In this document: positions 1-64,000 of the stretch, piece by piece
Layout: every line of letters starts with the position of its first letter
Numbering within the stretch: the first letter of the stretch is position 1
Virus record (IMG/VR): IMGVR_UViG_3300028025_004880
Length of the DNA stretch: 64,000 nucleotides
Strand: one strand, 5' to 3'
Source: a virus
Taxonomy: Duplodnaviria > Heunggongvirae > Uroviricota > Caudoviricetes
Made by a program: the position numbers and the translations under genes
The notes under the pieces: model-generated
Database searches by the model: none
What the model was told of the DNA's origin: nothing
The model's input: the letters and a program-made list of their open reading frames with translations, nothing else

Positions 1-661
1 CAGGGCACTTAAATGTCACACTGTGTTTTAGTTTGGGCATCGTATCAAAAAAGGTTTCAATTTTCTTGAACTGTTGTTGTGTCAAACTATTTAAAAAGTC
101 TGTTAACTCTTGCTTAGTTTGTTCTTTTGCATGAAATACTTCGTCATCATTATACACATAATCAATACAGTCAGCGACCACATCAAAAATTGCTTCGATA
201 CTACCATTACGTAAACTCTCTAGAGCAATAAGAGTCTTAATATTTGGGTACTTCATCATAATTCCAAGACCATTGTGTAGGTCAACCTTCAAGGTATGAT
301 CCTTTACACCATGTACTTCAATTTTACTAATGTCTATTTGTTGTTGAGACTTCGCCTTTTCGTCATCGCAGGTGTCGCAGTAAAATAGAAGATCGACATA
401 CTCGCCAACAGATTTAGATCGTAACTGTGTGAAGATAAATTCTAAGTCAAAGATTGCTAATGCATCAACATCTATTGGTTCTTTAACACAAGAAGAAACG
501 ATTTCTCTCAATGTGTCAACCATAATGTTTATGTCTGCGCTTTGTTGCGCCAGCAATAATGCCTTTTCTTCTTTTACAAGAAAGGGTCTAATCTTAATTT
601 CCTTTTGTGTCGAAGGAATTTTAATTGTGTATATCGGTGTCTGTATAATAGGTAAAGCCAT
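1..661 (-). CDS. hypothetical protein; start codon at 659-661 (minus strand), C-terminus beyond the window start; >=220 aa visible, contains a CxxC pair
   Basis: Reverse-complement reading gives an uninterrupted ORF starting MALPIIQTPIYTIKIPSTQKEIKIRPF... with an AAGGAG RBS 9 nt upstream. Lies in the gp4/gp54 morphogenesis neighbourhood. Function not recognised. Confidence 0.5.
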   Translation of the reverse strand, partial: MALPIIQTPIYTIKIPSTQKEIKIRPFLVKEEKALLLAQQSADINIMVDTLREIVSSCVKEPIDVDALAIFDLEFIFTQLRSKSVGEYVDLLFYCDTCDDEKAKSQQQIDISKIEVHGVKDHTLKVDLHNGLGIMMKYPNIKTLIALESLRNGSIEAIFDVVADCIDYVYNDDEVFHAKEQTKQELTDFLNSLTQQQFKKIETFFDTMPKLKHSVTFKCP

Positions 662-665
662 GTTC

Positions 666-1082
666 TTAATCTCCTTTAGTCATATTCTTAATTAACTTAT
701 TCAACTCAGTAGTACTTCCAACAAAAATTGCGTTATTGTTGGTTATCTGTTTCGACTTTTCTTTTTCTACAGGATCATCTAGTTTTTGTTTCTGTTTATG
801 TAGATCCATCAGTTGCTGGTTTGCGTCGACCAACTGTTTCATTAAATTACCAACTACCTCAAATGCTCTTGGGTGTTCAGATTGTTTGGCAATTTCTAAA
901 GCACTTACCAAGGCTTCGTGACCCTGTTTGAGTAGTGCTTGAATGTTGCCCCTCGTTAAAGCATAATCATCTTCAACTTTTTCATTAGATGGTTTTAATA
1001 CTTCGCCATCTTGTGTTATAATTTCTGTTTTCATTGTGCTCTCAATGTCAAAAACTTCATTTAATTTATCATCCATTTTCAT
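666..1082 (-). CDS. hypothetical protein (138 aa), morphogenesis-region gene
   Basis: ORF in the six-frame track. Its stop is immediately followed by the RBS and start of the next minus-strand gene. No family recognised. Confidence 0.5.
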   Translation of the reverse strand: MKMDDKLNEVFDIESTMKTEIITQDGEVLKPSNEKVEDDYALTRGNIQALLKQGHEALVSALEIAKQSEHPRAFEVVGNLMKQLVDANQQLMDLHKQKQKLDDPVEKEKSKQITNNNAIFVGSTTELNKLIKNMTKGD

Positions 1083-1084
1083 AA

Positions 1085-1840
1085 TTAAACTGTATTTCCT
1101 CTCACACCTAAACGAAGTGAGCCATCTGGATCAGAGGGATCTAACCCTCTTGCTCTCATCTCTCTAATATATTCTGACTCAGAGGATTGACGACTTTGCG
1201 AAGATGGTGATACAAAGGCAGCGACCTGTGGTATAATAACCTGAGGAGCTGCAACAGTAGGAGTTTTTTCTATTGCTGATTGTTTCTGCGCCTCTGCTGC
1301 TTTACCGAAGTTTAGGGGTTCATAATACCTATATTGCATCTGCACCTGTAGTCTCATTACATCTTTGGCTTCATATGATAACTGTACTGCGCTAATTTGT
1401 TTTGGGTAACATTCAAACAGTTTGACACCATATGTTCTATTGTTTAAGCTGTCTAATGTAACTACAGTCATTTCAACTGTATAATCTTTGTAGTAGGAGA
1501 AGGTTCTTGTCTTTGTGTTTTGAATTTTCGATGCCCACGTGTCAAAAAATCCTTTTATCCACATATCTCTATCACAATAAAATGTCAACTGAAGTGGATC
1601 AAAAATTCTTTCATATGGGATCTCTCTAAATTCACCGAATGTTCTTGATTGTGTTGTTGTATACGAAAGACCAGGAAGTGATGCCTGTTCGCAGTACAAT
1701 ATCATTGTTCTCCAATTAATATCTTCTTTATATTGCGTATCGTTTAGAACTTTTGGTTTTGCGATAGATACCTCGAACTTGGATGGCTTCGCCAGTCCTG
1801 CCACTTTTATTGTTGCAATAAATTCGTTTAACGTAGTCAT
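1085..1840 (-). CDS. gp54: baseplate tail-tube initiator, gp54-like (tube-fold paralogue of gp19)
   Basis: N-terminus MTTLNEFIATIKVAGLAKPSKFEVSI follows the pattern of T4 gp54 (MYSLEEFNNQAINADFQRNNMF) and of tail-tube gp19 (PNQFRVELSF...). Tube-fold signature ...ILYCEQASLPGLSY...RTFGEFREIPYERIFDPLQLTFYCDRD. Assignment is from memory. Confidence 0.5.
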   Translation of the reverse strand: MTTLNEFIATIKVAGLAKPSKFEVSIAKPKVLNDTQYKEDINWRTMILYCEQASLPGLSYTTTQSRTFGEFREIPYERIFDPLQLTFYCDRDMWIKGFFDTWASKIQNTKTRTFSYYKDYTVEMTVVTLDSLNNRTYGVKLFECYPKQISAVQLSYEAKDVMRLQVQMQYRYYEPLNFGKAAEAQKQSAIEKTPTVAAPQVIIPQVAAFVSPSSQSRQSSESEYIREMRARGLDPSDPDGSLRLGVRGNTV

Positions 1841-2436
1841 CTCGTTTTCCTTATAGAGTCTGCCCAGACTGTTTCTTTTTTAGCCCCAACGAATCTTTCA
1901 ACAGGTAACATCATTGCAGTTGACCAGTCGCTTGCTGGCACAAACTTAAACTGAGATTTAACGTGACTGTCTAGGTAGTGTTTTATACAAGGTTTAGCGA
2001 GATTGAACTTAGATAGTCCAGAGATTGTTTCCCATGAGTATCTTATTCTTGTTGTCTCATCTAATTTACTATTAGAAGCAAACATCATCAGACGATCTAA
2101 TAATCTAACACGCAGCTGGTAGGGTAAATAGTGCATGTTTAATCCCATGAAACCACCTGGAATTTTTTGATATGGAAATACCAGTGGAAATAGGTCGTAG
2201 TATGGTAACTTATCTTTTGTCTTTGGGTCATATAAAAACATGAACAGTTTTCCTGGAGCAATTTTGCCTTTTAATCTATCAGCCTCATTGTTCATAACCT
2301 TGTTAGGTGTGAGGAATCGTTGCTTTCCAGATAAAAGCAATGCCTGTTGTTCGTACCATGTTTTAGATTTTCCCGCAATATTTGGGTCCATTCTAAACTT
2401 GTCGAACAGGGATTGGAATGATTCGTTTTTAGCCAT
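1837..2436 (-). CDS. hypothetical morphogenesis protein (199 aa); could correspond to gp2, gp26 or gp51 of the T4 scheme
   Basis: ORF overlaps the neighbouring gene by an ATGA junction. It sits between gp54-like and gp4 in a head/baseplate completion cluster. No motif I can assign confidently. Confidence 0.4.
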   Translation of the reverse strand: MAKNESFQSLFDKFRMDPNIAGKSKTWYEQQALLLSGKQRFLTPNKVMNNEADRLKGKIAPGKLFMFLYDPKTKDKLPYYDLFPLVFPYQKIPGGFMGLNMHYLPYQLRVRLLDRLMMFASNSKLDETTRIRYSWETISGLSKFNLAKPCIKHYLDSHVKSQFKFVPASDWSTAMMLPVERFVGAKKETVWADSIRKTR

Positions 2437-2445
2437 ATTGTATAT

Positions 2446-2892
2446 TTATCTAGTTTGTGACAGCCCAAGTTCATATTCAGTAATTATCTTAAAATGCCAT
2501 CCTCTGTCTTTGGCATAAGAATCAGCAGCTTTCCACTTCGCCTGATTTATAACAAAGGTAGAGGACTCGGTAAGATATCGTTTAGTTTGTCTCCCAGGAT
2601 ACTTTGGGGGCTGTGTTTGGTTATGGGGTTTTATCTCAACCAAATATGTTGAGAGTTTCCCTGTTTTATCTCTTGTCTGAATCCTAAAATCTATGAAATA
2701 ACGATGAACCTTGTCATCAATGGGCGATCTATAAGGAACAACAGTTTCCTCTGAAGACCACTTTATAATAGACGTGCTTCGATCGCACCATGAGGCGAAT
2801 CTGGTTTCCCAGCTCGATCTCATAATGATATTGGTTGGGTCACCATCATATTTTTCTGGATTCGATGGTTTATATTTTCTCTTGTGAAACAT
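2446..2892 (-). CDS. gp4: head completion protein gp4-like
   Basis: 148 aa (T4 gp4 is 150 aa). N-terminal KYKPSNPEKYDGDPTNIIMRSSWETRFASWCD matches my memory of the gp4 family signature (YKPKNPxKYxGD...YRSSWE...W.D). Divergent to the +strand baseplate genes, as gene 4 is to gene 53 in T4. Confidence 0.55.
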   Translation of the reverse strand: MFHKRKYKPSNPEKYDGDPTNIIMRSSWETRFASWCDRSTSIIKWSSEETVVPYRSPIDDKVHRYFIDFRIQTRDKTGKLSTYLVEIKPHNQTQPPKYPGRQTKRYLTESSTFVINQAKWKAADSYAKDRGWHFKIITEYELGLSQTR

Positions 2893-2945
2893 AACTAAAT
2901 AATAGAAGGCTTACCTTATTTAACATATTTAGTTAGAGAATCCAG

Positions 2946-4052
2946 ATGGCAAATCAAGAAAACCCGACAGAAACCCTATTTACTTCTGCCGATGGCAGCA
3001 AGTACAATATAGATAAACTTACTTATCCACTAGACTTAGTAGGAAACTACTCCGAGTATGGAGAGAGTATGATCCTGTTTAACATCAATGTGTTAGAGGA
3101 ATCAAAGTTGGGTAAGGGTCCAGAAGACACTTTTGTGAAAGATTTTACCCCAAGTTATCGTGGTGAATTGGTCGGCGCAGCATATAGTACTGCTAGAGTT
3201 AGAATAACGGCAGCAGCAACAGGTGCGATTACAGGTGCAGGGGTAAGTAGTTTTGCTGGTGAAAATACCTTCGGTGGCGCAGCTCTTGGCGCTGGCGTAA
3301 ATACTGTAGCTGGACTAGAAGTATTACCCAAGAGTGGTAAATTTACAAGACCTGTTAAGCGTTTGAAAACAGCCATCGCTTTACATATGCCAAACCAATT
3401 ACAAATTAGATATGGGATGAATTGGCAGGATAAAGAGATGTTAACTGAAACAGCTGCAGTTGAAGCGACCAATATGGCAACACTGGCTGGTGGTATTGCT
3501 GGTGGTGCGATTGCGAAGGGACTTGGTAACAGTCCTGCTGCTGGCGCAGCAATTGGTGCTGGTATTGGAGCAACTATCGCTAATCCGACAGTCACTGCAG
3601 CATTAGCACTTCAAAGCGTTCCTGGTGGCGAATTTATGCAAGCAGGATCTGGGGTAGCAGTAAACCCAAAGAAAGAACAAACATTTAAAGGTGTTGATTT
3701 TAGAACATTCAACATTAACTACGAATTTTACCCAAGAGATGAAGAAGAAGCAAGAAACGTATTAAATATCATCTATCAATTTAAGTACCACATGCATCCA
3801 GAATACAAAGATGGTACTACATTCTTGTTTGTGTATCCATCAGAATTTGATGTGTTCTACTATAAGGGTAAGGGTCTAAATAAATCAATCCATAAACACA
3901 CCTCATGTGTGTTGGCTGACATGACTGTTAATTATACACCAAATGGTCAATTCGCAACATTCGCAGATGGAACACCAACTCAAATCAACATTCAATTGAC
4001 ATTTAGAGAATTGGGTGTCCTTACTAAAGATAAAATTAAAGAGGGTCTATAA
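2946..4052 (+). CDS. gp48: baseplate tail-tube cap protein, gp48-like, with an internal Gly/Ala-rich segment
   Basis: 368 aa (T4 gp48 is 364 aa). The C-terminal half (FRTFNINYEFYPRDEEEARNVLNIIYQFKYHMHP) has the tube-fold pattern. Located immediately upstream of gp53. A CTAAATAA late-promoter-like motif lies at 2895-2902. Confidence 0.5.
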   Translation: MANQENPTETLFTSADGSKYNIDKLTYPLDLVGNYSEYGESMILFNINVLEESKLGKGPEDTFVKDFTPSYRGELVGAAYSTARVRITAAATGAITGAGVSSFAGENTFGGAALGAGVNTVAGLEVLPKSGKFTRPVKRLKTAIALHMPNQLQIRYGMNWQDKEMLTETAAVEATNMATLAGGIAGGAIAKGLGNSPAAGAAIGAGIGATIANPTVTAALALQSVPGGEFMQAGSGVAVNPKKEQTFKGVDFRTFNINYEFYPRDEEEARNVLNIIYQFKYHMHPEYKDGTTFLFVYPSEFDVFYYKGKGLNKSIHKHTSCVLADMTVNYTPNGQFATFADGTPTQINIQLTFRELGVLTKDKIKEGL

Positions 4053-4543
4053 TGTATTTTGATAACTTCGAACAAATATATTATGATTTTGAAACATCGC
4101 CTGGAAATTTTGATTTGATGGTGTTGAGAGATATAACAAAGAATGTTCGCTTTAGAAAAGAAGTAGTTGAAAATATTTCCCAGTGGGAATACTACTACAT
4201 TAAAGATGGCGAAACAATGGAAATGATTTCAGAAAAACTATATGGATCTCCAATGTATCATTGGGTTCTCATGATTCTAAATGAAAAGTATGACTACATC
4301 AATGATATGCCATTGTCACAACCGCAACTAGATAAACATGTAATAGCAAAATATGGACAGGCGAATATAAATGCTGTTCATCATTACGAAAATGCTGCTG
4401 GTCTTATAGTTAACTCTGGTGTTGGCACAACTACTATCAGTAACACTCTACATGAAGATAGAGTAAATGAACAAAAAAGAAAATTAAAAATATTGGCACC
4501 AGCCTTGATGTCTCAAGTTTTAGATATGTATAGGAAATTATAA
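4052..4543 (+). CDS. gp53: baseplate wedge protein gp53
   Basis: YYYIKDGETMEMISEKLYGSPMYHWVLMILNEKYDYINDMPLSQ aligns to T4 gp53 YYIKGSPRPEELANAIYGNPQLYWVLLMCNDNYDPYYGWITSQE. Start overlaps the upstream stop (TAATG). Confidence 0.75.
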   Translation: MYFDNFEQIYYDFETSPGNFDLMVLRDITKNVRFRKEVVENISQWEYYYIKDGETMEMISEKLYGSPMYHWVLMILNEKYDYINDMPLSQPQLDKHVIAKYGQANINAVHHYENAAGLIVNSGVGTTTISNTLHEDRVNEQKRKLKILAPALMSQVLDMYRKL

Positions 4544-5829
4544 TGTCGTTGATGGGTTTAGCATTTCCAGGTGATGTAAATATTGAAGAAGCTCTAGTAA
4601 GATCTTCCAATGGATTCGTGCAAGATGTGCGTGGGCAGATTGCGCAGGTAGAAGTATTTGAAGATATTTTTTCTCCATTTATTTCAGGCACACTTATTCT
4701 TACAGATGCAATCGATCTTGTTAATTTCTTCCCATTTATCGGCGAAGAGTATTTGACATTGAAGATTTCTACTCCTACAATGGATACTAAGGACAGAATT
4801 ATCCAAGGAGATTTCTATCTCTTTAAGATGGATCAACGTCTATTGCTAAACGATAAAAATGCAGCTTACGTATTACATTTTATTTCAAAAGAAGCAGTCG
4901 CAGATTTAAATTTTAAACTTAGTAAATCGTTTGAAGGTAATTGTAGTGACATTGCGAAAGAACTTATCGGAACACCACGTGGATTAAATTCTCCGAAAGT
5001 AGTAAGATATGAGCAAGCTGCCAACAAGGTAAGATTTGTTTCTAATTTTTGGAGTCCAGTTGCTTGTCTAAATTATCTAGCGAAAGTTGCAGTGAGTGAT
5101 AAGAATAATAGTACGTACTTATTTTTTGAAAACAGAACTGGTTTTAATTTTGTTACTTTAAATGAACTTTACAGTGCCCCTGTGTTTCAAGAGTTTATTT
5201 TTGATAATAAAACTAGAGCATTTACACCGCAAGGCACAAATATACAAGATACTGATGAGGGATTTAAGCGTGTTCACAAAATGGATGTCGAACGATCTTT
5301 TGACTATATGCAAAGAACACGTAGTGGCATATACTCATCAAAAATGATCACACATGATTTTGTCAGCAAAAAATATTCTGTGAAAAACTATAATCTTTTA
5401 CAAGATTTTCAAAACCATAATCACCTAAACAAATTTCCCATCGCATCTTCCCGTGTTCCAGTAGCACCGAATGCGATGCAGTTATATGAACAAAAACATT
5501 TTGGTGTTTATACAGATTACAACGATATAACTAATACGAAAAATGCGCAGCAAAGAATATCTTTAATGGGACAAGCAGAATCTTTTAAGATACAAATTGT
5601 TGTTTCAGGAAGAACCGATTACACAGTTGGAATGAGAGTAAATTTGACTACATATAAAACATCGTCAGCATATACGCAAGAAAATACAGATGACTTAATT
5701 GATAAGATTCATTCTGGAAATTATTTGGTCGCAGCAATAAATCATACAATTGATAAAGAACAGCATACATGTCACATGGAACTAATAAAGGATTCTATGC
5801 TAGTTGATCTTGATAGGGGTGGAAGATGA
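4543..5829 (+). CDS. gp27: baseplate hub protein, gp27-like (inferred)
   Basis: 428 aa ORF overlapping its neighbours, immediately upstream of and translationally coupled to gp5. T4 gp27 (391 aa) is the partner of gp5 in the hub. Sequence similarity to T4 gp27 is not obvious by eye, so this call rests on size and position. Confidence 0.45.
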   Translation: MSLMGLAFPGDVNIEEALVRSSNGFVQDVRGQIAQVEVFEDIFSPFISGTLILTDAIDLVNFFPFIGEEYLTLKISTPTMDTKDRIIQGDFYLFKMDQRLLLNDKNAAYVLHFISKEAVADLNFKLSKSFEGNCSDIAKELIGTPRGLNSPKVVRYEQAANKVRFVSNFWSPVACLNYLAKVAVSDKNNSTYLFFENRTGFNFVTLNELYSAPVFQEFIFDNKTRAFTPQGTNIQDTDEGFKRVHKMDVERSFDYMQRTRSGIYSSKMITHDFVSKKYSVKNYNLLQDFQNHNHLNKFPIASSRVPVAPNAMQLYEQKHFGVYTDYNDITNTKNAQQRISLMGQAESFKIQIVVSGRTDYTVGMRVNLTTYKTSSAYTQENTDDLIDKIHSGNYLVAAINHTIDKEQHTCHMELIKDSMLVDLDRGGR

Positions 5830-8800
5830 GTGCAATGTTTCATACTGGAGTTGTGGAAAGTCGTGATGATCCACTAAGAATTGGAAGATGTAAGGTCAGA
5901 GTAGTTGGCGTTCATACCGAAGATTCAACAATATTGCCAACTGAAGATTTGCCATGGGCATTCCCAATGCAGCCAGTAACTTCTGCTGCTATGAATGGTA
6001 TTGGCCATGCGCCAGTAGGTCCAGTTCCAGGCACTTGGGTAATTATATTTTTTCAAGATGATGCGAAACAGTTTCCTGTTATAATGGGAACTATTGGTGG
6101 TATACCACAACAAAGTTTATATGGACAAATTGATGCTGATACCGACAACATAATATTGGCACCACCTAGTACTGCTGTTGACTTGAGAACTGTTCCTTCT
6201 CAATTACCTGTTACAGAATTGACATTCTATGATCCGAATGGGCAGATCGAAAACTTAACAGAAAAACTCAGCAAAGATATGCGAGTTTTTGGTCCAGGTA
6301 TACAAGAAGAAACTCTAATTGAACAAGTGCTCAATGCTAGGAGCATTAGAATCAATAAACCCTTTGGTCTTTCTGGCGAACAGATTATTACATTTAAAGC
6401 TGCGCCCACTAACTTAGATTCAGTAAAAGAAAGTCGTAGCGGTCAAGAAGAAACATTACAAACTGGTGGTAATATTACTGTTAATGATGGTGTGCCAACA
6501 AGATCAGCGCCACCAACAGCTGCGACTACAACTGCAGCAACCCCCACAGCAGATAAACCTGCTGATACTGATATTAATAAGGCTATCCCAACAGTTCCAC
6601 CGAAAAAGTATCAGAAAAATTTATCAGTGCAAACAGCTTCAATTAAAGCCATGATTGCTGCTTGTGATAAGGTGGGCTTGACAGCGAAAGCGCAAAAGTG
6701 TGCGCTACTTGGTATTGCTGGTGGCGAGTCATCATGGCAACCACTATTTGAAAACACAAGCTACAGCGAAAAAAGATTTGCACAAATTTTCCCAGGAATT
6801 ACAAACAAACGTCCAGAAGAAGAATGGAAAAATTATATCAATTGGGATTCATCAACCAAGGGAAGAGAAGGATTCTTCAGTTACATTTATGGACCAACAA
6901 CACGTGGTAAAGGTTTTTTCCAACACACTACAGATGCTGAGGGTGGAAAATATTACGGACGTGGTTACATTCAGTTAACAGGTAAGTCTAACTATATTAG
7001 ATACAATAATCTCGCTAAAAAATTTGGTTTGAATATTGACATTGTTAACAATCCAGATTCTCTTAATGCTGATCTTAATGTTTGTGCTATTGTTGCTGCA
7101 TTATATTTGGTTGATCGTGTTCCTAAGAATACACCAACAGACGGAAGATATTTTGAAGTAGCAAAAAGAGCTGTTGGTATCAACTCACCAGACATTGGTG
7201 CCAGAAAAAAAGAATTTTTTGAATATTTCTATGGCGAGAAATCGGAAGGTATAGCTGATAAAGAAGCGTTGCCAACTGCTCTTCCTGGAGTTGAAGCATC
7301 CGCTGGTGATGATGAAAACGGTAAAGTAATTCCTTCGCCATCGGCAGCCGAAAGTAGATTTGGTTTTAGAGATCCTAATGGTAAGTATCCACTGGGTAAC
7401 TTAATAAATGAGCCAGACACAAACAGACTTGCTAGAGGTGTTTCTAAGGGAACTGTTATCGATGTAAAAGATGGTTTGCGTGTATTAAAAGTTCCCACAG
7501 CGAATGGTGGGTCATGGGATCAACCAGAAGCGCCATATGGTGGCCAATATCCATATAACAAAGTTTTTGAAACAGAATCAGGACACGTTCAAGAGTGGGA
7601 TGATACTCCAGGCAATGAAAGAATAACTACATTCCACAGAGCAGGAACATACTCAGATATTGATGCCGATGGCACACGTGTTGATTACATACAAGGCGAC
7701 ACTTATACTGTTATGTCTAAGAATGGATTTTTGTATGTATATGGATCTTGCAACTTAACTGTTGGTGGGCAAGTAAACATTTTATGTCAATCCGATGCTA
7801 ACATTAAAGTTGAAGGTAATGCTGAAGCGATTTTTGGTGGCAACGTGGATCTCGGTGTCGCACAAAACTTGAATATGGCTGTTGGCTCTGACTTCTCGCT
7901 CAAAGTTGGTGGAAATTTAGATATCGATGTTGGTGGAAATGCTTCAGCTGCAGTTAAAGGTAATCTTGGCATAGCAGTTACTGAATTGACAGATATTAAA
8001 TCTACTGGAAGTGTAAGGTTTAGTACTGATTCTGCCATGGAGATAAAATCAGGTGGCGCTATGCGTCTTGATTATTCTAGAGGCGATTTTGGTAATGGCG
8101 CAAATCCTGCTACGCCAACTGCTCCAGCTGATGCTACTGCATTGACACCACCACCTATTGGTAATCCACAAGGAAATAGTGTTGCTCCATTAGAGGGAAG
8201 AGAACGTACCGCAGATAAAGAAAAGGCTGGTGAAACAGAAGAAGATCTAAACACACCAGAGGGAAGAAAACTTCAAAACGATAAACAACAAGAAGTTGCT
8301 GGTAGAGAAAATACTTCTGACGCATCAGAAGTTGCGGCAGCTCCATCAGGCGGTGCGCCAGATCCTAAGTCAAAAGTTAATTGTGCAGTTATCTTCTCTT
8401 CAGAAAGATTTACTGACAGCTACAAACTTACAAAGAACTTTACTCTCGGTATGTGTATTGATGGTGGTGTTGGTGGTCGCCATAGATTACAAAATCAAAC
8501 ATTAACTGATGTGTTGCAGAATAATAAAGAACGTATTTACACTCCACAAGAAATTGTGTGTAACTTGGCTAACCACGTTGAAGCGTGTTTAGAACCATTG
8601 GTAGATAAAGAAATTGTTCCACAAGGTATGGTTGGTTACAGAAAAGGATTGTGGGGCATTAACTCTGGCTATCGTCTGAAGGGTGTTATCGGACCAATTG
8701 AATCTGCGACTTCTCCACACTGTAAAGGACAAGCTCTTGACATTGGCTTACGTGGCTCTGATCGTTATAAGAGAACGTATGAATTGGTGCAGGTAATAGA

Positions 8801-9008
8801 ACGTACTATCCCTTATGACCAAATTATTCTTGAGTATGATAATCCTGGGTCATGCTGGATTCATATTGGATATAATTATGCGGGTGGTAATAGAAGAATG
8901 GCATTTACTATGTCGCGACACGCTACTTATCAAAGAGATGCTAAAGGTTTCCCACGTGGATTCGTCTTGTTGGAGCCAGTAAATGGTGTGTTCCCCAAGA
9001 AAGGATAA
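5826..9008 (+). CDS. gp5: baseplate central spike / cell-puncturing protein gp5 with an N-terminal OB domain, a GH19-type lysozyme domain, a VxGxxxxx beta-helix, a Pro/Glu-rich linker and a C-terminal M15-type peptidase-like domain
   Basis: N-terminus FHTGVVESRDDPLRIGRCKVRVVGVHTE...EDLPWAFPMQPVTSAAMNGIGHAPVGPVPGTWV matches the T4 gp5 OB domain (WFVGVVEDVMDP..RGRVRVRVHG...EDLPWMQV.QPITSAAMSGIGG). GH19 catalytic motif YGRGYIQLTGKSNY at about 6958-6996. Eight octapeptide repeats (IKVEGNAE/AIFGGNVD/.../IDVGGNAS/AAVKGNLG) at about 7800-7990. M15-like SPHCKGQALD (H-x6-D) at about 8711-8745, plus WIHIG at about 8851-8870. Confidence 0.85.
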   Translation: MSAMFHTGVVESRDDPLRIGRCKVRVVGVHTEDSTILPTEDLPWAFPMQPVTSAAMNGIGHAPVGPVPGTWVIIFFQDDAKQFPVIMGTIGGIPQQSLYGQIDADTDNIILAPPSTAVDLRTVPSQLPVTELTFYDPNGQIENLTEKLSKDMRVFGPGIQEETLIEQVLNARSIRINKPFGLSGEQIITFKAAPTNLDSVKESRSGQEETLQTGGNITVNDGVPTRSAPPTAATTTAATPTADKPADTDINKAIPTVPPKKYQKNLSVQTASIKAMIAACDKVGLTAKAQKCALLGIAGGESSWQPLFENTSYSEKRFAQIFPGITNKRPEEEWKNYINWDSSTKGREGFFSYIYGPTTRGKGFFQHTTDAEGGKYYGRGYIQLTGKSNYIRYNNLAKKFGLNIDIVNNPDSLNADLNVCAIVAALYLVDRVPKNTPTDGRYFEVAKRAVGINSPDIGARKKEFFEYFYGEKSEGIADKEALPTALPGVEASAGDDENGKVIPSPSAAESRFGFRDPNGKYPLGNLINEPDTNRLARGVSKGTVIDVKDGLRVLKVPTANGGSWDQPEAPYGGQYPYNKVFETESGHVQEWDDTPGNERITTFHRAGTYSDIDADGTRVDYIQGDTYTVMSKNGFLYVYGSCNLTVGGQVNILCQSDANIKVEGNAEAIFGGNVDLGVAQNLNMAVGSDFSLKVGGNLDIDVGGNASAAVKGNLGIAVTELTDIKSTGSVRFSTDSAMEIKSGGAMRLDYSRGDFGNGANPATPTAPADATALTPPPIGNPQGNSVAPLEGRERTADKEKAGETEEDLNTPEGRKLQNDKQQEVAGRENTSDASEVAAAPSGGAPDPKSKVNCAVIFSSERFTDSYKLTKNFTLGMCIDGGVGGRHRLQNQTLTDVLQNNKERIYTPQEIVCNLANHVEACLEPLVDKEIVPQGMVGYRKGLWGINSGYRLKGVIGPIESATSPHCKGQALDIGLRGSDRYKRTYELVQVIERTIPYDQIILEYDNPGSCWIHIGYNYAGGNRRMAFTMSRHATYQRDAKGFPRGFVLLEPVNGVFPKKG

Positions 9009-9011
9009 TTA

Positions 9012-9482
9012 ATGTTTTATCCTACTGATACTCAGCTTGGAACTGTTACTGAAAATCAATCTCTAAATTTTCAGATTTATTATGAGGAAGAAAACATACT
9101 TACACTGACAACCACCAGATATCCTGTTACCATAGTGGCTAACGAATCGAATCCAAGTACCATTTTATTACAATCACTGGTATCTCCAATTAGGGCAAGT
9201 ATAAGTGGTTATTATTTTGACTCTTTTACAAATAGTATACAGTATAGGACTCCCACCGATACTTTTGTTACTGTGCCGAAATTTGAACAAATTGATATAA
9301 CAAAATTGTCTGAAATGGTATCATATGATGCTGATACTAATCGAACAAAAAATTATACATATACAGCCACTGCAAGAGACGGATTGATTGTAAAGGGAAT
9401 AAATATCTATACCATAACAGTGCAAAATGATTGGACTAATGGTAAAAACTCTCTTCAAACTTATGTAGGATACACAGTATAA
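9012..9482 (+). CDS. hypothetical protein (156 aa) between the spike and PAAR genes
   Basis: ORF in the track, coupled to its neighbours by ATAATG overlaps. No family recognised. Confidence 0.45.
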   Translation: MFYPTDTQLGTVTENQSLNFQIYYEEENILTLTTTRYPVTIVANESNPSTILLQSLVSPIRASISGYYFDSFTNSIQYRTPTDTFVTVPKFEQIDITKLSEMVSYDADTNRTKNYTYTATARDGLIVKGINIYTITVQNDWTNGKNSLQTYVGYTV

Positions 9483-9790
9483 TGCCAGCAATCGTAAGAG
9501 TTGGAGATAAAAGCACTGGACATGGTTGTTTTCCACCAACCCCTATGTTACAAACACCAGTTTCTAAGACCTTTGTGAATGGTATAAAGGTTGGTGTAGT
9601 GAATAGTGGGTCGTTTCACGCCACTCATTCTTGTGGTATTACTGTGCACCCCCAGCCAAGCGCAAGGGCACATGTTTCTGGCTCTGGCAACACTTTCATA
9701 GAAGGGTTTCCTGCTGCTAGAATTGGTGATAATATTTCTTGCGGAGACGCAATCGCACAAGGTTCCACGAATACCTTCATTGGTGGATAA
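9482..9790 (+). CDS. gp5.4: PAAR-repeat spike-tip protein (gp5.4-like)
   Basis: 102 aa, Gly/His/Cys-rich with PAAR-like repeats (GFPAARIGD, HGCFPP, HATHSCG). Sits in the same position as T4 gp5.4, just after gp5. Confidence 0.7.
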   Translation: MPAIVRVGDKSTGHGCFPPTPMLQTPVSKTFVNGIKVGVVNSGSFHATHSCGITVHPQPSARAHVSGSGNTFIEGFPAARIGDNISCGDAIAQGSTNTFIGG

Positions 9791-9801
9791 TAAATAGGTA
9801 T

Positions 9802-10194
9802 ATGGCAAATAATACTAGAACATTCGTTGACTTAAACCTCAACTTCACGAAACACCCAGTTACAGGCGATATCGCAGTTTTACTGGATGAGAATGCCATC
9901 AAGCGTTCTGTTCGTAATCTTGTTTTAACAAAAAACTATGAGCGTCCTTTCCACAGCGAAATTGGCTCTCAAGTTACAGCACTTTTGTTTGAATTGGCAG
10001 ACCCATTTACCGAAGCAGTAATTAGACAAAGTATTATTGATCTAATAAACACGTTTGAGCCAAGAGTAAGTTTAATAGATGTTCAAGCTGTATATGATGA
10101 GGGTAATAATTCGATTGCTGTCCGAATAGATTTTAAAATTTTAAACACATCAGTCCCAGTTACACTGGACTTAGTCTTAGAGAGATCTCGATAA
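9802..10194 (+). CDS. gp25: baseplate wedge protein gp25 (GPW/lysozyme-like fold)
   Basis: 130 aa (T4 gp25 is 132 aa). MANNTRTFVDLNLNFTKHPVTGDIAVLLDENAIKRSVRNLVLTKNYERPFHSEIGSQV matches the gp25/GPW family. The track ORF 9739.. overlaps the PAAR gene; the ATG at 9802 follows the PAAR stop. The gp5-gp25-gp6 order is that of marine/cyanophage T4-likes. Confidence 0.75.
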   Translation: MANNTRTFVDLNLNFTKHPVTGDIAVLLDENAIKRSVRNLVLTKNYERPFHSEIGSQVTALLFELADPFTEAVIRQSIIDLINTFEPRVSLIDVQAVYDEGNNSIAVRIDFKILNTSVPVTLDLVLERSR

Positions 10195-12033
10195 ATGGCA
10201 ACAACAAATAAAAGAATAAAGATTGGCGAACTTGGTTTTGATGGCATTAAAGATAATTTAAAAGATTATCTAAAAGCGCAAACACAATTTCAAGATTATA
10301 ATTTTGAAGGATCTGGTCTTTCTGTTTTGCTAGATGTCCTTGCATATAATACACATTATAATGCTCTGTATACAAACTTAGCAGTAAACGAAATGTTTTT
10401 GGATTCAGCCAGCAAAAGAAACAGTGTTGTTTCAATTGCTAAAATGTTGGGATACTTGCCAAGATCTTCTCGAGCTGCACAAGCAACTGTAAATATTCAA
10501 ATCACACCGACATCTGTTACACCTCCACCATTTTTAGTTTTAGATGCTGGTACTGCATTTACTACTACCATAGATAGCCAATCGTATATACTATACACAA
10601 GAGAATCATTTACTAGTGCGCTTGTTGCTGGTAAATACACTTTTACTGGGGTAACATTATTTGAAGGAACACCATTAGAGTATCAGTTTACATTCCAAGA
10701 AGGCGCACGATACATTATACCGAATAATCAAATAGACACATCATTATTGAAGGTTAGTGTTCAAGAAGGATCGGTAGCTGGCGCATATACTGTATACACT
10801 TTCTCAAATAAAATTACATCGGTAGATGCAACAACAAGAGCATATTTCTTAAAAGAAGTTGATGATGGGTTGTACGAAATTTATTTCGGCGATGATATCA
10901 TAGGCTATAAACCATCAAATGGTAACACCGTATTGGTATCATATATTAGATGTAACGAAGGTAAAGTAAATGGCGCAAGCGTATTTAATATGCAAGGAAC
11001 AGTTGCTAATGTAGGAAATGTTGTAATAACAACTACTTCAGTTGCCAGTGGTGGCGCTGCTCCAGAATCTATCGCAAGTATCAAATCTAATGCACCAACA
11101 AACTATTCCGCACAAAATCGTGCTGTTACTGCTGAAGATTATAAAGTTATTTTACCACAATTATACAGTAACATCGATGCTATCTCAGTATGGGGTGGTG
11201 AAGAAAACGATCCGCCAATATATGGAAAAGTTTTCATTACTGTTAAACCAATTACTGGTGAGACGTTGACACCAGAGACAAAACTTAAAATAACAAACGA
11301 ATTACTTAAGAGTAAAAATGTTGTTTCTATAACACCTGAAATTATTGATGCTGAGTTTCTAAGAGTTAATTTAACAGCCACTGTTTATTATAATCCAACA
11401 ATAACTAATAATAGTGCATCTTCTATTTCATCGTTGGTTAGACAAGCCATTGTTAATTTTAACCAAACGCAATTAAATAAATTTGACAGTGTTTTGCGCT
11501 CTAGTACACTGACAAAAGTTATAGATGGTGCCGAGAAGGGTATTATTAACAGCATCATTTCAATTAGATTAACAAAATCGTTCGTACCAATTTTTAATCG
11601 TGTTCAAACATATAAAGTAAGTTTAGGAAATCCTATTTACAGCGAAACTGGTGTTAGCGGAACTGTAGTGAGTACTGGGTTTACTGTGTCGAACGATGCT
11701 ACAACATATTACCTAGAAGATAATGGACTTGGCTTCTTAAAAAGATTTTCTATAACAAACACTGGTCAAAAAATTGTTTCTCCAGGAACTTATGGAACTG
11801 TAAATTATCAAGATGGAAAAATTGTTCTTCAAAGCGTAAACATTACATCAGCTGTGGATAATAAAGTCGAATTTACTGTTAGACCTGCAGCGCAAGATGT
11901 TGTCTCAGTTAGAAATCAGCTGGCCACACTTAATGAAGCAAAAATTGTTCTAAACGTAATCGAAGATAAAGTTGCATCTGGCGAAACAACCGCAGGACAA
12001 TATGTCTTCACTAAAACAACTACGATAACATAA
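10195..12033 (+). CDS. gp6: baseplate wedge protein gp6-like
   Basis: 612 aa (T4 gp6 is 660 aa). Immediately follows gp25 with an ATAAATG overlap, and gp7/gp8 follow. Assignment by size and synteny; the N-terminal region is J-like. Confidence 0.6.
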   Translation: MATTNKRIKIGELGFDGIKDNLKDYLKAQTQFQDYNFEGSGLSVLLDVLAYNTHYNALYTNLAVNEMFLDSASKRNSVVSIAKMLGYLPRSSRAAQATVNIQITPTSVTPPPFLVLDAGTAFTTTIDSQSYILYTRESFTSALVAGKYTFTGVTLFEGTPLEYQFTFQEGARYIIPNNQIDTSLLKVSVQEGSVAGAYTVYTFSNKITSVDATTRAYFLKEVDDGLYEIYFGDDIIGYKPSNGNTVLVSYIRCNEGKVNGASVFNMQGTVANVGNVVITTTSVASGGAAPESIASIKSNAPTNYSAQNRAVTAEDYKVILPQLYSNIDAISVWGGEENDPPIYGKVFITVKPITGETLTPETKLKITNELLKSKNVVSITPEIIDAEFLRVNLTATVYYNPTITNNSASSISSLVRQAIVNFNQTQLNKFDSVLRSSTLTKVIDGAEKGIINSIISIRLTKSFVPIFNRVQTYKVSLGNPIYSETGVSGTVVSTGFTVSNDATTYYLEDNGLGFLKRFSITNTGQKIVSPGTYGTVNYQDGKIVLQSVNITSAVDNKVEFTVRPAAQDVVSVRNQLATLNEAKIVLNVIEDKVASGETTAGQYVFTKTTTIT

Positions 12034-12034
12034 A

Positions 12035-14587
12035 ATGTCTCTTGTAAAAACTAAAGTTTCAACTGCAGTTTCAAAACAAACTCCCCAGTTTGTAAGAGAA
12101 GACCATGAGACATTCATCAGTTTCTTAGAAGCATATTATGAGTGGTTAGAGCAAGAGTATAAAACTAGAGAATTAGAAAACATTCGAGATGTTGATGCAA
12201 CTCTTGATGAGTTTGTTGCTAATTTTAAAAACGAGTTACTGAACCAATTACCCGATTTCGCAATAACTGATAAGCGTTATCTGGCTAAAGTTATTCAAGA
12301 CGTATATCGTTCTAAAGGTACTGCGAAATCTTATGAATTTTTATTCAGAGCAGTGTTCAACGAAACACCTACATTATATTTTCCTAAAGTAGATTTACTG
12401 CGTGTCTCTGACGGTAAATACAGTCAAAAATCAATTTTACGTGTTGCCCCAAAATCCGCATTAACAGGGGATCCATTAAATTATTTGTCTCAAACTATTG
12501 TTCAGTATGATAATAATGGTAATGTTGTATCTTCGGCAAGAGTTGAGAATGTTGTGGCTGAACAAACAACAAGTGGATTAATATACAATTTAACACTTAA
12601 CGCAGATTCTATTATTGGCACATTTAGTCCAGGAATTGATGTTGAAGGTAGTAGTAACTCAAATTCTGGTCCATCGGTAATCATATCAACTGTAAAAACA
12701 GGTGTTACAAGTTTCCAAATAATTGATGGTGGTACTTATGCTTCAGTCGGCGATCCTGTTTCAGTTATTGCTGGTGTTGGTACTGGTGCAACAGTTGAAG
12801 TGGCAGAAGTATTTAATAATGGATCTGTTACAGAGATTATTATTGACGATCCTGGTAAAGATTACTCAGTCGGTCAAGAACTAATTTTTAATAACACCAA
12901 TACAGGTGGTGCATCTTCTAACCCTCTTGTTTCAGCGAGAGCTGTCATTTCAGAGGTAACAGGAACTGGTGGAATTAAAGCCATCAAATTGTTATCTGGT
13001 GGAAATTTTTATACAAAACTACCAATAGTCTCGGGACCAGTTCTACCACCAGTTGTTCCACCTCTCACTACTGGTGGTGCTGTGCTGTTAGCATCTTCCA
13101 ATAATATTGGTAAAATTACCAAATTACAAGTTTCAACTTTTGGACTAGATTATGAAAGTCCACCAATTTGCGTACCACCACTATCAGTTTTATTGACAGA
13201 CGTAAGCGAATTTTCTATTGGCGAAATTATACGTGGCGAACCACAAACCTTTTCTAAAGAAGATCTCGATGAACTGCTATTAGAATCAGGTGATAGATTT
13301 TTACTTGAATCACAGCAAGCACCAGAAGGTGTTTTGGTCGCAGCCGATACGGTAAGAAACCTTTACAAATTATTTCCTGTGTCGGATAGATTTGGTTATA
13401 TTCTTGAAGATGGCTCAGGTGCACTAACTACTGAAAGTGGTGACCAATTTGTTACTGAGGGATCTGCTAAATTTTTGAAGAACATGACTGTTAAAGGTTA
13501 TGGAACAAATGGCATAAACCCTTCAGGCTCACAAGGTAAACTTAGTGCAATCGCTCAAGCTGAGATAAAGGGTAACATTAGTACTGTTGGTGTTACGCAA
13601 GGCACGTTTTTAAATGCTGATGGAAAAATATCTGAAGCATCTAAACGTGTTCAGGATAGTTACTTCTATCAAGACTTTTCTTATGTTATTAAAGTTGGTC
13701 AATCAATTGACAAGTATCGAAGCATCGTTAGAAAATTATTACACCCAATAGGCTTGGCATTATTTGGTGAAGTAGCGATTCAATCTGTTGCTCCTGTTAA
13801 ATCGCAACTTTTTGCTGGCGCTCGAATACAGCTTCTTGGTCATGTGCTGGCAGCACTTATTAATGCTAAGATGAAAGCAGTAGGTAACTACCGAACAAAT
13901 AGTGAGCAATTTAATATAAACAAAGAACAAGTTACGTTATTCTTAGAAGATTTTGTAGCTTCTATTCTTTCATTATCTGTTTCTACTTCTGAGTTCTTAC
14001 CAACTATCAATTTCCCAAATCTAACACCTGCAGAGGTAAACCTATTAGATCTAAGAGCATTGACAAAACAAGATGTAGAAACTATTATTCTACAACAATT
14101 AAAACTTACAAAAGTTCAAACCAAGCCCAGCTATTATGAAAAGGAATTAGAAGTAAATCCAGATAGAACTGATGCGACAATTAAATTGGGTAACAGACTA
14201 AACTGGTTAGAAAAATGGAAATTTACATTTGCTCCATATGTGGCTGGCAGCAAAGGGAGCATTCAGGTTTATAAGGGTGATTGGGTTCAACCATATCCTG
14301 GATTAAACAACAATTACTGGACTATTGGTAGCACACAAATTAAAGATTTCGGAGATATAACGATCTCCGACGTTATAAATAACCCTAATAGAAGAGTAAA
14401 TCTTGCGTTCGAATCATTCATCGATGTAGTCGCTTTACCAAGGGGTGCTATTACATTCGATAAGATAACTGGTGGACATTCATTCGACAACAACTTGGCA
14501 TACCGATTTGATGCTGATTCAATTGAACTTGACAATACTGCATATTCAATGGACAACAATAAAATCAAATTCGACAATCTAACATAA
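12035..14587 (+). CDS. gp7: baseplate wedge initiator gp7-like
   Basis: 850 aa ORF between the gp6-like gene and a well-supported gp8. Assignment by synteny and size. Confidence 0.5.
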   Translation: MSLVKTKVSTAVSKQTPQFVREDHETFISFLEAYYEWLEQEYKTRELENIRDVDATLDEFVANFKNELLNQLPDFAITDKRYLAKVIQDVYRSKGTAKSYEFLFRAVFNETPTLYFPKVDLLRVSDGKYSQKSILRVAPKSALTGDPLNYLSQTIVQYDNNGNVVSSARVENVVAEQTTSGLIYNLTLNADSIIGTFSPGIDVEGSSNSNSGPSVIISTVKTGVTSFQIIDGGTYASVGDPVSVIAGVGTGATVEVAEVFNNGSVTEIIIDDPGKDYSVGQELIFNNTNTGGASSNPLVSARAVISEVTGTGGIKAIKLLSGGNFYTKLPIVSGPVLPPVVPPLTTGGAVLLASSNNIGKITKLQVSTFGLDYESPPICVPPLSVLLTDVSEFSIGEIIRGEPQTFSKEDLDELLLESGDRFLLESQQAPEGVLVAADTVRNLYKLFPVSDRFGYILEDGSGALTTESGDQFVTEGSAKFLKNMTVKGYGTNGINPSGSQGKLSAIAQAEIKGNISTVGVTQGTFLNADGKISEASKRVQDSYFYQDFSYVIKVGQSIDKYRSIVRKLLHPIGLALFGEVAIQSVAPVKSQLFAGARIQLLGHVLAALINAKMKAVGNYRTNSEQFNINKEQVTLFLEDFVASILSLSVSTSEFLPTINFPNLTPAEVNLLDLRALTKQDVETIILQQLKLTKVQTKPSYYEKELEVNPDRTDATIKLGNRLNWLEKWKFTFAPYVAGSKGSIQVYKGDWVQPYPGLNNNYWTIGSTQIKDFGDITISDVINNPNRRVNLAFESFIDVVALPRGAITFDKITGGHSFDNNLAYRFDADSIELDNTAYSMDNNKIKFDNLT

Positions 14588-14605
14588 ATTTAGGAGACAG
14601 CAAAC

Positions 14606-16018
14606 ATGGCTGCTATTATAACAACAAAATTTCGTATTCACAACGCACAAGCATTCAAAGAAGGTTTCGATGAAGCTGCAGCAACCAATATCTATCTTGG
14701 AATAGGTAGACCACAATCTTGGTCAAACGATAACGCACCAGACACACCGAAAGATACGGTTTCTGATGAGTTGTATTATTGGGATGATATGATTGCATTG
14801 AAGCGTGTTCAGACATCTGACGTAGCTTTATCAATCGTTCGTCGTAATTGGACAACAGGAAAGTATTATGACATTTATCGCCATGACTATAATGGAACAA
14901 CTACTGGTGTAAACATTAACGATGGTGGTGTAACAACTCCAGCAACATTGGCAGATGCAAACTTCTTTGTTATTACAGACGAGTATCATGTCTATAAATG
15001 TATTAGCAATAGAAACTCAGCAGGTACTGTTGTTCAATCAACAAGCAAGCCAACAGGAACTACCCCAAATGCACTAATCGGTCCATTGGCTGATGGATAT
15101 ATTTGGAAATATATGTTTACAGTTTCTCCAGCGGATGTGCTAAAATTCGTTTCTACAGACTTTATTCCTGTAAAAACATTAGCAAGCAATCCTGGAACTA
15201 CTGACGCATACTATACGCAATGGCTATCACAAAATGCTGCTATCGATGGCGCACTTGATCACGTTCTAGTAACAAACCAAGGAACCAGTTATGCAACTGT
15301 TCCAACTGTAGCGATTGCTGGTGACGGAACAGGCGCTACTGCCGTTGCTACTATCGACGTAGGAACAGGTAAAGTTACAAAAATCACACTAACAAATAGA
15401 GGTACTGGTTATACATATGGTACTGTTACACTAACAGGTGGAACATCTGGCACACCAGCAACAGCTTCCCTTATCATTTCACCAAAGGGTGGACATGGTA
15501 AAGACCCAGTTGAAGAACTTGGTGGTTTTTATGTTATGATGAATGTTCGTTTAGAATATGATGATGGCGCTGGTGACTTCCCAGTCGACAATGATTATCG
15601 TCGTATTATGTTGGTTCGTGATCCATTCAACTTTAATACATCAGTAGTTGCCTCATCTACTACGTTACGTTCTATGCGTGTTCTTACTGTAACTGGTGTT
15701 TCAGGAACATTCGTGCCAGATGAAGTAATTACAGGTGGATCTTCAACAGCTAAAGGTCGTATTGTTCGTGTATGGAGCGAATCTGGTACAAATTATATCA
15801 GCTATGTTCAAACAAGAGCTGAGAATCTTACAGGTTTATTGTTTACTAATGGTGAAGGTATTACTGGCGCAACAAGTTCAGCGACTGCTACTATTGGCGC
15901 AATCGCATTACCAGAAGTTCAACCAGATAGTGGCGATGTAATGTACGTAGAAAATAGACGTCCAATTAATCGTGCCCTTGACCAGATTGAAGATATTAAA
16001 ATCATTGTTGAAATGTAA
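14606..16018 (+). CDS. gp8: baseplate wedge protein gp8
   Basis: N-terminus ITTKFRIHNAQAF..GRPQSWSNDNAPD aligns to T4 gp8 (VTSKFRTEKMLNFYNS..GRSEPWSSNENE). C-terminus GDVMYVENRRPINRALDQIEDIKIIVEM aligns to GEMIYMENRPPIIMAMDQTEEINILFTF. Confidence 0.85.
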   Translation: MAAIITTKFRIHNAQAFKEGFDEAAATNIYLGIGRPQSWSNDNAPDTPKDTVSDELYYWDDMIALKRVQTSDVALSIVRRNWTTGKYYDIYRHDYNGTTTGVNINDGGVTTPATLADANFFVITDEYHVYKCISNRNSAGTVVQSTSKPTGTTPNALIGPLADGYIWKYMFTVSPADVLKFVSTDFIPVKTLASNPGTTDAYYTQWLSQNAAIDGALDHVLVTNQGTSYATVPTVAIAGDGTGATAVATIDVGTGKVTKITLTNRGTGYTYGTVTLTGGTSGTPATASLIISPKGGHGKDPVEELGGFYVMMNVRLEYDDGAGDFPVDNDYRRIMLVRDPFNFNTSVVASSTTLRSMRVLTVTGVSGTFVPDEVITGGSSTAKGRIVRVWSESGTNYISYVQTRAENLTGLLFTNGEGITGATSSATATIGAIALPEVQPDSGDVMYVENRRPINRALDQIEDIKIIVEM

Positions 16019-16056
16019 TAATAAATATATGCTAATAACACTGTTAGGTAAACCGA

Positions 16057-19000
16057 ATGACAATTAACTTTAACGTAAACCCATATTACGACGACTACGC
16101 AGACGAAGATTTATTTCTTCGTGTGTTGTTTCGTCCAGGATATGCGGTTCAGGCAAGAGAATTAACGCAAGCCCAAACAATTTTACAAAAACAAGTAAGT
16201 CGTTTGGGTGACCATATATTTAAAAATGGATCAATGGTCATTCCTGGTGGTGTAAACGTAGACAACCAAGTACACTTTGCTAAACTAGAAGATTTGTATC
16301 AAGGTATTGCTGTTAAATCATACCTGACACAGTTTGTTGACAAAGTTATAACTGGTACAACTTCAGGACTTAAAGCTGTAGTAGTTGACACTTCAGAGTG
16401 TGCATGCGTTTTAGCAGATGAAAAAGAAATCGCTACATTGTATTATAAAATTGATGGTACAGGCGATGATGATACAACAAAGAGATTTATTCCTGGCGAG
16501 CAATTAATTGCGTATGAAGTAGACAATCAAACTACAACAAACTATCGTTTGGCAACAAACCAAACAGGCGACCTTGTTGTAAACATAAGAGGATTCGGTG
16601 ATACTGGTTTAGTTGGAACCACATACACAAACAATCCGATTAAAGACGTATTGGGTTATGGATATGTTGTTGAGGTTGAAGCTGGTATCTATTATATTGA
16701 TGGATTTTTCGTTAGAAATGAAGAACTCCATCTTTACATCGGAAGATTTAGTACAGACACAACTGCTCGTGTTGGCTTCAGTGTAACCGAAACAATTGTT
16801 ACACCAGAAGACGATGGCGCATTAAACGATAATGCTCAAGGAACAAACAACTTTGCAGCTCCTGGTGCGCATCGCTATAAGATAGAACTCTCTTTAGCGA
16901 AAAAACAACTATTAACAACAGATGAAGATAGATTTATTGAACTTGTTCGTGTTAAACAAGGACGTGTTCAGCAAATCTTATCTAAGTCATCATATGCCGA
17001 ACTAGAAAAAACATTTGCCAGAAGAACATTCGATGAGTCAGGTAGTTATGAAGTAAATAAATTTAAACTTTCTGCCTTTGAACATTTACAAGATGCGAAT
17101 AATCCACTGGGAATTTATACAGCTACCGATGGTGGTAATGAAGATAAATTCGTTGTTGAGATTGATCCTGGAAAAGCGTATGTTCAGGGCTACGAAATCG
17201 AATCTGTAGCGGGGCAATATTTATCATTAAATAAAGCACGTGATGCAGCAACAGGGCATATTCTCTCTTTAAATAATCAGCCTGTTGCAACACCTGTTGG
17301 AAATTATGTACTTGTAAGAAACATATACAACTACCCAGACTTCTCAACATTCTCTACAGTATATCTTGTAAAAAAACTTAACGCATCTGGTGGCGCAGCA
17401 CCATCAGCAGCTGATGTAATCGGTACTGCTAAAGTAAGATCTTTCCAGCTACACAACGGAGACTACGCTACTCCAATATTCAAATTAAGTTTATTTGATA
17501 TTAAAATTGATGCAGGGTATTCTTTTGAGAATCACGTAAAATCAATTGTGAGTGGTTTATCTGGCTCAACAAATTTCACATGTAATATTGTTTCCAACAA
17601 TAAACAACTGACAGGTTCTGCAACATCAGCAACTAATACTACAGCAGTTACAGGTACTGGTACTAAATTTACTTCTGAACTTGTGGCAGATGATGTTATC
17701 TTTATCGATGGTGTTCAAGCAGGAACACTGGCATCAACACCAACAAATAACGCAGCATTAACATTATCCGCAAATAGTGCCGTGGCGAAAACTGCTGGTA
17801 TCGTTTCTGTGTTTAGAGCAAAAATATTTGAACCTGATTCTCAGGCACTAATATTTAAAATTGGTTACGAATCTATTAAAACATTACTAGGATTTGATGG
17901 CTCGGCATATTCGCTGAACGAAACGTCATCAAAAGTAAGAAGAATTTTTGGTACGAAAACTGCAGCGGACAATAAGATTGAATATACACTTAACACCAAC
18001 TTAGAAACTTTCCCTTCTGATTTAGATATTTCTAACTATCTGTTGTATAACACATCGACTAATGCTGTCGTTGCAATAACACCCGCCGATGTAACAATTA
18101 CAGTAAATAACACCAAGGTGGAAATTTCTGGTTTAACTAATGGTACAATTTATCGCTTAATTGCAACAGTTACACAGGCTAATACTGAAGGTAGTGCGAA
18201 AGAAAAAATCTTAGCAACAAACACAGAATATATTACTGGCCAAAAAACTGTTATTAATAAAATTATCCCACTAGCGAAAAATGATTTGTTGAAGATTGAC
18301 AGCATCATTATGAATGCTGGCGACTTTACAGGTAACACTTTTACTACAGGTATTGATGTTACTAATCGCTTTACGCTTGATGATGGTCAACGTGATACGC
18401 ACTACACAAATGGTTCGCTTGTTCTAAAACCTGGAGAAGCTGTACCATCTGGTGCACTAAGAGTAGTTTACAAATATTTTAATCATGGTGGTACTGGTGA
18501 TTATTTCTCTGTAGATTCTTACACCAACTCTATTAATAATAATCCTACATTTAACTATGAAGACATTCCATCTTATTCAGTAAAAAATGCAGATGGAAAA
18601 GTGGACACTATTTACCTACATGATGTTATTGACTATCGTCCATGTATCGGTGGTAACAATACAAGTTTCAACGAAATACCAGTTATTGGTAACGAGATGA
18701 CAACTGACATCGCTTACTATTTACCACGTTTCGATAAAATTGTTCTAGATTCAGTCGGTCGTTTTAATGTTATAACAGGTGTTCCATCTGCGAACCCACA
18801 AGAACCACTAGATCCAAAAGACGGAATGGTTCTTGCTTCCGTTATGATTCCAGCTTACACAAAATCAGTCAGTGACATTAAATTCTATCAACGTGACAAT
18901 CGTCGCTACACAATGCGCGATATCGGCGATTTGGAAAGAAGAATTTCAAATCTTGAATATTATGTTTCATTAAATCTTCTTGAAACTGAAACAGCCCAGT

Positions 19001-22000
19001 TACAAATTAAAGATGCAATCACTGGTATTGATCGCTTTAAAAACGGATTTATCGTTGACCAATTTACTGGTCATGGAATAGGCGATGTTAAGAATGAGGA
19101 TTACAGAGTTTCTATTGATACTGTCAATAGAGAACTTCGCCCAATGCACGAAACTAATGCCGTAGCAATTGTTGAGGATCTAGAATCTGCAGCACAGCGT
19201 GTCAACTCAGGATATGCAAAAACTGGCGACATTATTTCTTTACCATACACTAAAGAACCATTCATCTTCAACCCAAATGCAACAAGAACAATTGATGTTA
19301 ACCCATATAAAATTGGCGCATTCAAAGGTGAGATAATTTTAAATCCAGAAAGCGATGTTTGGAAAGACACTGAACGTAGACCAGACTTAACTGTTGTTGA
19401 CGATAATGGATACGATGCTATTCGCTTTATGGCTGAACAGCTTGGTGTTACTGGAACACAGTGGGGTGAGTGGCAAACTAACTGGACAGGTATCTCTACT
19501 GCAACTTCAACATGGCAAACTGGTAATCCAAACGCACGTCGTCAAACTGTTACTGGCTTCGAGCAAACAGTTACTACACAAACAGGAACATCCTCTAGAG
19601 AAGGAATTCAAACATCATTAACTGGCACAACTAACGCAGTTGATTATGGTGATCGTGTAGTTGATATTTCTTACGCACCATACATGCGTGCAAGACCTAT
19701 TGTTTATGTAGCAAAAAATCTGAAGGCGCAAACTAAATTTTATGCATTCTTTGATGGTAGATCTATCAGTCAATTTATTAAACCAGCGGACGTGTTTAAA
19801 GTTAATTTAGCAACTGGTGCTAATAAAATGATTTTTGATCCTGCGCAATTGACAGAAAATATTTTAACTGACAGTATCGCTAGAACAGAGAATGGTATTG
19901 TTCAACCAGCATTTAGCGTTGGTGACGTAGTAGAAAATGAAACACATACACCAACAAACATTACTAGCATTTCGCATATAACCAATGTGCTTGGCGCATC
20001 TTCGTTCACAATATCCGTAGCTTCTGCGACGCAAATAAAACCTGGACACTTTGTTCAACTTTACAACTTGGGTCCATCTAGAGTGATCGCTTCAACTAAT
20101 ACGTTGTTTGCTGATCAAGTTAGAGGAAATTCTACAATAATTGATTACACACTTAATACCAGCAGAGAATTAAATTACAGAATCTTTAAAGTAACCAATG
20201 TATCTGGAACAACACTGACATTGGCTGATCCGAATGGCGCAACTATTCCAGCATTTAGTGCATATAATACTGCAGCATATAACAATGGCGATGGTGGTAA
20301 AGTAAAACGTCTAACAGCTTCTGGTGTTGTTGCATTTGCTGGTGCGGTAACTACTTACACTACTGTGAATAATGTAGTATATCCATCTGATATGGAAATT
20401 CATGTTGTAAATATTAAAAATGGATTCGCTCCTGGTGATGTTTTACAAGGAACCACTGATATAGAGATTGGTATTAAAAATCGTGTAGACCTTGAGTTAA
20501 TAAATGGTACAGGTGTTGGTTTATTGCCAACAATGAAAGTGGTTGGCGATTCCATTAAGACTGATATTTGGGGATCTGCTGTTGGGGTGTATAATCTTCC
20601 CGAGGCAACATTCAAATCAGGTGAAAGAACATTTAAACTAATTGACAATATTTCTAACAGCGATGCAGACTTTGATTCGAAGGGGTCTGCTTTCTACATC
20701 TCATCTGGAACTACACTCGCAAAAGAAAGAACGATTGTTAATTCAAGAGATGTTCGTTTCGTTCAAGATAGACTTTATGAAGAAATACCAGTACGTAGAA
20801 CATCGACATCTACACGTGTGCTGTATTCATATTGGACAGGACATGATCCAGTTGCGCAAACATTCACAGTAAGTTCACTTGGTGGTGCGTTTGTTACTGG
20901 TGTTGATGTGTATTTCCAAGAAGCTGGCAATCGCCCAATTTCTATTGAGTTGAGAACAACTAATAATGGAGTGCCATCATCTAAGATCGTACCTCTAACT
21001 GAAGTTACTAAATCTCCGCAAGAAGTTAACACTTCAGAAAATGGATCTGTACCTACGAGATTTGAATTCGCATCGCCTGTATATTTACAAGATGCTGAAA
21101 CATATGCTCTTATCGTTAAGACTGATGAGCCAGGATGTCAAATCTTTGTTTCTGAATTGGGTCAAAGCGACATTATAACAAACAACATTGTAACATCGCA
21201 ACCATTAACAGGATCTCTATTCTTATCACAGAATACACAAGAGTTCCAAATTAATCCGTTACTAGATCTGAAGTTTACACTATATCAAGCAAAATTTGAT
21301 ACATCAGCTACGCTTACTGCTTCGTTTAAAGCAGTGCCACCAACTACTATTAATTTAGATGTAAATCCGTTTGAGATTTCAAAGGGTACTGCGAAAATTC
21401 GTGTTTCTGCTAAAAATCATGGATTTGCTGCTGGCGATAAAGTTGTCATTAGTCATGTACCGATTGGTAACTACGGAACGAATGATCCAGAATTAGGAAT
21501 TCCTTCTACATTATTGAATGGTATACAAACTGTAATCGCAGATGGACTTTCTGATAATAACTTTGTGTTTGAAATTGCTACACAAGACAATTTATCTCCT
21601 CCTAATTTATTGCTTGCGAAAAAAGCCACTGGACCCGTGCAAACTACACTAGCTACATTGGTAAAGGGTAACTATGGTGGTTCAGGAATTAAGATTAGTA
21701 GACAACTAAGCGCAGATCAAATCTACGTTAAGACTGCAGATTTAACATTCCCTGAAACAACTCTTAGATATAAAGTAAGCGCAGAAAATGCAGCAGGAAC
21801 TGCATCTCCATTTGCTTCTATTGTTACTAACTCTGACTATATCTTCGACACAAGAAAAGTTGTAAAATCTTTAGAAAACCAATTTGTTAACGTGGTGACA
21901 GGTGCTATTCGTCCTTCACTAAGATTACAAGCAGAACTATCATCTACCAATGAGAATGTATCGCCGATAATTGACATGCAAAAAATTACAACATATGTTG

Positions 22001-22776
22001 TAAAGAATTTGGTTAATGATGTGCAAGAATTTGATATCAACGTAAGTGATATTGACAAGCGAATTTTATTGAACAATACAATAACATCTTCACTAACATT
22101 CGCAAACGCTACATCAACAACATGTACAATATTAACTGATGATGACGCTGCAGATAATTTACTATCAACTATTACACCTGGAAAATTTATCCAAATAGAA
22201 AATGCCAGCATCGATCTAAATGGTACTGGACCTGTCGGCACTTCAACAGGAAAATACCATGTTAAGAGTGTTGTAGTTTCATCTGATACTGTTGATTCTG
22301 GTGATGCTGAGGGCGATAAGGTATTGGTTACTTTGTCTGGTCAATTTAATGCAACAGGAACTATTGCAACTAATACACAAGGTTCGACATTCGCGATTAG
22401 CGTATTGGATAAATTCTTGTCAGATAATGCAGCAGTAGGTTGCAGCAATGCAGCAAATTATGTTACTAGAGCTTTATCATTATCTTCTCCTGCAGATTCG
22501 TTTAAAATTATATTTGACGCAAACTTGCCTGAAGGAACTACCTTGAACGTGTTGTATAAAACATGGTCTAATCCTGTTGAACTAAATAATGTTCAATACG
22601 AAAGCACAGGGTTCTCTAAATCAACATCAGATGCACGTGATGTATTCAGTGAAAGAATGATAACAATTGAAAACATTGCTCTGTTTAAAAATATTATTGT
22701 GAAGTTGGTATTAAAATCCAACCATCCTGTGTATGTTCCGAAACTTAAAAACTTAAGAGTGGTTGCTTATTCATAA
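16057..22776 (+). CDS. giant virion structural protein (2239 aa), a baseplate- or fibre-associated protein taking the place of gp9-gp12
   Basis: Single uninterrupted ORF. Thr/Ser/Asn/Gly-rich beta-type composition. It sits in the position where T4 encodes gp9-gp12. Conserved-looking N-terminus NPYYDDYADEDLFLRVLFRPGYAVQARELTQAQTILQ. Confidence 0.6.
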   Translation: MTINFNVNPYYDDYADEDLFLRVLFRPGYAVQARELTQAQTILQKQVSRLGDHIFKNGSMVIPGGVNVDNQVHFAKLEDLYQGIAVKSYLTQFVDKVITGTTSGLKAVVVDTSECACVLADEKEIATLYYKIDGTGDDDTTKRFIPGEQLIAYEVDNQTTTNYRLATNQTGDLVVNIRGFGDTGLVGTTYTNNPIKDVLGYGYVVEVEAGIYYIDGFFVRNEELHLYIGRFSTDTTARVGFSVTETIVTPEDDGALNDNAQGTNNFAAPGAHRYKIELSLAKKQLLTTDEDRFIELVRVKQGRVQQILSKSSYAELEKTFARRTFDESGSYEVNKFKLSAFEHLQDANNPLGIYTATDGGNEDKFVVEIDPGKAYVQGYEIESVAGQYLSLNKARDAATGHILSLNNQPVATPVGNYVLVRNIYNYPDFSTFSTVYLVKKLNASGGAAPSAADVIGTAKVRSFQLHNGDYATPIFKLSLFDIKIDAGYSFENHVKSIVSGLSGSTNFTCNIVSNNKQLTGSATSATNTTAVTGTGTKFTSELVADDVIFIDGVQAGTLASTPTNNAALTLSANSAVAKTAGIVSVFRAKIFEPDSQALIFKIGYESIKTLLGFDGSAYSLNETSSKVRRIFGTKTAADNKIEYTLNTNLETFPSDLDISNYLLYNTSTNAVVAITPADVTITVNNTKVEISGLTNGTIYRLIATVTQANTEGSAKEKILATNTEYITGQKTVINKIIPLAKNDLLKIDSIIMNAGDFTGNTFTTGIDVTNRFTLDDGQRDTHYTNGSLVLKPGEAVPSGALRVVYKYFNHGGTGDYFSVDSYTNSINNNPTFNYEDIPSYSVKNADGKVDTIYLHDVIDYRPCIGGNNTSFNEIPVIGNEMTTDIAYYLPRFDKIVLDSVGRFNVITGVPSANPQEPLDPKDGMVLASVMIPAYTKSVSDIKFYQRDNRRYTMRDIGDLERRISNLEYYVSLNLLETETAQLQIKDAITGIDRFKNGFIVDQFTGHGIGDVKNEDYRVSIDTVNRELRPMHETNAVAIVEDLESAAQRVNSGYAKTGDIISLPYTKEPFIFNPNATRTIDVNPYKIGAFKGEIILNPESDVWKDTERRPDLTVVDDNGYDAIRFMAEQLGVTGTQWGEWQTNWTGISTATSTWQTGNPNARRQTVTGFEQTVTTQTGTSSREGIQTSLTGTTNAVDYGDRVVDISYAPYMRARPIVYVAKNLKAQTKFYAFFDGRSISQFIKPADVFKVNLATGANKMIFDPAQLTENILTDSIARTENGIVQPAFSVGDVVENETHTPTNITSISHITNVLGASSFTISVASATQIKPGHFVQLYNLGPSRVIASTNTLFADQVRGNSTIIDYTLNTSRELNYRIFKVTNVSGTTLTLADPNGATIPAFSAYNTAAYNNGDGGKVKRLTASGVVAFAGAVTTYTTVNNVVYPSDMEIHVVNIKNGFAPGDVLQGTTDIEIGIKNRVDLELINGTGVGLLPTMKVVGDSIKTDIWGSAVGVYNLPEATFKSGERTFKLIDNISNSDADFDSKGSAFYISSGTTLAKERTIVNSRDVRFVQDRLYEEIPVRRTSTSTRVLYSYWTGHDPVAQTFTVSSLGGAFVTGVDVYFQEAGNRPISIELRTTNNGVPSSKIVPLTEVTKSPQEVNTSENGSVPTRFEFASPVYLQDAETYALIVKTDEPGCQIFVSELGQSDIITNNIVTSQPLTGSLFLSQNTQEFQINPLLDLKFTLYQAKFDTSATLTASFKAVPPTTINLDVNPFEISKGTAKIRVSAKNHGFAAGDKVVISHVPIGNYGTNDPELGIPSTLLNGIQTVIADGLSDNNFVFEIATQDNLSPPNLLLAKKATGPVQTTLATLVKGNYGGSGIKISRQLSADQIYVKTADLTFPETTLRYKVSAENAAGTASPFASIVTNSDYIFDTRKVVKSLENQFVNVVTGAIRPSLRLQAELSSTNENVSPIIDMQKITTYVVKNLVNDVQEFDINVSDIDKRILLNNTITSSLTFANATSTTCTILTDDDAADNLLSTITPGKFIQIENASIDLNGTGPVGTSTGKYHVKSVVVSSDTVDSGDAEGDKVLVTLSGQFNATGTIATNTQGSTFAISVLDKFLSDNAAVGCSNAANYVTRALSLSSPADSFKIIFDANLPEGTTLNVLYKTWSNPVELNNVQYESTGFSKSTSDARDVFSERMITIENIALFKNIIVKLVLKSNHPVYVPKLKNLRVVAYS

Positions 22777-22994
22777 TGCATAAAGTTGAGAATTTTCCTG
22801 ATCTTAAGAAAGACTTGAATACAGGTGGTGTAGTTAACACCAATCTTGATTCTTATGAGAGTTACAAGCTGTATAGAGCTAAACTTTTAGCGGAACAAAG
22901 CGAAAAAGTCGTCATGACAGAAGAGATAAATAACATGAAGAACGATATTAATGATATCAAATCAATGCTTAAAACTTTATTAGGTAAACCATAA
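22776..22994 (+). CDS. small coiled-coil protein (72 aa)
   Basis: ORF coupled to the giant gene by ATAATG. Heptad-like C-terminus EEINNMKNDINDIKSMLKTLL. Possibly a fibre or assembly chaperone; that is speculation. Confidence 0.4.
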   Translation: MHKVENFPDLKKDLNTGGVVNTNLDSYESYKLYRAKLLAEQSEKVVMTEEINNMKNDINDIKSMLKTLLGKP

Positions 22995-23203
22995 TGGCGC
23001 TCCAAACACCTGTTGTAACTGTACCACAAACTGATACCTTTGATCAGTGGCGTGTAAAAACAAACTCTGTCATCACACAGTCGAATCAGACTGTTCAAGA
23101 CGTGGGTGACATCGCAGCTCTCGGTGGTGGACAGTCTAATTTAGTTCAAGCAATAAATGATGGTACAGATTTTTCAATTGCGATAACAATTGCGTTAGGA
23201 TAA
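22994..23203 (+). CDS. hypothetical protein (69 aa)
   Basis: ORF in the track, ATAATG-coupled to the upstream gene. Confidence 0.4.
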   Translation: MALQTPVVTVPQTDTFDQWRVKTNSVITQSNQTVQDVGDIAALGGGQSNLVQAINDGTDFSIAITIALG

Positions 23204-23206
23204 TAC

Positions 23207-23530
23207 ATGGCAAATAATTTTAAAAATGCTTTAGCACGAAACGTAGGGACATCTGCGGTGCAGGTCTATCAAGCACCAGCTACTAAAAAAGCGATTATGA
23301 TCGAACTCGATTTATGTAATACAACACAGGGTGCTGTTACAGCTGATGTGTATATAACATCAGGTGGTAACAATTATTATGTTGTAAAAAACGCACCAGT
23401 TCCAGTTGGTGGTTCGTTACAGGTAATCGCTGGTCAAAAAATCGTTTTATTTAATTTAGATACTATAAGTGTGGTGTCTAGTGCTGGCACATCTTTAGAT
23501 GTTATTGGTTCTATTTTAGAGGACGTTTAA
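23207..23530 (+). CDS. hypothetical structural-module protein (107 aa)
   Basis: ORF in the track, beta-rich composition, TAATG-coupled to the next gene. Confidence 0.45.
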   Translation: MANNFKNALARNVGTSAVQVYQAPATKKAIMIELDLCNTTQGAVTADVYITSGGNNYYVVKNAPVPVGGSLQVIAGQKIVLFNLDTISVVSSAGTSLDVIGSILEDV

Positions 23531-24960
23531 TGGCTTACATCGGTTCAGGTCCAGAAGACACAACAACAGGCGCACGACCAAGAGATGAGTATCTTGGTAA
23601 TGGGGTTCAATACATTTATCCATTGGGTCAACAAGTTCCAGGTGGATTCGAGTCTGGTTTAATTGTAGTTGTCGATAACGTAGTACAAGAACCTGTAGAA
23701 GCATACTTAATTTCCGATTTGGTATTGCTATCAATAACAAATATCGCAGGAACAATTACCACTAGCAAATATATCCGCATAGGTTCAGCTGAGGGTATAA
23801 TCGTACAATCAGCCAGCACTTTCGTGCGTGTTTATAAAACAACACCAAACGCTAACTTTACTACTGGTTCAGCTATAATTGCAAACACTTCTGGTGGCAC
23901 TAGTGTCGCAACAGCTACAATCTCAGCTGTGGCTGTAGAAGAAAACAAAGGATTACACTTTACTGGTGTTCCTGAAGCTGGTCAAAATATTTACGCATTA
24001 CATCAAGGTGGATCCACTTATCAATTACAACCTGCAGCTGGATCTGTAACGGCAGAAACACTTTCCGCGAATTTAAAGGCATTTACTGTAGATAAGTTTG
24101 TTGCCACGCAAGGACAAACTGTTTTTAATCTAACACAAGTTCCAGCATCTATACAATCAATAATTGTTACAGCAAATGGATCAGTCTATACTGATAATGT
24201 TGACTTTACTCTGTCGGGAACAACATTAACATTGGCTGTAGGTTTATCTGCTGGTGTTAAAGTTACTGTGTTCCACTTAGGATTCGGCACTGTTTCAAGA
24301 AACGCATTTACCGATGGCTCAGTATCAACTCGTGCTCTTGAAGATTTAGCTGTAACGACTGCGAAACTTGCAGCTTCGGCAGTTACTGGACCGAAACTAG
24401 CGAATGGCGCTATCGCAGCTTCTTTGGGATATACTCCTTTAAATAAAGCTGGCGACACTGTCACTGGTACACTAACAGTAAATAATCTTATTTTAGGTAC
24501 AGCTACTTCGCAAGGAAGAATTCAATTTCCAGCAAACAGTTTCCCATCAACTGATCCTTACACATTAGACGATTATCAAGAGGGCGATTGGTTCCCTGTG
24601 CTAGAAATAAACAACGCTACAACTGGTATCGTACAGGCAGGAACAACATACGGCACGTTTACAAAAATGGGTAATAGAGTTTTTTGTACAGGAAGAATTG
24701 TGTTGACTAACAAAGGCGCATTAACTGGAACAGTAAAAATATCTGGTGTACCATTTGCGGTAGCGAATGAGCATATCGCCCAAGTTGCTATTATAAATGG
24801 TAGTAGTGTTGGTTCTACATTAGGTCGTTTATCAAACAACTCAGGTCTCATTTCTTTAGTTACACAACCTACATCTGGTGCGTTCGTTAACGTCGCAGAT
24901 ACTAATATAACTAACACAACTGAGATCTTTTTAAACTTTATGTATCAATCTAACGACTAA
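23530..24960 (+). CDS. fibre-like structural protein with an N-terminal domain resembling the T7 gp17 tail-attachment domain (MAYIG paralogue 1)
   Basis: N-terminus MAYIGSGPEDTTTGARPRDEYLGNGVQYIYPLGQQVPGGFESGLIVVVDNVVQEP is a paralogue of the 31416 ORF. It follows the T7 gp17 pattern DGSNRDFNIPFEYLARKFVVVTLIGVD. The rest is Thr/Gly/Ala/Val-rich beta-type sequence. Confidence 0.5.
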   Translation: MAYIGSGPEDTTTGARPRDEYLGNGVQYIYPLGQQVPGGFESGLIVVVDNVVQEPVEAYLISDLVLLSITNIAGTITTSKYIRIGSAEGIIVQSASTFVRVYKTTPNANFTTGSAIIANTSGGTSVATATISAVAVEENKGLHFTGVPEAGQNIYALHQGGSTYQLQPAAGSVTAETLSANLKAFTVDKFVATQGQTVFNLTQVPASIQSIIVTANGSVYTDNVDFTLSGTTLTLAVGLSAGVKVTVFHLGFGTVSRNAFTDGSVSTRALEDLAVTTAKLAASAVTGPKLANGAIAASLGYTPLNKAGDTVTGTLTVNNLILGTATSQGRIQFPANSFPSTDPYTLDDYQEGDWFPVLEINNATTGIVQAGTTYGTFTKMGNRVFCTGRIVLTNKGALTGTVKISGVPFAVANEHIAQVAIINGSSVGSTLGRLSNNSGLISLVTQPTSGAFVNVADTNITNTTEIFLNFMYQSND

Positions 24961-24983
24961 ATAGTAATAGGAGATACTACAAA

Positions 24984-25226
24984 ATGGCCATAAGCAAAAT
25001 AAAATCAAACTCACTGCAAGACGATATTCAAATGCAGGGTCAAACCGTAAGACTGCCTGTCGGCGAACAGGCTAACAGACCAGTTGGTGATCCCACTACA
25101 TATCTGAAGGGTCAGTATCGTTTTAACAATACTACAAAGAAAGTTGAACTTCACGATGGTTCGAAGTGGGATTTAGTTCCAACTCAATCATTGACTGTCG
25201 CATTTGGTATAGCATTGGGAGGATAA
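24984..25226 (+). CDS. hypothetical protein (80 aa)
   Basis: ORF preceded by a CTAAATAGTAATAGGAGAT promoter/RBS-like leader. Confidence 0.4.
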   Translation: MAISKIKSNSLQDDIQMQGQTVRLPVGEQANRPVGDPTTYLKGQYRFNNTTKKVELHDGSKWDLVPTQSLTVAFGIALGG

Positions 25227-25229
25227 CCC

Positions 25230-25850
25230 TTGGCATTTTGGAATGATGAGGTGGTCGCCGTAAGGCGAAATCAAGGTTACGTAGTACAGAAATTGTGTGG
25301 TGAAGCTGGTGATATAGGAATGATCACTATACCATGGAAGGGTTTGTGTACTGTAACTTTTATAAAGCAGGGTTCAGTTCATGTTGTTAATGAACATGGA
25401 AAAATTCTTGGTAAATTGGGAACAGGAAGATTTCATTATTCATTAATAGATCTAGAAACTAGGAAAGAAGTACCATTTCGAAACGCAGCGAAAGTTGAAC
25501 CTGTAGATGGGTATATTCCCACTAAAGAAGAACTTGACGCAGCAGGTGCTCAAAAACAAATAAAGCTGGTGAGTCTTGAACCGACAGTATTTTATTGCAT
25601 TAGCGATCCGAATGGGCAGTTAAAATTAGATGGAGAATTATTTGAGTTTACAGAAGAATCTCCATACTATGATATATCACCTGAGCAACTGAAAAGATTG
25701 ATACCTATTGACGATGGAATAAGACTAAATAATGAAGAGATTAAAATTCATAAAGTTATATACACCGACCAATATGACAACCTCAGAATATCAGGAACAA
25801 TTGGTTCGCAGTTTATAATTTTTAAATATGTTGGAAATATTCAACAGTAA
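25230..25850 (+). CDS. hypothetical protein (206 aa), apparent TTG start
   Basis: ORF in the track begins at a TTG. It is 3 nt after the upstream stop and has no in-frame ATG nearby. Confidence 0.4.
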   Translation: MAFWNDEVVAVRRNQGYVVQKLCGEAGDIGMITIPWKGLCTVTFIKQGSVHVVNEHGKILGKLGTGRFHYSLIDLETRKEVPFRNAAKVEPVDGYIPTKEELDAAGAQKQIKLVSLEPTVFYCISDPNGQLKLDGELFEFTEESPYYDISPEQLKRLIPIDDGIRLNNEEIKIHKVIYTDQYDNLRISGTIGSQFIIFKYVGNIQQ

Positions 25851-25874
25851 AGACATTTATAAGGAAATGAAAGC

Positions 25875-28800
25875 ATGGCAAAAAAGTTAATATACACTGG
25901 ATATACACTGGATACCGTAAATAATACCATTCAAATTCCAGGAAATATCAGACCGAACAGATTGTTGTTGATGACTGATGTGACAAACAATCAGATTATC
26001 TACAACTTCGCAGATCCTACGCTTGGATATGAGTCATTTAACTTTTCGGAGCAACAAGAAGCAACTACTTATGTTCTGACTGCAGACTTGTCAACTCTTG
26101 GTTGTTTGGATGACGACGAAGTTCAAATCTTCATTGAAGAAGATCATGCGAAAATTGGCTTCGAAGAAGCAATGATCGACCCAGTTAATAAACTCCGTGT
26201 TTCAACTCCAGGCAACTTGATCGATACCGACTTTGAGTATGGTCTACAAGGAACTAAGTGGGAAACCTTACAAACTGTTCAAAATATTCCAACAATTTAT
26301 TCTTCTGGCGGTGACGTTCCACTAGAAGGATTGAGATCAATTACTACAACAGCTGCTTCTAAAGTTGTCAAAGTAACTTTAAATCAAGGTACTGATCTTA
26401 AACTTGGCGACCCAATCGTTGTGCTTGGTGTTACACTATCTCTAGCTGAAGGCGCATTCCTAATTACTGGCGTTTCCTCTTCTACAGAATTTTTCTATGA
26501 GATCGACCAAGCAGCATCAAGAACAGAAGTTATTTCTGGTTCTTATACGACAGTTACCCAAGCAAAATTTTTCGAAGGTTCAGCATTACCAATCGATGAA
26601 TCAGATGGTCTAGGTATTGTAACAGACGCTGCAGCTGGCAATTCTCTTCTTACTATTGGTTGCCCAGAAGTTCATGGTTTAAATCCTAGAACTAAAGTTT
26701 ATCTTAGAAATACTATCGGACCAAAATCATTAGTAATAGCAAATGCAACTGCAACTGCTGCAGACGGAAGACCAACTGTCGATATTTCTCCAGCTATCGT
26801 AACTACTGCATCAGTTGATGCCACACTTATAACAAATAGAGGTGGATTTTTAGAGTTCCCAGTTGTTACATGGGATTGGACATCTACATATAATTTGTAT
26901 CTAAGTCCAGGAATAGTCGATGTTGATACAGATCAAATTACTTGGACAGCTCATGGCTTAAGAGATAACTATTGTCTTGTGTTCCAAACACAAACTCGTA
27001 ACCTATCTACAGGTGGCATGGTTGACGGAACAGTCTATTATGTTAAACGAGTTACAGACAACACTTTCCAATTATGTACCGACTACGGAACATTGGCCAG
27101 CGTTGTTAATCTTACTGCGCTAGACATTACACGTGGTCATCCAAGACTAGGATTGGTTTACAAAGTTGAGCAGAAAAACGGCACAGAACGTGCGACTGCA
27201 TTCTTCAATAGAAATAATACAGTAAACACAAATGGTGTAACCAGAAACGAAGCATCGCAAACATACAGCGGAACACAAGTAAACTACTTGGTTGATCTTA
27301 CAACTACATATGGTGTAGGAAATGTCCCTTGGGCACTTACACTTTCACAGGTAAACTTCTCTTCATCTGCAGGCACTTTTGCTGGTTCTGGTGTAAACAT
27401 ATTCTTCGGTGATGGTACACCTACAGGTCGCGTAAATTCTCAACGTGTCGGTGCTGCTGGTGCTGGATCTGGATCAATATTCCCAAATCTTGCCATTAAC
27501 ACTGCAATTTTCCAAGGTAATGGAACATCTTACAATGGTGTTGGAACAACTGCAGGTAGATACTACTTCGGCTATGGATTGAACCCAGATGGTGGTATGA
27601 CAACCAAAGACAAATTCGGTAACCCAACATCTAACTGGTCAGTTCAACAATTTTTCTCTGGTCAGTTCCGTCCTTCCTCATTGAACTTGAATCATTCTGG
27701 TAGCGATTTCGCAACAACTCAATTCGGATTAGGTGGTAATGGTTCTCGACTAATCGCTTTCCAAAGCAGAACACCTGATAGTGCATATACAAATAGTGCA
27801 GATGGTTATTCCTTCTTACCGAACCAACGTCTAAATGGACGCTTTGGTACAGGTGGTCACAAGTACGGTAACGCTGCATCATCGACAAACAATTTTGGTA
27901 TTATTAATACCAACTACACCGATGCAGGTTTATCTGTATTCTCTGGTAACAGTACTCATGTTTACTACATGTTTGCCAATGATATTCCATCTAACTTCCG
28001 TAATAGTATATTCCAAGCAGGGCACGGATACGCCAACAACGATTTGTGTGAAGTTACAGTTACTAACTATACAACAAGCAATAGATTTGAATTTGTTGAC
28101 AGTACTGGTAATAGCATTCCTATTGCTTCATCAACTTTTGCTGCTAGAATTACTGTAGTTACAGAAGATTTGTTTAAACTTCAACCAACTCAAGCACCAA
28201 ATACTGACGATATTTCTAACTATCCTGCAGCCTTTGTTGTTAGTGTTCAGAAAATAAACCCAACATACAACTCAATCTTTGTTGCAAACCACAAAATCAC
28301 ATCAACAAGCGATGCGACGTTTACAACTCAAGGAACAGCGCCATCGCCATTAACAAATAACCAATCACTTCGTGTTGCACGTTTGAATGATAATCGTCTT
28401 ATCTTTAAACAAGCGTCTGGCGCACCAGCGACAGCTGTAACATCAGCCTTTGGTAATACATCTAATGCTGCAACTGACTTTAACATAAACTTCCAAACTC
28501 CACTTGGTCTAGACCCTTCTGTTGCCTCTATTACTAAAGTTGAATATCGTGGCGACTTTAGAAATTCCACAGAATTCGTTGTGTTAAAGTTTTACAACGC
28601 TGATGGAACTACAGTAAATAGCACGTTTAATATTGGTAACGTGGCACCGAAGGCATTTACTTCTGCCTTCCAGACAGCAACAAACTGGACATCTAAAGAC
28701 GTCTCTGCATTGTTAAGAACTGATGGTGGGTTTAAGGGTATTCGTGTTCAGGTTGACCCAACATCTGATGTTAACGCAGCTCCTGCAGGTATGAGTAACT

Positions 28801-31403
28801 GGTGGGAACTACGATTTACTGTTAGCGCATCTTCAGAAGATATCCGCTTAACTACACAGGGTGTTGGTCAACAAACAATTACTTTGGTAAATCAAGTCGG
28901 CGCATATGATGGCGCATATCCAATTCAAAGCGTCCCCGCAGCTGATGGTGGTAAGTCTTTTGTGCTTCAAGCGCCATTCCAAGTTGTGAAGAGAACATAC
29001 AGTATTGTATCGGCAAACGTCGATACAGCCAACGATATTATTACTACCTCTGCAACAGCGGATCATAATCTAATCTTGGGTGAGCAGATTGAATATGATC
29101 GCAATGGCAATACTGCTATTATTGCTGATGAAGCAAGATACGTAATTCCGATTACTGACAAGACTTTCCGTCTAGCAACTTCTGTGCAAGATGCTATTGA
29201 TGGTAACTATGTTCAAATTAATGCGCCATCTGGAACTCACTTCTTTAGATCTGCTAACATTGTTAAAGGTCTTGCGGGTGTTGGTACAGTGGCAGGAACA
29301 GTAAATCAGAAAACTATTACTGGAACATCAACTAAATTCCTAACAGACTTTAAGAAGGGCGATAACCTCTACATGTTTGTTGGTGGTCGTATGCGTAAGT
29401 TTACCGTTGATCTAGTGTTTACTGATACATCTATGTCTATTCTAGAATCTGTTCAGGCTACTACTGCGTCTTCAAAATACTTCTTGAAAACAACAGTAAA
29501 CCTACGTCCTGATGGATATAACTTACACAAGTCCTTCGATGGTGGTGTTGATATTACTGCAGGTACTTCTCCAAATAGTAAGATCGTTCGTCAATCTCGT
29601 AAGTATTTCCGTTACCAATCTGGTAAAGGTATTCAAAACTCTTTCGCGATTAACTTCTCGCCAGCTAAAACACTGGCTAAGTTGACATATAACACAGGAA
29701 CAAACCTTATTACTGCAATTACGCAAGAACCACATAATCTTGCAGTTAATGATAGTATTACAATTCAAGATGCGGTAACAACAACAGGAACTAACTTCTA
29801 TAATGGTCAGTTCCTAATTAATTCAATTATTGATCCGTTTACTTTTACAGTAACAGCTGGTGGTCAAATCCTTCAATCGATTGCTTCTGGATTCCCAGAA
29901 TACTACAGAAATGAATGGCGTGATTCATATATTCGTGCGGGTATGTTTGATGATCAGAACGGATTCTTCTTTGAGTATGATGGTCAAGAAATTTATGTTG
30001 TTCGTCGTTCTTCAACACTACAGCTCTCTGGTGTAGTTGCGGCAACTAAAAACTCTCAAGTTATTGAGGGAACTAATACAAGTTTCCAAGGACAAATAGT
30101 TACAGGCGATTACATCTCTATTCGTGGTTCTTCGTATAAAGTTGTTTCGATCCAATCTGATAGTCGTTTAATTATTCAACCAGCATATCGTGGTGCATCT
30201 TCAACGCAAGTTAAAATCACCAAGATGGTTGATGTTAGAATACCAAGAACTGAGTGGAACCTAGATCGTGCCGATGGACTTGGTCCATCAGGTTATATCT
30301 TCAACCCACATAAGATTCAGATGTGTTACGCTGACTATTCATGGTATGGTGCTGGTAAAATTCGTTTCGGATTTAAAGATCGTTATGGACACGTGTTCTA
30401 CTTCCATGAATTTATCCACAACAACAGATTGAACGAATCATACTTCCGCTCAGGTAACTTACCTGGACGTTATGAGATCGACAATGGTGATGATCCTACA
30501 TCTTCACCTACACTATTCCACTTCGGTACTTCTGTTATTATGGATGGTTTGTTCTCTGATGACGGAGCATATAAATTCTCTGCTATCTCTAAGCCATACG
30601 TATTCGCCAACGGAGTAACAGGAACAGTTACAACAAATGCAGTATCGGTCTTTGAGCAAATTACACTACGTGGTAAACGTGTATATGTGTACACTCTTGG
30701 TGTGAGCGCTGCCGATGCTGGTAAAGTTACACAGGGTCAGTTGATCCGTGATGCTTCAGGTGTGTTACCTACTGCTACCTACATTACGCAGGTTAAAGTG
30801 CTTGGCGCTGCATCGAAAATTTATACAAACTATCCAGCCACTGCCGTTGTTCCAGATATTGGAACATATGTGGACGTAGCTTCAGGAATTGTTTGTACTT
30901 TCGGTGAGATATCCGCAACTGACTTGACAAGACCACAGCCAATTATATCGATTCGACTAGCCCCATCTGTTGATTCTTCATTAGTTGGATTCTTAGGTGA
31001 GCGTGAAATTATTAATAGAATGCAGGTTATTCTTGATTCTGTTTCTATCACTACATCGAAAGAAATTGACTTGTTCCTAGTATTGAATGGTCAACCTTCT
31101 AATCTTGTGTTTACGAATGTGGGAACTCCTTCGTTGTCACAGTTTATTGATCACAATACTGGCGACTCTGTTGCTGGTGGTGTTACTCTATATGTGGGTA
31201 AAGTCAGTGGTAATACAACATCTTCCTTCGAACTAAAAGGATTAGTTGACTTGGGTAACTCTATTTTGGGCGGTGATGGTATTTTCCCTTCTGGTCCAGA
31301 TTTGTTAACATTATTGTGTCAACCTACAAATACTACGACCATTACTTCTTCTTCGCCGTTTATTGTATCAGGAAAACTTTCTTGGTCTGAGTCACAAGCA
31401 TAA
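25875..31403 (+). CDS. giant virion structural protein 2 (1842 aa)
   Basis: Uninterrupted ORF with Thr/Ser/Gly/Asn-rich beta-type composition. N-terminus YTLDTVNNTIQIPGNIRPNRLLLMTDVTNNQIIYNF loosely follows the same gp17-N-like pattern. AAGGAAATGAAAGCATGG RBS. Confidence 0.6.
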   Translation: MAKKLIYTGYTLDTVNNTIQIPGNIRPNRLLLMTDVTNNQIIYNFADPTLGYESFNFSEQQEATTYVLTADLSTLGCLDDDEVQIFIEEDHAKIGFEEAMIDPVNKLRVSTPGNLIDTDFEYGLQGTKWETLQTVQNIPTIYSSGGDVPLEGLRSITTTAASKVVKVTLNQGTDLKLGDPIVVLGVTLSLAEGAFLITGVSSSTEFFYEIDQAASRTEVISGSYTTVTQAKFFEGSALPIDESDGLGIVTDAAAGNSLLTIGCPEVHGLNPRTKVYLRNTIGPKSLVIANATATAADGRPTVDISPAIVTTASVDATLITNRGGFLEFPVVTWDWTSTYNLYLSPGIVDVDTDQITWTAHGLRDNYCLVFQTQTRNLSTGGMVDGTVYYVKRVTDNTFQLCTDYGTLASVVNLTALDITRGHPRLGLVYKVEQKNGTERATAFFNRNNTVNTNGVTRNEASQTYSGTQVNYLVDLTTTYGVGNVPWALTLSQVNFSSSAGTFAGSGVNIFFGDGTPTGRVNSQRVGAAGAGSGSIFPNLAINTAIFQGNGTSYNGVGTTAGRYYFGYGLNPDGGMTTKDKFGNPTSNWSVQQFFSGQFRPSSLNLNHSGSDFATTQFGLGGNGSRLIAFQSRTPDSAYTNSADGYSFLPNQRLNGRFGTGGHKYGNAASSTNNFGIINTNYTDAGLSVFSGNSTHVYYMFANDIPSNFRNSIFQAGHGYANNDLCEVTVTNYTTSNRFEFVDSTGNSIPIASSTFAARITVVTEDLFKLQPTQAPNTDDISNYPAAFVVSVQKINPTYNSIFVANHKITSTSDATFTTQGTAPSPLTNNQSLRVARLNDNRLIFKQASGAPATAVTSAFGNTSNAATDFNINFQTPLGLDPSVASITKVEYRGDFRNSTEFVVLKFYNADGTTVNSTFNIGNVAPKAFTSAFQTATNWTSKDVSALLRTDGGFKGIRVQVDPTSDVNAAPAGMSNWWELRFTVSASSEDIRLTTQGVGQQTITLVNQVGAYDGAYPIQSVPAADGGKSFVLQAPFQVVKRTYSIVSANVDTANDIITTSATADHNLILGEQIEYDRNGNTAIIADEARYVIPITDKTFRLATSVQDAIDGNYVQINAPSGTHFFRSANIVKGLAGVGTVAGTVNQKTITGTSTKFLTDFKKGDNLYMFVGGRMRKFTVDLVFTDTSMSILESVQATTASSKYFLKTTVNLRPDGYNLHKSFDGGVDITAGTSPNSKIVRQSRKYFRYQSGKGIQNSFAINFSPAKTLAKLTYNTGTNLITAITQEPHNLAVNDSITIQDAVTTTGTNFYNGQFLINSIIDPFTFTVTAGGQILQSIASGFPEYYRNEWRDSYIRAGMFDDQNGFFFEYDGQEIYVVRRSSTLQLSGVVAATKNSQVIEGTNTSFQGQIVTGDYISIRGSSYKVVSIQSDSRLIIQPAYRGASSTQVKITKMVDVRIPRTEWNLDRADGLGPSGYIFNPHKIQMCYADYSWYGAGKIRFGFKDRYGHVFYFHEFIHNNRLNESYFRSGNLPGRYEIDNGDDPTSSPTLFHFGTSVIMDGLFSDDGAYKFSAISKPYVFANGVTGTVTTNAVSVFEQITLRGKRVYVYTLGVSAADAGKVTQGQLIRDASGVLPTATYITQVKVLGAASKIYTNYPATAVVPDIGTYVDVASGIVCTFGEISATDLTRPQPIISIRLAPSVDSSLVGFLGEREIINRMQVILDSVSITTSKEIDLFLVLNGQPSNLVFTNVGTPSLSQFIDHNTGDSVAGGVTLYVGKVSGNTTSSFELKGLVDLGNSILGGDGIFPSGPDLLTLLCQPTNTTTITSSSPFIVSGKLSWSESQA

Positions 31404-31415
31404 GGAGCCTCAAAG

Positions 31416-31946
31416 ATGGCATACATCGGAAGAGATCCTCTCTATGGATTATTTGAGAAACAGGTGGTTTCTGCCAATGGCAGTACCACTTTGTTTACCT
31501 TAGATTTTTTAGTAGGATCTGCATCCTCTATCCTAGTAGTTGACGATGGCGCAGTAGTGCAGCCTGGAGTTGGGTATACTATTGTTGATGGTGGAACAAA
31601 GATACAGTTTGCATCTGCTCCAGCTGGAGTAGTATATCTAATCTATCTTGGCAAACAACTATTAGTTCCATCTTACGACAAAACAATTCTCGCACAAGAT
31701 TTGAGTGGGAATATAACTTTAACTACATCTGATATCAGAGACATAATTTCCGTAAATCCTCTCGTTTCTAATAGGACAATTTTTATACCTGTTGCAGCAG
31801 ATGCTGTTGGATACCAGACTACTATAAGAAATAGATCTTCATCACTGTCAGTTGTCATAAATGCAGGATCAACTGTTGCTACGGTTTCTCCAAATAGTTC
31901 AGTTACTATTGCCTCTGATGGTATAGGTTGGTTTATCGTTCTTTAA
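31416..31946 (+). CDS. small structural protein with a T7 gp17-like N-terminal tail-attachment domain (MAYIG paralogue 2)
   Basis: MAYIGRDPLYGLFEKQVVSANGSTTLFTLDFLVGSASSILVVDDGAVVQPGVGYTIVDGGTKIQF aligns position-by-position to T7 gp17 YQLDGSNRDFNIPFEYLARKFVVVTLIGVDRKVLTINTDYRFATRTTISL. GGAG RBS. Confidence 0.5.
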   Translation: MAYIGRDPLYGLFEKQVVSANGSTTLFTLDFLVGSASSILVVDDGAVVQPGVGYTIVDGGTKIQFASAPAGVVYLIYLGKQLLVPSYDKTILAQDLSGNITLTTSDIRDIISVNPLVSNRTIFIPVAADAVGYQTTIRNRSSSLSVVINAGSTVATVSPNSSVTIASDGIGWFIVL

Positions 31947-31947
31947 C

Positions 31948-31972
31948 AAAGAGACTCGAAAGGGTCTTTTTT
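31948..31972 (+). terminator. rho-independent terminator
   Basis: AAAGAGACTC-GAAA-GGGTCTTTTTT. Stem of about 6-9 bp including G·U pairs, GNRA tetraloop, then a T6 run right after the MAYIG-2 stop. Confidence 0.6.
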
Positions 31973-31992
31973 AATTTTGACCTTGCATATTT

Positions 31993-32000
31993 TATAAATA
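31993..32000 (+). promoter_or_regulatory. T4-type late promoter box TATAAATA
   Basis: Exact TATAAATA lies 27 nt upstream of the GTG start at 32027, following a terminator. Confidence 0.5.
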
Positions 32001-32026
32001 TACAAGTAAAGAGTATGGGGTAAAAC

Positions 32027-32356
32027 GTGGCAACAATAACTAATTTATTCATCGACCAAGGTTCTGATTATAGTTCAATTATTACATTGACTAATCAGGA
32101 TGGCACTGTCATTAATTTGACAGGATACACGGTAGCATCACAGTTTAGAAAATCTGCTACATCATCTACCTCAATTGCGTTTACTGCAACAGTACACAAT
32201 GCAGCAACTGGACAAATAAAATTAGAACTATCGGCAGCAGCATCAACAGCTATTGCTGCTGGTAGATATGTGTATGATATCGAAATAACACTAGGTACAG
32301 CAAAAAGAAGAGTGCTGGAAGGTTTGGTTGTTCTATCCCCTGAAGTAACGAGATAA
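32027..32356 (+). CDS. hypothetical protein (109 aa), GTG start, first gene of the fibre operon
   Basis: ORF begins at GTG after an AGAGTATGGGG RBS. The upstream ATG at 32015 terminates after 2 codons. Confidence 0.45.
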   Translation: MATITNLFIDQGSDYSSIITLTNQDGTVINLTGYTVASQFRKSATSSTSIAFTATVHNAATGQIKLELSAAASTAIAAGRYVYDIEITLGTAKRRVLEGLVVLSPEVTR

Positions 32357-32359
32357 AAC

Positions 32360-32611
32360 ATGACTGATATAGTAGCAGTATTAAACAATCCCAATATTGT
32401 TGTGTCGGTAGATTCTACTGGCAATAATCCAACAGTTCAATCTATTGGAATACAAGGACCAGCAGCATCAGATTCACCGCTGAGTGCCAATATTGAGGTT
32501 GATGCAACAGGAAAAACAGAAGGATCTTTGTTGGTCTACAAAACAGCTACATCAAAGTGGACAGCAACAACAACATTAAACGCCCAAAATTTAGAAGGCG
32601 GTAATTATTAA
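32360..32611 (+). CDS. hypothetical protein (83 aa)
   Basis: ORF in the track, 3 nt after the upstream stop. Confidence 0.45.
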   Translation: MTDIVAVLNNPNIVVSVDSTGNNPTVQSIGIQGPAASDSPLSANIEVDATGKTEGSLLVYKTATSKWTATTTLNAQNLEGGNY

Positions 32612-32629
32612 CAATCGAAGGAAATAGAG

Positions 32630-35365
32630 ATGGCATCAATTATTCGCATAAAAAGATCTACAACTGCTGGAGATCCTACCACACTTGGTAATGGAGAACT
32701 AGCATATTCAGCAGCAGATTCTTCCGTTGTCTCTGGTGGCGACCGACTTTACGTTGGTATCGGTAATGAGATCTCGGGTAATGCTGCGACGCACATTGTT
32801 GTTGGTGGTAAATATTTTACCGATATGCTGGATCATGCGAAGGGGGTTCTAACCGCATCTTCTGCAATTATTACTGATTCTAACAGTAAGATCGACAACT
32901 TAAAAGTTGACAATATTGATTTAAATGGAAACACTATTAGTATAACAGATACTAATGGTAATTTAGTACTTGCTGCCAATGGTACTGGTTTTGTTGATGT
33001 TTCTACTGGTGTTGTTAAGATTGCTTCCACAACAGCAGCAACAACCACTACTTCAGGTGCTTTACAAGTAGCTGGTGGTGCTGGTATCGGTGGCGCATTG
33101 CATGTTGGTGGTCTAATTAATGCTCAGTCTGCCACATTCACAAACATTAATAATACTCCAATTGGTAACTCAACACCAAGTACTGGTGCGTTTACCACAT
33201 TATCTGCTTCTAGCACACTGGATGTAACAGGCGCAGCTACTTTCAATGGCGCAGTAAATATTGGTGCTAGCACTATTCAAGAGTATATCTATGATACAGT
33301 TGGTGGTGCAGTTACTGGTGGTACTGGTATTACTATTACCAACTCTGATGTTGGAAATACCTCAACAGTTTCTCTTTCTAATCAAATTACTGCTGCAGGA
33401 CCAGTTGGTTCTTCAACATCAATTCCAGTTATAACTTTTAATGCTCAGGGTCAATTAACTGCAGTAACAACAGCATCAATTAGTACCACTCTTGGTATTG
33501 CTGGTGATACTGGTACAGATTCTATTGCTCTTGCTACCGATACGCTGACATTTACTGGTGGTGAAGGCATTGACACTTCTGTAAATTCCGCAACAAATAC
33601 AATTACTATTGCAGCAGAAGATGCTTCTACAACCAACAAGGGTGTTGCTTCTTTTGAAACAAACGATTTTAACGTAACTGCTGGTGCAGTTGAGTTAAAA
33701 GACACAGTAATCAAAGGTTTAACTGTCGATTCTTCTGCTGCAGTAACCCCAAGTGGTCATGCGATTGCTATTGTTGGTGGTGAAGGTGTTGATGTTACAG
33801 CATCTGGTGCAACTATTACTGTTGCGGGTGAAGATGCTTCTGATACAAACAAGGGTATTGCTTCTTTCGCAACATCTGGATTTAATGTTGCTGCTGGTGT
33901 TGTTACTTTATCCGACACAGTTGTAAAAGCTGTTACAACAGACAGTGGCGCAATGAGTATGGCTGGGAATGCTATTAGCATTCTTGGTGGTGAAGGTATT
34001 GATGTCACACATGCTGGGACATCAATTACAGTAACTGGAGAATATGCAAGTGGTGCCAATGCTGGTATTGCTTCTTTCTCTGCAACTCATTTTGACGTAT
34101 CAAACGTAGGTGATGTTACCATTAAAAATGGTGGTGTTGCCAACGCTAAACTTGTAAACAGTGCAGTAACTATTGGTTCTACATCTGTTTCTCTTGGTGC
34201 GACACAAACCTCATTGGCAGGTCTTACTGCAGTTACTGTTGATAATATTAATATCGATGGAAACACAATTTCATCTACAAATGTTAATGGCAACATTATT
34301 CTTGATCCAAATGGAACAGGTGTTATCGATGCTTCTGCAACTCGCATTACTAATCTTGCCGAACCATCTGCCGATTCAGATGCTGCTACAAAATATTACG
34401 TTGATGCTGCTCGTTCTGGTCTTGATGTTAAAAATTCAGTTAAAGCAGCTACAACTGCAAATATTACACTAAGCAATACACAAACTATTGATGGTGTTGC
34501 TCTTTCTGTTGGCGATCGTGTTCTTGTTAAAGATCAAACAACCGCATCTCAAAATGGTATCTATGTTGTTGCTTCCAGTTCTTGGACTCGCGCAACAGAT
34601 GCTGATGCTCCTGCTGAATTAAATCCAGGAACTTTCGTTTTCGTTGAACAAGGTACTGTCAACGATAACACTGGTTTTGTTGTAGTTTCTGATAGTGTTG
34701 TAACTATTGGCACTGATGACATCAACTGGACATTATTCTCTGCTTCTGGCACACTAATTGCTGGTAATGGTTTATCTAAAAACGGATATACGCTAGAAGT
34801 TAATGTCGCAGGATCTGGTGGTATTGAGTTATCATCTGATGCTTTACAACTAAAATCCACAATAGCAGGTACTGGTTTAGATTATGCTTCTGGTGTTCTT
34901 TCTCTTGAAACAACATTAGCTGGTGCTGGTTTAACATATACTGCTGGTGTAATCGACCTTAATGTCGCTACGAATGGTGGCTTAGAATTAGACGGATCAG
35001 ATAATCTACAACTAAAATCGACTGTTGCTGGTACTGGTTTAACACTAACATCTGGTGTTCTAAATGTTATTGGAACTGCAGATAGAATCACTGCCAATGC
35101 AGATAGTATTGATATTGCGTCAACATATGTTGGTCAAAACACTATTACTACTCTTGGCACTATTACTACTGGCACTTGGCAAGGTAGCGTAATTACAGCA
35201 CTATATGGTGGTACTGGTCACTCTAGTTACAGCACTGGCGATTTGTTGGTTGCTTCTGGCGCATCTACATTAAGTAAACTAACAGTTGGCACTAGTGGAA
35301 AAATTCTACAATCTAATGGTTCAACATTAGTTTATGGTGACATTGATGGTGGAACATACGCTTAA
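32630..35365 (+). CDS. tail fibre protein (911 aa) with a conserved fibre N-terminal motif and internal repeats
   Basis: N-terminus MASIIRIKRSTTAGDPTTLGNGELAYSAADSSV is the I/V-x-R(R/K)-GT...G-E-L...D fibre-attachment motif. Repeated segments recur, such as GEGIDTSVNSATNTITIAAEDASTTNKGVASFETNDFNVTAGAV / GEGVDVTASGATITVAGEDASDTNKGIASFATSGFNVAAGVV and STIAGTGLDYASGVLSL / STVAGTGLTLTSGVLNV. Confidence 0.65.
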   Translation: MASIIRIKRSTTAGDPTTLGNGELAYSAADSSVVSGGDRLYVGIGNEISGNAATHIVVGGKYFTDMLDHAKGVLTASSAIITDSNSKIDNLKVDNIDLNGNTISITDTNGNLVLAANGTGFVDVSTGVVKIASTTAATTTTSGALQVAGGAGIGGALHVGGLINAQSATFTNINNTPIGNSTPSTGAFTTLSASSTLDVTGAATFNGAVNIGASTIQEYIYDTVGGAVTGGTGITITNSDVGNTSTVSLSNQITAAGPVGSSTSIPVITFNAQGQLTAVTTASISTTLGIAGDTGTDSIALATDTLTFTGGEGIDTSVNSATNTITIAAEDASTTNKGVASFETNDFNVTAGAVELKDTVIKGLTVDSSAAVTPSGHAIAIVGGEGVDVTASGATITVAGEDASDTNKGIASFATSGFNVAAGVVTLSDTVVKAVTTDSGAMSMAGNAISILGGEGIDVTHAGTSITVTGEYASGANAGIASFSATHFDVSNVGDVTIKNGGVANAKLVNSAVTIGSTSVSLGATQTSLAGLTAVTVDNINIDGNTISSTNVNGNIILDPNGTGVIDASATRITNLAEPSADSDAATKYYVDAARSGLDVKNSVKAATTANITLSNTQTIDGVALSVGDRVLVKDQTTASQNGIYVVASSSWTRATDADAPAELNPGTFVFVEQGTVNDNTGFVVVSDSVVTIGTDDINWTLFSASGTLIAGNGLSKNGYTLEVNVAGSGGIELSSDALQLKSTIAGTGLDYASGVLSLETTLAGAGLTYTAGVIDLNVATNGGLELDGSDNLQLKSTVAGTGLTLTSGVLNVIGTADRITANADSIDIASTYVGQNTITTLGTITTGTWQGSVITALYGGTGHSSYSTGDLLVASGASTLSKLTVGTSGKILQSNGSTLVYGDIDGGTYA

Positions 35366-36111
35366 TGGCAAATGTAATTAAATTAAAGCGATCTGAAGTT
35401 GCCAATGCAGTGCCATTGGCAGCAGACCTTGCGGTCGGAGAAGTCGCATTTAATTCAGCCGATAAAAAAATATATTCGAAAGATAGTGTTGGGAATGTTG
35501 TCTTAATTGCGACTGCCAGCGATACTCTTCAAAATATTACTAGTCGTGGGGCTTCGTCATCAAACGCTATTACTTTAAGTAATACTACTGCGTCATCATC
35601 AACTACTACTGGTGCACTAAAAGTTGCAGGTGGTGTTGGTGTTGCGGGAAAATTGAGTGCGGGTTCAGTAAGTGTAAATAACGCATATACTTTACCAACA
35701 TCAGACGGAACTGTAAACCAAGTTATCGCAACAGATGGTGCAGGCAATTTAACCTTTATCCCCAATGGATCTGGTTTTGCTTCCATAACTTCTCCGAGTC
35801 AAACTACATTATCTGCAATAACATCATCTTCTTTAGATTTTGTTGGTGGTTCAGGTATTTCTATTACTCTGGACTCTATACTAAATAAGATAACGATTAC
35901 TAATACTGGTCTTGATGCTGGATCATATGCTTCAGAAACATATGTAGAAGATGTAGTTAACACCGAAGTGTTTCCAACTGGAGACTATGGTGACTTTACT
36001 GCTTTCTCCGCAACACAAGATGCTTTCGGTATTGACATAACATCCGCCAAAGATTACGACTTAGCAGGATATCCAGGATATCTTAGATCTGTAAACTTTG
36101 GTACATTATAA
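35365..36111 (+). CDS. tail fibre paralogue (248 aa), same N-terminal motif
   Basis: MANVIKLKRSEVANAVPLAADLAVGEVAFNSADKKIY shares the K/RRS...GE(L/V) N-terminal motif with the 32630 and 36126 ORFs. TAATG-coupled to the upstream fibre gene. Confidence 0.55.
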   Translation: MANVIKLKRSEVANAVPLAADLAVGEVAFNSADKKIYSKDSVGNVVLIATASDTLQNITSRGASSSNAITLSNTTASSSTTTGALKVAGGVGVAGKLSAGSVSVNNAYTLPTSDGTVNQVIATDGAGNLTFIPNGSGFASITSPSQTTLSAITSSSLDFVGGSGISITLDSILNKITITNTGLDAGSYASETYVEDVVNTEVFPTGDYGDFTAFSATQDAFGIDITSAKDYDLAGYPGYLRSVNFGTL

Positions 36112-36125
36112 AAGTGGAGATATAA

Positions 36126-37742
36126 ATGCCAACAGTTGTGCAATTTAGACGTGGTACTACTACACAAAACAATGCCTTCACTGGTGCGGTGGGCGAACTT
36201 AGTATTGACACACAATTAGATACTATTCGTGTTCATGATGGTAGCACTGCAGGTGGTTTCGAGTTGGTACAGAAAGCTGCTACTCAAACTCTAACAAACA
36301 AAACAATCAATTTAACAAGCAACACTTTAACAGCAACTCTTGCTCAATTAAACACAGCTATTTCAGACGCAGATGTTTCTACTATCGATGGAACAGAAAC
36401 ATTAACAAATAAAACATTGGCAAGTCCAGTTGTTACTACGCAGCTAACATCTAGTAGCGCATCGTTCGCTTTACTTGATACACCAACTACAATAAACTTT
36501 GGTGCTGCAGCAACCACATTCAATATTGGAAATACCAATGCTGCTGTAGCGAACACAGTAAACCTAGCAACTGCTGCTACGAACACTGGGTTAACGAAAA
36601 CAGTAAATCTCGGTACTGGTGGCGCATCAGGTTCTACCACAAATATTAACATTGGTTCTGCCAGTGGTGGTACTACTACAGTAAATAAAGATTTAGTTGT
36701 TTCTGGTGACTTAACAGTAAACGGAACAACGACAACAATTAATTCCACAACTCTTTCAGTTGACGATAAGAATATTGTTCTTGGTGATATCGCATCGCCA
36801 ACAGATATTACGGCAGATGGTGGTGGTATTACATTAAAAGGCGCAACTGATAAGACCTTTAACTATGTAAACGCAACAGGATTGTGGACAGCAAACATTG
36901 GTATTGAAGCAACTTCTTTCAAAGGTTCTGCGAATTTATCTGGTGGAACAATTGCTAATATTACAGGATTGGGATTTAATGCTGGAGTTTCTGTTGCTGA
37001 ATTTAGTGCCGATGGAACATTAGCTGGAAACGCTGATGATGCAATCCCAACAGAGAAAGCAGTTAAGACCTACGTAGATGGTCAGAATTCAGTAACGCAA
37101 ACTCTTACAAATAAAACTATTGCTTTTGGTAGCAACACAGTAAGTGGAACATTGGCTCAGTTTAATACTGCTGTAACCGATGCTGACCTTGCTTCTCTAG
37201 CAGGATCTGAAACTCTAACAAATAAAACTATTAGTGGTACAAACAACACTCTATCTAATATTGGCAACTCTTCTCTAACAAACAGTAGCATTAGCATCAA
37301 TGGATCTGCTATTTCATTGGGTGGTTCAGTTACTGGTCTTGCAGTTACCTCAGGTAAACTATCACAATTTGCTGCCACAACATCATCAGAATTGCTTGGT
37401 GTTATCTCTGATGAAACAGGTTCTGGCGCATTAGTGTTTGGTACAAGTCCAACAATAACCACTGCAACACTAAGTGGTAACACAAATATTACTGGTCACC
37501 TTTTACCAACTGCATCTATTACTTACGACTTGGGTAGCGCAACAAACAGATTCCGCGACTTATATCTAGCAGGCACAACTATCTACTTGGGTACAACTAA
37601 AATTATGCTTGATGCTGATGGTAATATGATAACCAACAAGAACTCTGCAGGAGGATATCCTGCTGGAAGCAATACTGCAATGGCAACTAAAGCAGGTGCT
37701 GCATTTGCAGGTATACCTTTCGCCATTGCGCTTGGAGGTTAA
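36126..37742 (+). CDS. tail fibre paralogue (538 aa), same N-terminal motif
   Basis: MPTVVQFRRGTTTQNNAFTGAVGELSIDTQLDTIRVHDGSTAGG is the classic QFRRGT...GEL..DTD...R.GDG fibre N-terminus. Repeated (T)LTNKT(I/L) segments throughout. Confidence 0.6.
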   Translation: MPTVVQFRRGTTTQNNAFTGAVGELSIDTQLDTIRVHDGSTAGGFELVQKAATQTLTNKTINLTSNTLTATLAQLNTAISDADVSTIDGTETLTNKTLASPVVTTQLTSSSASFALLDTPTTINFGAAATTFNIGNTNAAVANTVNLATAATNTGLTKTVNLGTGGASGSTTNINIGSASGGTTTVNKDLVVSGDLTVNGTTTTINSTTLSVDDKNIVLGDIASPTDITADGGGITLKGATDKTFNYVNATGLWTANIGIEATSFKGSANLSGGTIANITGLGFNAGVSVAEFSADGTLAGNADDAIPTEKAVKTYVDGQNSVTQTLTNKTIAFGSNTVSGTLAQFNTAVTDADLASLAGSETLTNKTISGTNNTLSNIGNSSLTNSSISINGSAISLGGSVTGLAVTSGKLSQFAATTSSELLGVISDETGSGALVFGTSPTITTATLSGNTNITGHLLPTASITYDLGSATNRFRDLYLAGTTIYLGTTKIMLDADGNMITNKNSAGGYPAGSNTAMATKAGAAFAGIPFAIALGG

Positions 37743-37743
37743 T

Positions 37744-38484
37744 ATGGCAGTCGACAGTAGAGAAAAATTAAAAAAATATTGCCTAAGAGAATTGGGCGAT
37801 CCAGTTGTAGAGATTAATGTTGACGATGATCAACTAGAAGATCGCTTAGACGAAGCCATAGAATATTGGAGACAATATCACTACGATGGTACTGAAAAAA
37901 TTTATTTGAAACACCTAGTAACTGAAACTGATGTAACTAATCGATACATTCCAATCAATGATTTGGTTTATGGTGTGACACGTGTTTTCCCTACTATAAG
38001 CAGCACGTCATCATCTAAATCTATTTTTGATTTACAATATCAATTAAGATTAAATGATTTGTATGATTTAACATCAACATCAATTATCTACTACAAAACT
38101 GTAATGAATCATTTAGCGTTGCTTGACAATGTTCTAAATGGATCTGTCTTATACAGATTTAACCGATTACAAGATAGACTCTACATTGACTTAGATTGGG
38201 GTACTGAAGTAAAGGCTGGTCAATATTTACTTGTTGAGGCATATCGTGTATTAGACCCAGCGCAATTCCCAAAAATGTTTGGCGAACAATGGCTGAAGCA
38301 TTATACAACAGCTCTGTTTAAAAAACAGTGGGCTACTAATTTGAAAAAGTTTAATGGTCTACAACTTCCTGGCGGTGTTACCGTAGATGGCGATGGTCTC
38401 TATAAAGAGGCGATTGATGAAATGCGTGAGTTAGAAGATAATCTAAAAAATAAATCAGCGCCTCTCGAATTTTTTATGGGATAA
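37744..38484 (+). CDS. gp13: neck protein, gp13-like (inferred by synteny)
   Basis: 246 aa. ATG at 37744 directly after the fibre stop (TAATATGG); the track ORF from 37696 overlaps the fibre. Two genes upstream of a well-supported gp15. Confidence 0.5.
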   Translation: MAVDSREKLKKYCLRELGDPVVEINVDDDQLEDRLDEAIEYWRQYHYDGTEKIYLKHLVTETDVTNRYIPINDLVYGVTRVFPTISSTSSSKSIFDLQYQLRLNDLYDLTSTSIIYYKTVMNHLALLDNVLNGSVLYRFNRLQDRLYIDLDWGTEVKAGQYLLVEAYRVLDPAQFPKMFGEQWLKHYTTALFKKQWATNLKKFNGLQLPGGVTVDGDGLYKEAIDEMRELEDNLKNKSAPLEFFMG

Positions 38485-38487
38485 CTT

Positions 38488-39144
38488 ATGGCTAGAAATG
38501 TATATTTTAGCCACGGAACTCGAAATGAACAGCTTCTAATAGAAGATCTGATCATTGAGTCATTGGCCATTTATGGGCAAGATATGTTTTATCTTCCAAG
38601 AACACTCATAGCAAAAGATGAAATTTTGGGTGAGGATCGTTTAAGTAAATTCAAATCCTCATATCCAATCGAAATGTATTTCGAAAACGTAGATAATTTT
38701 GATGGGCAGGGACAGTTTATACAAAAGTTTGGTTTGATGAACGAGCAGTCTGCAACCCTAACAGTTGCCAGACGTAGATGGGAACAATTAATTGGCCAAT
38801 TCGGCCAAACCATAATTCCATCAAGACCTTGTGAGGGCGATCTTTTATATTTCCCTCTGACTAAAGGATTGTTTGAAATTAAGTTTGTTCAACATCAAGA
38901 CCCGTTCTATCAACTTGGAAAGTTGTATGTGTATAAATTACAAGTTGAGCTCTTCCAATATGGTTCAGAGAAGATCGATACAGGAATCGCTTCTATCGAT
39001 GTGTTTGAAACACTCAAGACATATGATACATCAATAAATAATGATGTTCAGAAATCTACATCGTTCGGCGATAACACTAGATTTAAAACTGAAGCAACCA
39101 CTGTTCTGTTTGATAAAAATAATCCGTTTGGGGATGTAAATTAA
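38488..39144 (+). CDS. gp14: neck protein, gp14-like (inferred by synteny)
   Basis: 218 aa ORF between the gp13-like gene and gp15, overlapping gp15 by TAATG. Confidence 0.5.
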   Translation: MARNVYFSHGTRNEQLLIEDLIIESLAIYGQDMFYLPRTLIAKDEILGEDRLSKFKSSYPIEMYFENVDNFDGQGQFIQKFGLMNEQSATLTVARRRWEQLIGQFGQTIIPSRPCEGDLLYFPLTKGLFEIKFVQHQDPFYQLGKLYVYKLQVELFQYGSEKIDTGIASIDVFETLKTYDTSINNDVQKSTSFGDNTRFKTEATTVLFDKNNPFGDVN

Positions 39145-39896
39145 TGTTAGCTGGTCAAGTTTTCTATCACGGAATTATCAGAAAAACTATTGTTGCGTTT
39201 GGTAGTTTGTTCAGCAACATCCAGATTCAAAGAAGATCTAAAGACGGAGCAAATACACTGCTCCAAACTGTTAAAGTTCCAGTTGCGTATGCGCCAAAGG
39301 AAAAATGGATAGTTCGTATTGAACAAGACCCGAATCTAGAAAACAATACATATACCGTATTACCTAGAATGTCGTTTGAGGTAACAAGTATCTCATATGA
39401 CCCATCTAGAAAATTGAACAGAATGAATAAGCTGGTCCAGTATAAAGCGCCAGTGGGCGCTGGACAACCATCATATACAGCAATGTATACACCAGTTCCA
39501 TATAATATAGATATATCGTTATACATCCTGACGAAGACGCAAGAAGATGCTATGCAAATAGTTGAGCAGATTCTTCCATATTTTACACCAGAGTTTACTC
39601 TGTCGCTAAATACTATTCCAGGAATGAATGTTGCTAACGATATTCCAGTTATATTGAATTCAGTTTCAGTGCAAGATGATTATGATGGCGATTTTCAAAC
39701 AAGAAGATTTGTAACATATACGCTTACATTCAATTTGAAAGTCAATTTATATGGACCGACTTCTAATGGTACACCAATTAAATCAGTATTGGTTGATACT
39801 ACAGTGATTAAAGATGGTCCAACAGTCGCAGACTATACGGCTACACAAACAACTCCACCTTCGGTTATTACTGAAACGTGGAACGAAGAATTTTAA
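39144..39896 (+). CDS. gp15: tail sheath stabiliser / tail terminator gp15
   Basis: SLFSNIQIQRRSK...VKVPVAYAPKEKW aligns to T4 gp15 (DLFSNIQIKRQLES...IRVPITYASKEHF). QIVEQILPYFTPEFT aligns to QIVEQILPYFQPHFN. Confidence 0.85.
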   Translation: MLAGQVFYHGIIRKTIVAFGSLFSNIQIQRRSKDGANTLLQTVKVPVAYAPKEKWIVRIEQDPNLENNTYTVLPRMSFEVTSISYDPSRKLNRMNKLVQYKAPVGAGQPSYTAMYTPVPYNIDISLYILTKTQEDAMQIVEQILPYFTPEFTLSLNTIPGMNVANDIPVILNSVSVQDDYDGDFQTRRFVTYTLTFNLKVNLYGPTSNGTPIKSVLVDTTVIKDGPTVADYTATQTTPPSVITETWNEEF

Positions 39897-39908
39897 AGGA
39901 GTTTTAAA

Positions 39909-40850
39909 ATGGCAAAACAATTGATCAATGTAGGTACTACGCCAAACGATGGAACAGGCGATACTCTTCGCGATGCTGGTATTAAGGTTAATAACACACT
40001 AACAGAGTTGTATGATGCTTTGGGTACAACCGCAGGTGCGACAACACTAAAGATTACTACTGCTGGTGCATCAAATGGTGATGCTTTAAGGTGGAATGGT
40101 ACTACATTTGCGCCAGCTGCAGTTGTAGCTGACACTAATACAACATATGTTATTTCATCAGAAACAGCAACTGGTGGTGCAAATCTACGCTTAACTGGTT
40201 CAGATTCATCAACAGATAACGTGAAGATTGCTTCAGGAACTAACATGTCAGTGGTTAGAACTGATGCTAATACCATTACACTAAACTCTACTGATACTAA
40301 TACTACATACAACTTAACAACTGAGCAATTATTCGCTGGGCAAATAACTCTAAGACTGAATTCAGCGAATCCATCAGGAACTAATGACATCGCAATTATT
40401 CAAGGTGATGGCATTTCATTAACATCATCATTAAACAGCAACCTTCAGATTACTAATTCTGGTGTTAGATCTGTTAATGGTCAAACAGGTGCTATCTTTA
40501 TGCAGCCTGCAATTACCTTTAGTTTTGGTGGTTCTGGTACAACAAACTACACAGTTACAGGTCCTGGCTTAGCAGCTGCAGGAGAAGCAGATCCAACACT
40601 ATTCGTCTATCGTGGTTTTACATATCGCTTTACAACTACTATCGCTTCACAAATTTTAGAAATTTTAGATTCAAGTAACGTGGCACCAGCTGCAGCATTT
40701 ATTTCTTCAACTGGCGCAACAAGAAACGAAGCTGACCAAAACGAAACTGTTACATTTACTATACCAATGAGCGCAACACCAGGAAACACATTTAAATACA
40801 GAAGTAAATCAAACCCTGCTACAATGTTAGGAACTATTACTGTTGTCTAA
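39909..40850 (+). CDS. fibre/baseplate-type beta-rich protein (313 aa) with an N-terminal NDGTGD motif, occupying the slot where T4 has the small terminase gene
   Basis: N-terminus INVGTTPNDGTGDTLRDAGIKVNNTLTELYDALG is a motif I recognise from N-termini of phage fibre-type proteins. The rest is Thr/Gly/Asn/Ala-rich. It is not TerS-like (not small, helical or basic). Confidence 0.5.
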   Translation: MAKQLINVGTTPNDGTGDTLRDAGIKVNNTLTELYDALGTTAGATTLKITTAGASNGDALRWNGTTFAPAAVVADTNTTYVISSETATGGANLRLTGSDSSTDNVKIASGTNMSVVRTDANTITLNSTDTNTTYNLTTEQLFAGQITLRLNSANPSGTNDIAIIQGDGISLTSSLNSNLQITNSGVRSVNGQTGAIFMQPAITFSFGGSGTTNYTVTGPGLAAAGEADPTLFVYRGFTYRFTTTIASQILEILDSSNVAPAAAFISSTGATRNEADQNETVTFTIPMSATPGNTFKYRSKSNPATMLGTITVV

Positions 40851-42430
40851 TGGCTGCTAATTATAATTCGAACGCATCTCTAAAAGCTGCTGGTGTAAAA
40901 CATTCTTTTACACAAGAGCAAGTTGAAGAGTATGTAAAGTGTTCGCAAGATCCGAAATACTTTATAGACAATTATTGTTATATTGTTACACTAGATGACG
41001 GACTGCAGCCATTTAAATTATATGAGTGTCAAAAAGAAAAAATTGATTTAATCCACAATAATCGAAAGGTTATTTTAATGGAAGGTCGTCAGCAAGGTAA
41101 GACGACCACTTCTGCTGCATATATTTTGTGGTATACTATTTTTAATGATAGTAAGACAGTTGCTGTTTTAGCCAATAAAGCAAAAACTGCGCAGGAAATT
41201 TTATCACGCTATCAATTAATGTTTGAAAATTTGCCACCATGGTTACAGCAGGGTGTTACTACTTGGAATAAGGGCGACGTAGAGTTAGAAAATGGTAGTA
41301 AAGTTTTTACTGCAGCAACAACAATATCTGGTATTCGTTCAAAGTCAGTAAATTTATTATACATTGACGAAGCAGCTATTATTCCGAACCAAGTTGCAGA
41401 GGCATTCTTTACATCTGTATATCCTACTATTTCTGCAGGTAAGACTACTAAGATTCTCATTACGTCAACACCTCTTGGATATAATCATTTCTGGAAATTT
41501 TGGAATGATGCTGAGAATGGTAGAAACGACTTTAAGAGTATGTTCATCCCTTATTGGAAAATTCCAGGTAGAGATGAAGTATGGGCTGAAGAGCAAAGAA
41601 GACAGCTTGGTGAAATTAAATTCAATCAAGAAGTTCTTTGTAATTTTCTTGGTTCTGCGCTTACGCTTATTGCAGGCGATGCTATTGGCCAAATGTCGCC
41701 AGAGCCATACATCTTCCAGAAAGATGGGTTTGATGTTATTAAGCCACCGAAAAAAGATAACATTTATACTTTAGTTGCTGACGTAGGAAGAGGTGTTGAG
41801 GGTGATTATAGCGCATTTACAGTTGTAGACGTCACAGAATCGCCATATCACATAGTAGCTAAATATAGAAACAATACTGTTAGTACATTATTATACCCTT
41901 CTATCATTGAAAAAGTTGGTAGAGAATATAATAATGCATTCGTTCTTATTGAGCAAAATACTAGTGATCAAGTAACTGATATTTTGTATAATGAGTTAGA
42001 ATACGAAAACCTATTATTTGTCAACAGAACCACTAAGGGACAATTTGTTTCTGGTGGTTTTGGTGGCGGTAAAACTCAATTAGGTGTTTACACAGATAAG
42101 GCTGTCAAAAGACGTGGTTGCTTAAATCTAAAGACACTTGTTGAAGAAAAGAAATTGTTGGTAACGGATTTCGATGCAATTTCAGAACTCTCGACCTTCA
42201 TCGAAACAAAGGGATCTTTTGCTGCTGATGATGGGTATCATGATGATGTAGTAATGACTTTGGTGCTTTTTGCTTGGCTTACAACCCAGCCATACTTTAA
42301 AGAACTTACTGATGTAAATATGAGAACTGTTATATACGAAAAACACATACAAGCAATAGAAGAACAATTAACACCATTTGGGTTTATTTCAGATGGAAGA
42401 GAAGAGGAAGCGGTTCCATTGAATTTCTAA
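40850..42430 (+). CDS. gp17: terminase large subunit gp17
   Basis: Walker A LMEGRQQGKTTTSAAYILWYTIFNDSKTVAVLANKAKTAQE aligns to T4 gp17 [40 protein letters not shown]. 526 aa. Confidence 0.9.
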   Translation: MAANYNSNASLKAAGVKHSFTQEQVEEYVKCSQDPKYFIDNYCYIVTLDDGLQPFKLYECQKEKIDLIHNNRKVILMEGRQQGKTTTSAAYILWYTIFNDSKTVAVLANKAKTAQEILSRYQLMFENLPPWLQQGVTTWNKGDVELENGSKVFTAATTISGIRSKSVNLLYIDEAAIIPNQVAEAFFTSVYPTISAGKTTKILITSTPLGYNHFWKFWNDAENGRNDFKSMFIPYWKIPGRDEVWAEEQRRQLGEIKFNQEVLCNFLGSALTLIAGDAIGQMSPEPYIFQKDGFDVIKPPKKDNIYTLVADVGRGVEGDYSAFTVVDVTESPYHIVAKYRNNTVSTLLYPSIIEKVGREYNNAFVLIEQNTSDQVTDILYNELEYENLLFVNRTTKGQFVSGGFGGGKTQLGVYTDKAVKRRGCLNLKTLVEEKKLLVTDFDAISELSTFIETKGSFAADDGYHDDVVMTLVLFAWLTTQPYFKELTDVNMRTVIYEKHIQAIEEQLTPFGFISDGREEEAVPLNF

Positions 42431-42513
42431 AATCATAGAATTACTAAATAATACTATGAAGACCGTGCTCCTCAGTAGCAATCAAAAATAATAATGTAAT
42501 AAGGAGAATTACA

Positions 42514-44247
42514 ATGCCTTTCCAACTTAGTCCTGGCGTTGCAGTAGTAGAAAGAGATCTAACTTCAATCGTTCCTGCGGTATCAACATCTGCAGGCGCT
42601 TTTGCTGGCGCATTTGCTTGGGGTCCTGTAGAGGATCCAGTTCAGATTGCATCTGAGAATGAACTTGTAAGTCGTTTCGGGAAACCAAACGATAACAATT
42701 TTATTCCATTCTACACAGCAGCTAACTTTTTGTCATACGCAAACAATCTATTAGTTGTGCGAACAACTGGTACGAACTTAAAAAACGCAGGTACTTCTGG
42801 TACACCTGTGTTGATTAAAAATCTAGATAATTACACTTCAGCTTACGCAAATGGCCAAGGTACTGTCGGCGAATTCGCTGCCAAATATCCTGGATCATTA
42901 GGTAATTCTCTTAAATTCATTATGGTTGACTCTGAGTCATTTGCTTCCTTTGCCTCTTCTAACGCAGATCTAGCAGCTCAATTTGAATATGCTCCTGGCA
43001 CATCTCCTTTTGCTGTAAACGCAGGTAAAACTGCTGCTGAAGATGAAGTGCATATCATGGTTATTGACGTTGATGGTCAATGGACTGGAACTGCAGGTTC
43101 TGTTTTAGAGAAATTTACTGGTCTTTCAAAAGCATCTGATGCTAAGAAACCAGATGGATCTAACAACTACTATGCAGCTGTTATCAATAGTCAATCTAAG
43201 TATCTATGGTGGATGGATCACCCAACTGCTCTTGAAGCAACAGGTGTAGCTTGGGGCGCAGCAATTACCAGCGTTACATCAAGTGGCGCTACCACAGAAT
43301 ACAAATCTTTATCTGCAGCATTAAACGTAACACTTGCTGGTGGTGCTGATGATTATTCTCCTTCTAGCGGAAATATACAAACAGCATATAGCATTTTTGC
43401 TAATGATGAGTTGTATGATATTTCTCTAGTTATGGCAGGTAAAGCAACTACTACTGACGCTACATACATCATCAATAATATTGCTGAAGTGCGTAAAGAT
43501 TGTGTTGCATTTATTAGCCCACAAGATGTTAGCGACGGATCAATTGTTATTGGTTCTACTTCTACCGAAATCAATAAACTTACTGCATACCGTGATGCGC
43601 TACCAAGCTCTTCATATGCCGTATTAGATTCTGGTTACAAGTATCAGTATGACAGATACAATGATAAATTCCGCTACATTCCATTGAATGGTGATATCGC
43701 AGGTCTATGTGCCCGTACTGATTACACTACAGATCCTTGGTTCTCTCCAGGTGGTCTAAATCGTGGACAAATTAAAAACGTAGTTAAACTAGCTGTAAAC
43801 GCAGGAAAAACACAACGTGATACACTCTATAAAAAGGGTATTAATCCAGTTGTTACATTCCCAGGAGAAGGAACAGTATTGTTTGGAGATAAAACTCTAT
43901 TGGCTGCACCAAGTGCATTTGATAGAATTAACGTGCGTCGTTTGTTTATCGTTCTTGAAAAAGCGATTGCAACTGCTGCTAAATTCCAACTGTTTGAGTT
44001 TAACGATGGCTTTACTCGTGCGCAATTCAGAAACTTAATTGAACCATTCCTACGTGATGTTCAAGGTCGTAGAGGTGTTACTGACTTCCGAGTAAAGTGC
44101 GATGATACAAATAACACTGGCGAAGTAATTGACCGCAATGAATTCGTTGCCGAAATCTTCGTGAAACCAAATCGCTCTATTAACTTTATCACCCTTACTT
44201 TCGTTGCTTCACGTTCGTCTGTGAACTTTAACGAAATCGGTGCATAA
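42514..44247 (+). CDS. gp18: tail sheath protein gp18
   Basis: N-terminus FQLSPGVAVVERDLTS..AGAFAWGPV and internal YKYQYDRYNDKFRYIPLNGDIAGLCARTD...FDRINVRRLF align to T4 gp18 (YKYQYDKYNDVNRWVPLAADIAGLCARTD, FDRINVRRLF). Confidence 0.9.
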   Translation: MPFQLSPGVAVVERDLTSIVPAVSTSAGAFAGAFAWGPVEDPVQIASENELVSRFGKPNDNNFIPFYTAANFLSYANNLLVVRTTGTNLKNAGTSGTPVLIKNLDNYTSAYANGQGTVGEFAAKYPGSLGNSLKFIMVDSESFASFASSNADLAAQFEYAPGTSPFAVNAGKTAAEDEVHIMVIDVDGQWTGTAGSVLEKFTGLSKASDAKKPDGSNNYYAAVINSQSKYLWWMDHPTALEATGVAWGAAITSVTSSGATTEYKSLSAALNVTLAGGADDYSPSSGNIQTAYSIFANDELYDISLVMAGKATTTDATYIINNIAEVRKDCVAFISPQDVSDGSIVIGSTSTEINKLTAYRDALPSSSYAVLDSGYKYQYDRYNDKFRYIPLNGDIAGLCARTDYTTDPWFSPGGLNRGQIKNVVKLAVNAGKTQRDTLYKKGINPVVTFPGEGTVLFGDKTLLAAPSAFDRINVRRLFIVLEKAIATAAKFQLFEFNDGFTRAQFRNLIEPFLRDVQGRRGVTDFRVKCDDTNNTGEVIDRNEFVAEIFVKPNRSINFITLTFVASRSSVNFNEIGA

Positions 44248-44278
44248 TCAACTAAATAGAAGATAAGGAGAAAAGAAT

Positions 44279-44872
44279 ATGGCAAATATTGCTGATTTTA
44301 AAGCGCAACTACTTGGTGGTGGGGCACGTCCTAACCAATTCCGAGTAGAACTAAGTTTTCCCTCATATGTAACAGCAGGGATTATCGCAGGTACTCGTGC
44401 TCAGTTTTTATGTAAAGCTGCGCAATTACCTGCTGCTACGATTGAAGACATTCCTGTCCAATATCGTGGTCGTGCTGTTCACGTTGCAGGAGAAAGAACT
44501 TTTGCACCATGGTCTGTTACTATTATTAATGATACGTCGTTTAATATTAGAAACGCATTGGAACAATGGTCAAATGGTATCCAAAATTTAACAACAACTA
44601 ATGGTAGAACTGCACCTCGCGAATATCAAGTGGACTTAGATGTTCATCAGTTAGATCGTAATGGCGCTATCATTAAATCGTACAGATTTGTGGATGCGTA
44701 TCCAACAAACATCTCTGCGATTGCGTTAAGTTTTGATCAAACAAATGCAATTGAAGAATTTGAGTGCGAATTTACATACAACTATTGGTCTTCAAATACA
44801 GCAACTGCTTCTGGCGTTGGTGTAAATGTATCGATCGATACACCGATCGGATCGCTACCAATTCGTATTTAA
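44279..44872 (+). CDS. gp19: tail tube protein gp19
   Basis: ARPNQFRVELSFP...FLCKAAQLPAATIEDIPVQYRGRAVHVAGERTFAPWSVTIIND aligns to T4 gp19 ARPNLFQVEISYL...FQCKATALPAGIVEKIPVGFMNRKINVAGDRTFDDWTVTVMND. Confidence 0.9.
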   Translation: MANIADFKAQLLGGGARPNQFRVELSFPSYVTAGIIAGTRAQFLCKAAQLPAATIEDIPVQYRGRAVHVAGERTFAPWSVTIINDTSFNIRNALEQWSNGIQNLTTTNGRTAPREYQVDLDVHQLDRNGAIIKSYRFVDAYPTNISAIALSFDQTNAIEEFECEFTYNYWSSNTATASGVGVNVSIDTPIGSLPIRI

Positions 44873-44906
44873 TACATTTTTATAATTATTTTGAGAGTAG
44901 GTCACA

Positions 44907-46457
44907 ATGGCTGAATTATTTGGTTTTGAAATAAAGCGAAAGAAAGATAAAGAACTACCCAGTGTGGTAGTTCCCTCATCTGATGATGGAAGTACGGTAG
45001 TCAACAGTGCGGGTGGTTATTTTGGGATGGTTCTCGATCTTGATGCATTAATTAAGAGCGAGAACGATCTTATTAAGAAGTATAGGGAAGTGGCTCAGTA
45101 TCCTGATTGTGATGCTGCAGTCGAAGACATTGTTAATGAAGCAATTATTTCTGAGGATAATAAATCTCCAGTAAATATTGTTTTAGACCATGTAAAATTG
45201 TCAACTAACATTAAGAATAAAATTCAAGAAGAATTTGCTCAGGTTCTTAAGTTGTTGAAGTTTGAGGATCGTTGTAATGAAATGTTCCGCTCATGGTATG
45301 TAGATGGAAGATTATACTATCATATTTTGATTGATCTAGAAAAACCAAAAAATGGTATTGTTGAGTTAAGATATATTGATCCACGAAAAATTCGTAAGAT
45401 AAAAGAGATCGTAAAAGAGCGTGCGAAAAATGGCGCTGAGGTTGTTAAGGGTGTAGAAGAATACTACCTATATAACGACAAGGGTATTACTGAAGGAAGA
45501 ACGCAAGGAATTAGGCTATCGCTTGATTCCGTAATCTTCATTCCTTCTGGGCTTACTGATGGCAACTCTGGTATGACATTGAGTCATCTCCACAAAGCAA
45601 TTAAGCCAGTGAATCAACTAAAGATGATTGAAGATTCTTTAGTGATTTATAGAATTACAAGAGCACCAGAACGTAGGGTGTTTTATATTGATGTCGGTAA
45701 CTTGCCTAAGTTAAAAGCTGAGCAATATGTTAACGACATTATGAATAAGTTTAAGAATAAAGTTGTTTATGATGCAACTACAGGTGAAGTAAGAGATGAT
45801 AGAAAACACCTTAGTATGCTTGAAGATTTTTGGATGCCACGTCGTGAAGGCGGTAAGGGAACTGAGATTACCACGTTACAGGGTGGTCAAAGTTTAGCAA
45901 ATATTGAAGATGTCAATTATTTCCAAAATAAACTATATCAAGCATTAAGTGTTCCTGTTACACGTCTAAGACAAGATACAGGTTTTACACTTGGCAAGGC
46001 ATCAGAGATTACTCGTGACGAAGTTAAGTTTAGTAAATTTATCAATCGTTTACGTAAAAAGTTTTCGAAATTGTTTTTAGATACATTAAGAGTACAGTTG
46101 ATTGCTAAATCAATTATCTCACCAGATGACTGGGAAGAAATGGATCTAGAACAAAGTATCAAGTTTGACTATATGAAGGATAATTTCTTCGCAGAGTTAA
46201 AAGGTACTGAGATATTACAAGGTCGGTTAAATATGCTTCAGGCAATCGAACCATATGTTGGTAAGTATTATTCTGTTGCATATATTCGTAAACATGTTTT
46301 ACACCAATCTGAAGAAGAGATGGAAGAAATTGATAAGCAGGTTGAAGAAGAACAAGAGCATATTGCCAAACTACAGTTTGCGCAAACTCCCGTGACTCAA
46401 CAACCAGATGAAGTTGATAGTGAACAACAAGATGATCCTCAAGGAGATAGTAAATGA
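44907..46457 (+). CDS. gp20: portal vertex protein gp20
   Basis: [36 protein letters not shown] and [53 protein letters not shown] align closely to T4 gp20 ([89 protein letters not shown]). Confidence 0.95.
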   Translation: [516 protein letters not shown]

Positions 46458-46654
46458 CCACAAGAGATTTAATTGATGCAATGGCAGCAGGTAAAACAGT
46501 TGACATGGAGTCAGCTTTCAATGCGCAAGTCGCAGAACGTGTTGCTGCAAAAATAGAACAAATGAAACTAGATATGTCACAAACTTTGTTTCAAAACAAA
46601 GAAGCTGTTGAGCAAGAGACTGAAGAAAACTCAGAAGATTCAACAGTAGAATAA
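46454..46654 (+). CDS. small acidic protein (66 aa), possible prohead core protein (gp67-position)
   Basis: ATGA-coupled to portal. Acidic C-tail. Position corresponds to T4 gene 67. Confidence 0.4.
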   Translation: MTTRDLIDAMAAGKTVDMESAFNAQVAERVAAKIEQMKLDMSQTLFQNKEAVEQETEENSEDSTVE

Positions 46655-46655
46655 T

Positions 46656-47195
46656 ATGTTATCTTTTTCGTCATTAAGAAAAAACCTTTGCCAAATGACT
46701 AATGTATTAGAGTCATTTACATATGGTAAAAATAAGTCTTCTGTAAAAATTGCAGAAGATTTTAGTGTTTTCATAAATGACGAAAAACATGAACAAGAAT
46801 TTTCCAGTTTGGAAGAAGCCAAAAAATACTGTAAAGATCACATAACAACATTAGAAATATTAGAAGACATAGACTTAACGATACCTGAAAATAAGGTAGC
46901 ATCATATATCAAGAAACACTATAATATCGAAAAAATAACCGATACTCTTGTAGAATCATATATTGAATTGGCTTCTTCTAATATTTTTACCATAGACCCT
47001 GTAGTTTTGGAAATGAAATTAAATTCATCATTAATTGCAGGCAAACTAGATTATACGCTCGAAGACAAAAGTGTAGTTGCTATTAGCGAATCCACTCAAA
47101 ACAAACTAAATATGTTAATGAAAGATCGTGCTGATGTGGTGCAATACATGAGAGAGTCTAAAGAAAATTTTATGCGTGTAGTTAAAGAAATCTAA
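46656..47195 (+). CDS. hypothetical protein (179 aa), possible prohead core protein (gp68-position)
   Basis: ORF between the portal and protease genes. An internal ATG at about 46695 (MTNVLESF) may be the real start. Confidence 0.4.
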   Translation: MLSFSSLRKNLCQMTNVLESFTYGKNKSSVKIAEDFSVFINDEKHEQEFSSLEEAKKYCKDHITTLEILEDIDLTIPENKVASYIKKHYNIEKITDTLVESYIELASSNIFTIDPVVLEMKLNSSLIAGKLDYTLEDKSVVAISESTQNKLNMLMKDRADVVQYMRESKENFMRVVKEI

Positions 47196-47206
47196 AGGAC
47201 AAAGTA

Positions 47207-47617
47207 ATGGCAGCGACAAAAACAGTCACTAAAAAAACAAATCAAGATGCGCATGTAAGAATTATTGCGACAGCTAATGCTGATACATCTACAATTTCTT
47301 TAGCAACAGACTTAAAACTGGCAAACGAAGTAACAGCTAGTTTAACGCAAAAAGTTATTATCACACAAGTTGCTTTTACATCAAGTTCAAATATAACATT
47401 AACCAGAAATGGTGTTGTCGTAGCAAATTATCATGGTACAGGATCTTTTGTTGATTCTGAGTTTGTCATAATTGATGAACCAACATCTGATATTGTTGTT
47501 ACTTTTGCTGGCGCAGGTATGATCAATTTAAAACTTAAGAAGATTGATGGTTATACTGATCCAATCGAAACTGGCGCATTCGGTATTAAAGATAACCCAG
47601 CTGTGGTCGGGAGTTAA
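47207..47617 (+). CDS. hypothetical beta-rich protein (136 aa) between prohead core genes and protease
   Basis: ORF with an AAAGGACAAAGTAATGG RBS. No family recognised. Confidence 0.45.
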   Translation: MAATKTVTKKTNQDAHVRIIATANADTSTISLATDLKLANEVTASLTQKVIITQVAFTSSSNITLTRNGVVVANYHGTGSFVDSEFVIIDEPTSDIVVTFAGAGMINLKLKKIDGYTDPIETGAFGIKDNPAVVGS

Positions 47618-47620
47618 TCT

Positions 47621-48274
47621 ATGAAACTAATTAGAGAAGAAGTTCAAGACGTCAGATTTATCGTAGAAGAAAAAGTAGGAAAGAAGAAAGACTACTTTAT
47701 CGAAGGTATCTTTCTACAAGCTGATCTTAAGAATAAGAATGGGCGCATGTATCCATCCGAAGTTATGGATAAAGAAGTCGCTCGTTACATGGAAGAAACA
47801 GTTAAGAACAATCGTGCCTTTGGAGAGTTGGGTCATCCTGATGGTCCAGGCATAAATCTCCACTTAGTATCACATATGATTACTGAGTTGAGAAAAGAAG
47901 GCTCCAACTATTATGGAAGAGCAAAAATTTTAGAAACACCGAACGGGATGATTGCTAGAGGTCTTTTAGATGGTGGCGCAAATCTTGGTGTTTCTAGTCG
48001 AGCAGTTGGTACACTAAAAGAAAACAAAGATGGTGTTCAGATTGTTCAAGACGATTTTACGCTGTCAACAGCAGCAGATATCGTTGCTGACCCTTCAGCC
48101 CCAGATGCTTTCGTTCGTGGCATTATGGAAGGCAAGGAATGGGTTTTCGTTAATGGGAAATTTGTGGAGAAACATATAGATGAAGTGAAGCGTGTAATTC
48201 GTAAAACTTCATCAAAGAATTTAACGGAAGCCAAAGTCCGTGCTTTCCAGAATTTTTTGAGTAAAATCAAATAA
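47621..48274 (+). CDS. gp21: prohead core protease gp21
   Basis: YFIEGIFLQADLKNKNGRMYP...FGELGHPDGP...YGRAKILETP...GVSSRAVGTL aligns to T4 gp21 LYIEGIFMQAEVVNRNKRLYP...LGELNHPPRA...YGRARVIEGD...GVSSRGLGSL. Confidence 0.85.
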   Translation: MKLIREEVQDVRFIVEEKVGKKKDYFIEGIFLQADLKNKNGRMYPSEVMDKEVARYMEETVKNNRAFGELGHPDGPGINLHLVSHMITELRKEGSNYYGRAKILETPNGMIARGLLDGGANLGVSSRAVGTLKENKDGVQIVQDDFTLSTAADIVADPSAPDAFVRGIMEGKEWVFVNGKFVEKHIDEVKRVIRKTSSKNLTEAKVRAFQNFLSKIK

Positions 48275-48276
48275 TT

Positions 48277-48284
48277 TATAAATA
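48277..48284 (+). promoter_or_regulatory. T4-type late promoter box TATAAATA upstream of scaffold gene
   Basis: Exact TATAAATA 37 nt upstream of the ATG at 48321. Confidence 0.45.
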
Positions 48285-48320
48285 ATTACATAGAACTTAT
48301 CCAGTTATAGGAGATCAAAG

Positions 48321-49316
48321 ATGTCAATTGAAAAGAAAATCGCAGAAATGTTGGCTGAATCAAATCAGCTTAAAACAGCATTGAGCGAAGAAAACCAAGA
48401 ACCAAACAATAAGAGAAACGATGTTCGCGAGCCGACAGCGCCTACTACCAAGAAGGGCGATGTAAAGAGCAATGCTTCAGCTCCTGAGACATCAAATCTT
48501 AAAGCGGTCAAAGAAGAAGAAGAAGTAATCGAAGACGAAACTCTTGTAGAAGAAGAAGTCGTTGAAGATGAAGTTAAGACTCGCGAATTTACTATCGATG
48601 TCAGCGAAGATGTTGCTGCTCTTGTAAATGGCGAAGAACTTTCTGAAGAATTTAAAACTAAAGCTGCTACTATTTTCGAAGCAGCAGTAGTAACAAGAGT
48701 TAAACAAGAAATTGTTAAACTCGACGAAGAGTATGAGTCTAAACTTGCTGAGCAAGTTGAGAATTATAAAGAGGGTCTTGTTGAAAAGATTGATGGTTAT
48801 CTCAACTATATGGTTGAGCAGTGGATTGCTGATAATGAACTTGCCCTAGAATCTGGTATTAAGTCTGAAATCATGGAAGACTTTATTGAGAAGTTGAAAG
48901 TTGCGTTCCAAGAATCGTATATCGAAATTCCTGAAGAGCGTTTCGATGTGTTAGCTGATATGGAAGAAACACTTCAATCTCTCGAATCAAAACTTGACGA
49001 AACAGTTGCTAAGAATATCGAACTAACAAAAACAATCAATGAAACTGCTCGCAAGGCAACAGTTGATGCTTTCGTTAAAGATATGACAGACACTGAAGTT
49101 GAGAAGTTTAAGTCTTTGTCTGAAGAACTATCTTATGATGATGCAGAATCATTTAAGAAAAAGCTACAAACAATCCATGAGAACTATTTTGCTAAAAAGG
49201 CATCTTCAGAAGTTAAGTCTGTAGTAACAGACAGTGCAGTCGAAGAGCTACGTGAGGAAAAAGTAATTGATCCTAACGTAAAAGCATATTTGAACGCATT
49301 TAACACAAAAAAATAA
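48321..49316 (+). CDS. gp22: prohead core scaffold protein gp22
   Basis: 331 aa, highly acidic, coiled-coil-like (EEEEVIEDETLVEEEVVEDEVK...). Lies between gp21 and gp23 as in T4. Confidence 0.7.
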   Translation: MSIEKKIAEMLAESNQLKTALSEENQEPNNKRNDVREPTAPTTKKGDVKSNASAPETSNLKAVKEEEEVIEDETLVEEEVVEDEVKTREFTIDVSEDVAALVNGEELSEEFKTKAATIFEAAVVTRVKQEIVKLDEEYESKLAEQVENYKEGLVEKIDGYLNYMVEQWIADNELALESGIKSEIMEDFIEKLKVAFQESYIEIPEERFDVLADMEETLQSLESKLDETVAKNIELTKTINETARKATVDAFVKDMTDTEVEKFKSLSEELSYDDAESFKKKLQTIHENYFAKKASSEVKSVVTDSAVEELREEKVIDPNVKAYLNAFNTKK

Positions 49317-49340
49317 CAATCCAAATCTTAGGAGTAAATA

Positions 49341-50642
49341 ATGGATAGAACCGAACTACTTAAAAAATGGGCACCGATCCTCGATCACGAGTCAATGCCT
49401 GCTATTACCAATAACTACCGTAAGGAAGTTACTGCTGTTCTTTTAGAGAACCAAGAAAAAGCATTACAAGAAGAGCGTCAACAATTGTTTGAAACAGTTC
49501 CTGCTAACTTTAGCGGTACTGGTCTTTCACTTGGTGGTGCTGGCAATAACGCTAATATGGCTGGCTATGACCCAGTTCTTATCAGCCTAGTGCGTCGTGC
49601 TGCTCCACAAATGATCGCTTATGACATTTGCGGTGTACAACCAATGACACAACCAACAGGTCTAATCTTCGCAATGAAGAGCAAGTATAGCACACAAGGT
49701 GGTACTGAAGCTCTTTACAACGAAGCTGATACAGACTTCGCTGGTACAGGTACTCACGCTGGCGCTAACCCATACGCTGGTTCTTTCACAACTGGTACTG
49801 GTATGACTACTGCTAACGCAGAAGATCTAGGTGGCGCAAATACTTTCAACGAAATGGCATTCTCAATCGAGAAAACCAGCGTAGTTGCTAAGACTCGTGC
49901 TCTAAAAGCTGAATACTCAGTTGAACTAGCACAAGACTTGAAAGCTGTTCATGGTCTTGATGCTGAAGGCGAATTGTCAAGCATTCTTTCTACAGAAATT
50001 CTTGCTGAAATCAATCGCGAAGTTATCCGTACTGTATACAGTGGCGCTAAAGTTGGTGCTCAACAAGGTACTGCAACTGCAGGTATTTTCGACTTAGACG
50101 TTGACGCAAATGGTCGTTGGTCTGTTGAAAAATTCAAAGGCTTACTATTCCAAATCGAGCGTGAAGCAAATGCAATTGCCCAAACAACTCGTCGTGGTCG
50201 TGGTAACTTTATCATCTGTTCTAGCGACGTTGCTTCTGCAATGGCAATGGCAGGTGTTCTTGACTATACACCAGCTCTTGCTGGTAACAATGGCTTAAAT
50301 GTTGATGAGTCTTCAACAACATTCGCTGGTGTTCTAAATGGTCGTTACAAAGTATATGTTGATCCATATACTGTTGCTAACGCATCTGCAGGTACTGGTC
50401 AACAGTTCTTCGTAGTTGGCTATAAAGGCACTTCTGCTTTTGACGCTGGCTTGTTCTACTGCCCATACGTTCCATTACAATTGGTTCGTGCAGTTGATCC
50501 AGCTACTTTCCAACCAAAGATTGGTTTCAAGACTCGCTACGGCATGGTCTCAAATCCATTCGTTCAATTGGATGGTTCTGGCAACATGGTTGCTGGCGAG
50601 AACTACTACTACCGCAAAGTACGTGTAAACAACCTAATGTAA
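49341..50642 (+). CDS. gp23: major capsid protein gp23
   Basis: LLKKWAPILDHESMP...LLENQEK and LISLVRRAAPQMIAYDICGVQPMTQPTGLIFAMKSKY align to T4 gp23 LLNKWKPLLEGEGLP...IFENQEK and VMGMVRRAIPNLIAFDICGVQPMNSPTGQVFALRAVY. C-terminal FQPKIGFKTRYGMVSNPF aligns to FQPVMGFKTRYGIGINPF. Confidence 0.9.
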   Translation: MDRTELLKKWAPILDHESMPAITNNYRKEVTAVLLENQEKALQEERQQLFETVPANFSGTGLSLGGAGNNANMAGYDPVLISLVRRAAPQMIAYDICGVQPMTQPTGLIFAMKSKYSTQGGTEALYNEADTDFAGTGTHAGANPYAGSFTTGTGMTTANAEDLGGANTFNEMAFSIEKTSVVAKTRALKAEYSVELAQDLKAVHGLDAEGELSSILSTEILAEINREVIRTVYSGAKVGAQQGTATAGIFDLDVDANGRWSVEKFKGLLFQIEREANAIAQTTRRGRGNFIICSSDVASAMAMAGVLDYTPALAGNNGLNVDESSTTFAGVLNGRYKVYVDPYTVANASAGTGQQFFVVGYKGTSAFDAGLFYCPYVPLQLVRAVDPATFQPKIGFKTRYGMVSNPFVQLDGSGNMVAGENYYYRKVRVNNLM

Positions 50643-50673
50643 TTTTGGTTGAACCACCAATAAGAGTGGTATT

Positions 50674-50703
50674 TAAAAAGGTCTCTTCGGAGACCTTTTT
50701 TTT
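50674..50703 (+). terminator. rho-independent terminator after the capsid gene
   Basis: AAAAAGGTCTC-TTCG-GAGACCTTTTTTTTG. Perfect 6-bp GC stem extended by A:T pairs, UUCG tetraloop, T8 run. Confidence 0.8.
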
Positions 50704-50707
50704 GTCT

Positions 50708-50715
50708 TATAAATA
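50708..50715 (+). promoter_or_regulatory. T4-type late promoter box TATAAATA
   Basis: Exact TATAAATA directly after the terminator, 26 nt upstream of the ATG at 50741 (AGGAGA RBS). Confidence 0.5.
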
Positions 50716-50740
50716 TGTGTAAAGGTTAGGAGATAAAATA

Positions 50741-51274
50741 ATGACACAAAGCACTTATGGTACTGTACCAGACAATGTAAACTTCTTAAGTCCCAATGGA
50801 TTTAGATTTGAAATAAACAAATTACCAGATCTAACATTTTTCGCGCAAGAGGTAAACTTGCCTGGACTATCGCTAGGCGAGCCAGAGTTCGGCACACCTT
50901 TCGCACGTGTTCCAGTTCCTGGCGAAACACTCACGTATGATGCCTTTGAAATACGCTTTATTGTTGATGAAGAGATGGCAAATTATAAAGCCGTATATAA
51001 TTGGATGGTTGCATTAGGATTCCCTGAGTCATATACACAATATGTTAATTTGATTGATGAAGCGCAAATCGCAGCCATCAGTGAACTCGCTGCAAATTAT
51101 TCTGACGCACAGTTACAAATTTTATCAAACGTAAATACACCGAATCAAAGTGTTCAATTCTATGATTGTTTTCCAATAGCACTATCTTCTGTTGTGTTCC
51201 AATCAACAAACTCAGATGTGCCTTACGTAGTTGCAAATGCAACATTTAAATTCTCATATTACAAGTTCTTGTAA
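50741..51274 (+). CDS. tube-fold paralogue (177 aa), probably the gp3-position tail completion/sheath-stabiliser protein
   Basis: PNGFRFEINKLPDLTFFAQEVNLPGLSLGEPEFGTPFARVPVPGETLTYDAFEIRFIVDEEMANYKAVYNWM aligns to gp19 PNQFRVELSFPSYVTAGIIAGTRAQFLCKAAQLPAATIEDIPVQYRGRAVHVAGERTFAPWSVTIIND. Marine T4-likes carry g3 right after g23. Confidence 0.5.
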   Translation: MTQSTYGTVPDNVNFLSPNGFRFEINKLPDLTFFAQEVNLPGLSLGEPEFGTPFARVPVPGETLTYDAFEIRFIVDEEMANYKAVYNWMVALGFPESYTQYVNLIDEAQIAAISELAANYSDAQLQILSNVNTPNQSVQFYDCFPIALSSVVFQSTNSDVPYVVANATFKFSYYKFL

Positions 51275-51277
51275 TAC

Positions 51278-51306
51278 TTTACAATAATTGACTTTTCAGG
51301 TATAAT
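51278..51306 (+). promoter_or_regulatory. sigma70-type promoter (TTTACA-17-TATAAT) upstream of uvsY
   Basis: TTTACA at 51278-51283, 17-nt spacer, TATAAT at 51301-51306. GGAG RBS and ATG at 51331. Confidence 0.5.
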
Positions 51307-51330
51307 GGATATACCTATGGAGATTTTACT

Positions 51331-51768
51331 ATGAATATTGAACAGTTACAAGAGATGTGGGGTGTGGATTGTCAGATAGATGATGATCGACTGGACAAAG
51401 AAGCTGTCCGTACTCCCAACCTTCACTCTAAATACCTAAACATTCTAATCGCGAACAAGTTAAAACTTGCCAAAGTGAAGGCAGATTACAACACACTTAG
51501 ACAAGCAAAGTTTCGATACTATCGTGGCGAGATGGGTAAACAAGAATTAATCGAATTTGGGTGGGAACAATGGCAAGGTGCCAAACCATTGAAGAATGAG
51601 ATGGATGAGTTTCTATCAGGCGACCCTGACTTGAATAAAGAATTTATGAAAGTTGAGTATCTGTCAGCAATCATAACATTCAGTGAATCAATACTTGGGC
51701 AAATAAAATCAAGAGACTTTCAAATTAAAGGTGCTATTGATTGGAAGAAGTTTATTAGTGGTGCTTAA
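51331..51768 (+). CDS. uvsY: recombination mediator UvsY
   Basis: MNIEQLQEMW...SILGQIKSRDFQIKGAIDWKKFISGA aligns to T4 UvsY MRLEDLQEEL...GALDAIKSRGFAIKHIQDMRAFEAGK. 145 aa vs 137 aa. Confidence 0.85.
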   Translation: MNIEQLQEMWGVDCQIDDDRLDKEAVRTPNLHSKYLNILIANKLKLAKVKADYNTLRQAKFRYYRGEMGKQELIEFGWEQWQGAKPLKNEMDEFLSGDPDLNKEFMKVEYLSAIITFSESILGQIKSRDFQIKGAIDWKKFISGA

Positions 51769-53252
51769 TGAAATTAAAAATTGAGAAGATTGATCATGTT
51801 TATGTAAGAGTTCTTTCAGAAGATGAAGGAATCTTATATGAACTCTCTGAGTTCTTTACCTATGAGTATCCAGGAGCAAGGTTTACGCCACAATATCGTG
51901 CTAAACTTTGGGATGGGAAAGTGCGCATGTATGATATTATGCGTAAGACTCTATACGTGGGCTTAGTAAAATATGTTGAAAGTTTTGCTCTAGAACGTGG
52001 ATATGAACTGGAGTTTGTCAATCAAGTAATTACTCACACTGATGTCGATATCGATACAGTTTCTAAGTTTGCTGAATGGCTAACGCCAATGGGTCATGGT
52101 AACCCTATTGAGATTAGAGATTATCAACTGGAAGCAGTACATAAAGCAATACATGATGAGCGTACATTATTGCTATCACCAACGGCATCTGGAAAATCTT
52201 TTATCATTTATACTACCATGAGGTGGCATTTAAATGAAGGCAGAAAACAAATTATCATTGTTCCAACTACATCTTTAGTTGAGCAACTTTACACTGACTT
52301 TGCCGACTACTCATCTGCTAATGGATGGAGAGTTGATAAACATTGCCAGAAACTTTATTCTGGTTTCCCAAAAGAATTTACCTCAGACGTATTGATCACT
52401 ACTTGGCAATCTATCTACAAACAGCCAAAGAGTTGGTTTCAACAATTCGATGTAATCTATGGTGACGAAGCGCACCAATTCAAAGCAAAATCCTTAACTA
52501 CTATAATGGAAAAACTTACTGATGTAAGATATAGGATTGGAACAACTGGAACATTAGATAATAAGAAAGTCCATAAATTAGTCTTAGAAGGTATATTTGG
52601 TCCAGTACATCGTGTAACTACAACCAAAGCATTAATGGACAGTCAGAGACTGGCAAACCTAAATATTACGTGTATCTTGTTGAAGTACGATGACATAACA
52701 AGACAAGGTCGAAAGAACAATCAATATCAAGATGAAATAGACTTTATCGTTTCACATACTAAGCGAAACAATTTTATTGCAAATATAGCATTAAAGTCAA
52801 CAGGGAACACCTTAGTATTGTTTCAGTTTGTTGAGAAGCATGGAAAGTTGTTATATGATCTCATTAAGGAAAAGGCGCACTCTGAAAGAAAAATATTTTT
52901 CGTTTATGGTGGCACTGAAACAACTGATCGTGAAGCGATTAGACATATTACCGAAGGTGAAACAGACGCTATTATTATCGCATCCTTTGGGACTTTTTCG
53001 ACTGGTATTAACATACCTTCATTGGAAAATGTTATCTTCGCTTCGCCATCTAAAAGTAAAATAAGAAACCTGCAAAGTATTGGTCGTGGTTTGAGGTTGA
53101 AAGATGGTAAGACGTCTTGTAATTTATATGATATCGCTGACGACCTTTCATGGAAGTCATGGAAGAATCATACATTGCACCACTTTGCTGAAAGAGTAAA
53201 AATATATTCTGAGGAGAAATTTGATTACAAATTAATAGAGGTTAAGATATGA
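51768..53252 (+). CDS. uvsW: UvsW RNA-DNA / DNA helicase (SF2, DEAH)
   Basis: Walker A SPTASGKSF at about 52168-52200, DEAH box YGDEAHQF, helicase C-terminal motifs (QSIGRGLR). Canonical uvsY-uvsW synteny. ATGA overlap with uvsY. Confidence 0.8.
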   Translation: MKLKIEKIDHVYVRVLSEDEGILYELSEFFTYEYPGARFTPQYRAKLWDGKVRMYDIMRKTLYVGLVKYVESFALERGYELEFVNQVITHTDVDIDTVSKFAEWLTPMGHGNPIEIRDYQLEAVHKAIHDERTLLLSPTASGKSFIIYTTMRWHLNEGRKQIIIVPTTSLVEQLYTDFADYSSANGWRVDKHCQKLYSGFPKEFTSDVLITTWQSIYKQPKSWFQQFDVIYGDEAHQFKAKSLTTIMEKLTDVRYRIGTTGTLDNKKVHKLVLEGIFGPVHRVTTTKALMDSQRLANLNITCILLKYDDITRQGRKNNQYQDEIDFIVSHTKRNNFIANIALKSTGNTLVLFQFVEKHGKLLYDLIKEKAHSERKIFFVYGGTETTDREAIRHITEGETDAIIIASFGTFSTGINIPSLENVIFASPSKSKIRNLQSIGRGLRLKDGKTSCNLYDIADDLSWKSWKNHTLHHFAERVKIYSEEKFDYKLIEVKI

Positions 53253-53647
53253 CCACAGAACAAGAAGAAAAATTTGTATTTTTAAAGTTGTATAATGGCG
53301 AACAAGTTATGGCTGAAAAGATATTCGAAAATAATGAACTCATAACAGTTGAGTCTCCATTTTTAATACGCTTGATACCTAGACTTGAACCACAGGGGTT
53401 GGTTGAGCAAATTACGTCGGGTCCATATTGCCAATTTACAGAAGATAAATCGTTTACCTTCTTAAAGAAAGATTTGTTGTTTTCCAAACCACTGCACTCT
53501 TTTATGATTCCCGTCTATAAGAAAATGTCGTTAGATCATGATGGCGATCAAGAGGCGATACATTTTCGGGGGAAACAAGAGGAAGAGATAGAAGAAGATC
53601 CAGATGATCAGTTAATAGTTATGAACTCTAATGATACATTACATTAA
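53249..53647 (+). CDS. hypothetical protein (132 aa), acidic C-terminus (uvsW.1 position)
   Basis: ORF overlapping the uvsW stop by ATGA. Confidence 0.45.
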   Translation: MTTEQEEKFVFLKLYNGEQVMAEKIFENNELITVESPFLIRLIPRLEPQGLVEQITSGPYCQFTEDKSFTFLKKDLLFSKPLHSFMIPVYKKMSLDHDGDQEAIHFRGKQEEEIEEDPDDQLIVMNSNDTLH

Positions 53648-53787
53648 CCTTATCAACCCTAACACAGTTAGTATACCTCGTGTCAAGTATGGAAGCAAAT
53701 ATATTAGTTTGTAACATAAATTTGCTTTTAAGTTTATATTATAATATAATGATTGTAGTTAGAAAATGAACCAAGGATGAATATGAT

Positions 53788-54321
53788 ATGGCAACACACT
53801 ACGTAAATAACGCTGAACTGCTACAGGCATTGATTGCATGGAAGGCGCAAATTGCAGAAGCGCAGGCAGCAGGAACTACTGAGCCAAGGATCCCTGAGTA
53901 TGTTGGAAAATGCATACTACAGATTGCGACTCGGTTGTCGTATAAACCAAACTTCTTAAATTATACATATCGTGAAGAGATGATTAGTGATGGGATAGAA
54001 AATTGTATACAATATGTTCGAAACTTTGACCCCACAAAATCTTCTAATCCTTTCGCCTATTTTACACAGATTATATGGTATGCTTTTTTACGAAGGATTC
54101 AAAAAGAAAAGAAGCAAAACTATGTGAAGCAAAAAATGATTCAAGAAATGCCCTTTGAATCGTTTGAACTGCAAGAGCATGATGGAGATGGCATATATAA
54201 TAATGCGTATGTTGATTATTTACAGATGAACAACAATACAGAACAATTACCAACAAAACCGAAGAAATCTAAAAAGCGTTCAACGCTAGAGGACTTCACT
54301 GAAGGAGAACTAAATGGCTAA
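53788..54321 (+). CDS. gp55: late-transcription sigma factor gp55
   Basis: YVNNAELLQALIAWKAQI...ISDGIENCIQYVRNFDPTKSSNPFAYFTQIIWYAFLRRIQKEKKQ aligns to T4 gp55 YVNNKELLQAIIDWKTEL...[45 protein letters not shown]. Confidence 0.9.
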   Translation: MATHYVNNAELLQALIAWKAQIAEAQAAGTTEPRIPEYVGKCILQIATRLSYKPNFLNYTYREEMISDGIENCIQYVRNFDPTKSSNPFAYFTQIIWYAFLRRIQKEKKQNYVKQKMIQEMPFESFELQEHDGDGIYNNAYVDYLQMNNNTEQLPTKPKKSKKRSTLEDFTEGELNG

Positions 54322-54508
54322 GACTAAAACATATAAAATTTATCACAATGGTGCATTTGTTCCATGTACATACCTAAAAGATTCAGAGACTATGGGTCGT
54401 GCTTGGATCGAGTATGATCACGTTGAAGATGACGAAGAAGGTGTACCTAAAGAAGCTGTAAAGCGCACTTTACATGTAGAGATTTCGGAACTACAAATTA
54501 CTGAATAA
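54314..54508 (+). CDS. small acidic protein (64 aa)
   Basis: ORF overlapping the gp55 stop; AGGAGAACTAAATGG RBS. Confidence 0.4.
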   Translation: MAKTKTYKIYHNGAFVPCTYLKDSETMGRAWIEYDHVEDDEEGVPKEAVKRTLHVEISELQITE

Positions 54509-54525
54509 TTAGGTAGGTTTATATT

Positions 54526-55599
54526 ATGAAGACTGCGATTATAACCGATCAGCATTTCGGCGCACGTAATGACTCATTGGTTTTTCTATCTTACTATGAG
54601 AAGTTTTATAATGATGTGTTCTTTCCTAAGTTAAAAGAGGAAGGCATCACAACATTACTAATCCTTGGTGATACATTTGATCGCCGTAAGTATGTAAATT
54701 TCTTCACACTCAAGAAAACAAAGCAGATGTTTTTTGATAGGTTGGAAGAAATGGGCATAACTGTTTATATGCTTGCAGGCAATCATGACACTTACTTTAA
54801 AAACACCAATGATGTAAACTCAGTTGACTTATTATTAGCTGAATACACTAATGTCAATGTTATCGATACACCACAAACTATCCACTTAGATTACGGCAAC
54901 ACTGCTGCTGATGTTTGCATGGTTCCTTGGATTTGTGCCGATAACTATGAAAGAGCAATAGATGAGATGACTAACACAAGCGCACATTTGTGTATGGGTC
55001 ACTTTGAGATTGCTGGATTTGCTATGTATCGTGGTATGGAAAGTCATGAAGGTCTAGATCCGTCTCTCTTTAAAAAGTTCGACAAGACTTTCAGCGGACA
55101 TTACCATCACCGCAGTAGTAAAGATAATATCACTTATCTAGGAAACCCATATGAACTTACATGGCAGGATTACAACGATCCTCGTGGTTTCCATATTTTT
55201 GATGTAAACAGTCAAGAATTGACATTCATTCAAAACCCCTATACTATGTTCGATCGTTATGAATATGATGACAGCACTACAGAAGCAGAAACACTTGACG
55301 TAAGTAGATTCGCTGAAAAGTTTGTCAAGATTATTGTTGTAAACAAAGCAGACTTTTACAAGTTTGACAAATTCCTCTCAAGAGTATATACTAATAATCC
55401 TCCACCGTATGAAGTAAAAATTATTGAAGATTTTTCTGCTTTTAACGAAGGAGAAGTATCTTCTGAAATTAATCTTGAAGATACGCAAACAGTATTAAGC
55501 GAATACATCGATTCAATTGAAACTGATCTTGACAAAGAAAAAATCAAAACCTTTGTCAAAACACTTTATACGGAAGCAATTAATATAGAGGTGGTATAA
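54526..55599 (+). CDS. gp47: recombination endonuclease subunit gp47 (Mre11/SbcD-like)
   Basis: Calcineurin-like phosphoesterase motifs: ITDQHFG (D-x-H), LGDTFDRR (GD-x-x-D), AGNHD (GNHD), GHFE (GH). Confidence 0.85.
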   Translation: MKTAIITDQHFGARNDSLVFLSYYEKFYNDVFFPKLKEEGITTLLILGDTFDRRKYVNFFTLKKTKQMFFDRLEEMGITVYMLAGNHDTYFKNTNDVNSVDLLLAEYTNVNVIDTPQTIHLDYGNTAADVCMVPWICADNYERAIDEMTNTSAHLCMGHFEIAGFAMYRGMESHEGLDPSLFKKFDKTFSGHYHHRSSKDNITYLGNPYELTWQDYNDPRGFHIFDVNSQELTFIQNPYTMFDRYEYDDSTTEAETLDVSRFAEKFVKIIVVNKADFYKFDKFLSRVYTNNPPPYEVKIIEDFSAFNEGEVSSEINLEDTQTVLSEYIDSIETDLDKEKIKTFVKTLYTEAINIEVV

Positions 55600-55889
55600 T
55601 GCGACAACTTGAGATTCAGTATTTTTATCCTTTGACGGAACAGATTCCACTTGAGTTAGATTATACTGAATGCGTCAAACCTAAAATGTGGACTACCATT
55701 GATTCAGGATTGACGTTGACACTATCTAATAGTGTTGTTGGAACAGTGGGTATGTCAAATAATCTTGGTAACCCATCCTTTACTATTAATGTTGATGCTA
55801 CACCGATTACTATTGTGTCAAAAAAGAAACCCAACTTTGTGAAGAAATTCATTTATAAATCGTTGGGTATGAAATGGAAGAGTGAATGA
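55599..55889 (+). CDS. hypothetical protein (96 aa) between gp47 and gp46
   Basis: ORF coupled to its neighbours by ATAATG and ATGA overlaps. Confidence 0.4.
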   Translation: MRQLEIQYFYPLTEQIPLELDYTECVKPKMWTTIDSGLTLTLSNSVVGTVGMSNNLGNPSFTINVDATPITIVSKKKPNFVKKFIYKSLGMKWKSE

Positions 55890-57598
55890 TTTTACTAAAA
55901 AGCGTACAGTGGAAAAACTTCTTATCAACTGGTAACTCCGAAAATAAAGTCCTATTAAACAGATCGCCTTCAACATTGATTGTTGGAAAAAATGGCGAAG
56001 GTAAATCTACTATACTTGATGCCCTGTGTTTTGGTCTTTTCGGTAAACCATTTCGTAATGTAAATAAGAACCAATTAATCAACAGTATAAATTTAAAAAA
56101 CACTGTTGTTGAAATTGAGTTTAGCGTTGGATCAACTGAGTATAAAATAATTCGTGGTATCAAACCAAATATCTTTGAGATCTATCAAGCATCTACTTTA
56201 CTCAATCAAGACTCTGCATCAAAAGATTATCAAAAAATCCTTGAACAGCAGATCCTAAAATTAAACTATAAAACATTCACTCAAGTAGTCATATTGGGGA
56301 GCGCATCGTTTGTTCCTTTTATGCAACTACCATCGACACAGCGCAAGGATGTGATTGAAGATATTTTGGATATTCGTATCTTCTCAACAATGAACACGCT
56401 ACTAAAAGACAAAGCATCTAAATCTAAGATGGAGTTGATAAACGTAGATAGTGCTATCGCAAAATCAAGAGTGGAAGTTGAGTCTCAACAGAAACTCATT
56501 AAGACGCTGGTTCAGTCTAAACAAGAATATCTGTTGTCAGTGCAACAAAAGATTACATCTAACAATGATCAGATAGCCAAGATTTCTTTAGATATCAGCG
56601 CAACAAATGAAAAGATCAAAACTCTTCGCGATAGCATAGCTGATTGTACTCAGGTTGAAGAAGGTATCGAAAAGTTGCTCAATTCTTTGAATAGAAAAAA
56701 AGAAAAGAACTCTGAGATTGTTACAAACATAGACTTCTTTGAGAGCAATGATAATTGTCCATCATGCGCACAAAATATACCGCATGAGCATAAGCAATCT
56801 ATCGTTGAAACTATGCGTAACGAAACCCAAAACAATAAAGAATTTATTGAGAAAGTGGATACTGCTCTTTCTGGGATGCGCCAACGTATGGCTGAGATCA
56901 AAAAAGTTCAAGATGAAATTATGAAACTTACAACTGAGGTTTCTTCATTCAACTCATCGATTACCTTGTTAAACACACAGAACTCATCATACCAAACCGA
57001 GATAACAGGTGCCAACGAAAACACATCAAACATCGATGAGGAAAAGACTAAGTTAAAACAACTTGCTTCCACAGCACTTGAAAACATAGAGTTGAAAACA
57101 GCCATCTTAGAACAAAGAAATCTAGAAGAAGTTGCAGCAACATTGTTGAAAGACACTGGTATTAAAACTGCAATCATTCGTGAGTATTTACCTGCGATGA
57201 ATAAGATGATCAACATGTATTTACAAGCGATGGACTTCTTTGTGCACTTTGAACTTGATGAATCCTTTAATGAAATTATCAAGTCACGCTATCGCGATGA
57301 GTTTACCTATGCAAGTTTCTCTGAAGGTGAGAAAATGCGTATCGATCTTGCGATCTTATTCACTTGGCGCCAAATCGCTAAGATGAAGAACTCTGTCAAC
57401 ACAAACTTACTTGTGCTTGATGAGATCTTCGATTCATCCCTTGACGCATCGGGAACTGACTACTTCCTCAATGTCATGACACATCTGGGCGAAAACACCA
57501 ACACTTTCGTCATCAGCCACAAAGGCGACCAGCTCTTCGATAAATTCCGTAACGTAATCAAATTCGAAAAACGAAACGACTTCTCAGTTATCGTTTGA
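55886..57598 (+). CDS. gp46: recombination endonuclease subunit gp46 (Rad50/SbcC-like ABC ATPase)
   Basis: N-terminal Walker A LIVGKNGEGKSTILDALCFGLFG, a central coiled-coil with a CPSC zinc hook (NDNCPSCAQN), C-terminal signature FSEGEKMRIDLAILF and Walker B/D-loop LLVLDEIFDSSLD. Confidence 0.9.
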   Translation: MILLKSVQWKNFLSTGNSENKVLLNRSPSTLIVGKNGEGKSTILDALCFGLFGKPFRNVNKNQLINSINLKNTVVEIEFSVGSTEYKIIRGIKPNIFEIYQASTLLNQDSASKDYQKILEQQILKLNYKTFTQVVILGSASFVPFMQLPSTQRKDVIEDILDIRIFSTMNTLLKDKASKSKMELINVDSAIAKSRVEVESQQKLIKTLVQSKQEYLLSVQQKITSNNDQIAKISLDISATNEKIKTLRDSIADCTQVEEGIEKLLNSLNRKKEKNSEIVTNIDFFESNDNCPSCAQNIPHEHKQSIVETMRNETQNNKEFIEKVDTALSGMRQRMAEIKKVQDEIMKLTTEVSSFNSSITLLNTQNSSYQTEITGANENTSNIDEEKTKLKQLASTALENIELKTAILEQRNLEEVAATLLKDTGIKTAIIREYLPAMNKMINMYLQAMDFFVHFELDESFNEIIKSRYRDEFTYASFSEGEKMRIDLAILFTWRQIAKMKNSVNTNLLVLDEIFDSSLDASGTDYFLNVMTHLGENTNTFVISHKGDQLFDKFRNVIKFEKRNDFSVIV

Positions 57599-57623
57599 CA
57601 TTAATTTGGAAATAAGGTATAAT
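57595..57623 (+). promoter_or_regulatory. sigma70-type early promoter cassette P1 (TTGACA-17-TATAAT)
   Basis: TTGACA at 57595-57600 overlapping the gp46 stop codon, 17-nt spacer TTAATTTGGAAATAAGG, TATAAT at 57618-57623. GGAG RBS and ATG at 57646. Confidence 0.65.
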
Positions 57624-57645
57624 TGTCTTTTCAATGGAGATAACT

Positions 57646-57792
57646 ATGCCTATTTTTGAGACCGACTTAGATTATATAGAATTCTTAGACTTCTTAGCTA
57701 CCCTCTCGGTAGAGGGGGAAACCTTTGAAATTTGTCTTAATGCTCTAAAACTTCAAACAGCGCTACAAGAGTGTTACGGTAAACCCCTATGA
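57646..57792 (+). CDS. small early protein (48 aa)
   Basis: ATG with a GGAG RBS 7 nt upstream, directly downstream of P1. Translation MPIFETDLDYIEFLDFLATLSVEGETFEICLNALKLQTALQECYGKPL. Followed by an 8-bp GC hairpin (AACCCCTA...TAGGGGTT, 57782-57803). Below the 60-aa track threshold. Confidence 0.35.
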   Translation: MPIFETDLDYIEFLDFLATLSVEGETFEICLNALKLQTALQECYGKPL

Positions 57793-57838
57793 TCTTAGGG
57801 GTTAAAATCCCCTTTAAAATCAACGACTTACAAAGTGC

Positions 57839-57867
57839 TTTACTTTAATTCAGCTTTCATGTATAAT
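57839..57867 (+). promoter_or_regulatory. sigma70-type early promoter cassette P2 (TTTACT-17-TATAAT)
   Basis: AAGTGCTTTACTTTAATTC shares the AAGTGCTTgACtTTAATT core of P4/P6. TATAAT at 57862-57867. AGGAG RBS and ATG at 57894. Confidence 0.5.
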
Positions 57868-57893
57868 TATGTTATATTATGAAGGAGTTGACT

Positions 57894-58055
57894 ATGAATG
57901 AGCAATGGGAGTCTTTTACTGACAACGAACTGTATATCCTCTGTTTTGGATATGGTATTGAATCTGAGTGCGTTATGCTTGGATCTCGTCTGATGAATCG
58001 CGGACACGTAGAACTTGTGTTGACGAACTTCGAACGTGATTTGGCTTTCGCTTGA
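57894..58055 (+). CDS. small early protein (53 aa)
   Basis: AGGAG RBS then ATG. MNEQWESFTDNELYILCFGYGIESECVMLGSRLMNRGHVELVLTNFERDLAFA. Its stop codon is embedded in the -35 of the next promoter. Confidence 0.35.
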   Translation: MNEQWESFTDNELYILCFGYGIESECVMLGSRLMNRGHVELVLTNFERDLAFA

Positions 58056-58080
58056 CATTAATTCAAGGATCAGGTATAAT
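58052..58080 (+). promoter_or_regulatory. sigma70-type early promoter cassette P3 (TTGACA-17-TATAAT)
   Basis: TTGACA at 58052-58057, spacer TTAATTCAAGGATCAGG, TATAAT at 58075-58080. Near-identical to P6 (61889..). ATG at 58087 is only 7 nt downstream, so the mRNA may be leaderless. Confidence 0.65.
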
Positions 58081-58086
58081 TATATT

Positions 58087-60354
58087 ATGAATACACACTT
58101 TAACTCAAAAGACCTATTGGCAAAACTTCTTGCCACCGAAAACCTTACGGTGCTTCGGGCACCTGTTCGTACCGCATGTTTTGACGTCGAGTCAAGAACA
58201 TTGACGCTACCGCAATGGAAAGAAATGTCCAATGAGGTGGAAGAAATGCTCATCGGTCATGAGGTAGGACATGCCTTGTTTACAACTAATGAGTACATCA
58301 AAGCCGAAACCTATACACGTTCTTTTCATGGTTACATGAATGTTTGTGAAGATGTTCGCATTGAAAAGAAAATTAAAAACAAGTATCCAGGTCTCCGTCG
58401 CACCTTTATCCAAGGATACAAAGAACTCAACGAAAAAGATTTCTTTGACATCGCAGGTAAAGACCTCACCAAAATTTTATTGATCGATAAAATAAATCTA
58501 TATTTTAAATGTGGCATCAACTGTGGTGTTCGTTTTACACCTGCTGAAATGGATCTAGTCCGTAAGGTTGAGCGCACAGATACCATGGCTGATGTTTATG
58601 ATATCGCCAACGAAATCTATACCTACGAAAAGGGTGAGCGCAAAAAGCGTCGCCAAGAAATGCGTGAAGCACGCAAACTTCTTAACTTGGATGCTGAAGA
58701 TGCCAAGGAAGAACAAGAAGAACTAGAGGAAATGCTCAATCAAGAATATGATGATGAAGCACTTGACGATGATGAATTAGATGACTATGATGAGGGCGAC
58801 ACCTCAGAAGAATCTAGCGATTCTGATTCTGAAGAATCATCTGCAACTCCTCCGTCTTCAGCAGGTGATCCATGGCTCGACAAAGATGAAGAGAAAAAAG
58901 AACCAGAAATAACTGAAGACGATGAAATTAAGTCACACACTGATGACGCATTTTATCGCAGAGTTGAAGAATATGCTGACACAGATACGGAAGTCCATAT
59001 CTATGAACCCAAGATTTTTGATAACATCTATACTGATACAGTTATTGGATACAAACGTGTTATCGCAGAACTATCGGCAGGTCGTGTTCAACGTGATATT
59101 CGCTACTATACTTCAGCTGAAGGTGTTTTTGATAAAGCAAGCCAAGCAAAGGCACTCGCCAGACACAATTCAAATGTTGAGAAATATAAATCAGAAAATT
59201 CTCGTGTTGTGAATTATCTTGTAAAAGAGTTTGAAATGCGTAAATCTGCCACTCAATATAAGAGAACGCAGACAGCGAAGATCGGACAATTGAATACAAG
59301 CAAACTTGCAGTTTACCAACTCACCGATGACCTATTCCGTCGCATACAAATTGTGCCTGATGCTAAAAATCACGGTATGATGTTTTTGCTTGACTGGTCA
59401 GGTTCTATGATGGAATGTATCGAAGATACTCTGAAGCAAGTTATCAGTCTTGCTACTTTCTGTCAACGTGCCATGATCCCATATCAAGTATTCGCATTCT
59501 CAAACGACTATGAAACTTCTTCACGTAGAGATCGCAAATTCTACTCTAGGGAAGAAGTCAAAGCGATGGGTGCGGGAAGACAGTTTATTGCTTGTGGTGG
59601 TTTTAACTTGATCGAGTTGTTTAGCAACAAGATGACAACAAGCGAATTTAATCAGCAAGTTTCTCTCATGCTTGACTCACCATGGCATCTAGATAGGAAC
59701 TATGGACTAGGTGCTACGCCATTGAACGAAGCATTATTGTATATGATTGAAACACAAATCAGCAAGTTTATGCGTGCGAATAATGTTGAAAAATTCTCGT
59801 TCATTACATTGACAGATGGTCAAGGTAGTGGCTTACAAACTGCGGATCGCGAACATCTCTATGACTCACGCTACGACTACGATACACATAAAAACATAAA
59901 AGTTAAAAACTACATGCGTGATCCAATCACTCATCGTGAGTATGCTCTTACTCGCCACAATAACACATCTGTTCTTTTACAAATTATTAAAGACAGATAT
60001 AATTGCTCAGTTGTTGGCTTCCACGTGTTGAGGAATAGCAAACGAAATGTTCAACAATTCCTTGACGATAATGTGTTTTCGGGTAATGAGTCATCTTCAG
60101 ATTGGGCACGGAAACATATTATGATGGATGAGATTCGTGTTGATTTGCGCAAAGAAGGTTTCTACAGTCTTACTGAAACTTCTCATGATGAACTATTCCT
60201 CATCTCCCAAACTAAACTCTCAATCGATGAGGGCGAACTTGAAGTCAAAGACAATATGAACTCCAAAGCGATTGCAAAGCAGTTTGAGAAGTATATGAAT
60301 GTGAAGAAAACCAGTCGTATCCTGTTGAACCGATTTGTGGGGTTGGTGGCTTAA
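58087..60354 (+). CDS. HExxH metallopeptidase-like N-domain + acidic linker + C-terminal von Willebrand factor A (vWA) domain protein. Resembles the DUF2201-type vWA partner of MoxR ATPases and is CobT-like in role
   Basis: HEVGH zincin motif at 58258-58272. Asp/Glu/Ser-rich low-complexity tract at about 58650-58960. vWA MIDAS motif LLDWSGSM (D-x-S-x-S) at 59388-59408. The track ORF from 58036 starts with TTG inside the upstream gene; the ATG at 58087 follows promoter P3. A MoxR-type AAA+ gene lies one gene downstream. Confidence 0.7.
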   Translation: MNTHFNSKDLLAKLLATENLTVLRAPVRTACFDVESRTLTLPQWKEMSNEVEEMLIGHEVGHALFTTNEYIKAETYTRSFHGYMNVCEDVRIEKKIKNKYPGLRRTFIQGYKELNEKDFFDIAGKDLTKILLIDKINLYFKCGINCGVRFTPAEMDLVRKVERTDTMADVYDIANEIYTYEKGERKKRRQEMREARKLLNLDAEDAKEEQEELEEMLNQEYDDEALDDDELDDYDEGDTSEESSDSDSEESSATPPSSAGDPWLDKDEEKKEPEITEDDEIKSHTDDAFYRRVEEYADTDTEVHIYEPKIFDNIYTDTVIGYKRVIAELSAGRVQRDIRYYTSAEGVFDKASQAKALARHNSNVEKYKSENSRVVNYLVKEFEMRKSATQYKRTQTAKIGQLNTSKLAVYQLTDDLFRRIQIVPDAKNHGMMFLLDWSGSMMECIEDTLKQVISLATFCQRAMIPYQVFAFSNDYETSSRRDRKFYSREEVKAMGAGRQFIACGGFNLIELFSNKMTTSEFNQQVSLMLDSPWHLDRNYGLGATPLNEALLYMIETQISKFMRANNVEKFSFITLTDGQGSGLQTADREHLYDSRYDYDTHKNIKVKNYMRDPITHREYALTRHNNTSVLLQIIKDRYNCSVVGFHVLRNSKRNVQQFLDDNVFSGNESSSDWARKHIMMDEIRVDLRKEGFYSLTETSHDELFLISQTKLSIDEGELEVKDNMNSKAIAKQFEKYMNVKKTSRILLNRFVGLVA

Positions 60355-60386
60355 TTAAACCCCTACTGTTGGTAGGGTTATTGATT
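60355..60386 (+). terminator. hairpin / probable intrinsic terminator after the vWA gene
   Basis: CCCTAC-TGTTG-GTAGGG (6-bp GC stem) followed by TTATTGATT, immediately before promoter P4. Confidence 0.4.
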
Positions 60387-60393
60387 AAAGTGC

Positions 60394-60422
60394 TTGACTT
60401 TAATTTGGAAATAAGATATAAT
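60394..60422 (+). promoter_or_regulatory. sigma70-type early promoter cassette P4 (TTGACT-17-TATAAT)
   Basis: AAAGTGCTTGACTTTAATTTGGAAATAAGATATAAT is near-identical to P1 over about 30 nt. TATAAT at 60417-60422. ATG at 60455. Confidence 0.65.
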
Positions 60423-60454
60423 AGTCTTATGATAATTGAAAGGGAATTTATATT

Positions 60455-60661
60455 ATGTTAGCATATTGCGATTACATGGCAAAAGTCATTAATGAGTCTT
60501 TGAAAAAAGACGCCCATGTCTACGGAACTTTCGTGGATTCAGTGGGTAAAATAAATTGGGATCTTGGTGAGAATGGTGAATTCCTTTCTACGAAGAAAAC
60601 GATGACTGTCGTTGACAGAAATGGGAAAAATTATATTGTAACTGTCCAAGAAATGATTTGA
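60455..60661 (+). CDS. small early protein (68 aa)
   Basis: ORF downstream of P4 with an AGGGA RBS. Its stop codon lies inside the -35 of P5. Confidence 0.5.
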   Translation: MLAYCDYMAKVINESLKKDAHVYGTFVDSVGKINWDLGENGEFLSTKKTMTVVDRNGKNYIVTVQEMI

Positions 60662-60686
60662 CATTAATTCTTGTATGGGGTATAAT
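60658..60686 (+). promoter_or_regulatory. sigma70-type early promoter cassette P5 (TTGACA-17-TATAAT)
   Basis: TTGACA at 60658-60663, spacer TTAATTCTTGTATGGGG, TATAAT at 60681-60686. GGAG RBS and ATG at 60720. Confidence 0.65.
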
Positions 60687-60719
60687 TTATATATGTGTTC
60701 TTTATTATGAATGGAGTGA

Positions 60720-61892
60720 ATGATGGCTAAAATTACTGAAGCCCAAATGATCGAGTTTGAAAATAAACTCAAGGAGATGTTTCCCGATGTCGCAACCAAC
60801 GGCACTGTCTCACGGAAAGAACTAATGGCTGTTCGTGATGAAGTTGGTGTTACATGGTATCCGACATGGTTGATGCAAACACAACTAAGTCGTGGTCTAT
60901 ATGCGATTCCTGGTGGATCTATTACAGCACCTGTAACAGACATTAGCAAATGGGATGCGCCTATTAAACAAAAGACGGAGTCTTACGTGGTTGATTTTAC
61001 AAATACTGATTCGTTAATCCCAAAGATCGACGGGAACTATGTTCCTTTCGGTAACCACAAAGATCTTGAACAAATTTGCGCAGCCAAGATATTCTATCCT
61101 GCATATATCTCAGGTCCAACTGGGAATGGCAAATCAACAACGATTGAACAAATTTGCGCCAAGCAAAGACGTGCGCTTATTCGTATCAACTTGAACACCA
61201 TGACTGATGAAGATCAGCTTATCGGAACTAAGACCCTCTTGAATGGCAACGTGGAGATTGTTGAAGGACCAGTGCTAATCGCTATGCGTACAGGATCTGT
61301 ATTGCTACTAGACGAGATTGACGCTGGCTCAGCAAACACTCTGTTGTGCCTACAACCAATTCTTGAGGGCAAACCCTATTACTTCAAACTTAAGAATGAA
61401 ATGATCATCCCTGCTCCTGGATTCACTGTGTTCGCTACGGCAAACACAAAGGGTAAGGGTAGCGATGATGGTCGTTACATCGGTACAAACGTCCTCAACG
61501 AAGCGTTTTTAGAGCGATTTGCGGTTACTTTCAACCAAGAGTACCCTGATGCAAAGGTCGAAAAACGGATCATTATGAACCTCATGAAGACTTACAATGC
61601 GGTTGATGAGGACTTTGCCGATAACATGGTCAAGTGGGCAGACGCTATCCGTCGCACCTTTGACGCTGGTGGCGTAGATGAAACTATCACTACACGTCGC
61701 CTCATCCATATCGTTCGTGCCTTCTCTATTTTCAAGACCCCAAAGAAGGCTATTGAACTCTGTACAAACCGATTTGACGACTCTACAAGGATCGCCTTCA
61801 ACGATTTGTTCGATAAGGTTTCAAGTGGTGAGTTGCAAGTTGAGGAAACACCTCCACAGGCGACCCCAGTGGAGCCTGTTGCAAGTGCTTGA
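60720..61892 (+). CDS. cobS: MoxR-family AAA+ ATPase (CobS-like) with an extra N-terminal domain of about 70 aa
   Basis: Walker A ISGPTGNGKSTT at about 61112-61140. Walker B VLLLDEIDAG at about 61291-61320. ...FATANTKG sensor region. Single AAA+ module of MoxR/CobS size (390 aa). Adjacent to a vWA protein. Confidence 0.85.
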   Translation: MMAKITEAQMIEFENKLKEMFPDVATNGTVSRKELMAVRDEVGVTWYPTWLMQTQLSRGLYAIPGGSITAPVTDISKWDAPIKQKTESYVVDFTNTDSLIPKIDGNYVPFGNHKDLEQICAAKIFYPAYISGPTGNGKSTTIEQICAKQRRALIRINLNTMTDEDQLIGTKTLLNGNVEIVEGPVLIAMRTGSVLLLDEIDAGSANTLLCLQPILEGKPYYFKLKNEMIIPAPGFTVFATANTKGKGSDDGRYIGTNVLNEAFLERFAVTFNQEYPDAKVEKRIIMNLMKTYNAVDEDFADNMVKWADAIRRTFDAGGVDETITTRRLIHIVRAFSIFKTPKKAIELCTNRFDDSTRIAFNDLFDKVSSGELQVEETPPQATPVEPVASA

Positions 61893-61917
61893 CTTTAATT
61901 CAAAAATCAGGTATAAT
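61889..61917 (+). promoter_or_regulatory. sigma70-type early promoter cassette P6 (TTGACT-17-TATAAT)
   Basis: CAAGTGCTTGACTTTAATTCAAAAATCAGGTATAATTATAT is a near-copy of P3. The -35 overlaps the MoxR stop codon. AGGAG RBS and ATG at 61965. Confidence 0.65.
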
Positions 61918-61964
61918 TATATGGTAGTCTTGAAAAACACACTTAACACACAGGAGTTTATATT

Positions 61965-62318
61965 ATGTTGAAATACAGTGATCTTACAAAAGGGCAAAAG
62001 CGTTGTATCGATGCGTTCATCGCTCGTCGTCCCGAACTAGCTACAGCTGACACAATGACCACCAAGGAAGTTTACAACCTTTGGAACGAGATTTATGCTC
62101 AGCGTGGTCAAGGTGGCGCCAAAGTTGGTTACCCAAATTGGCTTCCGAAATACAATCAAGTACAACGTGGCTTGGTTTACTTTCCAGGTCCAAACTCTAC
62201 AGGCGAAAAGTCTGCGCTTGAGAAGTCTAAACTTCAAAAGATTATCAATGACAGTGAGTCAACAGTCAGCGATGATGAGTTCGAAGCAGAGTTGCGAGCA
62301 AACGGAATTCAAGTTTAA
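61965..62318 (+). CDS. hypothetical early protein (117 aa) carrying a copy of the domain found at the N-terminus of the MoxR ATPase
   Basis: TKEVYNLWNEI...KVGYPNWLPKYNQVQRGLVYFPGP matches SRKELMAVRDEV-GVTWYPTWLMQTQLSRGLYAIPGG at 60812-60920. Confidence 0.55.
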   Translation: MLKYSDLTKGQKRCIDAFIARRPELATADTMTTKEVYNLWNEIYAQRGQGGAKVGYPNWLPKYNQVQRGLVYFPGPNSTGEKSALEKSKLQKIINDSESTVSDDEFEAELRANGIQV

Positions 62319-62333
62319 TACTTGAGTCTTTGT

Positions 62334-62369
62334 GGGGATGATAACTGCCATCGTCATCCCCATTTTTTT
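62334..62369 (+). terminator. rho-independent terminator
   Basis: GGGGATGA-(12-nt loop)-TCATCCCC followed by ATTTTTTT. Directly after the 61965 gene stop. Confidence 0.7.
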
Positions 62370-62383
62370 GAAGATGGCGTTAT

Positions 62384-62656
62384 ATGGAGTATTTAAACAT
62401 GTCTAAAAAAGATCTTCTTTTGAAACATCTACAAGCTGGCAAAGCATTTACTGCGAAGCAAATTACTGCTTCTTTCGGTATCGCTAACCCTGCTCGTCAC
62501 GTGCAAGTTTTGCGCGAACAAGGTTACTGTGTATACAGCAACCCTTCTAAGTTGAGCAACGGATCTGTTGCTACCAAGTATCGTATCGGCACACCAAGTC
62601 GCCGTATCGTTGCTTTGGCACAACAAATCGTTGGGGCGACTGCCTTTACACGATAA
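62384..62656 (+). CDS. small DNA-binding protein with a helix-turn-helix / winged-helix motif (90 aa; start possibly at 62399)
   Basis: LLLKHLQAGKAFTAKQITASFGIANPARHVQVLREQGYCV has the helix-turn-helix pattern (hydrophobic helix, G, recognition helix). GGAG lies 9 nt upstream of the internal ATG at 62399. The gene is bracketed by two terminators. Confidence 0.5.
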   Translation: MEYLNMSKKDLLLKHLQAGKAFTAKQITASFGIANPARHVQVLREQGYCVYSNPSKLSNGSVATKYRIGTPSRRIVALAQQIVGATAFTR

Positions 62657-62666
62657 GTGTAATACA

Positions 62667-62700
62667 ACTGAGCATTCTTCCGAGTGCTCAGTTTTGTTTT
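62667..62700 (+). terminator. rho-independent terminator
   Basis: ACTGAGCATTC-TTCC-GAGTGCTCAGT (stem about 12 bp with one wobble) followed by TTTGTTTT. Confidence 0.7.
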
Positions 62701-62717
62701 CATTTGGAGTAGTATAA

Positions 62718-62936
62718 TTGCTTTCATTACGATGGATTACCACATGGCTGTATATACTTGGGGGTTCGCTTTTAATCTTACTTGATACACCAATATGGAT
62801 ATGGGCATTTTTGAGCGCACATTTTATACTACTTTTCCTATCGATTAATATGCGTGATGTTAGATTGAAGATACAATACACTTTTCTAGTAGTTGTAGAC
62901 TTCTTTGTTATTGTCCACTTGTTTATTTTGAGGTGA
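62718..62936 (+). CDS. small hydrophobic membrane protein (72 aa), TTG start
   Basis: Two predicted transmembrane stretches (ITTWLYILGGSLLILL; IWIWAFLSAHFILLFLSI). GGAG RBS 8 nt upstream of the TTG. No in-frame ATG. Confidence 0.35.
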   Translation: MLSLRWITTWLYILGGSLLILLDTPIWIWAFLSAHFILLFLSINMRDVRLKIQYTFLVVVDFFVIVHLFILR

Positions 62937-62940
62937 CGTC

Positions 62941-63273
62941 TTGAACGATAAAGTTAAATTATCACAAACAGCTACTACGGGTGGCAGAAAATTTGATGGT
63001 GGTAAGCTACAATATGGCTTACTACCTCCACTTGCTCTAAAGGCAACTGTAGAGATTCTAACATTTGGTGCGGAGAAATACGAACCAGATAATTGGAAAC
63101 ATGTTCCAGATTCTAAGCGTAGGTACTTTGATGCTATGCAAAGACATCTATGGGCATGGAAAGAGGGCGAGCAAAATGATCCCGAAACTGGGAAGAACCA
63201 TTTGGCTCACGCAATGTGTTGTTTGATGTTTCTATATGAGCATGATATAAAATATAGTTTGGAGAAGAAATGA
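62941..63273 (+). CDS. conserved phage protein (110 aa), TTG start; resembles the N-terminal domain of phage dATP/dGTP-diphosphohydrolase-like proteins (uncertain)
   Basis: GGRKFDGGKLQYGLLPPLALKATVEILTFGAEKYEPDNWKHV is a motif I associate with a phage DUF family (K..D.GK...L.P......A.VL.FGA.KY...NW). GAGGTGA RBS before the TTG. Confidence 0.4.
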   Translation: MNDKVKLSQTATTGGRKFDGGKLQYGLLPPLALKATVEILTFGAEKYEPDNWKHVPDSKRRYFDAMQRHLWAWKEGEQNDPETGKNHLAHAMCCLMFLYEHDIKYSLEKK

Positions 63274-63446
63274 TTAAAATCGTAGCAGTTTTTCTTTTTG
63301 TGTTTGCTCTTTTCTACTTTGGTATCGAAGCATTTAATCGAAAGACCAATGTTGAGAAATGGGATGTCGCTAAAACATTCTCTTACAGTTTAGCATTGGC
63401 GCTGGCTGTTGTTGTATTTCTTGTTAGTATCGTTGTTTTATTTTAA
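63270..63446 (+). CDS. small membrane protein (58 aa)
   Basis: ATGA overlap with the upstream stop. MIKIVAVFLFVFALFYFGIEAF...LALALAVVVFLVSIVVLF gives two transmembrane helices. Below the track threshold. Confidence 0.35.
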   Translation: MIKIVAVFLFVFALFYFGIEAFNRKTNVEKWDVAKTFSYSLALALAVVVFLVSIVVLF

Positions 63447-63455
63447 GGATTTTAA

Positions 63456-64000
63456 ATGAAAAAAGTTTTTACACTTTCTATCTTGGCTGCTGCTATTCTT
63501 GCCAGTGGGTGTACTCGTATTGAGACAGGCGAAGTTGGTTTGCGTCGTGGCTTCGACAAGCAAGTTAAGACAGAAGAATTGCTTCCTGGCTCATTCAACC
63601 AAGTTATCATTGGTGAAGTTTTGACTTTCCCAGTGAAAGAAATCTCTGTCAAGGTTGAAGACATGACTCCATTGGCTAAAGATAACAGCACAATGAAAGA
63701 CTTCGACACATTGGTTACGTATAACATTAATCAAGCGCAGGTCGCCGAGATTTATAATGCCAAGAATCGTAGCTTCCATGCTATTCATAATGGTGATGTT
63801 TACTTGATGTATAACTATATCTTCAATGCTTCACGTAATGCCATCTACAAAGCTGCACGTAAGTATGAAGCATTAGAAATGGGCGATGCTCGTCAAGCCA
63901 TGGAAACTGAAATTAAAGAACAGATTATTAAAACATTGGCTGATGAAAAGCTGGATGGAACCATTGTTATCGGACAGGTTCTAATCCGCAATATCGTGCC
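63456..64000 (+). CDS. lipoprotein with an SPFH (Band-7 / HflK-HflC / prohibitin-like) domain; C-terminus beyond the window end
   Basis: Signal peptide and lipobox MKKVFTLSILAAAILASGC. SPFH-type N-terminal signature TRIETGEVGLRRGFDKQV...LLPGSFNQVIIGEVLTFPVKE, then coiled-coil-like KYEALEMGDARQAMETEIKEQI. ORF is open to position 64000. Confidence 0.6.
   Translation, partial: MKKVFTLSILAAAILASGCTRIETGEVGLRRGFDKQVKTEELLPGSFNQVIIGEVLTFPVKEISVKVEDMTPLAKDNSTMKDFDTLVTYNINQAQVAEIYNAKNRSFHAIHNGDVYLMYNYIFNASRNAIYKAARKYEALEMGDARQAMETEIKEQIIKTLADEKLDGTIVIGQVLIRNIV

What the first reader, a model, noticed from the sequence alone, without database searches (positions are those of the whole stretch)
57595..61917. 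Family of near-identical 35-bp early promoter cassettes whose -35 hexamers overlap the upstream stop codons
Seen in sequence: six TTGACA/TTGACT/TTTACT - 17 nt - TATAAT promoters at 57595, 57839, 58052, 60394, 60658 and 61889, plus TTTACA-17-TATAAT at 51278 before uvsY. They fall into two subfamilies that are almost copies of each other. P1 ~ P4 is TTGAC(A/T)TTAATTTGGAAATAAG(G/A)TATAAT. P3 ~ P6 is (A/C)GTGCTTGAC(A/T)TTAATTCAA(GG/AA)ATCAGGTATAATTATAT. All share TTAATT immediately 3' of the -35 and, in P2/P4/P6, AAGTGCTT 5' of it. In four cases the TGA stop of the upstream gene is the TGA of TTGACA/TTGACT. Inference: these are host-RNAP early promoters in the T4 style, spread by duplication. The conserved TTAATT spacer element may be a recognition site for a phage or host factor.
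Basis: seen in the sequence. Interest (0 to 1): 0.5.

Follow-up and report, generated by a model that had tools for sequence, protein, structure and literature searches.

The report
T4-type early promoter cassettes, reshuffled
The six near-identical 29-bp boxes are real and are most likely host-polymerase early promoters of an uncultured T4-like phage; some carry an upstream stem-loop, and they also serve as recombination joints where small genes are inserted, deleted or moved, a behaviour already known from T4-type phages as PeSL cassettes.

Summary
TTKACW-N17-TATAAT occurs exactly 7 times in 64 kb, always on the gene strand (0.14 expected). Six sites carry TTAATT directly after the -35 hexamer. 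Four -35 hexamers contain the TGA stop of the upstream gene.

The window is an uncultured T4-like myovirus. In 80 related metagenomic loci the same sites recur at orthologous positions. The clade consensus is: A-rich (-44..-37), y, TTGACW, TTWATT, ..., T-17 G-16 nn G-13, TATAAT. TTAATT is therefore a position-locked, clade-wide element.

P2 and P4 follow a conserved CCCTAC-loop-GTAGGG stem-loop. Stem-loop, promoter and leader together form a composite cassette like the PeSLs of RB49/phi1, T4/PST and KVP40/nt-1. Strain-level relatives (97.5-99% nt identity) carry an extra 55-aa ORF flanked by two direct copies of this 88-bp cassette, where the window has one copy. The ORF58 module, with its stop-overlapping promoter, lies before CobT in some lineages and before CobS in others.

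Verdict: a new member of a known kind. Early timing and any TTAATT-binding factor remain untested. Interest is modest.

The parts
51278..51306 (+). P0: TTTACA-ATAATT...-TATAAT promoter, 25 nt before uvsY (51331)
   Evidence: ATAATT is the third commonest variant of the post -35 block in relatives.
53722..53750 (+). Candidate extra family member before gp55: TTGCTT-TTAAGT...-TATAAT
   Evidence: Also present in the strain-level relatives L202 and L203. TTGCTT is one of the -35 variants seen with this motif in relatives.
57595..57623 (+). P1: TTGACA TTAATT TGGAAATAAGG TATAAT. Its TGA is the stop of the gp46-like gene. It drives ORF52 (57646-57792).
   Evidence: No upstream stem-loop. ORF52 has no homolog in the 80 relatives.
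57782..57803 (+). Stem-loop 1 (AACCCCTA-loop-TAGGGGTT). The ORF52 stop TGA lies in the loop.
   Evidence: -12.7 kcal/mol, z -1.8; same stem family as in relatives.
57839..57867 (+). P2: AAGTGC TTTACT TTAATT ... TATAAT, 12 nt before ORF58
   Evidence: An orthologous promoter is present in L121-123.
58052..58080 (+). P3: TTGACA TTAATT CAAGGATCAGG TATAAT. Its TGA is the stop of ORF58. The ATG of the CobT-like gene (58087) lies 6 nt after the -10.
   Evidence: Same arrangement in L121-123.
60361..60448 (+). Complete composite cassette: stem-loop CCCTACT-gtt-GGTAGGG (60361-60377), AAGTGC, P4 (60394-60422) and leader up to just before the ATG of ORF68.
   Evidence: -13.0 kcal/mol, z -3.2; terminator-like; this 88-bp unit is present twice in L202/L204, flanking a 55-aa ORF.
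60658..60686 (+). P5: TTGACA TTAATT ... TATAAT. Its TGA is the stop of ORF68. It lies 34 nt before CobS.
   Evidence: An orthologous stop-overlapping promoter is present in L121-123.
61889..61917 (+). P6: AAGTGC TTGACT TTAATT CAAAAATCAGG TATAAT. Its TGA is the stop of CobS. It drives ORF117 (61965).
   Evidence: The orthologous site and a nearly identical leader are present in L122/L123.

Best explanation
These are sigma70-type prereplicative ("early") promoters of an uncultured T4-like myovirus, read by the host RNA polymerase.

Their similarity has two layers.
1. A clade-wide extended consensus. It runs: A-rich block at -44..-37, y at -36, TTGACW/TTTACW, TTWATT at -29..-24, T-17 G-16, G-13, TATAAT. 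This is the local version of the over-specified early promoters of T4.
2. Recent copying. The promoters are the core of short regulatory cassettes: an optional CCCTAC/GTAGGG stem-loop terminator, then the promoter, then a leader with Shine-Dalgarno sequence. These cassettes recombine with each other. The result is that small ORFs are inserted, deleted and relocated, as described for PeSL cassettes.

The stop/-35 overlaps arise because genes are packed against or fused to the cassette. TTGAC supplies an in-frame TGA, with a TAA six bases later in TTAATT.

Shown: the motif, its conservation, the stem-loops, the repeat-flanked indel and the module relocation. Inferred: transcription by host RNAP, early timing, terminator activity and the recombination mechanism.
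For: Motif statistics:
- Counts far exceed chance.
- In 80 relatives (796 kb), 181 of 194 sites lie on the gene strand.

Conserved consensus:
- The logo shows conserved flanks, with G at -13 in 111 of 121 unique sites.
- Anchoring on GTATAAT alone recovers TTG..C at -35 in about 83% of 212 unique sites.
- TTAATT starts exactly 17 nt before TATAAT in 57 unique sites. No other offset exceeds 6, and the opposite strand gives 0-2.

Orthology:
- Promoters sit at orthologous positions, and stop overlaps recur in L121-123, L124, L127, L130 and L132.

Composite cassette:
- Stem-loop CCCTAC-N5-GTAGGG lies 2-49 nt before a promoter in many relatives and in L069.
- In the window the two stem-loops fold at -12.7 and -13.0 kcal/mol.

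Recombination:
- In L202/L204 (97.5-98.7% nt identity to the window) a 55-aa ORF sits between two 83%-identical copies of the cassette, where the window, L203 and L205 have one copy. The two alignments overlap by 88 bp in window coordinates.
- The ORF58 module, with promoters on both sides, lies before CobT in the window, L121 and L137, and between CobT and CobS in L124-L135.

Gene content:
- ORF52 is unique to this lineage, and the small ORFs have no Pfam family.

Literature:
- The PeSL definition and behaviour are given in PMC2839356 and PMC4122927.
- T4 early promoters carry extra consensus beyond the sigma70 elements (PMC2988021, PMC1524935).
- T4's own sites read gGTTTACWtt...ggTATAAT.
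Against: - There are no transcript data, so neither initiation nor timing is shown.
- The host is unknown, so its sigma70 specificity is assumed.
- Four of the six window promoters lack the stem-loop that defines a PeSL.
- Other strain-level replacements nearby have boundaries at start codons without such cassettes, so cassette recombination is not the only route.
- The 83% identity between the two L202 cassette copies means the deletion junction can only be placed in the shared stem-loop region. It cannot be proven.
- P3~P6 similarity is partly just closeness to the clade consensus.
Confidence: 0.75

Rival explanations
1. The TTAATT block at -29..-24 (with TTGnnW) is the binding site of a dedicated protein. 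That protein could be phage-encoded or virion-delivered, acting as an activator or repressor in the manner of MotA at -30. Alternatively it is the preferred target of a modified RNA polymerase. The sites would then be a regulated, phage-specific promoter class rather than plain host promoters.
For: - TTAATT is strictly position-locked.
- It persists where the -35 hexamer degenerates to TTGCCT, TTGTCT or TTGCTT.
- Raw counts show it more often with weak -35 hexamers: TTGYYN 31/63 and TTTACN 10/26, against TTGACN 12/69.
- It recurs in viral contigs of 33-49% G+C, which suggests inheritance with the phage lineage rather than with one host.
- A conserved small winged-helix protein (HTH_39) is encoded just downstream at 62384-62656.
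- There is precedent for a phage factor reading DNA at about -30: MotA (PMC2988021).
Against: - The association with weak -35 hexamers disappears after collapsing sites to orthologous clusters: 10/18 against 1/5, p = 0.32.
- In the window TTAATT accompanies near-perfect TTGACA/TATAAT, which should need no activator.
- Early promoters must fire before any phage protein is made.
- No MotA or AsiA was found among the window proteins that were scanned.
- The first two T's are shared with T4's GTTTACTT, so the block may be an extended -35 or spacer effect on RNAP or DNA shape.
Confidence: 0.15
2. The similarity is only convergent selection for a very strong promoter. There is no copying and no role in recombination. 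Each site evolved in place.
For: - Most of the shared positions are clade consensus.
- In some lineages a promoter seems to have arisen inside the 3' end of the upstream ORF. In L152/153/155 GGAG and TATAAT lie within coding sequence.
- Some nearby replacements do not involve cassettes.
Against: - P1 and P4 share a non-consensus spacer (TGGAAATAAG) and GTCTT downstream. My estimate column frequencies is about 4e-4 per pair by chance.
- The 88-bp repeat in L202 includes a stem-loop and leader that are not promoter parts, and it flanks an indel exactly.
- The ORF58 module, with both promoters, is homologous at two different loci.
Confidence: 0.07
3. The matches are chance, or a compositional artefact of A+T-rich intergenic DNA.
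For: The window has 37.8% G+C, and the generic promoter scan finds many weak matches: 77 against 57 expected.
Against: - 7 exact matches against 0.14 expected, all on one strand.
- 6 against 0.25 expected for the 12-mer.
- The sites are conserved in relatives.
Confidence: 0.01

Closest known systems
PeSL (promoter-early stem-loop) regulatory cassettes of T4-type phages (Arbiol et al. 2010, PMC2839356; Comeau et al. 2014, PMC4122927)
   Same: - Composite unit of stem-loop, A+T-rich stretch, sigma70-like -35/-10 with N17, and Shine-Dalgarno plus ATG.
- The stem sequence is conserved and lineage-specific.
- The units sit between small ORFans next to core genes.
- They occur as direct repeats flanking an ORF that is present in one strain and absent in its close relative.
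- They are associated with relocation of ORF modules.
   Different: - Only 2 of the 6 window promoters (P2, P4) have the stem-loop. The other four are packed against the preceding gene so that the -35 TGA is its stop codon.
- The stem is CCCTAC/GTAGGG. In RB49 it is G(n)-loop-C(n), and in nt-1 it is A3-4G3-loop-C3T3-4.
- There is an extra conserved TTAATT block after the -35.
- Neither terminator activity nor mini-circles were tested here.
- The phage is an uncultured lineage carrying cobS/cobT-like genes.
T4 early promoters (over-specified UP/-35/TGn/-10 promoters; Hinton 2010, PMC2988021; Nolan et al. 2006, PMC1524935)
   Same: - Read by host sigma70 RNAP.
- Near-consensus hexamers with a 17-bp spacer.
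- A-rich block at about -40.
- Conserved bases outside the hexamers, including TT just after the -35 and G/T-rich bases just 5' of -12.
- Placed before early-gene orthologs and novel ORFs.
   Different: - The -36 position is C/T here, not G.
- The -35 is mostly TTGAC rather than GTTTAC.
- The block after the -35 is extended to TTAATT, which the 7 T4 sites examined lack.
- The conserved T-17 G-16 is not the canonical TGn at -15/-14.
- An Alt-type modification of RNAP is unknown for this phage.
T4 middle promoters (MotA box, sigma appropriation)
   Same: P2, P4 and P6 contain TGCTT(T/G)A, which matches the MotA-box core, and a phage-specific conserved element lies near -30.
   Different: The TGCTTKA ends 19 bp before the -10, against 11-13 bp in T4. 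A true -35 is present at the sigma70 spacing. No MotA or AsiA was detected among the window proteins scanned.

Membership tests
sigma70-type -35/-10 promoter | -35 close to TTGACA and -10 close to TATAAT, separated by 17 +/- 1 bp | tested here: met
   three sites match 12/12, three match 11/12 and one matches 10/12. All have a 17-bp spacer.
sigma70-type -35/-10 promoter | Placed upstream of, and co-oriented with, a gene start | tested here: met
   the -10 lies 7-48 nt before a start codon for all seven sites, all on the gene strand. In relatives 181 of 194 sites are on the gene strand.
sigma70-type -35/-10 promoter | Transcription starts about 7 nt after the -10 with host holoenzyme | not testable with these tools
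   Needs 5'-end mapping or in vitro transcription.
T4-type early promoter | Extra conserved positions beyond the hexamers: A-rich block near -40, TT after the -35, G/T-rich bases 5' of -12 | tested here: met
   Searches give the clade logo. One search gives T4 sites for comparison. The literature statements are in PMC2988021 and PMC1524935.
T4-type early promoter | G at -36 (GTTTAC) | tested here: not met
   -36 is C in 81 and T in 78 of 212 sites, and G in only 33. Nolan et al. (PMC1524935) report that this position also varies in RB43 and Aeh1.
T4-type early promoter | Active immediately after infection, before phage protein synthesis | not testable with these tools
   No expression data are available and the host is unknown.
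PeSL cassette | Stem-loop directly upstream of the promoter | tested here: inconclusive
   Met for P2 and P4 (-12.7 and -13.0 kcal/mol). Not met for P1, P3, P5 and P6 (z about 0). Those four overlap the upstream stop instead.
PeSL cassette | Conserved composite including an A+T-rich stretch, promoter, Shine-Dalgarno sequence and ATG, repeated within a genome and across relatives | tested here: met
PeSL cassette | Lies next to ORFans and marks insertions, deletions or replacements between close relatives | tested here: met
   a 55-aa ORF lies between two cassette copies in L202/L204 and is absent from the window, L203 and L205; the ORF58 module is relocated; the small ORFs are ORFans.
PeSL cassette | The stem-loop terminates transcription, and recombination between cassettes yields mini-circles | not testable with these tools
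   These were shown experimentally in Arbiol et al. 2010 (PMC2839356).
T4 middle (MotA-dependent) promoter | MotA box (a/t)(a/t)TGCTT(t/c)A centred at -30, 11-13 bp from the -10, replacing the -35 | tested here: not met
   TGCTT(T/G)A ends 19 bp before TATAAT, and a normal -35 is present. The consensus is taken from PMC1524935 and PMC2988021.

The most novel reading that the evidence does not exclude
TTAATT at -29..-24 is a previously undescribed promoter element of a large, mostly uncultured group of T4-like phages. It would be read either by RNA polymerase itself or by a lineage-specific protein, and it can stand in for a weak -35 (TTGCCT or TTGTCT). The protein could be virion-delivered, or an early one such as the conserved winged-helix protein at 62384-62656. 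Together with the stem-loop, it would mark a mobile promoter unit that brings its own stop codon (TGA...TAA) to whatever ORF it lands behind.
Probability: 0.15. Interest if true: 0.6.

Novelty: new member of a known kind. Interest (0 to 1): 0.3.

Why it matters
It gives a usable early-promoter and cassette model for a widespread uncultured group of T4-like phages: (A-rich)-yTTKACW-TTAATT-N11-TATAAT, often preceded by CCCTAC-loop-GTAGGG. This helps annotate operons and early genes in metagenomic phage genomes.

It also provides a natural-population example of PeSL-type gene gain and loss outside the few cultured phage pairs in which PeSLs were defined.

The position-locked TTAATT block is a concrete target for promoter mutagenesis.

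Tried and rejected
- Megablast of the region against cultured phage genomes gave no match. Only protein-level relatives at about 45% identity exist, among cyanophages and Pelagibacter phage HTVC008M. No annotated close relative could therefore be used.
- Rfam gave no family in 50500-64000.
- MotA-box reading of AAGTGCTTKAC: rejected on spacing, 19 bp against 11-13 bp.
- Hidden stem-loops before P1, P3, P5 and P6: none found.
- TTAATT compensating for weak -35 hexamers: suggestive in raw counts but not significant after collapsing to orthologous clusters, so it is not claimed.
- Stop overlap as a general rule: in relatives only 13 of 83 unique TTGAC promoters use the -35 TGA as a stop. This is enriched over the 2.8% seen for non-promoter TTGAC, but it is a minority.
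- T4 comparison: only the first 50 kb was fetched and only 7 sites had N17, so it is illustrative only. Miller et al. 2003 is not held.
- Literature string search for the 12-mers found no phage paper.
- One tblastn query (the CobS C-terminus) was made in the wrong frame. Only the ORF117-anchored rows of that call were used.


Full report
**1. The observation**

The pattern TTKACW-N17-TATAAT has exactly seven matches in the 64-kb window: 51278, 57595, 57839, 58052, 60394, 60658 and 61889. All are on the + strand. Shuffles give 0.14 expected. Six of the seven carry TTAATT directly after the -35 hexamer. That 12-mer occurs 6 times against 0.25 expected.

Four ORFs end with the TGA inside the -35 hexamer:
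- 55886-57598
- 57879-58055
- 60455-60661
- 60720-61892

P2, P4 and P6 share AAGTGC before the -35.

P1 and P4 share 10 of 11 variable spacer bases, and P3 and P6 share 9 of 11. From the clade's own column frequencies I estimate about 4e-4 per pair for 10 of 11 or better. P1~P4 is therefore more than shared consensus. P3~P6 lies close to the clade consensus spacer, which recurs at unrelated sites in relatives.

**2. Genomic context**

The window is a T4-like myovirus with 37.8% G+C. The relevant genes are as follows:

| Gene | Start or span |
|---|---|
| tail tube | 50741 |
| uvsY | 51331 |
| uvsW-like helicase | 51768 |
| gp55 late sigma | 53788 |
| gp47 | 54526 |
| gp46 | 55886 |
| CobT-like, 755 aa (phrog_459) | 58087-60354 |
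| CobS-like ATPase | 60720-61892 |

The small ORFs between these genes have no Pfam family. T4-type late promoters (TATAAATA) precede structural genes at 48277 and 50708.

No cultured phage is close at the DNA level. The nearest have about 45% CobS identity.

**3. Relatives**

Eighty IMG/VR loci encode CobS at 66-83% identity and share the same gene order. They contain 194 sites of the TTKACN-N17-TANAAT type, 181 of them on the gene strand.

The logo over 121 unique sites shows the following:
- an A/T-rich block upstream
- y at -36
- TTGACW
- T T W A T T
- T at -17 and G/A at -16
- G at -13 in 111 of 121 sites

Anchoring only on GTATAAT gives 212 unique sites, and about 83% of them have TTG/TTT..C at -35. 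Anchoring only on TATAAT, TTAATT starts exactly 17 nt upstream in 57 unique sites. No other offset exceeds 6, and the opposite strand gives 0-2. TTAATT is therefore a position-locked, clade-wide element, not a by-product of copying within this one genome.

TTAATT also follows degenerate -35 hexamers such as TTGCCT, TTGTCT and TTGCTT. Its apparent excess with weak -35 hexamers does not survive collapsing to orthologous clusters.

A scan of IMG/VR with the motif found many other contigs carrying several copies and the same flanks (33-49% G+C). Some copies lie directly after tRNA genes.

T4's own early sites in its first 50 kb read gGTTTACWtt...ggTATAAT. They share the TT after the -35 and the G at -13, but not AATT. 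The literature states that T4 early promoters carry consensus beyond the sigma70 elements (PMC2988021, PMC1524935).

**4. Stem-loops and cassettes**

P2 and P4 are the two window promoters that do not overlap a stop codon. Each follows a G+C stem-loop:
- 57782-57803: -12.7 kcal/mol, z -1.8
- 60361-60377: -13.0 kcal/mol, z -3.2

The other four promoters have no stem-loop.

The stem sequence CCCTAC...GTAGGG, with a variable loop, lies 2-49 nt before a promoter in many relatives. In L069, three such units occur within 1.9 kb of a 174-kb contig.

This composite of stem-loop, A+T-rich stretch, sigma70-like promoter and Shine-Dalgarno/ATG matches the definition of PeSL cassettes. PeSLs were described in RB49/phi1, T4/PST and KVP40/nt-1. 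They are proposed, and partly shown, to mediate ORF shuffling by recombination between copies (PMC2839356, PMC4122927).

**5. Direct evidence for shuffling here**

Contigs encoding an identical CobS protein are 97.5-99% identical to the window at the nucleotide level.

In L202 and L204 a 55-aa ORF (L202 9474-9641) lies between CobT and ORF68. It is flanked by two 83%-identical direct copies of the cassette, at L202 9384-9470 and 9642-9729. Each copy has the stem-loop, a promoter and the leader ...cttatgataattgaaaaggaat...ATG.

The window, L203 and L205 have a single cassette. As a result, the two blastn segments overlap by 88 bp in window coordinates 60361-60448. The upstream copy in L202 has a P3/P6-type spacer and the downstream copy is P4.

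The ORF58 module keeps a promoter on each side, with the downstream one overlapping its stop codon. It lies between gp46 and CobT in the window, L121-123 and L137. In L124-L135 it lies between CobT and CobS, at 72-78% protein identity.

ORF52, which sits between P1 and the P2 cassette, has no homolog in the 80 relatives.

In most lineages the ORF58 homolog ends ...AFGE-TAA-atatatt-ATG and is coupled directly to CobT. In the window and in L121-123 a promoter sits exactly between ...AFA and tatattATG. I read this as insertion of a cassette copy, and that reading is inference.

Not every nearby strain difference involves such cassettes.

**6. Stop overlaps**

The stop codons contained in TTGACWTTAATT (TGA, then TAA six bases later) and in TATAAT (TAA) are all in one reading frame. 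This can be seen directly in the sequence.

In relatives, 13 of 83 unique TTGAC promoters use this TGA to end an ORF of at least 40 codons. The figure for non-promoter TTGAC is 2.8%. The overlaps recur at orthologous genes and travel with the ORF58 module.

The overlap is best explained by tight packing and by genes being joined to cassettes. It does not need a separate function.

**7. Verdict**

These are real, conserved promoter cassettes of a known kind. They are T4-type early promoters, and part of them sit in PeSL-like units. The lineage adds its own TTAATT block after the -35 and its own stem sequence.

Early timing, terminator activity and any TTAATT-binding factor remain untested.

The finding is a new member of a known kind and is of modest interest.

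Noticed in passing
window 57810-57831; also L159, L160, L164, L197, L198 (+ strand) and L129, L191, L195, L200 (opposite strand): A conserved ~22-nt element, CCCTTTAAAATCAAC(G/A)ACTTA(C/G), lies immediately 3' of a CCCTAC/GTAGGG-type stem-loop, in either orientation relative to the genes. It is not a T4 late promoter and has no Rfam match. Its function is unknown.
   Followed up: partly
window 58075-58089: The ATG of the CobT-like gene (58087) lies exactly 6 nt after the P3 TATAAT. The predicted start site is therefore the A of the ATG, and there is no Shine-Dalgarno sequence, so the mRNA may be leaderless. L121-123 (TATAATtatattATG) and L152/153/155 (TATAATtgatctATG) have the same layout. Most other lineages instead couple CobT to the upstream ORF through a GGAG.
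   Followed up: partly
window 57595-61917: The six promoters alternate along the genome between TTGACA-type without AAGTGC (P1, P3, P5) and AAGTGC-TTKACT-type (P2, P4, P6). The near-identical pairs P1~P4 and P3~P6 are never neighbours. With six sites this could be chance (about 0.03).
   Followed up: no
window 63255-64000; L202 12536-13607 against L203 12536-13296: There is a strain-level module replacement just downstream. The window, L202 and L204 have a 58-aa ORF plus a Band_7 protein. L203 and L205 have a Bax1-I protein. Each version has its own TTGACW-N17-TATACT promoter before gp45. In L202 a hairpin (ACCCCCAtttTGGGGGT) lies inside the promoter spacer. In L203 a TATAAAT box follows the promoter.
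   Followed up: partly
window 61918-61964: The leader between P6 and ORF117 (gtagtcttgaaaaacacac(t)taacacacaggagtttatatt) is nearly identical in L122/L123, although CobS is only about 83% identical there and the promoter spacer differs at 5 of 17 positions. The cause could be a constrained 5' UTR or a recent exchange.
   Followed up: no
window 62384-62656: A small winged-helix protein (Pfam HTH_39, 25.6 bits) is conserved at 57-92% identity in the ten relatives compared (L121-L137) and is encoded downstream of P6. It is a candidate early DNA-binding regulator.
   Followed up: no
window 48277 and 50708: T4-type late promoter boxes (TATAAATA) lie 44 and 33 nt before structural genes (48321; tail tube 50741). 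The box at 50708 lies 8 nt after a strong terminator-like hairpin at 50675-50700.
   Followed up: no
L026 3700, L082 798, L100 7757: In other viral contigs the same TTTACWTTAATT-N11-TATAAT promoters sit directly after tRNA 3' ends (...ggttcaagtccc......ggttcgaatcc...).
   Followed up: no
window promoter leaders, for example 57868-57878, 60423-60454, 60687-60719: A recurrent leader motif, TAT(n)TTATGA(A/T)...GAAA...GGAG, follows the -10 in several cassettes and in relatives. The CobT start codon in P3 aligns with the ATG of this leader motif.
   Followed up: partly

Follow-up and report, generated by a model that had tools for sequence, protein, structure and literature searches.

A small domain shared by phage CobS and a free-standing 117-residue protein encoded next to it

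Results

Gene organization of the cobS locus

The DNA analyzed here, a stretch of 64 kb that we call the window, comes from an uncultured T4-like phage, and the region of interest falls within its block of replication and recombination genes. For this region and for its 117-aa protein, the sample names seen are those of freshwater metagenomes, and a DNA search of isolate genomes gave no near match to the window. A gene for a CobT-like protein, a 68-aa ORF, cobS, a 117-aa ORF, and an HTH_39 gene are all located on the + strand, and the features considered in this study are as follows.

58087..60354, + strand: CobT-like partner gene, 755 aa (phrog_459, E 2.9e-180, recorded as "peptidase")
60455-60661, + strand: 68-aa ORF
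60658..60686, + strand: sigma-70-type promoter-like site, TTGACA-17-TATAAT (12/12), ahead of cobS
60720..61892, + strand: phage CobS gene (cobS), MoxR-class AAA+ ATPase of 390 aa (phrog_249, AAA_5, CbbQ_C)
60744..60929, + strand: shared domain, copy 1 (CobS residues 9-70 by the hhalign range; HMM envelope, residues 2-67)
60915..60983, + strand: predicted disordered linker at the junction of the N-domain and the AAA+ core (CobS residues 66-88; pLDDT below 50)
61889..61917, + strand: promoter-like site, TTGACT-17-TATAAT (11/12), overlapping the cobS stop codon and ahead of the 117-aa gene
61965..62318, + strand: 117-aa gene, free-standing paralog of the CobS N-domain (47 homologs, E<=0.01)
61992..62204, + strand: shared domain, copy 2 (residues 10-80 of the 117-aa protein; hhalign and AlphaFold2)
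62271..62315, + strand: acidic C-terminal motif SDDEFEAELRANGIQV (residues 103-117 of the 117-aa protein), kept across the free-standing family
62334..62369, + strand: intrinsic-terminator-like hairpin (GGGGATGA...TCATCCCC) followed by T7 (dG -19.1 kcal/mol, z -3.6)
62384..62656, + strand: HTH_39 winged-helix protein, 90 aa (Pfam HTH_39, E 1.1e-5), a conserved downstream neighbor of the module

Both ORFs from which the preliminary description of this DNA had started, namely those at 60720-61892 (390 aa) and 61965-62318 (117 aa), were found at these positions, and no third copy of the shared domain is present in the 64 kb of the window, giving a total of two. The longest listed frame of the CobT-like ORF spans 58036-60354; the ATG at 58087 is probably the true start (755 aa), because a consensus promoter is found at 58052-58080 and the metagenome gene calls are of 755-756 aa. 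This protein has an HExxH motif (HEVGH) at 58258-58272, a vWA MIDAS motif (DWSGS) at 59392-59406, and a very acidic linker.

Five near-identical extended sigma-70-type sites (GCTTGAC-A/T-TTAATT...TATAAT), which differ in the purines immediately before the -10 hexamer, start at 57595, 58052, 60394, 60658, and 61889, and each is ahead of a gene. The 117-aa gene sits in an early-type promoter cluster within the replication-gene region, with gp46 on one side and gp45 on the other. The preliminary description assigned an own promoter and terminator to the 117-aa gene. Both are indeed present as pattern matches; there is no terminator between cobS and the small gene, and read-through or co-transcription from the cobS promoter is hence also possible.

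Identity of the 390-aa ATPase

The 390-aa protein had been described as a MoxR ATPase. While the class is correct, the protein is more exactly a phage CobS: it is matched by phrog_249 (E 1.7e-100 in the profile search) and is 45% identical over its full length to the CobS proteins of cyanophages and pelagiphage HTVC008M. Matches to AAA_5 (E 1.7e-15) and CbbQ_C (E 8.8e-6) in Pfam, together with the similarity to solved CobS, show the AAA_5 core and the CbbQ/NorQ-type C-terminal lid of a CobS/MoxR-class AAA+ protein. Brucella melitensis CobS (PDB 9ujv) has the same AAA+ core, with residues 90-369 of the phage protein corresponding to residues 30-315 of the Brucella protein (E 7e-27), and both proteins are paired with a vWA/MIDAS partner gene. 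The phage CobT-like partner differs in having no sequence match to solved CobT and in carrying the HExxH motif; also, no CobN is encoded in the 64-kb window.

The phrog_249 profile covers only residues 79-372 of CobS and leaves the N-domain unmatched. Pfam CobS_N (PF12556) matched neither the whole 390-aa protein at E<=1 nor any of 26 domain sequences at E<=10, and the published structure of bacterial CobS opens directly with the AAA+ large subdomain (bioRxiv 10.64898/2026.07.21.739949). Given these results and the alignment of Brucella CobS only from phage residue 90 onward, the N-domain is a phage-specific addition that is absent from bacterial CobS. Unlike bacterial CobS, therefore, phage CobS has an extra domain of ~70 aa and a disordered linker.

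Homology of the two domain copies

In the preliminary description, a domain of ~45 aa was proposed to be duplicated between the N-terminus of the ATPase and the 117-aa protein. The homology of the two regions held, but the extent did not: in the hhalign alignment, residues 10-80 of the 117-aa protein are matched to CobS residues 9-70, which makes the shared unit one of about 62-70 aa that includes the first helix. The BLASTP comparison of CobS residues 1-116 with the 117-aa protein gave an E-value of 5e-6 at 32% identity in a gapped alignment of 65 columns, and none of 10,000 shuffled sequences attained the Smith-Waterman score of 68 (mean, 25; sd, 4.5; Gumbel p, 2-4e-6). When an HMM was built from the 117-aa family only (33 aligned members), furthermore, 20 of 23 real CobS N-termini outranked all 4,600 shuffled controls, and hhalign between the two family alignments gave a probability of 97.4% and an E-value of 1.1e-11 over 62 columns. 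As a negative control, the shared-domain profile was compared with the neighboring HTH_39 family; at an hhalign probability of 7.9%, kinship of the shared domain with the HTH_39 protein was rejected.

A transitive bridge between the two classes is also available, in that N-domains of the phrog_1250 ATPases are matched by both class-specific HMMs (e.g., P0265, with 1e-16 for the small-protein model and 7e-13 for the CobS-N model). A common low-information WL/PG pattern, considered in the preliminary description as another source of the resemblance, was ruled out; among 1.84 billion proteins searched, the combined domain profile found only 158 representatives at E<=1e-3, where a representative stands for a cluster at 50% identity, and nearly all of these were phage proteins of a few architectures. 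Likewise, an identity of only 32% over 65 gapped columns might be taken for a chance resemblance of unrelated small helical regions, or the small ORF might be non-coding. Every statistical test rejects such a reading, however, and the bridging sequences, the expected behavior of the negative control, and full-length conserved homologs of the ORF also speak against it, leaving it extremely improbable. From these alignments, we consider CobS residues 9-70 and residues 10-80 of the 117-aa protein to be almost certainly homologous.

The two copies mainly differ in an insertion of 8-9 residues that the free copies carry in the loop ahead of the YPxWL helix. In the window, moreover, they differ in charge, the one in CobS being acidic (pI 5.2, net charge -1) and the free one basic (pI 9.6 for residues 1-78).

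The preliminary description did not recognize the domain from any described family, and this was borne out by Pfam, PHROGs, PDB sequence and fold searches, and the literature. Profile searches with the 117-aa protein matched zero Pfam and zero PHROG families, the divergent members of the domain were likewise without a PHROG, and the shared-domain set gave only scattered single-member matches in Pfam (E>=0.047). The literature search turned up no account of either the phage CobS N-domain or the 117-aa protein.

Predicted structure of the shared domain

AlphaFold2 models of both copies have the same winged-helix-like order of elements. In the 117-aa protein, which was modeled with its family alignment, residues 1-80 have a block-mean pLDDT of 85-95 and comprise helices at 9-21 and 23-26, a strand at 30-32, helices at 33-45 and 59-64, and strands at 65-67 and 70-72; beyond this domain, a low-confidence linker is followed by two C-terminal helices. 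In the CobS N-domain (block-mean pLDDT of 79-91 for residues 11-60), helices are at 7-20 and 22-27, a strand is at 29-31, a helix is at 32-42, and strands are at 54-57 and 60-62. CobS is thus predicted to be arranged in the order of the domain, the disordered stretch (residues 66-88), and the AAA+ core, and the length and sequence of the linker vary among the homologs.

The fold predicted for both copies is accordingly a small winged-helix-like unit, namely a helix, a short helix, a strand, a helix, a short helix starting at YPxWL, and a β-hairpin with RG-h-Y. Compared with the winged-helix order (helix 1, strand 1, helix 2, helix 3, and a β-hairpin wing), the third helix is very short in the models, and the shared domain has no significant match to DNA-binding winged helices and no match to a solved structure. 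The top match in a structure search of BFVD was an uncharacterized protein of 136 aa from an uncultured Caudovirales phage (E 2e-6), and the N-termini of a phage AAA protein and of CobS ranked 3 and 6, below significance. Residues common to all classes of the domain are the P after helix 1, the T-x-S/T-R/K-x-E/Q cap, YPxWL, and RG-h-Y; these could be fold-determining rather than form a shared binding surface.

The free-standing family

With 47 homologs that align over the full length at E<=0.01 and an alignment in which 22 columns are invariant, the 117-aa ORF is a real, conserved gene of the early region. In the assembly collection, 68 index blocks contain the exact protein, with contigs of up to 163 kb. 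Free-standing relatives amount to about 100 metagenomic clusters, and most of the 158 representatives from the domain profile search are proteins of 95-180 aa with this build. They consist of a basic N-domain, a linker that varies in length, and an acidic motif at the C-terminus (EF-AELRANGI-V); the mean net charge is +4.5 for the domains and -4.6 for the last 20 residues, and the window protein follows this pattern with a pI of 9.6 for the domain and 4.4 for the tail.

The C-terminal motif, which went unmentioned in the preliminary description, is a second conserved element of the family. In a tail logo of 108 proteins, its consensus at the very end is (D/E)3-E-F-x-A-E-L-R/K-A-N-G-I-x-V. In the family alignment, F106, E109, N113, G114, I115, and V117 (in the numbering of the 117-aa protein) are invariant. 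The other ORFs of the window and of the related loci fetched are without this motif.

We also considered residues 85-117 as an EF-hand, for which a significant EF-hand match and a fixed loop of 12 residues were taken as the criterion; centrin/caltractin matched only at E 1.1-9.5 and calmodulin in Foldseek at E 2.8, and the length of the loop varies, so the assignment was rejected. The position of its gene between genes 46 and 45, furthermore, suggested the 117-aa protein to be T4 RpbA-like, and this identity was dropped since no Pfam family of any kind matches.

Apart from one entry in BFVD that belongs to an uncultured Caudovirales phage, the small-protein family was found in metagenomes only. 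No match to the small gene was obtained when the window protein and a divergent member (P0311) were searched by tblastn against 50,697 phage genomes.

Adjacency to cobS across loci

At all ten loci examined for the small gene, it is directly downstream of cobS. The full order of the cobT-like gene, cobS, the small gene, and the HTH_39 gene was found at seven loci, of which one was reached via a 42%-identical member, one via a 56%-identical member, and three via CobS homologs alone (66-75% identical), while two have the window's own protein. On the second contig of the 56%-identical member (L006), no HTH_39 gene was called, and three short contigs of divergent representatives (domain profile E about 1e-9 to 1e-5) each lack one flank. 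The HTH_39 neighbor keeps its position in nine of ten related loci. On contig L011, moreover, the small protein is found alongside a CobS with an N-domain of a much more divergent type.

A functional link of the 117-aa protein with the ATPase, as envisaged in the preliminary description, is supported by this adjacency, which persists across very divergent relatives, and the 117-aa gene is probably coupled functionally to cobS. The cobT-like/cobS pair is present without the small gene in cyanophage S-WAM1 and in pelagiphage HTVC008M, the latter having an HTH_39 homolog downstream of cobS; the small protein is therefore an accessory of a sub-lineage instead of a universal part of the module. Given that the phage of contig L021 also has cobS without the small gene, furthermore, the small protein is dispensable for the function of CobS.

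Alternatively, the 117-aa protein might be an independent regulator, that is, an early winged-helix factor for transcription or DNA organization that would reach RNA polymerase or the replisome through its acidic tail, and its adjacency to cobS would then be a relic of duplication. A basic domain followed by an acidic tail recalls phage DNA-binding proteins with acidic C-termini, and the predicted winged-helix-like domain is basic and encoded at an early-type promoter cluster between gp46 and gp45. A position immediately after cobS in every locus examined, including those of very divergent members, nonetheless exceeds what would be expected of a relic in the mosaic early regions of phages, and the very short third helix and the absence of significant matches to DNA-binding winged helices do not favor such a factor either. 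We hence consider an independent regulator unlikely and retain functional coupling to cobS as the preferred interpretation.

The domain in other phage proteins

The shared domain is not confined to CobS and the 117-aa protein, the pair of the preliminary description, but is also found on phrog_1250 ATPases, on a phrog_11903 protein, and in another free-standing type. In the profile search, several Walker-motif proteins of phrog_1250 (312-494 aa) have the shared domain at the N-terminus; these ATPases are AAA/AAA_16-like and distinct from CobS (AAA_5). On contigs L021 and L022, a phrog_1250 ATPase and CobS are encoded in one genome, and both of these proteins bear the domain. Homologs of phrog_1250 were detected by tblastn in 1,255 isolate genomes. 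Among the matches listed, most begin near residue 59 of the query or later, and most of these isolate homologs thus appear to be without the domain. One phrog_11903 protein has the domain at its N-terminus, and the other free-standing type has a different tail (EFGLG-D/E-FRNS) and adjoins a WYL_2 gene, not cobS.

Discussion

Possible role of the shared domain

Domains tethered at the N-terminus of AAA+ proteins usually serve for recognition, as an address. By analogy, the shared domain may be a tethered recognition module through which AAA+ motors reach a common ligand, and this ligand would most likely be a polyanion, either DNA or an acidic stretch of a protein. In this view, the CobS/CobT-like machine would have the free-standing paralog as its adaptor or regulator; the domain of the paralog would engage the same ligand as the CobS N-domain, and its acidic C-terminal helix would dock on a partner. 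MIDAS sites typically bind an acidic side chain, and the vWA MIDAS site of the CobT-like protein is for this reason a candidate for the docking of the acidic tail; the other candidate is the shared domain on CobS. The overall picture of a tethered recognition module and of a free copy that acts as an adaptor or regulator has, in our estimate, an even chance of being correct, and the specific adaptor mechanism of the 117-aa protein is put forward tentatively. Three observations have to be weighed against this picture: the acidic CobS copy and the basic free copy argue against an identical ligand, the residues conserved in all classes may be purely structural, and the small gene is missing from many phages that have cobS.

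The free domain could also be a decoy or competitor, as it would titrate the ligand of the CobS N-domain, and its early expression would delay or limit the engagement of CobS. Homology of the two domains, adjacent genes each with a separate strong promoter-like site, and a CobS domain that is tethered and accessible in the AlphaFold2 model are all consistent with such competition. A pure decoy, on the other hand, would need neither the linker nor the strongly conserved acidic C-terminal motif, which fits better with an adaptor; the copies differ in charge and by the loop insertion of 8-9 residues before the YPxWL helix, and L011 pairs the small protein with a CobS whose N-domain is much diverged. 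Competition for the ligand is therefore rather improbable as the role of the 117-aa protein.

Returning to the adaptor or regulator, we may envisage that it arose from cobS by a partial tandem duplication, covering the 5' end of the gene, or by domain shuffling among these ATPases, in either case before the family diverged. More speculatively, the shared domain might be a common address tag that sends CobS, the phrog_1250 ATPase, and the small early adaptor to one target. DNA or the replication/recombination machinery, the genes of which surround the module, would be plausible as this target, but we regard such a common tag as doubtful. If it were true, the "CobS/CobT" pair of these phages would be a nucleoprotein- or protein-remodeling machine and not a cobalt chelatase.

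Relation to known systems

Clusters of viral cobST are known and have been hypothesized to boost cobalamin synthesis via CobN of the host; cobS and cobT, which are described as core genes of T4-like cyanophages and are widespread in tailed viruses, are routinely classed as a cobalamin "auxiliary metabolic gene" although no experiment supports this (PMC8651126). In cyanophages and pelagiphages, CobS (phrog_249, "porphyrin biosynthesis") is encoded in the same cobT-like/cobS pair and the same T4-like replication-gene neighborhood as in the window. While CobS of HTVC008M carries the same N-domain (E 1.9e-19 with the CobS-N HMM), that of S-WAM1 is too divergent in this region for the profile, and neither isolate has a free-standing paralog after cobS.

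In AAA+ unfoldases and remodelers, a small N-domain is flexibly tethered before the ring, and a small separate adaptor is encoded next to the ATPase. The arrangement described here differs from such adaptors in that the ATPase's own N-domain and the free protein are paralogous, and in that the domain is common to two unrelated ATPase families. The winged-helix domains on the AAA+ proteins ORC/Cdc6 and MCM8 offer an analogy at the level of the fold, with no significant structural or sequence match; those domains are C-terminal, whereas the phage domain is N-terminal and has a very short third helix and its own signature, YPxWL...RG-h-Y.

What is new is hence a domain family in several architectures, and it belongs to known kinds, namely winged-helix-like accessory domains and AAA+ adaptors, and is not a new type of system. 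The gain is incremental, given that phages often share domains and often encode small paralogs as adaptors, and that the mechanism stays inferred. Nevertheless, a phage-only tethered domain that is common to an unrelated ATPase and duplicated as a conserved early protein with a docking-like tail provides a testable handle on the substrate of viral CobS/CobT, and it defines a function-unknown family of small proteins that is common in freshwater T4-like phages. The phrog_1250 ATPases, a family other than CobS, are also known from T-even-like phages; it is the members from aquatic phages that have the same N-terminal domain, and some of the records read "thioredoxin."

Other carriers of the shared domain

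Outside the window, the shared domain was found at the N-terminus of both a phrog_1250 ATPase and CobS in phage contig L021 (8445-9455 and 13042-14154), where the two genes are less than 5 kb apart, and L022 likewise encodes a phrog_1250 ATPase and CobS that are both headed by this domain; these two contigs belong to a phage lineage other than that of the window. A 117-aa ORF located 3' of L021 cobS showed no relation to the small-protein family. A second free-standing type of 157 aa was also identified in two contigs (L013, 3705-4178; L014, 212-685), in which the shared domain is of the CobS-like version, the conserved C-terminal motif (EFGLG-D/E-FRNS) is unlike that of the small-protein family, and the gene adjoins not cobS but a WYL_2 gene.

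Some phage CobS proteins furthermore carry an N-terminal extension, including those encoded at:

L011, 1424-2626
L002, 5989-7086

In CobS of cyanophage S-WAM1 and of L011, this extension ends with G-R-G followed by an aromatic/hydrophobic residue; the YPxWL signature is absent there, and the shared-domain profile did not detect the extension. This extension probably represents the shared domain in a diverged version.

C-terminal part of the small protein

Residues 85-117 of the small protein (62217-62315) weakly resemble the last EF-hand of centrin/calmodulin at a non-significant level (E 1.1 by sequence, 2.8 by fold). This part is probably not a calcium site, because the length of the putative loop varies within the small-protein family.

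Neighboring genes and promoter-like sites

Features around cobS and the small gene in the window (promoter-like sites, of an extended sigma-70 type, are pattern matches)
57595-57623, promoter-like site 1
58036-60354, CobT-like gene as a mechanical ORF with a GTG start at 58036
58052-58080, promoter-like site 2
58258-58272, HEVGH motif of the CobT-like protein
59392-59406, its MIDAS motif, DWSGS
60394-60422, promoter-like site 3
60455-60661, 68-aa ORF with a promoter-like site of its own, located 3' of the CobT-like gene and 5' of cobS
60658-60686, promoter-like site 4
61889-61917, promoter-like site 5
62384-62656, HTH_39 winged-helix protein (90 aa), 3' of the small gene
62666-62693, terminator-like hairpin (12-bp stem), 3' of the HTH_39 gene

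Because the mechanical ORF begun at GTG 58036 contains a consensus promoter-like site, translation of the CobT-like gene likely begins at ATG 58087 instead, giving 755 aa, the length found in gene calls on metagenome contigs. The linker of this protein at residues ~200-250 is extremely acidic, and no sequence match was obtained among PDB chains, solved CobT included. The position of the 68-aa ORF, for which no family match was found, is occupied by a small ORF (49-68 aa) in several related contigs (L003, L008, L010, and L017-L020).

The HTH_39 gene follows the small gene in nine of the ten related loci and is similarly downstream of cobS in pelagiphage HTVC008M; its product could be the module's fourth member.

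The five promoter-like sites are almost identical, with the form GCTTGAC(A/T)TTAATT...TATAAT, and a gene starts shortly 3' of each; few other full-consensus sigma-70-type sites exist across the 64-kb window. The five sites look like a family of early promoters.

Follow-up and report, generated by a model that had tools for sequence, protein, structure and literature searches.

Organization of the locus

The window analyzed here is the whole 64,000-nucleotide stretch of phage DNA in IMG/VR record IMGVR_UViG_3300028025_004880, and the parts of the locus mapped in this section lie on its forward strand. The window ends inside a gene for an SPFH/Band 7 lipoprotein, whose 5′ part (181 of 266 codons) occupies positions 63456–64000 before the gene leaves the window. 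The reading frame opens with an ATG at 63456, 6 nt downstream of a Shine-Dalgarno sequence (AAGGA, 63445–63449), and stays open through the window end for 181 codons plus 2 nt. Its translation reads MKKVFTLSILAAAILASGC, then TRIETGEVGLRRGFDKQV...PGSFNQVIIGEVLTFPVKE.

The first 57 positions of the gene (63456–63512) encode a predicted lipoprotein signal peptide and the cysteine that follows it. Residues 1–18 comprise a basic n-region (MKK), a hydrophobic core and an L-A-S-G lipobox, and the codon for Cys19, the predicted lipidation site, lies at 63510–63512. The N-terminus, MKKVFTLSILAAAILASG-C, thus has the form expected of a lipoprotein-type signal peptide with a lipobox, and Cys19 is invariant in all 31 close relatives (31/31). 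The SPFH1 and SPFH2 domains cover residues 21–180 (63516–63995), as delimited by Pfam coordinates and backed by Foldseek alignments and an AF2 model of P0005, a full-length relative. Residues 21–180 align with positions 2–145 of the 176-position Band_7 profile (PF01145; E=1.4e-10, 41.9 bits, gathering score 23.6), and residues 1–180 align with positions 81–256 of the 379 in phrog_200, annotated as 'lipoprotein' (5.4e-20). Database searches returned 4426 homologues. The Pfam and PHROG matches lie far above chance, indicating that the ORF is real; it is a genuine, truncated gene for an SPFH lipoprotein of an uncultured freshwater T4-like myovirus. An earlier note on this DNA had read a signal peptide, a lipobox and an SPFH start from the translation, and all three are borne out.

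The SPFH gene belongs to a unit of three genes. The start of the unit is marked by an intrinsic-terminator-like hairpin at 62666–62693 (12-bp stem followed by a T run), which closes the upstream HTH gene and whose stem is preserved by compensatory changes in two related loci, L022 and L106. The first gene of the unit encodes a 110-aa protein with a MazG-like dATP/dGTP diphosphohydrolase N-terminal domain (62941–63273; PF18909, 1.7e-35; phrog_801). Its stop codon overlaps the start of the second gene (ATGA). It shares the transcription unit but is a variable neighbour, found in only 11 related loci. The second gene, at 63270–63446, encodes a 58-aa protein predicted to form a hairpin of two transmembrane (TM) helices and, given its upstream adjacency in relatives, putatively to partner the SPFH protein in the membrane. 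Nine nucleotides separate its stop codon from the SPFH ATG.

Phage genome and regulatory context

The window carries T4-type genes for the sheath, portal, major head protein, terminase, a UvsW-like helicase and gp46/47. Its major capsid protein shares ~62–63% identity with those of the Methylophilales phage Melnitz and of cyanomyoviruses, and the GC content is ~0.37. When the final 3 kb were compared with GenBank phages by megablast, no match was returned, indicating a phage without a close cultured relative.

Four sigma70-type promoters lie upstream of the unit, at ~58052, 60394, 60658 and 61889, and share the extended motif GCTTGAC(T/A)TTAATT...AGGTATAAT. On the 3′ side, two near-identical contigs that extend past the window end (L009 and L104) carry a hairpin followed by the genes for the gp45 clamp, gp44, gp62 and regA, and the 3′ neighbour in L106 is an AhpC/redoxin-like gene. 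Early-type promoters upstream, together with replication genes just downstream, make 'early or middle region' a fair label, in agreement with the early-region location that had been proposed from the sequence. An Rfam scan of the 57–64 kb interval returned only sub-threshold snoRNA noise.

Completion of the reading frame and predicted structure

Contigs L009 and L104 supply the missing part of the gene. L009, an IMG/VR contig, shares 97.4% DNA identity with the window over 1095 nt at the window end. L104, a contig of 162,609 bp from a freshwater metagenome, aligns without gaps over 6731 nt at 98.8% identity, has the same gene order, and encodes an SPFH protein that is identical at 179 of the 181 window residues. 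The full-length product is 266 aa in both contigs, and the portion beyond the window reads PADSVVASANELVKAKNEYKTEEVKVATARKRNES...FKGQTLVINGVVTPTVATNQK. The SPFH core is present in the completed ORF: P0005, which is 267 aa long and 90% identical, scores 58.8 bits against Band_7 and covers profile positions 2–174 of 176.

P0005, rather than the truncated window protein, was used for AF2 modeling. A model based on a shallow alignment (sequences 68–90% identical) reached a pLDDT of 57.6 and was discarded, and a model based on 89 diverse family representatives reached a pLDDT of 92.6 and a pTM of 0.76. In the latter, a signal helix (residues 2–17) precedes a set of strands that begin at Cys19 and build SPFH1 (to ~residue 70), followed by an alpha/beta SPFH2 domain (79–182), a 36-residue helix (184–219), a second helix (223–245) and an extended C-terminal tail. 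The coiled coil that the earlier note had placed within the window lies beyond it in this model, in which the helices of residues 1–181 belong to SPFH2 and the first coiled-coil helix (CC1) starts at ~184 of P0005.

Foldseek searches against the PDB align 230–260 columns of the model with protomers of known SPFH cages at a probability of 1.00. The best match is 9cz2_XA (8e-13), a chain of HflK/C solved together with FtsH, alongside prohibitin (9o9z, 2e-12), a second HflK/C chain (7vhq_E, 1.1e-11), QmcA-YbbJ (8z5g, 8.1e-09), stomatin (9z7u), erlin (9vvj) and flotillin (9bq2). As modeled, the phage protein has the complete architecture of a cage protomer, beyond a mere SPFH core. By analogy with the solved assemblies, this full-length architecture makes a ring or cage the most likely oligomeric form.

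The protein resembles HflK/HflC, as had been suggested, in its fold and its predicted periplasm-facing topology, but it is not an HflK/HflC orthologue. P0005 has no NCBIfam match at E≤0.1, the HflK and HflC models included. Identity to HflK/C chains is 14–20%, and prohibitin, stomatin, erlin and QmcA score about equally in Foldseek. Each of the completed loci (L009, L104 and L106) contains one Band_7 gene, with no paralogous pair of the K/C type, and the predicted anchor is a lipid. A phmmer search of P0005 against PDB sequences retrieved no SPFH chain, only chance matches to FGFR3 kinase, and PADLOC gave no meaningful match for the SPFH protein. Among 1.84 billion cluster representatives, phmmer found 272 clusters at E≤1e-3, most of them ~260–290 aa long and the others shorter and apparently partial, suggesting a compact, distinct subfamily.

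A small two-TM protein encoded directly upstream

In the 58-aa protein, TM1 spans approximately residues 1–22 and is joined by a basic loop, NRKTNVEKWDVAK, to TM2, which spans approximately residues 36–58 and reaches the C-terminus. Every phage locus first inspected has an ORF of 53–72 aa with two hydrophobic helices that ends just 5′ of the SPFH start. Across 88 loci, a two-TM ORF of 53–90 aa adjoins the SPFH gene on its 5′ side in 86, mostly with a gap of 8–10 nt. One of the two exceptions (L008) reflects a threshold artefact: its two TM helices were merged into one segment. Within the T4-like group, all 63 unique variants are exactly 58 aa long, with zero indels, and the conserved positions follow the pattern MI..w..F......fgI...R.....E.....K...YS............iViLF. 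A reciprocal search with the small protein recovered 58-aa homologues (60–93% identical) that are again directly followed by Band_7.

The arrangement recurs in six of seven independent phage lineages. These are the present T4-like group; BUCT-ZZ01; the cyanophages S-CREM1 and B3; the Ackermannviridae Det7 and phiEa2809; Schitoviridae phage XC38, in which an 87-aa ORF overlaps the SPFH start; and Straboviridae phage AbTZA1, in which a 90-aa ORF lies upstream of the SPFH gene. In the Acinetobacter phage AM24, no small two-TM gene lies immediately upstream. Among the annotated CDS in the neighbourhood, ~10% encode small proteins with at least two TM helices (12 of 114, partners included), and the binomial chance of finding six of seven lineages at that background is ~6e-6.

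Searches of Pfam, PHROG, NCBIfam and PADLOC gave no match for the 58-aa protein, and an HMM built from the 58-aa proteins leaves the small partners of the other lineages undetected (E 0.6 to 77). With no detectable homology between the small proteins of different lineages, the partner appears to be conserved in architecture and position only. Taken as comparative sequence evidence, these observations suggest that the 63270 ORF is likely a partner of the SPFH protein. A conserved small two-TM gene beside phage SPFH genes, absent from the cellular homologues, is one of two new elements reported here, the other being the Bdellovibrionota homologues described below.

Two small TM proteins had been linked to the SPFH protein in the earlier note. 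The one at 63270 keeps that link through its adjacency to SPFH genes; the other, a 72-aa ORF at 62718–62936, was rejected as a conserved partner, having no tblastn counterpart in related loci. It also has no gene call in L104. This ORF has a GGAG motif 9 nt before its TTG start, and the same slot holds other small ORFs in relatives.

Distribution among phages

By tblastn, the family is present in 185–193 GenBank phage records. In Ackermannviridae infecting Salmonella, Escherichia and Erwinia, its members are labeled 'lipoprotein', 'SPFH domain band 7 family protein' and, once, 'regulator of protease activity'; one of these phages, Det7, carries a separately annotated Rz-like spanin. Members are also found in Acinetobacter phages of three different families and in the cyanophages S-CREM1, B3 and B23, where they are 31–34% identical. 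The closest isolate is Synechococcus phage BUCT-ZZ01, at 46% identity. In freshwater viromes the family is highly abundant (>4000 sequence clusters at the 90% identity level), and BFVD holds many Band 7 models from phages and giant viruses.

SPFH ORFs of the T4-like phages 44RR, Aeh1 and RB43 were catalogued in 2006 (Nolan et al. 2006, PMC1524935). They are missing from the tblastn matches of the window protein, suggesting that they probably belong to other subfamilies. The family studied here is already annotated in many phages, and the role of phage Band 7 proteins has been stated to be unknown (PMC7760394, PMC13239085). An SPFH lipoprotein in a phage is in itself an expected annotation and no surprise; the small partner and a link to Bdellovibrionota add slight interest.

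Cellular relatives

Chromosomal homologues were sought in one genome per species. Copies in Bdellovibrio are 63–71% identical over the window fragment (five genomes, four complete chromosomes), the named carriers being Bdellovibrio sp. HCB185ZH, HCB290, HCB288 and HCB-110, and further copies occur in Bacteriovorax and in Bdellovibrionota MAGs. These lipoproteins share the lipobox and start of the phage protein (GC|TRIETGEVG) as well as its length. The Bdellovibrio genes lie in an ordinary chromosomal context that is partly conserved between strains (e.g., KatG). No small two-TM ORF lies upstream of the Bdellovibrio and Bacteriovorax copies, indicating that the SPFH protein itself can do without the small gene.

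Additional copies are found on Leptospiraceae and Spirochaetota MAG contigs (75% identical) and in a Noviherbaspirillum MAG (57%). A rough neighbour-joining tree, which carries no support values, places the Bdellovibrionota sequences as one clade beside the T4-like phage clades and nests the Leptospiraceae and Spirochaetota copies within the phage clade. The degree of identity and this placement suggest a fairly recent exchange of the gene between T4-like phages and cells. The likeness to proteins of the Bdellovibrionota, which are predatory bacteria, might also hint at the host of the phage.

Membrane anchor and topology

Export is predicted from the N-terminal sequence and would leave the SPFH body in the periplasm, anchored through the lipobox cysteine instead of a TM helix. 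A lipobox is present in 77 of 89 family representatives. The remaining 12 have an uncleaved N-terminal TM anchor that lacks the cysteine, as do the cyanophage homologues of S-CREM1 and B3. These TM-anchored members suggest that what the family conserves is anchoring at the N-terminus, with the SPFH body lying outside the cytoplasm.

Two features favor the inner membrane as the site of the anchor. The TM anchor of some family members can sit in the inner membrane only, and no linker separates Cys19 from the first strand. Outer-membrane lipoproteins usually have disordered tethers. The residue after the cysteine (+2) points to the other membrane: it is Thr in the window protein and Thr, Gly or Ser in 59 of the 77 lipobox representatives, and is Asp in none, so that the Lol rule of E. 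coli predicts outer-membrane sorting. An outer-membrane location would mean that an alpha-helical partner could not share the bilayer, and it would speak against any role involving FtsH.

A proposed SPFH cage with a small membrane partner

The gene pair, the lipobox, the SPFH fold and the sequence-predicted periplasmic orientation are the starting points for the model that we favor, with moderate confidence: a lipid-anchored periplasmic SPFH ring or cage, co-produced with a two-TM hairpin protein that would reside in it, or organise it, within the inner membrane. The 266-aa product would be exported by Sec and lipid-modified at Cys19. Directly after the cysteine, the chain would fold into SPFH1 and SPFH2, then into a pair of long helices and an extended strand at the C-terminus; the missing linker would keep the whole SPFH body periplasmic and flat on a membrane. 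We infer cage formation from comparison with all full-length SPFH proteins of solved structure, and the homo-oligomeric ring or cage would fence off a patch of membrane. If the assembly is retained in the inner membrane, the 58-aa hairpin protein would be the most likely resident or organiser of that patch, presumably through interaction with the SPFH protein, and may fill the role that NfeD has in the SPFH operons of cells, although the two are not homologous. A plausible physiological role during infection would be to stabilise or compartmentalise the envelope, or to protect this hairpin protein against host quality control.

A more far-reaching version of this model is, on present evidence, unlikely. 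It would treat the two genes as a phage-specific minimal module, re-invented or swapped in at least six lineages, whose product is an early, inner-membrane, periplasm-facing cage. That cage would either enclose host FtsH, as a viral surrogate of HflK/C, or close the membrane to superinfecting genomes or to holins acting too early, with the hairpin replacing NfeD as the enclosed subunit.

The involvement of FtsH can also be framed as mimicry of HflK/C, in which the cage captures or displaces host FtsH from the periplasmic side and alters the turnover of membrane or regulatory proteins of the host or the phage. We regard this reading as improbable. The chain that best matches the model in the PDB was solved in complex with FtsH, 12 of the 89 representatives, cyanophage homologues included, have an inner-membrane TM anchor, and the predicted periplasmic orientation is that of HflK/C (PMC12624060). 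The same comparisons weaken it, however, given the unmatched HflK and HflC models, the low identity, the near-equal structural scores of prohibitin, stomatin, erlin and QmcA, and the single gene in place of a K/C heterodimer pair. Possible sorting to the outer membrane would, moreover, exclude FtsH capture. A link to FtsH would be topologically possible if the SPFH protein stays in the inner membrane; in other respects it is conjecture.

A role in envelope protection or superinfection exclusion appears about as improbable. Here the lipoprotein, possibly in the outer membrane, and the small inner-membrane protein would block genome entry, or lysis-from-without, by later phages. T4 Imm and Sp and T5 Llp act in this general manner, and the small two-TM inner-membrane companion is reminiscent of T4 Imm. 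The +2 sorting residues of the outer-membrane type and the early-region context of the SPFH gene are consistent with such a role. Genes labeled 'superinfection exclusion' occur two genes away in Ackermannviridae, but the label is no more than an annotation, and the T4-like loci do not conserve these neighbours. An SPFH protein of a Pasteurella prophage island, possibly of another subfamily, has been found in outer membrane vesicles (PMC9872710). Against this reading, neither homology to known exclusion proteins nor a PADLOC match was found. To our knowledge, an SPFH cage is not an established exclusion architecture.

Slightly less probable still is that the gene is a stand-alone cellular acquisition (a moron) whose product acts alone, as in Bdellovibrionota, with the adjacency meaningless; the chromosomal homologues without an upstream small ORF, the non-homologous small ORFs of different lineages and the arrangement in AM24 would fit, but the recurrence across lineages well above background, the tight 8–10 nt gap or gene overlap, and the fixed length and conserved residues of the 58-aa variants argue against it.

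Three further candidates for the gene pair were considered. A spanin pair, which combines a small outer-membrane lipoprotein with a type II inner-membrane protein bearing a periplasmic coiled coil, was rejected: the phage lipoprotein is a large, globular SPFH protein, and its inner-membrane companion lacks any periplasmic domain. A holin was judged unlikely in view of the small protein's lack of a charged C-terminal tail. A virion protein was also judged unlikely, as virion proteomics of the Kuttervirus Sajous1 recovered only 3 peptides of the homologous gp200 (PMC10892097).

SPFH cages (HflK/C, prohibitin, stomatin, erlin, flotillin and QmcA) are under intensive structural study, and their functions are poorly defined. 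If the favored model of a periplasmic cage with a hairpin resident is true, the phage pair would offer a simple system, consisting of a lipid-anchored homo-oligomer and an obligate-looking partner of 58 residues, for asking what lies inside an SPFH cage and what use a virus has for it. The question is directly testable in relatives that can be cultivated, such as the Kuttervirus phages Det7 or CBA120 (Salmonella, E. coli).

Comparison with known SPFH systems

HflK/HflC of E. coli (PDB 7vhq, 7wi3, 9cz2) is the top structural match of the phage protein, over ~250 columns. The phage protein is predicted to share with it N-terminal anchoring in a membrane, a periplasmic body and the order SPFH1-SPFH2-CC1-CC2-C-terminal strand. 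The two differ in that HflK/HflC, which associates with FtsH, has a TM-helix anchor and is encoded by a heterodimeric gene pair, whereas the phage protein has a predicted lipid anchor and a single gene. HflK, at 419 aa, is also much longer than the phage protein. The topology of HflK/C and its contacts with FtsH have been described elsewhere (PMC12624060).

The gene arrangement resembles that of the SPFH-NfeD operons (QmcA-YbbJ, PDB 8z5g; stomatin PH1511-PH1510; FloT-YuaF), in which an SPFH gene is likewise co-oriented and tightly linked with the gene for a small membrane protein. NfeD proteins (PF01957) combine TM helices with a C-terminal OB-fold, whereas the 58-aa protein consists of two TM helices only, without an OB-fold or a Pfam match. 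The orientation differs as well: QmcA and the flotillins face the cytoplasm, whereas the phage SPFH protein is predicted to be exported, with its body in the periplasm as in HflK/C.

The closest annotated counterparts by profile are the PHROG 200 proteins of Ackermannviridae (Det7 gp58, CBA120 orf126, phiEa2809 NW77_081 and Sajous1 gp200), which match the same profile as the window protein. They belong to another phage family than the T4-like phage of the window, their identity to the window protein is 26–30%, and window-type proteins have diverged from the rest of the family in the C-terminal region (CC2 and tail). What the two groups have in common is a length of ~260–270 aa, a lipobox, the SPFH domain, a coiled coil, a C-terminal strand and an upstream two-TM ORF.

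Cellular homologues of the SPFH lipoprotein

The SPFH/Band 7 lipoprotein gene (63456-64000, + strand, running off the window) has close relatives on cellular chromosomes. SPFH lipoproteins encoded by predatory Bdellovibrionota share 63-71% identity with the phage protein; these loci (L095-L101) come from Bdellovibrio and Bacteriovorax chromosomes and MAGs. Copies in Leptospiraceae and Spirochaetota MAGs reach 75% identity and nest inside the phage clade in a rough neighbor-joining tree. Identity this high between a phage protein and its cellular counterparts seems unusual. One further locus binned as a Bdellovibrionota MAG, the 5-kb contig L103, has a 55-aa two-TM ORF and, after it, an SPFH gene lacking the Cys, a layout almost identical to that of cyanophage S-CREM1. 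L103 is probably a piece of a cyanophage genome that was binned with a bacterial MAG by mistake.

Near-identical and related phage contigs

Over 6.7 kb, the freshwater metagenome contig L104 (ENA ERZ937681, SRR3184713; 162,609 bp) matches the window at 98.8% identity. L104 probably represents a nearly complete genome from the same phage population. Its downstream gene content includes HSP20, rubrerythrin, and rubredoxin. The related contig L106 differs from L104 in that AhpC/redoxin, GDSL lipase, and CMD genes sit between the SPFH gene and gp45, the clamp gene.

Promoters and genes upstream of the SPFH gene

Four sigma70-type promoters, at 58052-58090, 60394-60422, 60658-60686, and 61889-61917, have in common the extended motif GCTTGAC(T/A)TTAATT..N..AGGTATAAT. 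Three of the four were scored by the promoter scan, with 11-12 of 12 matches each. The four probably represent the early promoter family of this phage. Two genes in the same region form a pair, with one putative early promoter before each. The first (58036-60354) encodes a 772-aa CobT/vWA-like protein that matches phrog_459, labelled 'peptidase', and has an acidic, low-complexity middle part. The second (60720-61892) encodes a 390-aa CobS-like ATPase (AAA_5/CbbQ_C, phrog_249). Two very large ORFs, of 2239 aa (16057-22776) and 1842 aa (25875-31403), lie in the structural region and are taken from the ORF list only.

A terminator hairpin at 62666-62693 has its stem kept through compensatory substitutions in the related loci L022 and L106, and is followed by a conserved ribosome-binding stretch, CATTTGGAG. 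Next comes a very hydrophobic 72-aa ORF (62718-62936) with a TTG start and a GGAG 9 nt upstream. No homologue of this ORF was found in the related loci, and it is not called as a gene in the 98.8%-identical contig. Because relatives have different small ORFs at this position, such as a short TM ORF in L022, the site resembles a variable slot for small membrane ORFs.

The adjoining gene (62941-63273) encodes a stand-alone 110-aa protein consisting of a dATP/dGTP diphosphohydrolase N-terminal domain (PF18909, 1.7e-35). Further hits of this protein are to PHROGs with the label 'endolysin; inhibits RNA polymerase'. The stop codon of its gene overlaps the start of the next one, which encodes a 58-aa two-TM hairpin protein (63270-63446, + strand).

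Comparison with a cultured phage

Among cultured phages, Synechococcus phage BUCT-ZZ01 (ON615601.1) has the nearest homologue of the SPFH protein, at 46% identity. That homologue carries a proteobacterial-type lipobox, SAAC|TRIETG, which is odd given Synechococcus as the recorded host. Unlike BUCT-ZZ01, other cyanophage SPFH homologues have a Cys-less anchor. Gene order in BUCT-ZZ01 is the same as in the window, with a 106-aa ORF followed by a 58-aa two-TM ORF and then the SPFH gene.
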